A DNA stretch of 61,821 nucleotides, the filler included, from Dugesia japonica (lineage: Eukaryota), in the NCBI GenBank assembly GCA_001938525.1. It is 5 parts of 5 records of this genome, joined end to end, with 100 filler letters (N's around TTAATTAATTAA, not from the genome) between each part and the next. Parts side by side here need not be neighbours in the genome. Positions count along the whole stretch, not along the records: positions 28,437 to 37,300 come from MQRL01298600.1; 4 more parts are not named here. One strand, given 5' to 3'. Positions 1-61,821 of the stretch are shown here, in pieces (position 1 is the stretch's first letter; each line of letters opens with the position of its first letter). Under the pieces are notes generated by a model. It made no database searches, was not told where the DNA came from, and saw nothing but the letters and a program-made list of their open reading frames with translations. Position numbers and translations under genes: made by a program.

Positions 1-191
1 CATTCATCATTAAAAATAATTGATTGTGTATTTAATATATTTATTTAATTTATTAGTTAAATTAATTAATTAGTTTTATGTTGTGTTTAATTTATTAAGT
101 TTTTTGTTTTGTTATAAAGGTGAACAACTCAGAAAAAGAACTAAAACAATTTCAAATAAAACTAAACAATGACAATTTAAATTCCTACAAA

Positions 192-11292
<11,101 letters not shown>

Positions 11293-11649
11293 GTAGATAT
11301 TTCTGGATAATAAATAATAAAAAGAAAATCGGCAAATAAAAAATTATTAAATAATTAAATGTTGCTGAAAAATAAAAGCGATTTTAATAAAAATAATTGA
11401 AAACCACAATAATTATATTTATATAATTAATTTGACAGTTTATCAATCATTTAAATAAACTTTTTGATTTTTTTAAAATTATTGTAATTTTTCTTTTTAA
11501 AAGTTAACTTTGATAGATTTTCCTGAAATCAATTGATAACGAAATAATGAAATAAGTTATACTATCGATTTTTCAATGAATTATAAATAAGTAATCAGGA
11601 TTAATTTCATGAAAATTATAAATGACGATTCTATTGGATTGTAACAAAG

Positions 11650-12809
11650 GTTCAAAAGGTTTTAAATTGAAAGTAAAACACAATTTGTAAAACAATAAAC
11701 ATATATTTAATAGATCAAAATTTAAACCATTTTGTTTGATAACTTGCATCATCTTTGAGGAAGCTTCATGAATAAATCTTCCCAGAATTATTTTTTCTTT
11801 TTGGGCTATAAATTGATCTAAATAGCTTTTGCAGATTTTTGGGGTTTTAAAGATTTTCCAACTCACAGAATTATGTAGAGATTTTAATAAATGAAAATTG
11901 GAAGGCGCTAAGTCGGGTGAATAAAATGGGTGACTAATTTGTTCCCAACCAAACTCATCAAAGATACTTGGGGTCTGGTATATTATCTTAGTGGAAAATA
12001 ATGTCCTCTTAATTAGCTAATACAGGTTGCTTTACAAAAATTACAGCTTTTAATAGATCAAATTGGAGCAATATTTTGTTAAGTTCAAGGTTTGATGCTG
12101 TAAGAGAAGTTTATAATATATTACTTTCTCCCATTTCCATCAAACTCGAAGCATTACTTTCTTACGACCTAAACCGGTTTTTCAGTGTAACTTGAAGGCA
12201 TATTTATTTTTGCCAATACCTTTTACGTTTAAATACAATCTACTTTTCATCACCAGCAATTGTTCTTGTTCCTGTTTCATACAAGTAAGATATTGAATAT
12301 TGAAACACAATAGATGATTCAGAATCCAAATATCGTAACAATAGATGTATTTAAATCCCTTTTTTACATCATTTATGTGAGATATGAGTCTCTCTTCATT
12401 TATAATGGGGATAAATTCAAATGATTGATTAAATTTCATCATCATCAACGACAGCATGCCTTTCAAAATGCTCAAGATCTCATAAATCAGTTTCCTGTTT
12501 TGAATAACGCAAAACACTTATAAACTGTGCTATTTGCAATGCCATAATATCTCTAAAAATAATTAATCTTCCTTTTTTCTGCAAACAATATTTTTCTTTT
12601 CAGAAATAATATAACATCAAGTGCCTGAAATGCATATTTTTTCTTGCTTTTTGTTTGCAGAACATGTAATTTCAAAATTGAAAAATCAATAACAACGATA
12701 ATTTCAAATGATGTAGTGAAAAAAAAACTCTTTCAAAAAATAACATTTTATTTAAATTTTCGAAAAACTGGATTGTAAAAACTCCACAAACTCATGCTCA
12801 AACCCAATA
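11650..12809 (-). mobile_element. Decayed mariner transposon
   Basis: Minus strand gives HPFYSPDLAPSNFH and a C-terminal YLDQFIAQK..FWE..MKLP motif; a mariner-type TIR TATTGGGTTTGAGCATGAG ends at 12809. The left boundary is approximate. Confidence 0.75.
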
Positions 12810-13253
12810 TCTGAATTACTTAATTTTTTCTAATAATTTAAATACATGATTTTACATTAATGAATAATTAGTAGAAAAATTTGTTATGTAATGATTTTTC
12901 ATTTTTATTTGTACATGAGTTTAAAAAAAATTCTTTAACAATACACTAAACTTTTCAAAACGCCATTAGGCTTTAATTATCTCATATTCGTCAAAAAGGA
13001 TATCAAATCCACGTCGAAATAAATATTTCTTAAGCAAAATTAGAGTAGTTGTTTTATAAATTAAATCTCGTGACATAATTCTTCTTTTAAAATATATAAA
13101 GTATAAATTTTAATAGCTGCCATACATTAGGATAACAAAAAGTTAAATTAAAGTTTTAATTATAATGAATAAATAAATTCAACTGTATCACTAAGAGTTT
13201 TTACAAATTTGTCAAGACTGCAATGAAAATTGATAAAATTTTAATTATGTAAA

Positions 13254-16200
13254 TGCTAATGATAAATTACTAAAATAATATTTATTCAAATAAAACAGGT
13301 TCAAATTATCTTCTAAAATCTGAATATTTAAACACTTCATTTTTATATTATATCACATCCATCGTTTTATCATTCGAATTACCAGAATCTTTTTGGTTTA
13401 CGTCTTTGTCTTGTAAGATTTATTCTTCCTTGTCTCTCGGTTGTTAATTGTTCCGGGTTGATTATTGAACTTCTTTTTGATTGGCTTATTATTGTTGTGT
13501 TCTTAAGACTCTTTTCTCCTTTCTCCTATAGTTTTTCTATTGTGAATCTTTTNNNNNNNNNNNNNNNNNNNNNNNNNNNNNNNNNNNNNNNNNNNNNNNN
13601 NNNNNNNNNNNNNNNNNNNNNNNNNNNNNNCCTTTATATCGCTTCTTTAACATTCCTTTCTTTTCTGATTTGAACATTACCATATCGCCATTTTTTATTT
13701 GATGGTTATTATTAACAATTACATTCTCTTTTGATTTTAAATTTTGATTTATTCTTTCTAAATTTACTCTAATAGTCTCTACATATTTATCCAAATTTTT
13801 AGAGTTGACTTGTTCGTTATTTAAATCTTTTGCCAAAAGCTATTTCAAAGTGAGAATAATTAGTTGTTTCATTTTTTTATTCTCATACCCATCTCGACGA
13901 ATGGAATGACATATATCCAATTTGTGAGAAATTTTAAGCTGGTTGCATAAATTCTATCTTTCGCAGTTCTAAAAATTCTTTCTACCACGCCATTACCTTG
14001 ATGATAGTATGGGCTTGCAAAGGTTTGATTTATTTCAAGAACTTCACAAAATTCTTCCATGAAATTGTTTTTAAACTGACTTCCATTATCGGAGTGAATA
14101 ATTTTTGGCATTCCAAAGATAGTGATCCATCTTTTAAACACTTTATTTATTACTTGTTTTGATCTGATGCCTTTAAGAGGGATTAACATGGTATATCTTG
14201 AGAAGACATCTATCACTCCTAAAATATATCTTTATCTTTTACATTCTGGTCATGGTCCGGTAATATCTATACATATTGTTTCAAATGCCTCATTAGCTAC
14301 AAAATGTTTCTCAGGAATGTAGTTTGAAATTATTCATTCTTTTGATTTATGCATGAAATACACTTTCAATAAAGGTTTTTATCTCTTTAGTCATATTCTT
14401 TCAGTCATAATGATTCTGAATTAATTACTTTGTCTTTATAAATCCCAGATGGCCCATGTTATGAGAATATTCCATTATTTAATTTTTTCTTTGAGACGTG
14501 AAATCCTTTTTTAGAACTAAAATAATTGGCTTCTCATCATTTTCTTTCTCGATCAATTGCACATTTCTTCGTTTTTTGGTTCATTATGTCTAAGTTCTTA
14601 TTGTTCACATTCCGGTCGGCTCATATACTCTGCATTTAAGTGTAATCTGCCAGATTGGTGTTCAATATCAAAATCATACTCTAATTCTGTGATCTAAGAA
14701 AAATACTGTGATATATTTGGATTTTTCCAACTTTTTAGCCACAATAATTTTTTATGATCAGTTCTTTTTTTGAAACTTTTCCCAAATAAATAATGCCTAA
14801 ATTGTTACACAAAAATATAGACAGCTAATAATTCCTTGCTAGTAACACAAAATTTCAATTCTGAATTTTTCCGCTTCTTTGACGTATATACGATAACCTT
14901 TTCGTCTCCATTTTTAACTTGGCTTAAGATTCCTTTAATATGACTGTGATTTTCATTTGTATCTTTTAGAGGATAAGCTAGAACTTGGGTTGTTGTTAGA
15001 ATTACCTGTATCTTTTTAAATGCTTCGTTTCCTTCAGTATCCCAAATTATTTGTTTTTACTGTATTTCCCATTTATTCTTAGTTTGTCTTGTTTCAGTAT
15101 AGTTTCTAAAAGTTGAACGACATACGCAAAATCTTTTATAAATTTTCTATAATAGTTACAGAAAGCTATAAATAAATGTAAATCTGAGTACCACTCTGGT
15201 TCTGGCACATTTTGGACTTTTCTGTCTTTATTGGATCTGTTTTTAAATCTTCTGTCGTAATTCTATGTCCCAGATATGAAACTTCCTTTAGCAAAAAGTT
15301 ACATTTGTCAGTGTTAGTTGCGTTTTGAAAACTTATCGAATCATTAACATCAGAATTTAAATTAATTACAACGATTTATTAAAATAAAAACTATAACCAA
15401 CAATATTTGTTAATCAAACAAATTAAAATCCCGTGTTTTAATTGGTNNNNNNNNNNNNNNNNNNNAAAATTGAACTTTATTTATTAAAAGTAATTTAATT
15501 CACTTAAAAATATTTTAATTATTTACTTAATTTTCATTAAAAATTTACGTCAAAATTTAAATCTATCTTTTAAACAAAAGATTTTAAAAATAAGATCATC
15601 AATCACACAAAAATTTCAACTTGCTTTTCAAATCCACTCACAGTCAGATTTTAATTTAACTCACAATTCTTCTATTCCAGCTGAAACTACTTCCAATCGA
15701 CTAAGATGTTGTTTATACGAGTTTCCAAATATCAAAACATCGTCTAGATAAATCAAACATTGCAATATCAGATGCATAAGTCATTGAAATGTTGCTGGGG
15801 CTGAACTCAGGTCAAATGGTATTCTATTAAATTCATACAGTCCTTTCCTAGAAGAGAATGCTGTTTTTTTGTTTATCCGTCTCATTTACTTCAACATTAT
15901 AATAACTATTAGATAAGTCTAAAACAATAAATATCTTTGCTCCACCCAATGCATCAAAAAGTTGAGAAGTTTCTGGAATTGGATATATTGGTTTGATTGT
16001 GACTAAGTTTAACTGCCGGTAATCGACACATAATCTTATGTCACCATTGGCTTTAGTGATACACACTAAAGATGCATTTCACGGGCTTTCACTTTTCCTG
16101 ATTATATCTTTTTTCAATAAATGTGCAACTAAATTATCAACTTTATTCTCAAGTCCTGTCGGTATTCGTCTAGATGGAACAGCGATCCGCGCTTCTTCTT

Positions 16201-18356
16201 TAGTGACAATGTAATGCTTAAGGTTTTTACAATGACCAATATCCGTGTCGCATTTACTAAATATATTAGCATATCTTAATATTAATCTCTTAACCTTTTT
16301 TTATGTTCTAAATGAATGTCATCTTCTTTTTTGATTATATCAATCAATCCGTTTACATTAGACATCTCTAATTTGTCTGAATAAATATTTCTGATGAAAT
16401 CGCCTTTTTCTTCCTAGATTTTTAAACTACCCATTCTTGTGCCTTTATAAATTTTTCTTTCTGAATCTGATAAATTGTAAAGTCTTATAGGAATCTTTCC
16501 GTCTTTGTCGACAAACACTATCGAATTAGCTGACAAGATATCTAAACTTGCTAGTTTATCTTTATAACCTACAAAGACTCCTTCTTTAATTTTGCATTAA
16601 TCACAGTAAACTGATCCACGTACAAAAATATTNTTTATGCTTTTCTAAAACTAAAGTTTCGTTTTAAATGATGCGTAAAGAGCAATATTGAGTCTCGTTT
16701 TTTATAGCCCCTGAATCGTGACTCCTGAATCGTGCTTGTTAGTTTTCCAATCCTTCATCACAAACTCTTGATACAAATGGTATAGCTTGATTCATGATGT
16801 ATATATACAGTCATTCTGTGGCACAATTTGAATTCTGTGTGTTTGAATCGATTTAATTGCAATGATAATCTTTGGGAAAACGTTTTCCACCACTTTAAAA
16901 TCTAGTGTCAATTCTTTTTCTCCAATTACTAGTTCAATCTTCGCAACACCTTTGATTTTCATAGGCGATCAGTTTGCACAGCAAATTCTTTCCGTTCTTT
17001 TGAAAAATTTAATCCGTTTGTTACTTTTTCTCAATTTACATAATAAATTATAATCCATTACCTTTGATTCTGCCCCACTATCTATTAGTGTCTCTACCCA
17101 TTTTTGTTTTATTCTCACTTGGACCAAAGGCTTATTTTAAGCAGATTCTGAGTGATTCTCTGAATCAGTGCTTTTGCTTTATTTTTAAACTTTGGTATGG
17201 CTCTTTGCTCGTTGATTTATTGAGCTGAATTCATAACTTCTTTAGTATAAAAAATATTTTTATTGCTTTTTTTGGTTTCGCGTTTTTCTTAAATATTTCG
17301 TTCAATTCCTGATTGGTCTCCTTTGAAATCGATCTGACTTCGTCAAATTCCACATTTTCATTATCATTTTCATTAAAATATCTGACTTTTCCATATTTCT
17401 TGTTCTTCAGAATCGATCTAAATGGCCAACCTTTGTGCATTTTTTACACATAACTTTTACAAATTTCTCACAAAATAGCCAAAATTGTCACAGTTAAAGC
17501 ATTTAATATCTTTAATTTGGATATTTCTATCCCGATCTTCATTATTAATCTTTGTGTTATTCACTACAGATCTATTTTTTCCGTTCTTTATATCTCTATA
17601 TAGCCTGGCTATCATTTTTTCCAATTCTGTCACCTTCTGTTTTAGTGAACGTACTTCCTCTGATAAGTCATGTTGTGTTTTAATTTGTCTCAGATTTTCC
17701 TTACTTTCGTTTTTAACTTCTTTTTTTTTACAAAGTTATAAGCTTCGTCTAATAATTTTGGCTTAAGAAATTGAACTGCTGCTGCCACTTTTTATTGTTC
17801 AATCCAAATAAAAAAGCGAAAATTAAAGTATTTTCTCTGTCCTCGCAGTTCAATTCTGGTTGACTTTTAAATATATAAACTCTCAATTTTGTAATAAATT
17901 CTCATAAAGAGAGATCATTTTACTGAATCTGTAAAAATTCCGTAATAGGAGAAATCCTCGAATCTTTTATTTTGTATAATTCTACAAATTCATTCCTTAA
18001 CAAAGTAAAGTCACCCTTTACATTCTGTTAATCTGGTAAGAAAAATAATTCATATTGGGCATCTTGCTCTAAGGAATTAATAAAATATGTAATTGTTTCA
18101 TTACCATCTCTGATCTTTAAATTAAGAATGTGGTTCTTAAATTCATGAAGGGGTTTTGCAGAATCATCTCAAAATATGAAAACTGGGCAGCTTATGGACA
18201 ATGTTGAATAAATTTGATAAAAATATACTGAATTCTGTTTCTGACTCCATGTTAAGGATAAATTACTAAAATAATATTTCTTCAAAGAAAACAGGTTCAA
18301 ATTATTTTCTTTCAAAATCTGAATATTTAAACACTTCATTTTTATATTATATCACA
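13254..18356 (-). mobile_element. Ty3/Gypsy LTR retrotransposon, near full length, decayed
   Basis: Direct TG..CA LTRs at 13254-13357 and 18250-18356. PBS-like TGGAGTCAGAA directly after the 5' LTR. gag with CCHC, protease LIDSGA, RT (RLCVDYRQLN, LDLSNSYY, YLDDVLIF), RNase H, then integrase (IDVFSRY, IHSDNGSQF, GNGVVER), in Gypsy domain order. Confidence 0.92.
15312..15642. mobile_element. Solo-LTR-like insertion inside the Gypsy RT
   Basis: TG..CA termini with an exact 5-bp target site duplication GTCAG (15307-15311, 15643-15647); removing it restores VKLKSDKCNFLLKEVSYLGH. Confidence 0.8.
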
Positions 18357-18481
18357 GTATGAAAAAAAATAATATAATTATAATTTAGCTAATAATAAGT
18401 TCAACTATTTTCATAAAAGATTCAACTATTTTTAAAATTAATTTAAAGTTTTTCATAATTATAGAATTTAATTTAATCCTT

Positions 18482-18981
18482 ATGAATAATAACAACTCAA
18501 TTATTTCCAGTACATTCAAAAGCCTCAGGCAAGGTTAAAAAATAAGGGAAGGATTGGCTAGATGCATCCCAATGAACAAAAAAGCCAGAATTCTACATTT
18601 TAAAAATCAAGAACACGAGCCTACAAGGAAAAAAGGACCTGTTAAATTTCAATGATCAAGATCTGTTGTACATTGAAAGCTTAATTTCTCAATGTAAAAC
18701 AATAACACTAAAGGATATCCGAATAAAATTCTCTGGAAGATTTGGAATAAGAGTTGCCGCATCGACAGTATACAATGCGATTTTCCAAATGCAAATTACG
18801 TGTAAGTTGCTTTCAAGGATCAACGATCGAGTAAACTCAGTTGAAATCTTAAAAAACTAAAGGGTTTATGTCACTAACTATACAATGAATGCGTCAACAG
18901 AAACATCAAAACCAATATTTATTGACGAATCAGGTTTTAATCTTCATCTAAGGAAGTTATTTGGAAAATCAAAAAAGAAAA
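18482..18981 (+). pseudogene. IS630/Tc1-superfamily transposase fragment, cut by the segment end
   Basis: HTH-like TITLKDIRIK..STVYNAI followed by IFIDESGFNLHLRKLFGKSKK (first catalytic D motif); in-frame stops. Confidence 0.65.
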
Positions 18982-19081
18982 NNNNNNNNNNNNNNNNNNN
19001 NNNNNNNNNNNNNNNNNNNNNNNNNTTAATTAATTAANNNNNNNNNNNNNNNNNNNNNNNNNNNNNNNNNNNNNNNNNNNN
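18982..19081. other. Artificial scaffold linker N44-TTAATTAATTAA-N44
   Basis: Exactly 100 nt with a six-frame stop core; the same structure occurs four times. Confidence 0.95.
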
Positions 19082-19241
19082 TTTTAAAAAGGAAAACAGG
19101 CAATAAACCTTAAGAAATATCAATCTGAGCGTCAATATTTGTATGAGGTTTACATATACGAATGTAATAAGTCTAATATATCAATGATACGATGTAGAAG
19201 TAGTTTACCTCACAAAGCTGGTGAATAGTGATGGTGTAAAT

Positions 19242-20070
19242 CAATGTCGTAGCCAAAGGGGGAGAGGGGTTAGGGGGTTAAACCCCTTTGGCGTATGAAA
19301 AAAATTTCATTTTTGATGCGACTTAGAGATTCCAAACTGAATATTCGAATATATATGTGTGTTAATTGACTATTTGATATTCGAATATTTGGAAAAAATA
19401 TTCGAATATTTTTGAACGATTTAAAATTATAAATTTTAAAAGTTCAATTAAAGTAAGCTTTAAAAAAAGTTTCAAAGAATTGCATTTTGAATTTTCGTAA
19501 TGTGTTTTGTGTGACAATATTTTAGTTGGCTTTTGAAAAACAGTCGTAATAAGTTATTGTTATTGTCATTAAAAATTTTAATGATTAAAATAAATCATAA
19601 TCAATTGTTACATTAATTTTTTTTGGATTTTTCTTATCTTTGAAATAATTAAAGTTTCTTAGATTATTTTACATAATTACATATTTAGCTATGTCAAAAA
19701 ATCTAAGGTTTTTAAGAAAAAGACGAAAAAAATTGGAGAAGCCACATGTGGTACCTGTAACGCGAACAGAAGGTGTAGAAGTTACGACACATCATATTTA
19801 TATCTAAATCGATATCAAGGGGAAATTATGAAGAAAATAATGTTCCGCAGAAAAAGCCAAAAATTGAAACAAGTACTATTTTGAACTTTGTAAAAACAGT
19901 CTTTAAATGAAATATTGTCAAAAGTCGCAGCAGTTAATGGTATATCAATCCAACCCATAAGCAAATCCGATGCAATAGCTGGATACGTGCAACAAACATT
20001 TTACTAAACAAAGACAAAAATTTTGACAAAAATTAAAACCCCCCTTCATATATTCCTGGCTACGCTACTT
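19242..20070 (+). mobile_element. Non-autonomous hAT-like DNA transposon
   Basis: TIRs CAATGTCGTAGCCA / TGGCTACGCTACTT; 8-bp TSD GTGTAAAT / CTGTAAAT (7 of 8 match); internal BED-finger-like remnant (EATCGTCNA). Confidence 0.65.
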
Positions 20071-20808
20071 CTGTAAATGCAATATTTAGTAATATTTATC
20101 ATTGGAGATTAGTGTCATGTTTTGATTTTAAATAACACGGAATCAAATGTTTTTAATTCATTTGAATTAATTTCTCAATGAAAAATCTATTAATACTTTA
20201 ATTAAAAGTTTTCCCGAGTATGAATTTTTATTCAATTAATCAAAACATTAATATTGATATTTAAGTATAAATAATAATTTAAGTGTTTATGTGAAATTGT
20301 TAAAAAATAAACCGACATAGATTGTGTTTCAAAGTATAAATTTATTAAATCTATCTTTTTTAATTAAATTAAATCAATCTTTCACATTCATTCATGCAAT
20401 TATGTAGTTAATTAGTATGTCCGTTGTATATTTACGAGAAAAATAGCAGAACAATAAAAATATAAACTAAAGAAATAATAAAATTTCAGGTAACTTAGTA
20501 GGTCTCAATATTCGTTTGGTTGATTTTCTAGTATTCATGGAAAAAAAGTAATTTAATTGAAAATATTATATTGTAAATATTAAAGATCGCATTAAAATAT
20601 AAAAAGTTGTAAAATTTTAAATTTAAGTTATTTTTTAACATCATTTAATTAAATAGAATATTATATCGTTAAGAAAATGTAAACTATAACTATTATTAGA
20701 CAAGTTTAATAATCTTAATCTTAATAATAAATCAATACCAACAGGAAGTGCATTTAATTATGCTAAATAACAAGTAAACTATTATCATTAAAATTGATTA
20801 AAAACTAC

Positions 20809-21398
20809 TATTCAGCTGAATCATTTAACTGATATTCTCGTGACCGCTGGAAACAAACTATAAAACCTTCATCATCCCACAAACGTTTCATAGCTGCAAA
20901 AATTTCTTCATTTAATACAGCTTCTTCAAAATTCTTTCCCAATGAAAAGACTTTCCTAGCATCTTCCTAAATTTGACTAATAATTGCTTGAAGTAAATTA
21001 TGAATACTATTCTTTCAGCATTTGAAAATTCGATTTTAAGTTGACCCATGGCTCTGATAATAGCAGTTAAACTTTGGAGAGTATTACTATAAACGATAGG
21101 TTTGTATTGCATGCATTCTTCTTTAGTATAACCTTTATTATTTATAATTCTGCAGCAATTTTTAAAATAAAAATTTCCAGTTATTAATAAATACTTCATT
21201 TGTTTTACAATAGTACTTTTCCCTGATTCCCCAGCACCTTAAATTTTAGAGTTAAATATACTTAAAATAATTAAATTTACCAAGTAATAAAATTTTCACA
21301 GTAGATCTTTCATTTTTATAATCATTATATATTATCTTATCAATTTCTTTAGATTTTACCTTATCCACGAATTTCTCATTACTGAAAACACAACCCAT
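20809..21398 (-). CDS. Heterotrimeric G-protein alpha subunit, Gi/o class; first four exons only
   Basis: Exons 21398-21281, 21237-21195, 21149-21008, 20966-20809. MGCVFS acylation motif, [43 protein letters not shown]; intron positions typical of Gi/o. Later exons not found before the join at 19081. Confidence 0.92.
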
Positions 21399-21550
21399 TA
21401 TTATACAACGTATTTTCACGTAAACGTTTTACGGTAAAATAATGATCATATTATGCGAATAAAATGACCTTTCATATTATTAAACTTTTGATATATTAAA
21501 ACTTAAATTTATTCATATTTAGGTAAATTTTAAAGTTTATTAATTAATTC

Positions 21551-21552
<2 letters not shown>

Positions 21553-21611
<59 letters not shown>
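21553..21611. repeat. (ATT)n microsatellite
   Basis: Direct trinucleotide run. Confidence 0.95.
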
Positions 21612-22133
21612 GTGAGGATTGAAACCTCTTGACTGAATTCCATTTCAATATCTGATTCAAACAGAAAAAAGCTACATTTGCTTAACAACTTAAAGAATAA
21701 ATAAACCAAAATTAATCGTTTAATAAATATTATATTTAGACAAAAGATTTAATACAAAATTTATCAAAATTGATTATAACATAAGATTAACAAAATTAGT
21801 TAAATATAAAATAATTGTAAAACAGCAAAATTTTAACAAAATCGATTACTAAAAAATCAAAAGTTGTTTACTAATAAAAATTTAAAATTCAATAAAACTA
21901 AAAGAATAACACTAAATGGCACAGAACAAAAATGATGTTTTATTCCTTTGTTACAAAACACTTAAAAAATCAAATAACTAAAAGTTACAAATTAATTTTT
22001 ATTATTATAGTAAATAATAGCGTACTGAATTATCCTATTGTCCCTCCTCTCTGACAAAGTGATCTAGAGATTCTACAATTTGATGGTTTGACACATTTTT
22101 ACTGCGAACTATGTGTGTATGGGTTTTAATATA

Positions 22134-22719
22134 TTAGGTTGTGTAATAAATTCCCGCGTTTTTTTGTATTTTATTTCTAACCGCGAAAAAGAAAATATAA
22201 AAACATATATGCATTCGTAAGTTAGTGTTAATTTTAATCAATTTGTAATAAATTAATTTGAATCAATTTTCAGACATTTGAAAAGAACATTCCAGAGGAC
22301 AAAATAATTAATTTTAGACATCTGCTCTATTCATGACAATGCGAGGCTGCGCACCACATAAATCATCAGTGAGGCTATAATTCATCTCAAATGGATGGTT
22401 CTAACACCTCACCAGGCTTTCCGATTTTTGTGTCAACGGATAATTTTTTTCCCGCATCATGTTGAACTAAATGAGGGGCATAACTTCCACCGACGCGAAA
22501 CCTCAAAAACTGGTTTTCTCAATTCTTTAACAAGAAACCAGATGATTTTTGGAGAGATAGCATCAACAAGTTCGTCAATAGTTGCTAAAATGTTGCAAAT
22601 AACAATAGAGAATACGTTATTGACTATTTTTTGTTGTGTTGTTATTTGTTATAATATATTGATAGTTTTCTTCAAAAAATCTTAAAAGCAAAAATCGCGG
22701 GGATTTTTTCACAATCTAA
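22134..22719 (+). mobile_element. Internally deleted mariner
   Basis: TIRs TTAGGTTGTGTAATAAATTCCCGCG / CGCGGGGATTTTTTCACAATCTAA with flanking TA; HDNAR motif remnant. Confidence 0.8.
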
Positions 22720-24919
22720 TATATGTTAGCTTTCAATCTAGATATGAATCATTTATTACCTCTGTTACTGTGCAAGTGTGTCATTTTTGGCTGATTATGT
22801 AACCTGCCACAAATTATTTTTATTTTTATCGAGCAAATTAAATTATGTATTTATTTACAATGCACGAAACATTTTTGCGACTAATTTGAATTAAGAATTC
22901 TTTATCTTACTGCATTAACATTATTTATTTTTCTATCGTAATTAAAAAATTAACTATTTAACTTTCAAATTAATTTTAATGAAGTTAAATTTAAAGTTTT
23001 TAAATTCTGAAGGCGAAAATTGATAAGTTTAGAAATTTAATGTTTGAAATTTTCATGATTATAAAATGTTTTCATAAATTTATCCGAATTATAAGAATAT
23101 TGTCAAAATTTTATTAGATGTCAATTAAAATTTCAAAGTTTCGATAGATATTAGATATATTTTTCAAAAATTTTCTAAAAGTCATATAACCCTTCAAAAG
23201 TTTACTAGAAATCAATAAATAATTTTAAAAAGTATTTAGAAGTCGATTAAATTTATCATAAATTTACTAATTATATGTTAGGCTTCGAGACTTTATTAAT
23301 TTCTTTTTTCTTCATTCTTTGTTTAGATTTCTCCATCGATAAATATTTTGTAGATAAAAACTTTGAAGCCAGCAAGAATTTGACAGTGCATTGTGTCCTG
23401 TTTTTATATACCCCAGGTTAATGCGGGTTTAACTGGTCTTGTAAAAAATCTCAGACCGCTTGATGCCATTGCTCAGTTTCATAATAACATAGTTTTCGAC
23501 AAGAACTTAGTCACACTTAGTTTATAAGAAAATATCTTAATTATATTCATGAAACGTTTGTCGAAATAAGTGTTACATTATTTAATTAAGCATTATATTA
23601 CAAGAAGCCATCATATCAGTTATAATGCAGAAAATTTTATTATGTACAGTTTGTTATCAGAAGAAAGTTACACATTAATTAAATTTAATGATAGCACGGT
23701 TAGGCTTGTTCCGAAGTTTTTAGTTTGATCCGTTTTTCATCCCATTTATCCATGTAGGGAACCAACTTTTACATCAATTGTTCAATGCGTNNNNNNNNNN
23801 NNNNNNNNNNNNNNNNNNNNNNNNNNNNNNNNNNNNNNNNNNNNNNNNNNNNNNNNNNNNNNNNNNNNNNNNNNNNNNNNNNNNNNNNNNNNNNNNNNNN
23901 NNNNNNNNNNNNNNNNNNNNNNNNNNNNNNNNNNNNNNNNNNNNNNNNNNNNNNNNNNNNNNNNNGTATCTCTATTAATCGTGTTGATTTTTACTCCTAC
24001 TCATGATTCAGAAGTTTATCTTGAGTGCTTCACAATGGTTTAATATCGGTACAATTTTGACCCAGCAAATCCAATAAATTTGGTATTGCATTGACTGGCA
24101 AGAATTTGAAAGATCAATCGTCATCATCAATTAATTTCTAACCATGCTTAGAGGTGAGCCATCGAGACATTCTAGAATATCGATTTTAGTCCCTACTTTC
24201 AATTGATCACTAATAACAAGATAAAATCTGAAACTACTGGGGAAGGTAAATAAGTCCGCACTGTCTCCAACTTCATTCTGGTAAAAAATATTTGTGGCAT
24301 AAATTTAATTGGCCACACATTTTCCCAGTGATTTGTTTGTTTAAAATTTTAAGTGTGTGATTACTTAATTAAGTCAGTAATACTGCGATTTTATTGATCA
24401 AAATTTGTGTGTTGATTACATAATGATGTCATGGTTGTGTGACAACGACGCCATAATTGTGTGATGATTATTTAATCACAATAATTACTATTGTTTTAAT
24501 TTATGGATTTAATGATTTTTTGTTTAAATGAGGAAAAATTAATTAGTTTTGTTTAAAATAACTGATATTAATGTTTTTTGATTAAATTAAGAGAAATTTA
24601 TGATTTATAAAGTAAATTTACGCCGGGTAATGTTAACATTGGTTATAACACGCCATATTAATATTACCATGATATTATCCAATGGCAATATTAACATTAG
24701 CATTAGTTGTTCCCCAGGAAATATTAATAATAACATAATAGTAAATTACAAATCTAGAAATAACAAACACATATTTTTAAAATTAATTTATTTCTAATAA
24801 AACAATTAATTGGATCACAAATTTTGTTTTTTATTATCTGTTTGAATGTCTCGTATCAACAATTATGTCAATAACTGTACCACAATAGAATCCATCATCG
24901 TCAAAATTGTAAAAGATTA

Positions 24920-25455
24920 TTAATATTCCTCTATATTGAGATTAGACATCTGCACAACCTTCTCAAAATACTCATTCTGTGTCCACAATTTCGATATCTC
25001 CTCAAACTCAAAAATTAACTCTTTCAGTACTACGGTCTTCCCTCTAAGATTTTTGAATAGAACCAAATATTGCACATTTAAATTACAGGTTTTATGAATA
25101 CCTCCTTGATGAAATAGATTTTGAGTAATAAATATCACAGTAAAATTATGATGCCTTGATATCTTTGTGAATAAGGTTTTGATATCGCTGTCTTTATTTA
25201 ACTCAACAACAGTAACATCACCAGATCTCAATATTTTGCCACAATTTTTATCGAAACTATTTATAATTTTCATTTTAATATGAGAAAATTCAAATTGGGT
25301 CAGACTATTCTGTTCATCTGGGTCTCTATGCCAGTTTATGTTTTTAAATTTAGACTAGAATAAATTTGATTTCAATAATTTACATACAAACAAAGTTTCC
25401 CCGCTACCATTATCCCAACAATTTAATATACTGCATAATTTCTTAATTTTTCCAT
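24920..25455 (-). pseudogene. Polinton/adintovirus A32/FtsK-like packaging ATPase, fragment (copy 3)
   Basis: Degenerate Walker A (GSGETLFV) and FTKISRHHNFTVIFITQNLFHQGG..LNVQYLVLFKN; colinear with 32688-33295. Confidence 0.8.
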
Positions 25456-25549
25456 TTTGTTTTAAACATTATTAATAATTCAGTAAGTTTTTTATATTTG
25501 TTTCAATTACATTATTTCCATCAAAACCTAATGTTCTCAATTAATTCAT

Positions 25550-25680
25550 TAATTGTTATAACTAATATTAATTATATAGGTGAAGTTTTTTAAAGAAGTA
25601 ACAAAAAAACTGAACCATAGAATAGGCAAAAATTGTCAATATAAAGTGCAAAGTGACAAGTATACAATTACTATACAATT
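25550..25680 (+). pseudogene. 5' fragment of the TBP-like gene (copy 3)
   Basis: ITNINYIGEV..EVTKKLNHRIGKNCQYKVQSDKYTI matches the N-terminus of 32581-32057 and has the same divergent arrangement to the ATPase; truncated where Gypsy sequence begins. Confidence 0.7.
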
Positions 25681-25699
25681 TCTTATTGTCTAGAATGAT

Positions 25700-26840
25700 T
25701 AATATATTAATAAATAATCAAGAAAATGAGTAGACCCGTTTTATGTGTAACTTAGAGGCAAGATTTGAGAGACATGAGAGTAGAAGAATGCTGACAAAGA
25801 GCAAACTGTACCATGGATTGGGGAAAAGATACTCATCTAAAAGAAGTATCCAGACAAAGAATGGAGGCTTTTATAGCGGATAAATGAAATATAGGCCGGA
25901 AACATCTAATTAAACATAAAATCAATACAATAAGATAACCTATCAACATAAAACCATACAAATAACTGATGAATTTGGAAAAGAAATTAAATGAAGTGAT
26001 TAAGAATTTATGTAAAAATGGGATAATTTGAAGGTGTAACTCACTCTTAAACACGCCATTGGTATGTTTATGGAGAAAACAGAAAAAAGATATCAGATTA
26101 TGCCTGGATTTTAGAAGGTTAAACGCTATCACGGAAAGACAGGCATTTTCTATGCCCAATATTGAGGAGATGTTTGACGCTATAACGAAACGACATACTT
26201 TAGTTTGATTGACTTAGGGAACGCATATTACCAAGTGGAACTCGAGGAAGCATCCCAAGAGAAAACATATTTTTCAACCAAAAAGGAACAATATTATTTT
26301 ACAAGGATGCCGTTTGTGATCGTGGAAGCCCCAGGGACATTTCAAGAGATGATAGTAAAAGCAACGAGAGATATACAAAGAGCAATATTATATCTGGACG
26401 ATAAATTGATCTTCTCGAAGACGAAAGAAGAACACTATGGTATATTAAAAGACATTCTAGATAAAGTAATAGAAGCAAAGCTTAGAACTGACCCAGAGAA
26501 ATGCAATTTTATGAAAAAGGAAATAAAATCAATAGGCCACATAATTGGGGAAAGCATTTACGAGCAGATCCAATCAAGATTAAGGCGATTAAAGCATTTG
26601 TAGAACCGAAATGTGTAAAACAGTTACGTAGCTTTTTAGGAATATGCAATTAATACAGGAAATTCATCAAGTACTATACACTGAAGGCGAGGAAACTGGA
26701 AGAATTATGCAGCGGAGCGGGGAATACGAGGCTGATATGGTCGTCTGAATTATCGAAAATTTTTGAAGGATTAAAGATTAACATCATCGCGAGTGTTTGG
26801 ATTCCCCGGCATGAACAGGGAATTCATTTGGGACTCAGAA
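25700..26840 (+). mobile_element. Ty3/Gypsy pol (RT) fragment
   Basis: IRLCLDFRRLN, IDLGNAYYQV, RMPF, YLDDKLIFS, QLRSFLGICN; stops and frameshifts. Confidence 0.85.
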
Positions 26841-27109
26841 GCTGTGATACTTGCATTATCCGATGAAAGTCATACATGCATACACACCTAAACGTATATT
26901 ACTCGGGCAGACTTTTTTTAACCTTATAAAAAATAAAAATTTGACTTTGTTTTGACCAAAATTTTGACTTAATAATGAAAATTTTTAACAAATTTATGAC
27001 CTTATATTTCGTTTTTTAAACAATTATGACTGCTTATTAATCTTAAGATTTAAGAAAATTGAGGTTTGTAAATGAAAGATCTATCAAGACTTCATAATTT
27101 TTTGAACAT

Positions 27110-27870
27110 TACAACAATATAAAATTTATGTTTTCAGGGGAAAGTTTCGGTCTTTAGTTAAAGGTTTATTCAACATAGAAAAATTTCTTTTGAAAGAAGC
27201 TGAAGTAAACTGACATTTCATAAAAAAGAATACTCCATTGGTGATATCAAATCCTTTTTCATGTCCTTTATTTTCATTATACTATTTTTCACGAGTCTTC
27301 ATTTAATATACTCTTTGATATAAAATGTATCTTCAATGAATTGCAATTCAGAAAGTTTTTTCAAGACAGATTTGATTGTGTAAACTGTACTCTCAACCAA
27401 AATAATAATTTCAGCCAAAATAATATAATTTGAGACAATCTCACGCAAATTCTTGTCTACTCTTGGATTAGAAATACTTTCCTTTGCTCGTTTAACAATT
27501 ATTCTATCATCTTTAAAGTTATCAACAATTGCTTTGATCATCATAAAGTGTTCAGTTTAGTACTTTGCAGCATTTAACTAACTTACCCACCTTGTAACAA
27601 GAGGTTTGGGTGGAATTCCAATATCTTATGACCTGTTCTTGTCTTGTGTGGTTCTTTGCTTTTGAGGTGGCGATCAAGAAGTCAACATCATTGTAATGTG
27701 ACTTAATTCTCAATGCACAATGTTGTTGTAAATAAAAAATGCAAGTCTCGTGTATAAGCTTTGTATAATAGAGCACTTCCAAAGCTTTCCAGCAGCTACC
27801 ATAAAAAGTACTGCGTCAGATATTAAAAGTAAACATTTTGAGTAGAAATTTTCATCTTTATGTTGAGAAT
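27110..27870 (-). pseudogene. hAT-superfamily (DUF659-type) transposase relic
   Basis: LLLISDAVLFMVAAGK, LIHETC..HCALRIKSHYNDVDFLI, PPKPLVTRW, CQFTSASFKRNFSML..KDRNF (degenerate TSA.VERSFS). Confidence 0.75.
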
Positions 27871-28336
27871 TGCCAACATACAAAACATAACATAGCACAT
27901 CACATAGCACGCAAACATAGCATTACAAATCTCAAACAAATAAATTCAGTTCAACATTCGACAAGCAGATCCAATCAATCCTCAATCAGATCAATTATTA
28001 GACATTTAAATCGATATTCAAAACTGTGATTATAAAAGACTTCATGATTTATAAAAATAATTTATATTTAAAACTTGATGTAATCTGTGAATTCATTATT
28101 ATTTTATTTTAGTTAATTTTATAATCAATATTTTATCTTCTGACATTAGTGTAATTATTTTATGTGTAATTATTTTATGTTTTTTCGTTGTCGATATAAT
28201 TATTTGCTGACATAAAAAATAATTTCATGTTCAGTTATTGATATTTTCTGAAATTAAATTTTCCGAAATCAATGTAATTATTTTATGATTTCCGTTATTT
28301 ATATTTTTCTGAAGTCAATGTAATTATTTTTATTAT

Positions 28337-28436
28337 NNNNNNNNNNNNNNNNNNNNNNNNNNNNNNNNNNNNNNNNNNNNTTAATTAATTAANNNNNNNN
28401 NNNNNNNNNNNNNNNNNNNNNNNNNNNNNNNNNNNN
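28337..28436. other. Artificial scaffold linker N44-TTAATTAATTAA-N44
   Basis: Same 100-nt structure. Confidence 0.95.
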
Positions 28437-28566
28437 GAAATAAAATTCTTTACACTAATTTCAATTTTTCTTCGTTAAACTTTTCACTCATACTTTTTAA
28501 TGATATATATTTAATTATATCCTCTCAATTAAAAGAATAATTTTAACTTTTCTACATTACTTTACC

Positions 28567-30530
28567 AGTAGTGGGATAGTATCGCACGGTCACAATTTGA
28601 GGGGACCCCCGTCCCCTCTCACCCCTGTGTCTCGATAACTGATTTCGATTGTGACCGAATTTTTGTGACGCTATTTGTTATGGTTTTTTTATCTAAGATT
28701 TTTGGTATCAAAAATTTTTTGAAAGTATCAAAATGTTTTTTGATTGGATAAGTTTTTTTTATCCTGGGGATGTGTGTGTGTATTTTTAAATTTTAAAATT
28801 TGTATGTTTGGGTTGCTAATTGGGTTTTTCAAAAGTAGGTCAGGTTGAGTTTGTGTGTGTGTGTAAAAGAAGGGATTTGGACTCGAGGGGAGCTGGAGAT
28901 CTTGGAAATAATTTTTTTGGAGTTTTTAAGATTTGGTTGTGGTTGGACAAAAATTCGGTCTATATATTGTCTAAAGGACTTATTAGATTGGATGGATGGT
29001 TTGTCCTAGAAGTGTGGTAGAGCACGGTCACAGTTGTTGGATTTTTTCGGTTGATGAGTAAAAGTGTTAAAAATAATTTCGTGAGAGGCAGAGTGGTATG
29101 TGTGGAAAGAGAATTAATTATTGGATTTTAGAAGATTTATTTGAAATTTTTCTGGCAGAGAGTGTATGACGTCATATTCTTTTGAAATCTATATTTTGTG
29201 TAAAAATGCTGTATTTTGATTAAAATGATGAATATTTAGAAAGTAATGGTATTTTTGTAGAAATGATGTATTTTTGAGTATTTTTCAGTAGTAAGGGTTG
29301 TTTTTTATATTTTTTGAACTGAAAGAGGGGATTCTTGGTATTTTTTGAATTTTTTGATGGAAAATTCAAAAATTTTTTTGGTAGGAAATTTTATTAAATT
29401 TTATTAAATTTTTTTTGAACAGACTTTATATTTATGTATGAGATGCGGCAGTCTTGATATTTTGCATGGTATGGGCAGTCTTGACAATTTGCATGAGGAG
29501 TCTCTATATTTATCATGGGATGGACAGACTTGATATTTTGCAAGGCATGAGTCAGTCCAAAATTCATAGGCATGTGATTTTCATTGTATGTGTGTTGCAT
29601 CTGAGTTGCATACTTATTGCATTTATTACAAAATCAAATGCAATCAAATTCAAAAAAATGGCTGTATTAAGTTTTTAAAATTAGAATGACGACTATGTTG
29701 AGTTTCAAAACTTTTTATTGGTGGCAAATTTTTTAAAAATTCTGAGATGTGTTGCATCTGAGTTGCATACCTATTGCCTTTAATGATAAAAAATTCCCAG
29801 GCACGTGATTTTCAGTGTATGTGTGTTGCATTCTTGTGGCATCTGAGTTGCATACCTATTGCATTTATTAATAAATCAATAAAAATTATCAGGCACATGT
29901 TGCTGTATTGTTTTCATAATGTATAAATATTGGATTCATTATTAAAACATTGAGGCAGTCTTGATATTTTTAATATTATTGCAAGATATTGGGCAGTCTA
30001 AAATTAACATGATAAAATTTTTTTAAAAAAACGTTTTTTTACAAGATGATTCAAATATAGACATTTTTTCATAAAAAAACATATTAGCTAAGGAATTTTC
30101 TGTTAAAAACCTATTACTAGTGACAAAAGCATATTAGTGTTGCAATTTTTAATAAAAGGTCTCATTAGTGTTACAATGTTTAATAAAAAACTCATTAGCT
30201 GAGAACATTTCTTTACAAAATGATAAAAATATAGAACGGTTTTCAAAAATTCATGGAACCTTTCCAAAAATAACTAATAAGTCAATATAAAAACTTAAAA
30301 GAAAATATTTTTATGATTGTATAGGGTTAATGAGTATATAGGGTTTATGAGTATATTATTTACATAGTTAGCTTGTATTATTTACATAACAACCATGTAT
30401 TATAAAGATTACATAGTAAGTAAATGTATTATTGGACTTACGAGTATATTATTTACATGGCAACTGTGTAATATAATGGTTATAAGATTTTAGAATATAA
30501 TATTTACATATTAACGATGTAATAAGAGGT
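28567..30530 (+). repeat. Left terminal inverted repeat with internal subrepeat arrays
   Basis: Blocks such as GAGATCTTGGAAATAATTTTTTT, TTGGACAAAAATTCGGTCTA, TATGACGTCATA and GCATCTGAGTTGCATAC all have reverse-complement partners in the right arm in mirrored order. Confidence 0.85.
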
Positions 30531-30687
30531 CACTATGCAAACTATATGTTCATGAAATTAGTTATCATAAATTAATTTATTCAAAATATTGTTTACTTAG
30601 TATTATAAAAAAAATTAAACCTTATTTATTTACTAATTATATAAAGAAATTAAACCTTAATTATTTGCTAATTATAAAAAAAAAGAA

Positions 30688-30987
30688 TTATCCAATAAAA
30701 CATTTATTAATAGAAACTTTATTAATACAACATTTTTTCTCACATTCTTCCGTCATCTTCAAAATCTTTTCTTTTAATATTTTATAATGGTTCTTTTTTT
30801 CATTGAAAGGGAAATCAGATTGAAGGTCTATGATGAAATTGATCATAACTTGAAACATGTCTATTGCTTTTGTCAGTAATAAATGTTTAAAATATTCTTT
30901 AATAATCAACAGCATATATTCATGAAGTAATTCTGGACATCTTTCACGTAATATCTCCAACGCTAAGTCTAAAAAAAGTATTAACAA
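30688..30987 (-). CDS. Hypothetical helical protein inside the Polinton-like element
   Basis: 99-aa ORF with protein-like composition directly inside the left TIR; no motif recognised; start uncertain. Confidence 0.4.
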   Translation of the reverse strand: MLILFLDLALEILRERCPELLHEYMLLIIKEYFKHLLLTKAIDMFQVMINFIIDLQSDFPFNEKKNHYKILKEKILKMTEECEKKCCINKVSINKCFIG

Positions 30988-31652
30988 ATCATATAAATTT
31001 TAGCAAACAACGACTAATCGCAACAGTTTAAAGAATATTAACCAATCATATCAATTATAGTAAATACTAACTAATAGAAACTCACCAATAACGATTGTGT
31101 GTGTATTGCAACTAGTATATAAGCAAAGGTTTACATAACATTTATCAACAATAACTGTGGAACTTGGAAAAATTACATATTTCCATAGTTACAAGATGTT
31201 CTTTTTGAAGACATCAATTATCTATAATTTCAAAGTTATTATTTTATTTTAGAAACCAGTTTCAATAAAAAGATTCAAATTTAGTCTGCTTTTATTTGGA
31301 ATTCACGAGAAAGATATAAATATTCTGGAAGCTATGTTTACAAGAATAAGCAGACAAATTGAAGTCAATGAGGTTAGAAAGAGACGAGAGAAAATATGAA
31401 GACGACAGTCAATGTATGATTCAAGTGGCAATCAAAGGCTTCAAGAAGTCAATAAATTCTGTGGGAGTCATTAGAAAAATTAACAACATCGAAAAGAAGA
31501 ATTAAATTTGTTTAGTTAATGTTTACTTAGTGTTATATTTTTTTTATACTGAAATATATCTTTATATAAACGAAGTCTTTTTAATTTTATTAAAACAAAA
31601 CTAAATAAATAAAACAAAGACTAAATAATGATGATAATACATTTATTTTAAA

Positions 31653-31970
31653 TCACACATAACAAAAATAATTGTTGTATTGGATCATTTCTGTCTGGAA
31701 CTTCTTTATAGCGAGCATTAATTTAAACTTTGAACGCCCGATACAGTCAGGTGCGCAAAATTCAGCTGCCATATATTGGTTGACAATCACATTCACAATC
31801 ATTGGCTTTTTTTCTTTGTCCAGCATTCCACGTTCATTTAATATACATTTTAAAATTTTTGTATCTGTTAACATTCCTAAATTAAATTTACTACTAAAAT
31901 TACAAAATATTAAATATTCAACCATTTTTACTAAAATCGTCTTCTGATTCCAATTAAATTTATTTTTCAA
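31653..31970 (-). CDS. Conserved hypothetical protein downstream of the TBP-like gene
   Basis: Homolog at 46058-46345 shares KFNL.MLT, RGMLD.E.KPM, VNQ.M.A.FC.PD.I...KF.L, YNNYFCY. Confidence 0.65.
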   Translation of the reverse strand: MKNKFNWNQKTILVKMVEYLIFCNFSSKFNLGMLTDTKILKCILNERGMLDKEKKPMIVNVIVNQYMAAEFCAPDCIGRSKFKLMLAIKKFQTEMIQYNNYFCYV

Positions 31971-32056
31971 GAAATATTAATGAAATGCAATATTTATATA
32001 TATATATGTGTGTGTATAATAAAAAACCACAACGTAACATATTAATAATTTGAAAT

Positions 32057-32581
32057 TTAAATATCTACTTTTAAATTGATATTTTTCGTACTTGCATTGT
32101 AAAGTTTTGCATCCGTGTTGCGAATTTTCAAATTTTTATCAAACAAATTGAATAAATCTGAAGTAATGTTATTCAGATATCCTTGAAAATACAAATTTTT
32201 AAGTCCAAGTATCACTGGTTTTCCTGTTGCGAACACATTTACACATAAAGGGTCATATTTTACTAGTATTAGAGCAGGAAATAACTCTTTTTCGAACCAA
32301 CAGTTGACTATTCTTGCAAATTTGTACAAATTTATTGAAACTCATATATTTACGACAATTTTTAGTGACTGTAATTGTAAATTATTTAAATCATAGGGGT
32401 TCAAATCATGTAGTTTCAATGGTTTCTTACATCCCATTATTCTAAATGTTCCTGATCTGAAGTAAATAATTGTATATTTATCACTTTTGACTTTAACTTG
32501 ACATGGTTTGCCTAAAAGAAAGCTCATTGTTTTTGTTACTTCTTACAACACTTCACCTCTGTAATTAATATTGGTAATCAT
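32057..32581 (-). pseudogene. Divergent TATA-box-binding protein (TBP)-like gene of the element (copy 1)
   Basis: 174 codons in one frame with two premature stops. Two TBP-type repeats: MITNINYRGEV..TIIYFRSGTFRIMGCK and LQLQSLKIVVNI.VSINLYKFA..WFEKELFPALILVKYDPLCVNVFATGKPVILGLK, compared with canonical TBP LQNIVST..TALIFSSGKMVCTGAK and [55 protein letters not shown]. Confidence 0.82.
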
Positions 32582-32687
32582 GATAAATGAATTAATGAGG
32601 AACATTGGGGTTTTGATGGAGTTAATTTAACTGATTTTTTAAAACAAATATAAACAACGTATTAAATTATGAATAAAGAAAAACAAG

Positions 32688-33295
32688 ATGGAAAAATGAA
32701 GAAATGATGCAGTTTATCAAATTGTTGGACCTAGTGGTAGTGGGAAAACTTTGTTTGTATGTCAATTATTGAAATCAAAGTTATTCAAGTCTAAATTAAA
32801 AAACATAGGAGTGGCGATGAGGAACATGGACTGACTAAATCTGAATTTTATAATATAAAAATGAAAGTTATAAGTGGTTTTTATTCTAATTGAAGCAAAA
32901 GAATAAGACCAGGTGATGATGATCTTTATCAGGAGGCAAATAAAGAAAAGGATTTCAATAATTTATTCACAAAGACATCGAGACATCGTAATGTGACTGT
33001 GATAATTATTACTCAAAATCTATTTCATCAAGGGGATAGTCATAGAACCCATAAATTAAACGTACAATATTTGGTTATATTCAAAAATCTTAGAGATCAC
33101 ACTGCTGTTGATTTTCTAGCAAGACCAGCATATCAAAATAACAGACAATTTCTTATTGAATCATTTCAAGATGCAACAGAAAAACTGCATGTATATCTAT
33201 TTCTTGACTTTACACAGCAATTTCCAGATGACTATAGAGTGAGAACAGATATATTCAATCTAAATGATATAACAATATATAAACAAAATAGGTAA
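32688..33295 (+). pseudogene. A32/FtsK-like genome packaging ATPase (copy 1)
   Basis: YQIVGPSGSGKT (Walker A), DDLYQEA (Walker B), FTKTSRHRNVTVIIITQNLF, NVQYLVIFKNLRD, YLFLDF, YRVRTDIF; stops and frameshifts in the 5' half. Confidence 0.88.
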
Positions 33296-33318
33296 TGTTT
33301 CATAATATTTCAAAGAAA

Positions 33319-33563
33319 ATGACAAAATTAAAGAAATTTGTAGTTGATCAAGTAACTGATGGTGTTGTTAAACGTCAACAAAATATCTTTTAAGAAGAAA
33401 TAGTATGGAAAAAGAAAAAACAATCGCATAAGAAGCATCATTTAAATAAAAAGCAACAAGTTAATAAAAGGAAACAAATGAATATGTTTAAAAAACTTGC
33501 AAAAAGAATCGGAAAGAAGCTGAAAATAATGGACATGAAAACAATATTATCATAAACAAATAA
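33319..33563 (+). pseudogene. Small very basic protein (candidate DNA-condensing core protein)
   Basis: MTKLKKFVVDQVTDGVVK followed by K/R-rich sequence; homolog at 44897 (-). Confidence 0.45.
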
Positions 33564-33590
33564 TTGGTATTATTATTTTAATAAGTAAAG

Positions 33591-33913
33591 ATGAAATTAA
33601 AAAGAAGCATGCCGTTTTTTACAGCTTTGATTAAATCATCAAAACCTTTTAGAATGAGAATTTTACAATCATTCCCATCATATGTTATAGATGATTTAAT
33701 TGAAATTATTATAAATATTGTTCGTGGTAATTTAGATTTAAGTGCAGCCAAAAGGAAAACATTGAAAAAACATTAAAAAAAACTTTATTAACGCTTGTGA
33801 ACACCAAAAATAGATAATCAATGAGACGAGTATTGAATAATCAAGGAGATAGCTTTTTAGCAGCATTAATACCAATTACATTGGCAGCATTAGTCTTAAT
33901 TCATTTCAAATAA
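33591..33913 (+). pseudogene. Conserved Polinton/adintovirus small protein (E..iNi.rGn..L...kk.L.KH..Q.G.gFla.LiP type)
   Basis: LIEIIINIVRGNLDLSAAKRKTLKKH..MRRVLNNQGDSFLAALIPITLAAL; homolog at 44590-44770. Confidence 0.7.
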
Positions 33914-34069
33914 ACAATGGTTGACTTTAAAACAGCAATATTAATATTTAACTCAAATGAACAATGGGTAGATTCCAATCATTACCTAACTTTTACCTGA
34001 AATTGGCATTGAATTGTTGTAATGGAGACTAAAATGATTATAATATAGACAATTTATATGGACAATATC

Positions 34070-36383
34070 TTATAATCTTTATTATACAAGGTTGTTATGT
34101 AAATAATTCCCTCATAAGTCTTATATTATACAGTTTTTATGTAAATAATACCCCCGTAAGCCTTATATTACACGGTAAATATGTAAGTAATATACATCTA
34201 ATTCATGGTTACTATGTAAATAATACACTCATAAACCATATATTTCATGGTTACTATGTAAATAATACAGGGTAGCTATGCAAATAATATACTCATTAAC
34301 CCTATAGATATCAAAATATTTACTTATAAGTTTTTTTTATATAGACTTATTAGCTATATTTATTGAAACATTCTGCTTTTTATCATTTTTATTGACAAAT
34401 TCCCAGCTAAAATGTTTTTGTGAAAAAGTATTATGTTTTTATCATTTTGTATAGAAAATTGTCACCACATATATGTTTCTTATTAAAAATTGCATCGGTA
34501 ATGAGATTTTTAATTAAAAATTGCAACGCTAATGAGAATTTTTTTAAAAATTGCATCGCTAATGACATTTTTGTTTATTCAAAAATTCATCACAAATGAT
34601 ATTTTTTATAAAAAAAGTCACTAGTAATGTTTTTTAAAGAAAATTAACTATGTAATATGTTTTTAGGAAAAAAAGTTCTGTTTTTATCATCTTGTAAAGG
34701 AAACATTTAAATATTTAAATTTCGCAAAGACTCTCCTCTTTGAAGTTTTTTGATAGATATATTTTATCATGTAAATATCGCAAAGACTCCCCTCTTTGGT
34801 TATTTTTAATGCACTGAAAATCATATGCCTGAGAATTTTCATTAATAAAAACAATATGTATGCAACTCAGATGCCACAAGAATGCAACACACATACACTG
34901 AAAATCATACGCCTGAGAATTTTTAAAACTCAACATAGCCGCAATTTTCATTTATCAAAACTTATTATAACCGCCATTTCGAATTTTTATTGATTTTTTA
35001 ATAAATTCAATAGGTATGCAACTCTGATTCAATTCGTATGTAACACACATACATTAAAAATCAGGCACCTGAGAATTTTTGTAAACTGAACTTAGCCGCT
35101 ATTTTGAATTTTTATTGATTTTTCAATAAATGCAATAGGTTTGCAACTCATATGCAACACACATACATTAAAAATCACATGCCTGAGGATTTTTATTGAT
35201 TTTTCTTAATAAATGTAACTCATATGCATCACACATACACTGAAAATCATATGACTATGAATTTTAGACTGCCACATCCCTTGCAAAATAACAAGTCTGC
35301 CCCATACCATGTTAAATGTAGAGACTCGTCCATCCAAAATATCAAGACTGCCCCATACCATACAAGATATCAATACTGCCTCATACCATTCTAAATATCA
35401 AGACTGCTCCATTTTATATATAAATATAGAGTCTGCTTAAAAGAAACTTAAAATTTCCTTCCAAAAAATAACAAGACTTCCTCTTCCCTGTTCGAAAAAT
35501 ATGAAAAAACACACTTCCAAGTCAAACATACTCAAAATATACTCAAAAATACATCAAATACTCAAAATTGCCATCACCCTCATCAATTTAAGCAAGTTAC
35601 AGCATTTTTAACAAAAATAAAGATTTCAAAAGATTATGACGTCATACACTCCCAACAGAAACATTTCAAATAATTATTAAAAAATCTGATAATTATTTCT
35701 CTTTCAATACATACCACTCTCCCCGTTCTGAATTTTTTTTAACACACTTATACTAGTTACAAAATCAACCAATCAAATTAAAGCTTTTTAAATAAAAAAT
35801 TAAAGCATAATCGACACACAAAATCTTCTACATCACATTACCTTTCCAACAACATATCTACCATTCAAATTCAATAGAACACTACAAACCTACAACTTAC
35901 CAGAAAAACACCCCACGATAACTCAGACGACTGTTTCGTGGCGCCACTACCCTTCTAGCGAAAACCATCCATCACACACCATAGGTCCTATAAAGAATGT
36001 GTAGACCGAATTTTTGTCCAACAACAAACAAATCTTAAAAACTAAAAAAAAAATTATTTCCAAGATCTCTAGCTACTCCTCAAATCCAAAACAATTCTTT
36101 CACACACACACAACCACACACAAACTCAACTTGACCTACTTTTTAAAAAAGCCCGTAACAACCCAAACACACACAAATTTTAAAATTTAAAAATAAACAC
36201 ACGCACAACCACAGGATCAAAAGAAAATTGATCCGATCAAAATAATTTTAATCCCAAAAATCTTAGAAAAAAAACTAACCAAAATCATATAGCACAAAAT
36301 AATAGCACAATCGTAATGTGTTTCCGAGCCCCCCCGAAATGTGCTAGTACGCAATTGTGCCGTAGCGCCACTACCTATCTACT
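34070..36383 (-). repeat. Right terminal inverted repeat
   Basis: Reverse-complement partner of 28567-30530, with extra subrepeat units and an insertion around 35760-35920. Confidence 0.85.
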
Positions 36384-36474
36384 AATATTAAAAATAAAAG
36401 ATTAATAAGAAATGTTGAAAGCTCGGGGTGTGATATTAAGGATATGGTCAAATACATTAATTAATTAAAATAAT

Positions 36475-37060
36475 TTAAGTAATATATATATATTTATAAA
36501 CCAGATCAGAACACAATTGAATTGGGGTTTTAGACTTATTACTAAACATATTTATAAGATTGCGAAACAATTTTAAAATTCCATTTATATATTTTAATAA
36601 GCCACTCTTAAATTGTTTAAATCCTTCTGAATACGGAATAGTTAATACGTAACTAAACTTATCCATCTTATTAGGGTCTTTGATAAAATATTTTCAATTT
36701 AAATTATTATTATCACTAGTATTGAGATCATTAATTTCATTATTATTTTTAAAACGATCTTATCAATAGTTTCATGATTTAATTTCTCCACAAATGATTT
36801 ACAATAGCTTCTTTTATTTAGTAAAGAAGTTAAACTTTAAATATTAACCCAAGACTTCAAATATGAAGAAGAAAGAGTCAAGAATCTATACAGAAATCCT
36901 TTAATCATATTATACTTATAACGATATTCACAAAAACTAGCAGGAGATGTATATAAACCTGTATCTGTAGATTTGTGATAAATCTCTGTTACATAATGTT
37001 TGGACTTTCTTTCTATTAAGGAAAAAAAGAAAGTTTAGATTTACATCCAATTTCTGTACT
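36475..37060 (-). mobile_element. Penelope-like retroelement relic
   Basis: VTEIYHKSTDTGLYTSPASFCEYRYKYNMIKGFLYR (post-RT thumb), LTIPYSEG, SDLVYKY (start of GIY-YIG). Confidence 0.7.
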
Positions 37061-37300
37061 GATTTTATTGCAATTTGATGAAATCAGATTTTAAAAGTAG
37101 TGTAAAAGTAACGCCAAAAATGGTAATGTAGTGACAGGCAAACAACAAAGAAAATTCATTTTAGAAGCCTTGCCTAAGAAGACTCAGGAACTTATCAATT
37201 TTAATAAGAAAATATGATAGAAAAGATGCTTCAGAAGCTACAGCATAGCTAAAAGAAATCGAAGAAATGCTTATTTTAAATGATTTAAGTTTGATGGGAA

Positions 37301-37400
37301 NNNNNNNNNNNNNNNNNNNNNNNNNNNNNNNNNNNNNNNNNNNNTTAATTAATTAANNNNNNNNNNNNNNNNNNNNNNNNNNNNNNNNNNNNNNNNNNNN
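37301..37400. other. Artificial scaffold linker N44-TTAATTAATTAA-N44
   Basis: Same 100-nt structure. Confidence 0.95.
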
Positions 37401-38299
37401 ACATTAGTCGCTTCCCATTGAATATTAACACTTATAGTTATAAGATGATAAATAAAAGTAAATAAAGAACAAAATGTTTTAAATTATTAAATAAATAGCA
37501 AATAATAAAATAATAAAATAATAGTTAATTATTCTCATACATTGTTTTTAATAATAGTTGTCATAATTTTTAAACTTTCGAATGATAAAAAATATAAATA
37601 TCAAAATATAAATAAATATAAATTGAGTTTTACCTGCGATAGATTAAATATGAAGTAAACGTTACATCAAATCGAGGGACTGACTTATAACTTGAATTTA
37701 AAAACAGTATAAAAAAACGTAATTTAGAGTATTTCAAAAATTAATTTTAGAAGCGTATCAACAGAAAGGAATAGATTAATTAAAATTATTTCAAATAAAT
37801 ATGTATTTAGTTATTAGTAAACTTTGTTTTTATAAAACATAGTTAAGTTTTCAAGGCTTAAGTTTAATAAAGTTTAGAAATTTATTAGAAAGCCTGATAT
37901 AAACAAGCAGTGAATCGTAAAATCTACATAAATCTTATAGATAAATAACAATAGTGGATTGTTTGATGTTAAATTTATGAATGCTGGATTTTCGGCGCTC
38001 AAAATCTTTTGTAAAACATTTATTCTTCAGATATAATTTTAGTTATGCTGAGAATTGAACTAACGGTTTATTATTGATTACCTATAATTAATTTACAGAA
38101 TAATAAATGATAAGCTTGATAAATTGATTAATTTACTCTTTTTATTCAACAAAATGTGACAGAATAAAAAGAAATACTAAAATGTGAAATAAACAAAAAA
38201 TAGAACGAATATCAATCTTTTCACCTTTATAATATTGAATCATTACAAGGTAATTTCTTTTAAGTTTTAATTAATTTATTTGTTTATTAATAATATATA

Positions 38300-38515
38300 A
38301 AATAAAAGCTTCTGTCAAAATTTTTGTTTTTTTATTGGTATTTGATAACAATTCAGTCGATTCCTAAAAAAGACAAAGTCAAAATATCGAATTGTTATCA
38401 AAAACCAATGAAATAAAAGAAAAATTTTGATCGAAGCTTTTATTTTAAATGAATTCTGTAAAACGATCAATGGTTATGTCAAACAATTATTCTTGCAATA
38501 ATTGCAATTGTAAAA
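38300..38515. repeat. Penelope pLTR-like repeat with partial inverted duplication
   Basis: AAAAGCTTCTGTCAAAATTTT..TTTGATAACAATTC is mirrored by GAATTGTTATCAAA..AAAATTTTGATCGAAGCTTTT. Confidence 0.6.
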
Positions 38516-39099
38516 TTATTAATTATAAGTTATCATTTATAATAATCAATCACTAAATTAAAACAACAGTAATACAATGAATTTTAAGCTTTATTTAGAC
38601 CTTAAAAGTTTTAAGAATAAGATAAATTCATCAAAAAGNAGCCATAAATTAGAGTTTTTGATTTTTTTGCAAATAAATGCCATTTAACATTACTAAATTT
38701 CCTTTTATTTTTTAAGTGATTATTTATTACAGTTTTATAATTTATTTACATTTGTAAATTAAATCGCTAAATGAAGAATCACTCACATTCAGAAGTAGTA
38801 AAAGGAAATGTTTTCATGGTGATATTTTTGTAAAACTACAATATGGGCATTTTTATCAAACTTATTCAGTTTTAAACAAAGGAATATACTTGATGACTGT
38901 AATATTACTATATGTATTAACATGTAAGTTATACATTGACTTAATTATCATTACATAATTTTGTTAGAAATAAGTTTCGTTAAATCACTAATCCTGGTGG
39001 AGGTGTTTATGTGCAGAGATTAACCACTACTATTTATTTACAACAGTGGCCTTTGTATTTTCTACATGCACAATCTTTTCACTTTTCCTCAATTAAATT

Positions 39100-39990
39100 A
39101 ACGTGACTTCTTTCCTTGTGTTGTTATTTGTATTGTTCGAATAACATCTGTGGTTGTTATTTCCGAATACATTTCAGGTCTGTTCACTTTTATTTTGATA
39201 ACTAAACTGTCTGTTCATATTTGTGTAACAGTCCTCTGTGTAGTGACCTTTCTTGTTGCATCTTGAAAAACTAACTTTGGTACAGTCTCTTCTTAAGTGT
39301 TATTCAGATCCACAAGCATAGCACTTTTCTTTCTTTCTTGACAATTTCTGCTTACATGACCCATATTGTTACATGTCCAACACGTGATTTCTCTTCTTTC
39401 GTTGTTTTTGTTCTGTTACATTCCTACATTTCGACTCTTTTTGAAATTTGTTTGTTCTGGACTTCGGCGAACGGCATCTCTGTAGTTAAGAACTACATTT
39501 ATTTCTTCAGTTTTTACTTCGTCTTGTAAATCTTACCATTCTTTTATTGCTTTAAATACATCGTCTACTTTTTGTATTTTTTTGATTTGGTTTTATGTTT
39601 AATCTTTCTGTCATTTAAACTATTCATTGTAAGCACTTTTGTTAAATCCTCTTTGTTCCATTTATGAGCCATTAACTTTTCTACCAATCCTTCAATCTTC
39701 TTCTTATAGATATTTATGTGCTCTTCATTCCTTCGATAATTTAGAGCTTACTCCATATATTTAATCATTGTTGATCCTCTAAAGCAAGCCTTTCTGAATC
39801 TTTCTTCAAATTCCAATAATTCGACTTCATTTTCATAGATTTCACACAGTTCGTTATCTATGAAAGAAACTACAATCAAACTCATATGGCTTTTCTTTAT
39901 TCCGGTTAAATCAAAATATTTCGTTGTCTTCAAAATAAATTTTTCGACATCATCGCCTGATTTGAAAATTCCAGGGCTCATGTCTTATTT
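39100..39990 (-). mobile_element. LTR-retrotransposon gag relic
   Basis: MSPGIFKSGDDVEKFI N-terminus and three CCHC knuckles (CWTCNNMGHVSRNC, CYACGSE.HLRRDC, RCNKKGHYTEDC). Confidence 0.75.
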
Positions 39991-40564
39991 TAGCAAATCC
40001 AATGATGCGTTGATTGCAATATTAGTTAAATTTAAAGTCTCACAAGTCTCCATAAAATGTTTATTGATTATTACAAATCATTTCTTGGAAATAAAAAATA
40101 TGAAATAACAATTCATAAATTTCAAACAAATAATCTGTGAAATCTTAATAAAATATTTTACAAAAATATTGATTTTTTAAATTTCAAAATAACTATTTTT
40201 AACATCATTTTAGAAAATGATTTTTTAAAATTTTATACTTTAACACATAAAATTTTGACTTTAATTTAAAATACTTTTATTTTACATATATATTTATTAA
40301 TTTTTAAGCCTAATAATTTTTAAAATTTTATAATTTAACACAAAAATGAAATTTTGAATTTAATTTAAAATATCTTTATTTTACATATATATTTATTTAT
40401 TTTTCAACCTAATAATTTTTAAAATTTTATATTTTTAAAATTTCAAAAAACCATCTTAATATTGAATATAAAAATTTAAAAATCTCAGACATCCGAAATT
40501 CATGAATCGATACTCAGAAGTTCCAAATATGGATTCATTTGTATTTAAAACTTTATCAAATGAT

Positions 40565-40822
40565 TTTTACAATTGCAATTATTGCGAGAATAATTGTTGG
40601 ACATAACCATTGATCGTTTTATAGAATTCATTTAATATAAAAGCTTTGATCAAAGCTTTGGTTTTTTTATTGATATTGGATAACAATTTGATATTTCGAC
40701 CTTGTCTTAGTCAGATATTGACTTTCTGACGAATTCCTGACGGAGACAAGGTCGAAATATCGAATTTTTATACAATATCAATAAAAAAAACCAAAATTTT
40801 GACCAAAGCTTTTATATTAAAT
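40565..40822. repeat. Hairpin of Penelope pLTR-like repeats with degenerate minimal hammerhead-like cores
   Basis: About 85-bp inverted arms; CTGACGGAGACAAGGTCGAAATATCGAAT (+) and CTGACTAAGACAAGGTCGAAATATCAAAT (-). Confidence 0.55.
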
Positions 40823-41054
40823 TAATCAAACTCCACATTATACATAATGATCATTATAATATAATAAATTAACTTTATTTTCCAATAAATCAGGATGTAT
40901 CGTAATGTGAAATATGTATTGGTTCAAGATTAATTTTTGCGAACTTTCATTATTACATATATTAAATATATTAACTTTAAAATTATTTAATTTTTCAAAT
41001 TTTTTAACATCTTCAATTCTTGCTGGAAATGTTATTTCAGTTGTATCAAATTAA

Positions 41055-41091
<37 letters not shown>

Positions 41092-41960
41092 TTACATAAG
41101 GTGCATGTTATTTTGTAAGTGATATTTTTTATGGCATATATTTCTACCATCACAAATGCATTTGGAGCTACAAAATTCTGTCTTGGTTTCTGTAATTGGA
41201 TGCCCAAAGGTGCTTGGGTTTTAAATATAATTCTTTGATAGTGTTTTAGTTTCGATTTTTTAATTATAATTTGCATGATTTGGCTACATTTTTCATTAAT
41301 AAAAGGTAATGTAATTACTGTATTTGTCTTTTGTTTGATTTTTTTAAATTCTGTATTTGAGTATAGATGTTTATATAAAATTTCTTTTGGATAACCATTA
41401 TTTAAAAATTTATTTTTTATCAACCTGAGAGAAGTCAGTCTCATTTCTTCGTTTGAAAATAGTTTTTCAGCTCTTAATCTTTCACTCTTGATTATTCCAA
41501 TTTTCTATCTGATGGTAATATTACTACTCCTGGGTAATATATGTCCACTGTAAAATGGTATTATATACAACTGGGTAAGTAATAATAACCAGGTTTCTTT
41601 TGGATTAAGGTGTCCAGAAAAGGAATCTGAAAATCGATTGACTTCTCTTATCATTAATACTATTGGCTAGTTCTAAAATATTTTCCTATGAAGAATTAGT
41701 AACAAAGAAAATATCGTCTATATATCTAAACCAAAGATATATCTTCCTCTCAGCTTTGAGAATAATTTTATTTTCAATGAAGTTCATAGAAAATATCGCT
41801 AAAATAGGCGATAAATTGTCACCGATTGCCAGACCAATTTTTTGTTTTAAAGGTTGTTTACCGATAAAATGCTGTCAGAGAATAGACACAAATTAATAAG
41901 AGATTTGAAATCCTTTTTGGTGATTTCATGGATATCTGTATGTTCTTTATATCTCTCAAA
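41055..41960 (-). mobile_element. Penelope-like RT / GIY-YIG relic adjoining and truncating the capsid gene
   Basis: GLAIGDNLSPILAIFSMNFIE, WFRYIDDIF, IPFLDTLI, FLNNGYP, ITLPFINE, NITYKITCTLCKDIYI. Confidence 0.8.
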
Positions 41961-41967
41961 GAAATCA

Positions 41968-42387
41968 CTAACAATATCGATGACATTGTTGTAAGATATA
42001 TATATTCTTACTATCACCATTATAATTTATTATAGTTTCTATCAATGCTTTGTGAAAATAAGATTCATTTCCACCTTCAATTTTGAAATTATTAAATGAA
42101 AGAATTACATCCGTAAAAAGTGTATGCAACATATAGTTACTAGGAACCGAATTTACCGTATCAGTCAAATCTTTACCATTCTTATCAACTACTTTTACTT
42201 TAATATACAATAAAGTATCATTCAAATCCAAATATTCAGTTTGAGATCCATTTATAAAAAACTCTACATCGCTTTGTAATTCAGAAATTGAATTCATAGG
42301 AAAGACATTTTCGAAAGTACCACTTTCGAAAACAGCTTGTGGAAATGGTCGATCAAAAATACATAATTCAGTTTTACCGCAAATCAT
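41968..42387 (-). pseudogene. Double-jelly-roll major capsid protein, N-terminal part
   Basis: KTELCIFDRPFPQAVFESG..PMNSI..VEFFINGSQTEYLDLNDTLLYIKVKV..NYMLHTLFTDVILSFN..YFHKALIETIINY, typical of the Polinton/adintovirus MCP N-terminus. Confidence 0.88.
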
Positions 42388-42412
42388 TTTTCAAATATTG
42401 TCACATGTCCTC

Positions 42413-42829
42413 TCATTCGTTGGTTTGTACGTGATGAGTGAGATTTTTTACGTTTTTTATCAGTTGGTTCTGTTTTAGATTGACTTTGTTAAACATATTA
42501 ATTATTTCAGATGGTATTTTATTAGTTATACTTTGTGGTAATATACCTGCTACTTTTGAAATCATACTGGTAACTCTACTAGATAAGGAAGAAACTACAT
42601 TTCCAGGTTCAGCTGATGCATTTGATTTTAATGTTGGTAGAATTTTTCCGTCATTAGCTAGTACATCCTGAGCTGCTTTCATACCAAAAGAACCAATACA
42701 TCTAAGAATAGGCAAAACAAATTTCCCTATTGTTCGTAACAAACCAGATCCATATTGTTTTCCAAGAAAGTAAGGAAATTCTCTACCTGATTGACTGGTA
42801 CTATACAACGATACAATATAAGGATTCAT
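42413..42829 (-). CDS. Conserved Polinton virion-associated protein with QxGxG motif and amphipathic helix
   Basis: QSGREFPYFLGKQYGSGLLRTIGKFVLPILRCIG..AAQDVL; located between the minor and major capsid genes. Confidence 0.72.
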   Translation of the reverse strand: MNPYIVSLYSTSQSGREFPYFLGKQYGSGLLRTIGKFVLPILRCIGSFGMKAAQDVLANDGKILPTLKSNASAEPGNVVSSLSSRVTSMISKVAGILPQSITNKIPSEIINMFNKVNLKQNQLIKNVKNLTHHVQTNE

Positions 42830-42840
42830 TATTATTTTTT

Positions 42841-44073
42841 CTAAAATGTAACTTTAAATGTGTTTTTGTTTATATATGATGAAGAAATAGGTAAATACAT
42901 TTGATTATTAACAATTATTTGTATTATCTTATCATTCTCATTTTCTTCTATCCATAGTGCTTTCAATAAAGGAACATTAACATCAGCAATTATAGGTTCA
43001 ACAATTCTACAATAGATGAACATTTCATTATAAAATTTTATAATTACAATTATTGTGAGAATAATTTTTGGACTTAACCATTGATTGGATTTGAGATTTC
43101 ATTAAAATAAGATAANNNNNNNNNNNNNNNNNNNNNNNNNNNNNNNNNNNNNNNNNNNNNNNNNNNNNNNNNNNNNNNNNNNNNNACTATTGTCGAAAAC
43201 TTGAACTTTTTACAAATAAATTTTGTTTTGATCGAAGCTTTATCTTATTTTAATGAAATTTCATTATAAAACTTTAATATTCAAGGTTTCTTATTACTTT
43301 TATATAGTAGTTTATCATTGAATTGTATTCGAGTATATTGTGATTCTTTTAATCCTCATGTTTTTGTTAGGATTTTATCGAATTTAACACTTTTAGTACT
43401 ATTTGATAATGTAAATTCAAATATTTCATTTTGCTGTAATGAAAAGGTTTTAAATAACTTTAGAAGGTGTTTCTTAAAATAGACATTTAGTTGATTTAAA
43501 TCATTTATATACAATTTGGATTCGAATTGAAAAGAATGTTTAGTTACAATCGGTAAAAATATTTAATTTTCTTTCAATTGAATCATTGTCTTTGAAGTGA
43601 TGAAAGCCTAGAAAAAAAATTTTATCTCCGAATTGTTTACTAGTATCAAAAACTAATGTGTTCTCTTAACTTACATATTCACCGATAAAACGTGAAAACC
43701 TCTTTAAAGTTTCCTGATTTTCAAAGAATAAACTGTGTTATGTAAATATTAAAACGCTTTCTTTCGATAATTTTATAACTGTTTACGTATACTTTTTATA
43801 TTTGTCTTGAGAATTAACAGTTTAAAGAACTTTTTTTAATGTTAACATCAAGTATTAGCTCCTTCTAAATTAGTTTAAATAATTCATATTCAATTAGAGT
43901 GACTATAAGATGGCATGGCTGAATATACAAAGGTGAAATTCATCAAAGAAAATTCACATCTACCATGTAAGTTGGATTTTGAAGCTCAATAATGTAATTA
44001 TTAGAAGTATTATTTGGATGAACTAGTGGACTACTATTACTAGGAAAAGTGTATAGAAATTATTAGATTTCAT
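42841..44073 (-). pseudogene. Minor capsid (penton) protein, interrupted
   Basis: N-terminal TFPSNSSPLVHPNNTSNNYIIELQNP..HGRCEFSL and C-terminal MFIYCRIVEPII..VPLLKAL..QMYLPISSSYI; insertion at 43036-43257. Confidence 0.8.
43036..43257. mobile_element. Penelope pLTR-like insertion in the penton gene
   Basis: Same repeat family as 6735 and 40565; flanked by the direct repeat ATTTCATTATAAAA (43022-43035, 43258-43271). Confidence 0.6.
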
Positions 44074-44074
44074 C

Positions 44075-44465
44075 GTAGTTTGCGACTTGTTAATATCCAA
44101 CTTAGTTTTTGTATCCACTCCATTTTACATAGTATTGTTAATTCTTTACAGTTTATTTGATTAAAATGGAACATCTTTTGCAAATCTATTGAATACAACA
44201 ATAAAAGACAAAATATACTAGTAAACTTTATTAATCTTTGAATATGGAATCATTTCTATTAGATAAATTTACCATAAATCATATATATCATATGCTTCAT
44301 ATGCTTTTGTAGTAAATCTTTTCAACATTGATTTGTTCAGACTGTTCACTAGCTGATTCGATAACCACTTTTTCGTCTTTCTTTTCGATTTTTAGCTGCT
44401 TTCATCAATTTTCCTATGCCTCGAAAACCTGCATGGATTTTTGGATCCGTTTATATTGTCTTCAT
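44075..44465 (-). pseudogene. Polinton retroviral-like integrase remnant (catalytic core deleted)
   Basis: N-terminal TDPKIHAGFRGIGKLMKAAK..KKWLSNQ fused almost directly to the C-terminal part ending in chromodomain-like KQYYVKWSGY..SW. Confidence 0.65.
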
Positions 44466-44917
44466 TTTTGTCTTCATTACAACAATTTGATGTAAATTTC
44501 AAGTCAAAGTTAGGTAATGATTGCAATCCATCCATTTTTCATTTGAGTAAATTCTAATGTAATTATTATTATTAAAGTCAACCATTGTTTATTTGAAATG
44601 AGCTAAGCCTAATGCAGCCAATGCAATTGGTAACAATACTGTTATAAATCCACCACCTTAATTGTTCATACTCGTCTCATTCATTTTCTATTTTTTGTGT
44701 TTACAAGCGTTAATAAAGTTTTTCTTTTTAGCTGCACTCAAATCTACATTAACACGAACAATATTTATAATAATATGAAATTTCCTATGCGATTGTTCCT
44801 TCTTTTTTCCATTATATTTCATCTCAAAAGATATTTTTTGACATTTAACAATACCATCAGTTACTTGATCAACTATAAATTTCTTTAATTTTGTCATTTT
44901 TGTAATATTATGAAAAA

Positions 44918-45341
44918 TTACCTATTTTGTTTAAATAATATTGCACGTTTAAATTGCGTGTTCTATGACTACCTCCTTGATGAAATAAATTTTGAGTAAT
45001 AAATATCACCTTCACATTACGGTGTCTCGATATCTCTGTGAATAAATTATTGAAATCTTTTTCTTTATTTGCCTCCTGAAATGGATCATCAACAACAATA
45101 ACATCACCTTGTCCTAATCTTTTACTCCAAACTTTATCAAATCAATTTATAATTTGCATTTTAATATTACAAATTTCAGATTTATTCAGTCCATGCTCCC
45201 TATCTGTACCTCTATGCCAGTACATGTTTTAAATTTAGACTTAAATAACTTTGATTTCAATAATTGACATACAAACAAATTTTTCCCGCCACTACTAAGT
45301 CCTACAATTTGATAGACTGAGTCATTTCTTAATCTCTCCAT
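44918..45341 (-). pseudogene. Packaging ATPase (copy 2), 3' part deleted
   Basis: SVYQIVGLSSGGKNLFV, DVIVVDDPFQEANKEKDFNNLFTEISRHRNVKVIFITQNLFHQGG. Confidence 0.85.
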
Positions 45342-45448
45342 CTTGCTTTTCTTTAATTTGTTCATAATTTATTACATTGTTTATATTTGTTTTACCGAAT
45401 AATTTAAATTAACTCCATCAAAATCCTAATTTTCTTCATTTATTCATT

Positions 45449-45972
45449 ATGATAACCAATATTAATTACAGAGGTGAAGTGTCGCAAAACGTAACAAAGA
45501 AAATGAGCTTTTTTATAGGTAAGCCATGTCAATTTAAAATAAAAATGATAAATATACAATTATTTACTTAAGATCAGGAAAATGTAGAATAATGGGTTGT
45601 AAGAAACCCTTGGAACCGTATGATTTGAACCCCTATGATATAGAAAATTTATAATTACAATTGCTAACAATTGTCGTAAATATAGGAGTTTCAATAAATC
45701 TGTATAAATTAGCAAGCATAGTGAACTGTTGGTTAGAACCACAGTTAATTCCTTTTCTAAGACTTGTAAAATATGACCCTTTATGTGTAAATGTATTCTC
45801 AACAGGAAAACAAGTGATATTAGAATTTTAAATTTGTATTTTCAAGAATATGTGAATAACATTAGTTCAGATTTATTCAATTTGCTTGATAAAATTTTAA
45901 AAATTCGCAACACGGATGCAAAACGTTAACATTTGAAGTACGAAAAATATCAATTTAAATGTAGATATTTAA
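45449..45972 (+). pseudogene. TBP-like gene (copy 2)
   Basis: MITNINYRGEVSQNVTKKMSF..IIYLRSGKCRIMGCKKP..IVVNIGVSINLYKLASIVNCWLEPQLIPFLRLVKYDPLCVNVFSTGKQVIL; frameshifts and stops at positions different from copy 1. Confidence 0.8.
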
Positions 45973-46057
45973 ATTTCCAATTATTAATATATTGCGTTGT
46001 GGATTTTTATTATGCATATATATATAATGCATTTCATTATTATTTCTTGTAATTAAA

Positions 46058-46345
46058 ATGAAGAAAATAAAGAAAATGGAAGAACAATTTAGTAAAAGAT
46101 GTTGGGCATTTGTAAATTTTATTAATAAATTTAATTTAGAAATGCTTACAAACATATTGGCAAAACGCGGGATGCTTGATGAAGAAAGAAAACCAATGCT
46201 CCTGGACTCTGTAGTTAACCAGTAAATGAATGCTGATTTTTGCGAGCCTGATGGTATCAGGTGCGCAAAGTTTAATCTGGTGGTCGCTATGGTAACGCAT
46301 CAAATTGAACTACAGATTTATAATAATTATTTTTGTTATTATTGT
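46058..46345 (+). pseudogene. Homolog of hypothetical protein 31653-31970
   Basis: KFNLEMLTNILAKRGMLDEERKPMLLDSVVNQ*MNADFCEPDGIRCAKFNL..YNNYFCY. Confidence 0.65.
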
Positions 46346-48309
46346 TGGGGTGATATCTTCAGGGGCTCAAAATGGGGTGCCAAGAAGAAATAATACTTGG
46401 AAAATTAAAAACAAGAAATAATAAATACCAATTTATCAATAATTATAAGAGGGGCCGGAAAAAAGAATTATAAAAGACAAATATTATAATAAGCCACTGG
46501 CGAATAATTGTAATTAAGAAAATTATAATTTATTATCTAAAAATGGGAAATTATTATGAAAATATAATCTAAAATTAACAAGAAAATTAATTTATTTTTT
46601 TTTAAAAAATTAATTGATAAAAATCAGTTTAAAAAGAATATCTGCGCTCAGGAAAGTTAGAAGAAGATCGTGATAGAAAATCCCAATCCAAAATGATTCG
46701 GTGCAATTGAATGTTCCAACAGGAGAAAGTTACCAACCTCAGAAAGATCTGAAAAAAGCGTTTTAAGATTTGACCAATGGTAAACCAGAAAATAAAAAAG
46801 AAACAAAGAAGGAAAAGTCAGTCGGTTCTCTAAAAACAGGCACCAATAAAGCAGCTGAAAAGTATGAAAATTTATAGAGAAATAGAAACAGCAGCAATAA
46901 GAGGGGTTAAAACAAAAACTAAAATAGATGAATAATGAAAGCCAAGTCGGGTTGTATCAAGAATCGTATAAAAACCCCCTAAAAACCAAGTGTTTTCACC
47001 CCTAAAAAAATCTTAATTTAAACAGCTAAAAAATTTTTAGAAACAATTTTCAGTGGAAGAATCGTGGATTATAAATTATCGATTGAAATAAGATAAACAA
47101 CAACACTTGGAACATTTTATTGAATTCGATTAGCAATATTAATAAAGAAAAAGGACTTACCTTGTGTAATCTCCGTTGAAGAAAATAATTACGCATCAGT
47201 AAGTAAAAGTTTCATTGTCATTAATTTTTAATGAATAATCTCCATAAAATAAATGTTCTTGAAATTTCAATTTTAGAGTTTTTATTTTTTTACTTGATGT
47301 TGAAATCGATAATACCCTAAAATTGCCCCCAAACACAGAGATTCGTTAAAATTTGTCATTGTAGCAACCATCTATCGGTAATTGCAAAGGCCTTGTTATG
47401 AGAAATAATCCATCGTTAATTGGAAATTATGTCATAAGTTCTTTGTATTGTATTTCATTACTCCAATATGTCAATTCCATGTTTAACAGCATTATGCTGC
47501 TTGTTCCTGTTTTTTCTACTCGCATTCTGTAGAATTTAATATGAAATAGTTTGTTGTCAGATATCTACTGACACCTCAGATATGAACAATTACGTTATCT
47601 TTCATACCGATTTATATGGGAGTAATCAGTGTCTACTCAGCAGATGTCGATTTTTCACTCATAAGATAAAAAAGGANTACCTGAGACAGCATATTCGGCG
47701 TTTAATGACTAAGCATTTATTTTCGTTCTTATTTCCGAATAATTTGGTTGATCAATTGTTCATGCCTGCATCTACTACTATTTATTTTGATTGGGATTCC
47801 CCGTCCGCAATATTAATGGATAATTACTAAAATTGCCGAGTATTATGATTTTTCAGACCGTGTTATAGCAACTTACATCTATAGGACTTACCAAATCCAA
47901 AATTTTATTCCCGCCAACATCTAATTTTGGAGTAAGATTGAACTCGGCAAATGATACTCGGAATGTGTATATTTCTGCTATTACGATCATATCGTAGTCA
48001 TCATTATGCTCGATATCACTACAATTAAATTTTATTATTATTATAATTACTAATATGAATATTTTCATTAATACAATTTGTATTATTATGAACAGTAATT
48101 ATTAGGGCAATTATTATTTGTATGAATGTTATCATTATTATTATTGCTGAGGCTATTTTCCTTACTGCCATAGCTGTTATTATACATTAGTATTCTTCTC
48201 ATTATTAGCCGTATTATTATCATTGTTATAAAACAGTTATAAATTGATATATAAACTTTGTCTAAATATTATCAGTTTTGTAATTATAATTTGAATTTTA
48301 ATAAATAAA

Positions 48310-51120
48310 TCTTATGGAAGAATTTTGTGTTCAAACTACCGACCACGATGGCAAAAAAAGAAAAAGATTAAAGACAAAAACTTTTTCAAACAAAATCTTC
48401 AACTCAGGAGTTACTAATTCCAAAGCCGAGTTTCTTTGATGGATCATCAGATACAGCTAAAGATTGGCTTCAAACAGCAAAGGAATTCGTGTCTTTTAAT
48501 CAGATGGAATTATCTTTTGCATTTGATATGCTAATACGACACTATGCTAAAGGAATTGTTGTTGGAAAAACAAAAGAAGTTGAGAAATTATCTAATGAGA
48601 TTTGTGAACGTTGGTTTCAAGAGTCATTCATTATTCAAGAAACATTGGTCGATAAAGTTTCAATCTTGTCAAGAATAATGCAGAAANNNNNNNNNNNNNN
48701 NNNNNNNNNNNNNNNNNNNNNNNNNNNNNNNNNNNNNNNNNNNNNNNNNNNNNNNNNNNNNNNNNNNNNNNNNNNNNNNNNNNNNNNNNNNNNNNNNNNN
48801 NNNNNNNNNNNNNNNNNNNNNNNNNNNNNNNNNNNNNNNNNNNNNNNNNNNNNNNNNNNNNNNNNNNNNNNNNNNNNNNNNNNNNNNNNNNNNNNNNNNN
48901 NNNNNNNNNNNNNNNNNNNNNNNNNNNNNNNNNNNNNNNNNAAAAAGAATATATATCAATCTAAATTTGGAAACAATCACCCAAAGATAAATGTTCAAAG
49001 GGACACAAATATTAGAGACCGGCCAACTCTTTTTCAAGAAGATCCACATTTTGAACGAAGCAAGCCGATACAAAAACAAGGTTAGTACAATAATTTTCCG
49101 CAGTATTCATTGAATCATTTAGCAAATAAACTATATTGTAAAGCTTAAGGGAAAATACTACCACGAAACGAAATCTTAAAGACAGGAGCATGTTTTTGCT
49201 GTGGAGAAACAAATCATAAAAAGATGAATTGCCCATTGAAAGGAAAATGCTTAATTTGTGGAAAGGAAGGTCTTAGTTTTCGGGATTAATTGCTAATTCA
49301 AGTAAACGATTTTTCGGTGTCTAGAGTTTTGTGTATTGCAGAAGAGGATGATAATCGGTCCTGTACAAGGGAATATATAGATTATATACATGATGTACCT
49401 ACAGACGATGAAGATATGAAAAACGATTGGCAACCCACTGCATCCATCTCATCAATGAGGTTGCAAAAACCGATCGCAAAACTAGAGATGCAACAATGAT
49501 ATTTGATAAAAAGAAGGTTTTTCAGAAGAAAGATGGAAGAGAATGGAGTATAATGCAGTGTAATTGATATGATGTTGAAATGTTATGGGATTCTGGAGCA
49601 TCATTATCAGTAATGAGTGCATAAGTCTGGAGAAGAATTGTATTACCGGCGTTATTGCAGTTGCAGATTGTGTTAACATGAGTTTTTTCAGAGAAAGAAG
49701 AAAAATGTATTGGTAAAACTAAATTACATTTACATTGGCAATGAAAACAGAGAGAAAAGGACGTAGTAACTGTCAAATATATTCATCCTGCATTTATTGG
49801 GGAGATTGACATGATAAGGATATTTGGAATGAAGATAACCGAAGTTGATTTTATTGATTCAAAAGATGTTGTTGAGCCAGTTGTTGAGAATCCCAATAGA
49901 GTGAAAAATGTTCATAATATTCAAAAGAATGTCAATCAAGAAAGTAGAAGAATGATAGAAGAACACGTAGAGATATTTATGATATCGAAATTTGATCTTG
50001 GATTTACAACAATAATGCAGCATCACATTGAAACAAAAGGAGGACCAATAATGTTAAATCCTAGAAGACAACCAATGCATTTGGAAAGCAAAATTGATGA
50101 GTTACTAAAAAATCTTAGAAAAGCAAATATTATCCAGAGTTGCAGAAGTCCATGGAATTCACCATTGGTAAATGTACCGAAGAAAGATTGAACAATAAGA
50201 ATGTGTTTGGATTTTCGGAAATTAATTTCAATTACAGAGAAATACTATTTTCCGGTGCCTGATATTCATCTACTTTTAGACACGCTTGAGGGATCAATTC
50301 TATTTTCATCGCTAGATATAGGACAAGAATACTACCAAATTGAGTTAAGTGAAGAATCGAAGTTGAAAACAGTTTTTAGTACAAAGATGGGGCAGTTTTG
50401 TTTTAATCGCATGCCATTTGGATTGTGCTCTGCACCAGAAAATTTCCAAAGTTTGATACATCAATTATTCAACGGAATGTTGTACAAAGAAGTACCAGTA
50501 TACTTGGATGATATTTTGATATATTGACGAACTCAACAAGAGCATGATGAACGGGTTGGTAACGTTTTTTTCTTTACTAAAATAAACAAGTTTAAAGATA
50601 AATCCGGATAAATGCGTATTCAATTCTGAGAAATTGCGATTCATGGGTAATACAATTAGTGCTAAAGGTGTAGAGACAAAACATTCGGGAAGCAAACAAA
50701 CCAAAATGCACCACACAAATACGGGCATTTCTAGNTCTAACCAATTATTACAGGCGGTTTATAAAAGACTAGCTGTCATTGCAGAACCATTATATGTAGC
50801 CACTGCGCGCCATAAAAAAAATATCGAATGAACATATACTTCAAGAATACAATTTGCTATGAATGCAACTCAACAGAAATCATCTGGATTATCTCCTTTC
50901 GAAATCATCTTTAGAAGAAGGATAGTTTTACATGGATTTCTGCAACAAGAAAGATTAGATCATAAAAATTGTTAGGGTGAAACACCCGGTCAAAGAGGAA
51001 ACTAGATTTTAAATCAACAAGAAAAAACGAAAAATACCGTATTAACACTAAGAACAAGTACCAAAATCGGACCAGGTGGTAAATAAAAGAAACAACATAA
51101 GAAAAGTTGATAACTATGAA
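48310..51120 (+). mobile_element. Ty3/Gypsy gag-pol relic
   Basis: CCHC knuckles (CFCCGETNHKKMNC), protease VMDSGAS, RT (SPWNSPLV, RMCLDFRKL, LDIGQEYYQI, RMPFGL, YLDDILIY), integrase tail (TQQKSSGLSPFEIIF). Confidence 0.88.
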
Positions 51121-51122
51121 CC

Positions 51123-51222
51123 NNNNNNNNNNNNNNNNNNNNNNNNNNNNNNNNNNNNNNNNNNNNTTAATTAATTAANNNNNNNNNNNNNNNNNNNNNN
51201 NNNNNNNNNNNNNNNNNNNNNN
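51123..51222. other. Artificial scaffold linker N44-TTAATTAATTAA-N44
   Basis: Same 100-nt structure. Confidence 0.95.
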
Positions 51223-54056
51223 AAAAAAGCTTTGTTTATGGAGTATATCAGATATTTTGAAAAAGACCACAAACTTTAAGATGAAATGTTTGCAGAAAAC
51301 TCACTCACTGTTTATAAGGGAAAACCAATTTTTGCTACCGAAAACTTTTTTTGACATGAATCATATTCCTTTTAANNNNNNNNNNNNNNNNNNNNNNNNN
51401 NNNNNNNNNNNNNNNNNNNNNNNCTATCAGAGGTAAATCTTCTAAAGATAATTTATTTTCTAAATCACAATTATTCATTTGAGACATATTTATAATTAAT
51501 AACTATAAATTTATTTAATAGAACAAGGTGAAATAGAAACTAATAATTTATTAAAATAATTTATCTTAATTTCTATTGTTTGAAATTTTTCCTATTTATT
51601 TTCTTGTACGTATTATACAGTACAAATATCTTGCATCTTATTCAAAAAACCCAGTATAGTACTGGGATAAGTGTGATAATTCTTTGCTACGATAAAAGAC
51701 CAAAGCAGTATAAAACAGCACGATGGATTAAAGCAAGGACATAGCATTATCTAAATTAACAAAAACGATATTAATGCTGGAGTGCCATCTATGCTGGTGA
51801 TTTATTTTCATGGCTGGGGGAATAAAATTTTCCAGTGGGACCCTACCAAGAAGTTGAACAAGCTTCCCTGATCTAGGTAATCAAGGTAGCACTGTTGACT
51901 CNNNNNNNNNNNNNNNNNNNNNNNNNNGTATCTTTTTGGTTTGGATTCGAAATTCTATTTCCGCTCTTTTCACATTTGATCCTACATTATAAGAGAAATC
52001 AGAAATAACTCAATTGCGTGACTAAGATTTTTTTACATGTACAGTTATAAATGAATTCAACAATATATTCAATTATTCCGTTTCTTGATATGCTCTTTGA
52101 AAGAAAAAGTCATACGTTAAAACAGAAATATTTAGAAAGAAAACTGATACCGTTTTGTTTAAAAATCCTGCCAGTTAGGTGACATAATATATAAAAGTAA
52201 TATGATGAAAGGACTAAATTATCGTTTTTAGTCCCTCTCTTCTACTTTTATCAAATCACATAAGAGTCTAAATAAATTAATTGAATTACTTCATAATAAT
52301 GAGTATTCTTAATTGTTTGCAGACATATTATGAAACTTTAAATAAACTGAATGGTAATTTGTCTCGTGCTGATGTGCGTGTTTTAAAAATAAAAGAAATC
52401 TTAAAATTGTTTTATCTTTACTTTATTTGCTTTAAAAAATTTAAACTTTCTATTGAAAATGCTCCTAAGAATATTTTAAAGATAAAAATTGTATCTCAAT
52501 CTAATAAGGTTATAAATATGTCCAATAATAAACTATAATCAGTTTAGACTCGTATTGTGATCTGGTCCATCAATTTAAATGTAATGGGTGTAATGCCACA
52601 TACATTAGAGAAACTTCCCGTCATTCTGCATCAACGTAAATTCAATGCAAATTCAGAGTTATTCTATTCAAAGTTATTTTTATTATTAATTGCTAACTAA
52701 TTCTTTTATTTATTATTATTTTGTTTAATCTTCCGATTTATTTAAATTTAATTGATCAAAGGTTATTAATTTTTAATAAACTTTTTTAATTTATTCCAAA
52801 TTTTGATAATTTCTTAATTAATTTTGCTTCTAATTTTAATTAATCAATCTTAAATTTCTTTCCCCTATTCTTTCATTATCAATAAGTCTTTCACCCAACA
52901 TTAATACCATTTACATATNAAAAATATATTGGCAAAAGACATCTCTTTAAACGTATTTATACATGACTTGGTATACATTTAGATATTACATTAAATGAAC
53001 AAATGAATGAGAGCTATCTACCAAAACATTTGTAATGAGCCTATTACTACTATTACCATGCAGTGTTACAATACGATATAGAATATCAAAATATGTTGAT
53101 ATTTGGAATAAATATAATAGTGATGTCGATTCAATACTATAAAAGAGTTAGAATTTTCGGTTTGGTATACCTCATTTTAAAATAAAAAAAGAAGTGAAAA
53201 GAACAAAAAAATAATTGAATATTTTATGAATACAAATCATTGGAGAAAAAATATCACCTGAAAAATATGACTCTGACAAAAAATTCCTAGACGATAACTA
53301 AGTAGCAGATTTAATTAAAGAATATAGAAAACTATAAATAATGATGAAAGTAAGAATATATGATTAAGAAAATACAAGAAATTACTTAGTAAATCCATGA
53401 AATATCGAAGAACCATAGCTGTTTATAATATGATTCACTATATTCTGTTCTCTATTCTTAAAGGCAATGATCGTTTCTCTTAAGAATTAAAACTATTGAC
53501 TTTTAATCTGTTTTGACAAGATGATTTTATTAGTTTTAGATCAATATCACATTTTTCGATTGAAAAAATTATGTGGAAATAAATAATTTACATATTTTCG
53601 ACCCATGAAATTTTTTGAAACTTTCAACTTTCTGATTTTCAGGTTAATCTGAAAAGCTTCAAAACGGTAAATTTCCATTAAATTGAGACACAATATATTA
53701 TTTTATGTTTCTGTTGCTATTAAATTCATGGAAATTCTTTGTAAAATTAGTAAAATTTATTAAATTATTAAACCAATCGATCTTCAATCAAATTAATTAA
53801 AACATTGATAAATTGATAAAGAAAAAATATTGATAAAATATTAATTGATTGATTCTTTTGCTTTAAATCTAATATATTACTAAATGGAATATAATATTTA
53901 AGTTTTAATTGATTTTGTTTCTTTTATAACTTTATTGTTTTTATTGTTGAGATAGTAAATTACTGTTATTTTCATTTAATTATCTTTGTTTATTTACTAT
54001 GCATCTAAGTGCTATTTTTATCTCTTAGCAACAAAGATTTTTTAATTTTTTTAAAT

Positions 54057-57000
54057 ATGGCTTTACCTCTATTACCTGGCAATACATTTAATCGAAATGT
54101 AAGTCATTTTAAAATTAAAAATTAATTTTTATATGAAATCTCTAAAAGCTCGGAAAAGATAAATATCACAAATCTCATCATTTTGATAGTAAAAATGAAG
54201 TTAATTTCATGTTTGGCGATGATAAAAATGGAATCGGAGGTGATCCTTTGCCAGGACAACGAATTGGTGCCCCAACAAGTAAATATCCTGCAGGAGATGG
54301 TAGCAAAATGCCAGCATGGATTGCTTTTGATAAACAAGTATTAATCAATATTTATGATGGATTTTCTATAGTTTAATATTTTAGGTTTTGTTTTTCGATG
54401 CGTATTTTCAAGAATCCGTCAATGAAAGAAGAGAAGAACAATACAGAATAAGAAATTGTAAAGTTATATTCTATTTAGAAGATGATACCATTCAAGTTAT
54501 TGAGCCTCGTTCTAGAAATAGTTGTTTGCCTCAGGGTTTCATAAATATCATTAATTAGTAATTGATTATTTCATTTCTACATTAGGCACCATTATACGCA
54601 GACACAGAATACCTAAACCGAGTCCTAATGACCATTTGTTTTATACGGTCCACGATTTAAATGTTGGAATTGAAATTGAATTTTATGGAAAAGTTCTTCG
54701 AATAATTAGTTGTGATGAATTTACTCATAATTTTTTGAGGAAACTCGGAGTTAAAGTATGACTTTATTCTTCTTTTCTAATATATTTCAGATGGAAATAG
54801 AAATTAGCAAATAATTATTTAATAATTATTTGATAATTATTTGATAATTATTTGATAATTATTNNNNNNNNNNNNNNNNNNNNNNNNNNNNNNNNNNNNN
54901 NNNNNNNNNNNNNNNNNNNNNNNNNNNNNNNNNNNNNNNNNNNTAATTATTTGATAATTATTTGATAATTATTTGATAATTATTTGATAATTATTAATTA
55001 ATTATTTGATAATTATTTGATANNNNNNNNNNNNNNNNNNNNNNNNNNNNNNNNNNNNNNNNNNNNNNNNNNTAATTATTTGATAATTATTAATTAATTA
55101 TTTGATAATTATTTGATAATTATTAATTAATTATTTGATAATTATTTGATANNNNNNNNNNNNNNNNNNNATAATTATTTGATAATTATTAATTAATTAT
55201 TTGATAATTATTTGATAATTATTTGATAATTATTTGATAATTATTTAATAATTGGAAAGTGATAGATGGTACTTTGTTGAAGATATACTCAACTAAATTT
55301 TAAATCGGAGAAACGCAGAAATCCTGTACTGGATAGAGTTTCATTGAAATCTGAAATACTTAAAAGATTTTGATATCAATTAAATTAAATTTATTAAAAC
55401 TAAATAAATCGTCATTNNNNNNNNNNNNNNNNNNNNNNNNNNNNNAATGTATATTGTAAATAATCTAATATTCATTTAAGGTCGGACAACCAGAGAAAAT
55501 ACCAATGGACAATTACAATTTAACTAGAAAAGCAATGGATGAAGCTATGCAACCTCTCAGACCGTATGAAAGAAAAGACAAACTGAAACAGTTTCTCGAT
55601 CACGATCGTCACGTATTAAGATTTTATTGTTATTGGGATGATTCAGATAATTTATATGGAGACAGAAGAGAAATGATCATTCATTATTTCTTGGGTATAT
55701 ATACATTTTTTTTCATATTTTGCATAGAAAATCATCATCACGAATTTGAAAATTTATTGATCAACAAGGCTTAAATTTAATATTTTTAATTAAAATTAAT
55801 ATTTTAATCAAAATTAAATGACAAAAAGATTTGTTGCCTTTGTTTTCTAAATAAATGAAATAATAAACACTTTTTATGTATATTTGGGACTTTATAAATT
55901 GACGAAAAATAGAATTTAATAATTTAAATTTTCTGCATTACTTTTGTACTTTCTCTTAACAACTATTATCTGATAAAGTCAACGACGGATCCAGGAATTT
56001 TTCATGGAGGGCGATAGGAAAATAATTATGTCATTTATTATGTAATCGACCGGGAATTAAAGTTTTAGTTTAAATAAAGTCAAATTAATGATTTTTTGTT
56101 TANNNNNNNNNNNNNNNNNNNNNNNNNNNNNNNNNNNNNNNNNNNNNNNNNNNNNNNNNNNNNNNNNNNNNNNNNNNNNNNNNNNNNNNNNNNNNNNNNN
56201 NNNNNNNNNNNNNNNNNNNNNNNNNNNNNNNNNNNNNNNNNNNNNNNNNNNNNNNNNNNNNNNNNNNNNNNNNNNNNNNNNNNNNNNNNNCCAATTTTTC
56301 GATTTTATCTTCTTCAGGAGTTGTGTTTAAATAAATTGAATAAATCAATCTCAACTCTCGAAAAAGATAAACTCGAACGTTTGGGGAAGTAAGTTAAATT
56401 TTTGAAAATTTTAATTGATTCAAAATAATTTCTTCAAGGAAATATCTAAAACGTTTCTTTTCAATAATTTTGCTGTTTCAGAAATACTCAATATTTAAAC
56501 AAGGTATTGACATATTTAATTGTATCTTCCCCAAACATTCCTCTGTTGTACCATTTGCAAATGTTACTTTTGTCATACATTTATAAATTCTTACTATTCA
56601 GTTAATAGTGGGATCTTTGTATCTTCTATCATCACAGAATATTCTTTTAAACCTACTTCCTATCATATTTAAATCTCAATCTTTCTTGTTGCTCTCAACG
56701 CCAGTGCCAAATATGTTGGCTGCTCATCATCTCTCTGATATTCTGGAATATTTTTCTTGATTTTCAATCACTGTGTTTTATTTTTTTTTCCAATTTTTAA
56801 ATATTCACTATTTCTTTTTAATTTCTACTATTCAAAACTTAAAAATATTCGATTACTTATCCTGACACAATAAACTTCTTATTTCGGTAAATCAATTTTT
56901 ACAAATCAAATACTGGCAATAAAATTAATATCACAATGGCTTTATTTCGAGGAAGACTTCTTGTTTAATAGACACCCCAACGTTATCTTGCTATATTAAT

Positions 57001-57853
57001 ATAATATTCATGTAACAATAATAATACACTTTTTACAAATCATTATTAATAATTGGGGTAAGGTAGTATTAAAAATAAAATAAATTGTTATTAGAATTAT
57101 TATTCTTTGTAAATCTGGAAAAAGAAAAGACTAGGAATCAGTATATTTATTGGAATCTCTATCACGTAGAATATTTTTACACTCATTTTTTATTACATAA
57201 GTAAAAAATTTTAACTATCTGATTACAGCTTGAAATTTCTCAAATTTGGCGTTACACAAAATAATTTCAATTTTTTCTTTTATCGAAAATCTAATAATCA
57301 TTGGATTTGAATAAAAACTATATTGATTATTATACATTAATGAATATAAACAAATTTGCAATTAAAGTATGTTAACCTACATAATATATATCATAAACGT
57401 TTATCATAAGAATAAGGAATGTTGCGGTAAAGTTTTAATTTCTTAAAAATATATAACATAAAATATATTTGAATATTAAAACCTTTAATAAAATTTCAAA
57501 TTAAATATTTTTAAATAGTTAATTAAATTTATAAGATTTATAATTACTCATTAAAATAATTTTAATAATCCATAAAATTTTAATTTTATAAAAATAAATA
57601 ATTAAATAAATAATAATTTAATATTTGATATTTTTTGTTGTTAATATCAAATTCTACAAATATACAAAAATGTAAAACTTTGAAAAAATATTAGAAAATA
57701 AAAGTAAATTGTTAGAATAAGTTTCGTTTCAANNNNNNNNNNNNNNNNNNNNNNNNNNNNNNNNNNNNNNNNNNNNNNNNNNNNNNNNNNNNNNNNNNNN
57801 NNNNNNNNNNNNNNNNNNNNNNNNNNNNNNNNNNNNNNNNNNNNNNNNNNNNN

Positions 57854-57918
<65 letters not shown>

Positions 57919-60900
57919 TTAATATTTAAAATTAGTTCTGTAGAATACTATTTTCGTTAGTTAATCAATAGATGGCGTTGTTCTTGCACTTCATGATAAT
58001 TTAAACACCTCCTGGCATTATAAACTGATCTGAAAAATCTTTACCTTTTAATGCTTAGGCATAATTTAAAACAAATTTCATAATAATTGCAAGCTTACAT
58101 TCAAAAATTGTGAATATTATTTGTTTAAATGGAAAATGTTTGTAATTAGCCGACGATACGGTCGAGATTCGAGAAGTTATTCCAGCTAACTCCGGTAGAG
58201 ATGCTGCTCCAACATTTTTAAAGAGACAAAGGCTTCCAAAACAGTTGGAACCATTGGCGAAAATTGGAACTCAAACTGATAGGACATTATTGAATGTTTT
58301 AGGTCATCCTCAAAGAGGAGGAAGATACTTGTTAGATAATTTAAAAGTATGAAATTAGTTTAATTAATTTGATGTGAAAATCTATTTATAGACTGGAGAG
58401 ACAAAAGTCGAATTTTATACGGATGAAGATCTGCAAATCGGTGCCTGTGTGAACGTATTCGGACGGAAATTTGTGATTACTGATATGGATACATTTACAA
58501 AGGAATATTTCAATTATAAATATGGAATAGGTTAGCAATTCTTNNNNNNNNNNNNNNNNNNNNNNNNNNNNNNNNNNNNNNNNNNNNNNNNNNNNNNNNN
58601 NNNNNNNNNNNNNATATATTTTTTGGAAAATGATGAATCATAATGGATTCCTTCTTTCTCTGTTTGGTAATGAAAAAATTATATTATGAATTTATACGAG
58701 AAACAAACAGCAAAATAAATATTATGAATAAACTATTAACAAATAATAATAATTGACTTTATTAACTTGTTTTAATAAGTTTTAGATAAAAAATTTTTTA
58801 TGCTGGCCATTTTCATTTCATTGTCAATGGAGATTAAATATTGGCATTAAAAGATTAAAGTATTTCTTATTTTACTGGAAAAGTTAAATCTCAATGGAAT
58901 AGAATAATTACAATTATCTTAATGGATTATTTCTAATATATTAGTAATGATTAATTATATAAACGCTGTCCAAGTCCGATAACTCGAATTTTTGAGAATT
59001 GGGATATCCGTTTGAATTATTGAGCAAGTTGTGTAGTTTAGTTCATAATTAGCCACATATAAGGATGTTACAATTTTAAATAAATAATAAATTAAACATT
59101 CTAAATTTATGAAAAGAGTATTGAAGAGATAAATATTTTTATATTTTAAACAATCCACAAGAAAAAATTTGAAAAATAATCCTTGATCAAATTCATTGAA
59201 TACGTAGTTCCTTCGTCAATATAGTCTTATTTTAACAAAAGTACCGTAATTTTCTGTGTATAGTCCATACTTATATATACCCAGCAAAAATAGAAGCAAA
59301 TATAAGAAATTTTCATGTGAAAGTCACTCCCAATATTTTACTTGTATAGATTTTATTATAGATTATAATTTGGTAAACTCATGTCCCATTGTTTGATGAT
59401 ATATCTGATTTTAAGAAATTTTCATTAAAAAGTGAATAAATGACTTCTTTTTTTATTTTTGGTTATGTACACAAATAATTTAAAGATAATTTTATTAATG
59501 GTTTTAAAAAATGTATGTAGTATTCATGCACATTTCACATATCGTTAGAAATTTAAAATACGTGTATAATCCGCGAACTATGCTCGCGAAAATACGGTAA
59601 GTGTAATTTACACGAAATAGTTGTGGTATCTGAAATCGAAACATCCTCTTCAAATATCACACCCTTGTCATTGTCTGAATTATGCTCAGTATCATCCTCA
59701 ATGACTGAAACTTGTGCATTTTTATGTTTATAAATATTTCTATTTCTACAAGAATATTTATCGAATGATATGATTGATTTGACACGAAAATGAAATTCCC
59801 AACACACTTAATCTTCTCACTTAATGCATTTTTATCGAAAATCCAATATTTAGTGAAACAGTTATCTAGTGTTAAAAATGTGATTAATTATTAAAAATGT
59901 GAATAAGGAATATTAAATTTGTACACAAAAATTAAGAATTAGTTTAAGAATTAGTTTAAACATTTGTAATTTATTGTAGATCTTTTTATAAATATGACTA
60001 AAACGGCAAAAATGTTTTAATTTAAATTTTTTGTAAAAAATTTCAGAAAGGTTTTAGCTAAAATTTAGGGTGAACTTTAGAATAGTGCAAATTTGGGGGC
60101 ATCGTTTTTAGTAGTTCCAGAATTATTCTTTATTCAAAATACTTTAATGATTCATTTTTTTTGCTTTAACTGTCAAAAGATAAAATCAGCATAACAAAGT
60201 TTAATGAAATGTTTTAATTTTTTGTTATAGTAATTAACTTTATGATAATTATTTTTTTTCAACCATTGATTAAATTTCATATCTTTATTAAAACTCAAAA
60301 TTTTGGAATATCAACTTCTTCTGGATTACGTTTTTGATTCATTCGTGTTAAGTAATAAAAAAATTATTTAAAAATAATTTTTTTTATTTGAATTATTATT
60401 GTTTAATAATTATTAGAAAAACATCAAATGTTTTAATAATTTCCATCTTTAGGAAATTTTGCACCAATAGTTACGGAAAATTACAGAGGAGAACCAATAA
60501 CTCGCCAAGAACCTCCATTTAATGGATGGGGTTCTGAAGAAGATTCTTTAGGAAATTGTCATGGATTGATGCCTCAACCGCCTAAAAGAGATTTCATCAA
60601 ATTCATGGAAAAGGATAGAAAAGGTCTAGAATCGCATGTTTTGAGATTTAAATCTCGTCTTGTAACAGAAAAATCGATTGATAAAGATCGAAGATTTATT
60701 ATTTCTTTCTTTTTGTCAGATGATAGTATTCTAGTGTATGAAAGTGTTCAAAAGAATTCAGGTTTTTTCATTTGACAAGAACTGAAAATGATTTATTATG
60801 TAAAAAATTTTAATGTAGGTTTTCTCGGTGGAAAATTTCTAGAAAGATGTAAAATCAAAAAACCTGGCCAAGAAAGATTTAGTACAGAATTACCTAATTA

Positions 60901-61821
60901 TTATCAAGCTCGAGATATATATGTTGGAGCAATTGTTGAGATCAACAACTTTAATTTTTTCATTGAAGATGCCGATGAATACGCATATCGATATATGGAA
61001 AAGAATTATATTGAAGTGAAAATTGGATTTTAATTTATGATAAAACGATTTATGGATAAACTTTTTAAAAAATTACGAAATCATTGTCAAAATACTCTTA
61101 ATTAAAATTTAATAATTCAGTGATAGACAATGTTCGAGTTCATTTCATCTCATCAATTTCAGATAAGACTTAAAATCAATTTTTNAATAAATAAATCATT
61201 TTAATCACTTTGCAGCTCACTCAGTAGTGTAACGAAAAATGTTGGATTCTTACTAGCAAAATTTTTACTTGTTTCTCATAATAACAAAATTAATTAAATA
61301 ATGGGATACTAAGAAAGCGGAACGTTTTTCAAAACTTATTTTAATTTAATTATTAAACAATTCATAAAAAACTAAAATACTAAGGTAAAATAAAAAAAAC
61401 TAATCAAATTGTTTTCTCTGGGATCTTGCTGTTCTAAATTAGTTGATATCGTCTTTTTTTAACGATATCAGCTGCTTCTTCTGTTTCAATTTTTCCTTAG
61501 CAATATTTTTTTAGACTTTCTAATCCGTCTGATTTTTTTTATTCATATTTTAATAAAAACTTTAATTTATTTTTATTTTATTTTTATGTTTTTAATTTCT
61601 TTATAATAAAGTCATTTATTTTAGTTTCCTCAAAGTAACATCGACAGAATTATGTTGAAGTTAAGACAGAAATTTGCCTCTCGTGAAAGAGAAATCGACT
61701 GCCAATTTAAAGATATTGATATTGGAAAGAAAATGATTATAAGTTTTCATCAACTTATTTCAGTTTTGAGGACATGGTTTTCTGAACAGGAATTAACAGA
61801 TCATGAAATATGCACAGTAGC
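54057..61821 (+). CDS. EFHC2: EF-hand domain-containing family member C2 (DM10-domain ciliary microtubule inner protein), runs off the window end
   Basis: Exons 54057-54098, 54149-54337, 54385-54535, 54586-54755, 55481-55694, 58150-58346, 58392-58530, 60453-60761, 60819-61015, 61625-end. N-terminus MALPLLPGNTFNRN..GKDKYHKS, PAWIAFDKQVLFFDAYF, three DM10 repeats (YLEDDTIQV, YFLADDTVEI, FFLSDDSILV). Confidence 0.95.
54810..55250. repeat. 11-bp minisatellite (TAATTATTTGA)n in an EFHC2 intron
   Basis: Direct tandem units interrupted by assembly gaps. Confidence 0.92.
57854..57921. repeat. (TAT)n microsatellite
   Basis: Direct trinucleotide run. Confidence 0.9.

What the first reader, a model, noticed from the sequence alone, without database searches (positions are those of the whole stretch)
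32057..33295. A Polinton/adintovirus-like virus family encoding its own TATA-binding-protein homolog
Seen: two short ORFs in the track (32342-32527, 32057-32329) are one 174-codon intronless frame broken by two stops. It shows both TBP repeats (IYFRSG..RIMGCK; FE[K/P]ELFPAL..P..VNVF.TGK.VILGLK) and sits head-to-head with an A32/FtsK-like packaging ATPase inside an element with AGT termini and long TIRs. Established: the Polinton core set is pPolB, integrase, ATPase, protease and two capsid proteins, with transcription by host Pol II; viral TBPs are known from nucleocytoviruses and, as TBP mimics, from beta/gamma-herpesvirus late transcription. Inference: this lineage captured a basal transcription factor, perhaps to drive late genes or to sequester host TFIIB. 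I do not know of a description of TBP in Polintons but could not check the literature.
Basis: partly seen in the sequence, partly recalled or inferred. Interest (0 to 1): 0.92.

Follow-up and report, generated by a model that had tools for sequence, protein, structure and literature searches.

The report
Polinton TBP with matching late promoter
A decayed virus-like jumping element here carries a broken gene for a stripped-down TATA-binding protein, and in its intact relatives the particle-building genes sit behind a non-standard TATA box that this protein likely reads as a switch for late genes.

Summary
Real. The frame 32581-32057 (-) is a TBP homologue broken by two stops (Pfam PF00352 E=1.9e-9; PDB TBP E=1.2e-8). 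It lies beside a broken packaging ATPase in a 7.8-kb internally deleted Polinton/adintovirus derivative. It belongs to a large family of ~150-aa mini-TBPs (197 clusters at 50% identity). Of 80 fetched loci, 37 carry a Polinton core gene and 33 more carry genes linked to such loci. The family is under purifying selection (median dN/dS 0.16) and folds as a TBP saddle. It keeps the TFIIB stirrup and three of four intercalating Phe, but its DNA face is rewired to conserved polar residues. A variant TATA box, YATAAAC, precedes 90 of 101 virion/integrase genes (shuffles 4; antisense 0), 2 of 62 TBP genes, and 0 of 17 genes in four TBP-less adintovirus contigs. Best reading (0.7, binding untested): an early-made viral TBP drives late promoters with host TFIIB/Pol II. 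A 'TBP' label already appears in an adintovirus paper's figure legend; I found no description of the family or the box. This scan reported the same system on other genomes. Head-to-head layout is local, and no TSD was found.

The parts
28567..36383 (.). Internally deleted, non-autonomous Polinton/adintovirus derivative (7.8 kb); may be a composite of two related ends
   Evidence: AGTAG at both ends, no TSD; no integrase, capsid, protease or PolB match inside
28567..30491 (+). Left terminal arm
   Evidence: Inverted homology to the right arm, main blocks 67-75%
34064..36383 (-). Right terminal arm
31181..31369 (+). Remnant of an unnamed gene (cluster c3) that neighbours TBP in 22 related loci
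   Evidence: tblastn E=2.5e-6; cluster size
32057..32581 (-). TBP-like gene, broken by two in-frame stops (codons 13 and 80)
32649..32656 (+). TATAAACA box, 39 nt before the ATPase start; putative late promoter
   Evidence: family statistics
32688..33295 (+). A32/FtsK-like packaging ATPase, broken by a stop and a frameshift
   Evidence: 62% identity to an intact relative, E=9e-67; P-loop with weak Pox_A32 hit
33278..33285 (+). TATAAACA box inside the ATPase 3' end, about 41 nt before a small basic ORF starting at 33319
33551..33558 (+). CATAAACA box, 40 nt before the core-protein ORF
33591..33892 (+). Putative virion core protein remnant (cluster core4; a relative has a weak Adeno_PX hit)
41968..46290 (.). 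Second, larger copy in inverted orientation: broken TBP (45446-45852 +), ATPase (44932-45332 -), integrase piece (44164-44445 -), putative penton piece, core protein (42413-42829 -), putative major capsid 5' part (41968-42387 -); boxes at 45379, 44449 and 42868 (-)
   Evidence: About 80% identical to the first copy; gene map; boxes
25028..25670 (-). Third fragment: ATPase, divergent spacer and TBP 5' end
   Evidence: 78% identical to 32467-33095

Best explanation
The window holds a broken copy of a minimal TATA-binding protein encoded by a Polinton/adintovirus lineage, and in intact elements this protein likely acts as a late-promoter factor. SHOWN: TBP homology and predicted saddle fold; Polinton context; purifying selection; a YATAAAC[AG] box before virion-module and integrase genes but rarely before the TBP gene; conserved polar changes on the DNA-facing surface; a kept C-terminal stirrup. 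INFERRED: (1) the TBP gene is transcribed early from an ordinary host-type promoter; (2) the viral TBP binds YATAAAC, whose C at position 7 ordinary TBP disfavours; (3) it recruits host TFIIB through the kept stirrup glutamates, and so Pol II; (4) the shortened first repeat removes the helix used by TFIIA, Brf1, Mot1/BTAF1 and TAF1 (partners recalled), freeing it from host control; (5) capsid, core, protease, ATPase and integrase genes thus switch on together. The copies in this window are dead, and no active programme is seen in host RNA.
For: Family: 197 clusters at E<=0.001. Context: 37 of 80 loci hold PolB, integrase, ATPase, protease or putative capsid genes; 33 more hold genes linked to those loci; 10 (9 of them under 2 kb) hold neither (identities by Pfam for integrase, PolB, protease, PLA2). 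Co-inheritance: TBP distances track ATPase (rho 0.72, n=21, 0/999 permutations) and integrase (0.58, n=12, 1/999); dN/dS median 0.16, max 0.42, in 29 of 39 close pairs with usable dS. Fold: natural homologue P0002 (73% identical), pLDDT 97, pTM 0.87; BFVD top named hits are nucleocytovirus TBPs. Residues in 61 intact homologues, yeast numbering from the alignments: F116, F190, F207 61/61; E186 57/61; E188 60/61; V122->R 60/61; T124->M 61/61; L205->N 61/61; V71->N 51/61; N159->S/T 61/61; I194->R 44/61; V203->C 48/61. I194, V203 and L205 are the three positions of the altered-specificity mutant TBPm3, and TBPm3 discriminates against C in the downstream half (PMC1636458, passages). Box: 90 of 101 de-replicated upstream windows, antisense 0, shuffles mean 4.1 and max 9 of 200; 0.03 per 120 nt in gene bodies. 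Many boxes lie about 32-50 nt before the ATG; TBP genes have 2 of 62 boxes and 23 of 62 canonical TATAWAWR. Control 0 of 17. Precedent: KSHV ORF24 with TATT late promoters (PMC12529657, abstract and introduction).
Against: No binding, start-site or time-course data. The control is small (4 contigs, 2 near-identical, all incomplete) and from another lineage, so box and TBP could co-occur by descent only. Host TBP can use the box weakly: TATAAAcg kept 27% activity in a plant assay (PMC10005294, passage). 11 of 101 windows lack the box. Only 23 of 62 TBP genes show a canonical TATA. The family alignment was chosen by similarity to the query, which favours shared motifs. The F99 equivalence is uncertain. 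In host RNA runs nearly all reads come from other copies, 67-92% run on into unlike sequence, and strands do not follow the genes.
Confidence: 0.7

Rival explanations
1. Host TBP reads the box, and the viral TBP is a decoy or repressor that ties up TFIIB or occupies host and early TATA promoters.
For: Stirrup glutamates are kept; a TATAAAC variant keeps 27% activity with plant TBP.
Against: A pure TFIIB decoy would not need invariant, polar DNA-facing residues. Canonical TATAAATA appears in only 4 of 101 late windows against 52 for TATAAACA, so the non-canonical C is selected.
Confidence: 0.12
2. Another element-encoded protein recognises the box, and the TBP is a partner in a multi-protein late complex, as with the six herpesvirus activators.
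For: Unnamed genes recur beside TBP (exonuclease-like cluster in 22 loci, c3 in 22, zinc finger in 9). KSHV needs six factors.
Against: None of these neighbours spans both main lineages as TBP and the box do, apart from the patchy exonuclease-like gene. The box has TATA shape and spacing.
Confidence: 0.1
3. The box is a poly(A)/termination signal of the upstream gene (TATAAA and CATAAA are recalled as weak poly(A) variants), unrelated to TBP.
For: 22 of 90 boxes lie within 35 nt of an upstream stop codon.
Against: 26 of 90 lie more than 35 nt inside an upstream coding sequence. In the window the box faces the ATPase from a divergent spacer with no upstream co-directional gene. TBP genes usually follow a co-directional gene yet have 2 of 62 boxes.
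Confidence: 0.04
4. The TBP and box serve a helper virus's RNA polymerase (virophage-like dependence on a nucleocytovirus) rather than host Pol II.
For: Nucleocytoviruses encode TBP-like proteins; Polinton-like viruses associated with large viruses appear in the search listings.
Against: Sequence identity to those viral TBPs is only 6-19%. The long-form member matches eukaryotic TBP best in the PDB. TBP genes often have host-type TATA boxes.
Confidence: 0.04

Closest known systems
Cellular TBP / TRF family (Pfam PF00352)
   Same: Two-repeat saddle, three of four intercalating Phe, C-terminal stirrup with both TFIIB-contacting Glu.
   Different: About 150 aa; first repeat lacks the canonical stirrup Phe and in most members much of helix H2 (linker 22 aa or less in 38 of 62, against 32-33 in full-length TBPs); polar DNA face; encoded by a mobile element.
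Beta/gammaherpesvirus viral TBP mimic (KSHV ORF24; PMC12529657, abstract and introduction)
   Same: Viral TBP-fold protein with a polar DNA-binding surface, paired with a variant TATA box at late genes while early genes use host-type promoters.
   Different: ORF24 is a large multi-domain protein that binds Pol II directly, works in a six-protein complex and is modelled as incompatible with TFIIB (section heading). The Polinton protein is a bare saddle that keeps the TFIIB stirrup. Its box differs at position 7, not 4. Its function is untested.
Nucleocytovirus TBP-like proteins
   Same: Top named structural matches in BFVD.
   Different: 6-19% identity; they serve a virus-encoded RNA polymerase (recalled), and no such gene was seen in these loci. 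The large-virus TBPs tested fall outside the Polinton group.
Adintoviruses / MELD viruses (Starrett et al. 2021, PMC8502044)
   Same: PolB, integrase, ATPase, adenain, PLA2 and putative capsid gene set. The Fig. [quoted passage not shown]
   Different: TBP occurs once, in that legend, with no discussion. The figure is not held, so which virus carries it is unknown to me. I saw no family description or promoter box in the passages read.

Membership tests
TBP family (PF00352) | Profile score above the gathering cut-off | tested here: met
   37.7 vs 22.9 bits for the window frame; 47.2 and 53 for two intact homologues
TBP family (PF00352) | Two-repeat saddle fold | tested here: met
   AlphaFold2 of natural homologue P0002, pLDDT 97; BFVD matches to viral TBPs; both repeats aligned by hhalign, probability 99.2. 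The PDB fold search could not be run.
Canonical TBP (TBP/TRF1/TRF3 type) | Four intercalating Phe and a hydrophobic DNA face | tested here: not met
   Three Phe invariant, the fourth apparently Pro; several polar replacements
Canonical TBP (TBP/TRF1/TRF3 type) | C-terminal stirrup Glu pair for TFIIB | tested here: met
   57/61 and 60/61; role from PMC10005294 passage. Binding itself untested.
Canonical TBP (TBP/TRF1/TRF3 type) | Binds TATAWAWR and nucleates a Pol II pre-initiation complex | not testable with these tools
   Needs biochemistry
Polinton/adintovirus | pPolB, integrase, ATPase, protease and two capsid genes in the lineage | tested here: met
   Related loci such as L004, L023, L060 and L062 hold PolB, integrase, ATPase and putative capsid genes; protease in 7 other loci. 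The capsid labels rest on position, size and recall, with no Pfam hit.
Polinton/adintovirus | Complete autonomous gene set in this element | tested here: not met
   28567-36383 has no match to integrase, capsid, protease or PolB; it is a deletion derivative
Polinton/adintovirus | AG/AGT termini with long TIRs | tested here: met
   AGTAG at both ends; arms about 1.9 kb, 67-75% identical
Polinton/adintovirus | 6-bp target-site duplication (recalled feature) | tested here: not met
   Flanks do not match
Herpesvirus-type viral TBP late activator | Variant TATA box restricted to late genes | tested here: met
   90/101 vs 2/62; 'late' is inferred from gene class
Herpesvirus-type viral TBP late activator | Pol II-binding N-terminal domain and multi-protein activator complex | tested here: not met
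   Protein of about 150 aa with only the saddle; it works like, but is not, a member

The most novel reading that the evidence does not exclude
A widespread branch of Polintons/adintoviruses runs a one-protein private transcription switch: a minimal TBP that has shed host regulatory surfaces, reads its own TATA variant and borrows host TFIIB/Pol II. This would be a natural orthogonal TBP-promoter pair and would define the first early/late cascade for these elements. If lineages differ in both box and DNA-facing residues, it is a natural specificity code for TBP.
Probability: 0.6. Interest if true: 0.88.

Novelty: new variant of a known kind. Interest (0 to 1): 0.77.

Why it matters
How Polintons time their virion genes is, to my knowledge, not established, and they are usually taken to rely wholly on host transcription. 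A dedicated TBP with a matching box gives a direct test of whether they have a virus-like late phase: express a natural intact protein, test binding and reporters, map 5' ends. It would be a far simpler counterpart to herpesvirus late transcription. It would also be a natural example of TBP specificity changed at the positions found in the yeast TBPm3 mutant. The box helps annotate small virion genes.

Tried and rejected
No whole genome is held, so copy number, intact copies and dN/dS within this genome were not measured; one run of Logan contigs laid 14,671 contigs on 3 kb at >=80%, which shows only that the family is abundant and diverse. IMG/VR gave no family member in Polinton context: none; one large-virus TBP; ATPase and capsid scans none; a pattern scan for canonical TBP stirrups none. 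The PDB fold searches did not complete, so no comparison with solved structures by fold exists. RNA: no RNA holder was listed. Laid raw reads gave 62, 1217 and 130 reads on the TBP-ATPase stretch and 1810, 1449 and 165 on the capsid stretch, mostly under 95% alike, without gene-matched strand or clear starts; read as passive transcription of scattered fragments. The box is not enriched over the whole window (42 vs 39.7 expected); the signal is positional. Origin: the tree keeps 61 Polinton-type TBPs on one side of a 97/95 branch, but the outgroup was only 6 large-virus TBPs and 1 archaeal TBP on long branches. PDB ranks differ by query (archaeal first, eukaryotic first), so the donor is unresolved. 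The ESM Atlas returned TBP-domain clusters with uninformative taxa. TBP absence in the control contigs could not be checked beyond the DNA held. No complex prediction was run: DNA cannot be the partner and no host TFIIB was at hand. A TAAGA box (lead from e1-8577431) occurs in 1 of the 11 windows lacking YATAAAC.

Full report
1. Observation. The minus-strand frame 32581-32057 has 174 codons with in-frame stops at codons 13 and 80. Read with X at the stops, it matches Pfam TBP at E=1.9e-9, above the cut-off. All 30 PDB sequences matched at E<=1 are TBP or TBP-containing chains. Five intact relatives of 149-155 aa are 44-73% identical, and they end about 24 residues before the window frame does. 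The ATPase remnant starts at 32688 on the plus strand and has a stop and a frameshift.

2. The element. Both ends start with AGTAG, at 28567 and 36383. The arms are about 1.9 kb and 67-75% identical in their main blocks, and there is no target-site duplication. Between the arms lie a c3 remnant, TBP, ATPase and a putative core gene, but no integrase, capsid, protease or polymerase match. It is a deletion derivative, possibly joined from two related ends. A second copy at about 42-46 kb, about 80% identical, runs on into integrase, putative penton, core and putative major capsid pieces across an assembly gap; a third fragment lies at 25 kb. All three are broken or partial.

3. The family and its context. 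A search of 1.84 billion cluster representatives gave 197 hits at E<=0.001. A metagenome scan confirmed 173 stretches and returned the best 80 loci; the other 93 were not seen. Of the 80, 37 hold a core gene, 33 more hold genes found in such loci, and 10 hold neither, 9 of them under 2 kb. Pfam confirms integrase, organellar/viral PolB, adenoviral protease, PLA2 and KilA-N among the neighbours. The ATPase has only weak P-loop hits, and the capsid labels have no Pfam hit and rest on size, order and recall. L004, L023 and L054 have the order TBP, ATPase, core, integrase, penton, core, capsid, as the second window copy does apart from TBP orientation. TBP is on the ATPase strand in 24 of 26 loci, so head-to-head is a local inversion. 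TBP distances track ATPase (rho 0.72, n=21) and integrase (0.58, n=12). dN/dS has median 0.16 over 29 of 39 close pairs; 10 pairs with saturated or tiny dS were dropped, two of which had a ratio of 1.0. The 61 Polinton-type rows form one side of a 97/95 branch against 7 outgroup rows; the donor is unresolved.

4. Structure. AlphaFold2 of the natural homologue P0002 gave pLDDT 97 and pTM 0.87. The helix after strand 5 is 7 residues in the first repeat and 17 in the second. Foldseek on BFVD gave 31 matches at E<=0.001, with nucleocytovirus TBP/TFIID proteins as the top named rows. The PDB fold search did not complete. Yeast numbering was taken from the alignments. Among 61 intact homologues, F116, F190 and F207 are invariant and E186/E188 are kept in 57 and 60. 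DNA-facing positions (assignment partly recalled) are replaced in a conserved way: V122->R, T124->M, L205->N, V71->N, N159->S/T, I194->R, V203->C. PMC1636458 (passages) says that I194F, V203T and L205V change yeast TBP specificity at base pair 2, and that TBPm3 discriminates against C in the downstream half. This places the second repeat on the upstream half and the remodelled first repeat on the half that holds the C of the box (inference).

5. The promoter box. Reading upstream regions showed a recurring YATAAAC (noted, before I saw the scan's earlier notes). In de-replicated 120-nt windows it precedes ATPase 23/24, major capsid 9/9, penton 11/13, core genes 16/18 and 6/6, integrase 12/14, PLA2 9/12 and protease 4/5. 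It precedes TBP in 2/62, where 23/62 have a canonical TATAWAWR; PolB 1/3 and c3 3/20 are also low. Pooled: 90 of 101 sense, 0 antisense, shuffles 4.1 (max 9 of 200). 42 boxes are intergenic and 48 are inside upstream genes, in all three frames, so this is a DNA-level signal. In the window the box stands 39-45 nt before the ATPase, a small ORF and both core genes. Four adintovirus-like contigs found through integrase have no TBP hit and 0 of 17 boxes, but they are few, incomplete and of another lineage.

6. Mechanism. Most likely (0.7) the TBP is made early from a host-type promoter, binds the box, and recruits host TFIIB and Pol II to switch on virion and integrase genes. Homology, context, selection, residue pattern and box distribution are shown. 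Binding, partners and timing are inferred. Rivals are a decoy/repressor (0.12), another viral reader (0.10), a poly(A) signal (0.04) and a helper-virus polymerase (0.04). Against exclusivity, TATAAAcg kept 27% activity in a plant assay (PMC10005294, passage). Host RNA shows only scattered, mixed-strand reads from other copies.

7. What is known. Eight full-text searches turned up one overlap. Starrett et al. 2021 (PMC8502044; passages, section 3.4, supplement search and part 1 of 400) and its preprint 10.1101/697771 (passages, one section) list 'TBP' in figure legends of MELD viruses, without discussion. The figure, the slide files and the cut part of the supplement were not readable and may bear on novelty. 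Term searches found no TBP in PMC11071296, 10.64898/2026.10.13.758929, PMC11131425 (also its supplement), PMC11161782 or PMC12220804. Subscription papers and Repbase are outside the library. The functional analogue is KSHV ORF24 (PMC12529657, abstract, outline, introduction). This scan has reported the same TBP-plus-box reading on other genomes; those are unchecked AI notes and were not counted as support. A search by sequence found none.

8. Verdict. A real TBP-family gene of a Polinton/adintovirus lineage, dead in this window. It is a new variant of viral TBP-driven late transcription: the gene is noted in passing in print, while the family-wide anatomy and matching box were not found described. 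Interest 0.77.

Noticed in passing
window 20912-21199 (-): Exon-like ORF resembling a G-protein alpha subunit (recalled resemblance, not searched); the Polinton pieces may lie in or near its introns.
   Followed up: no
window 26307-26603, 49811-50191 (+), 39748-39981, 41055-41444 (-): ORFs resembling retroelement reverse transcriptase/gag/endonuclease fragments (recalled resemblance).
   Followed up: no
window 18982, 28337, 37301, 51123: Paired N runs around TTAATTAATTAA are assembly joins; they create false 100-nt inverted repeats.
   Followed up: yes
window 13896-14231 (-): A more distant integrase fragment (32% identity) of another element.
   Followed up: no
window 31653-31925 and 30688-30915 (-): Two ORFs inside the element with no Pfam hit and no match among the related loci.
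   Followed up: partly
L020, L054, L056, L006, L016 just before the integrase start: A conserved tiny Met-Gly ORF ending in Cys-Cys overlaps the integrase start; it looks like a myristoylated micro-peptide and may be the real target of the integrase box.
   Followed up: no
L041, L044, L045, L051, L030: A leucine-rich-repeat gene in TBP-bearing elements carries the box in 5 of 5 windows, so it may be a late or virion gene.
   Followed up: partly
L058-L080 versus L001-L057: Two TBP forms: a ~165-aa form with a eukaryote-like helix H2 and a ~150-aa form without it, both with the same box.
   Followed up: partly
L081: A 44.7-kb IMG/VR contig of a larger virus with a full-length two-repeat TBP, outside the Polinton group.
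   Followed up: partly
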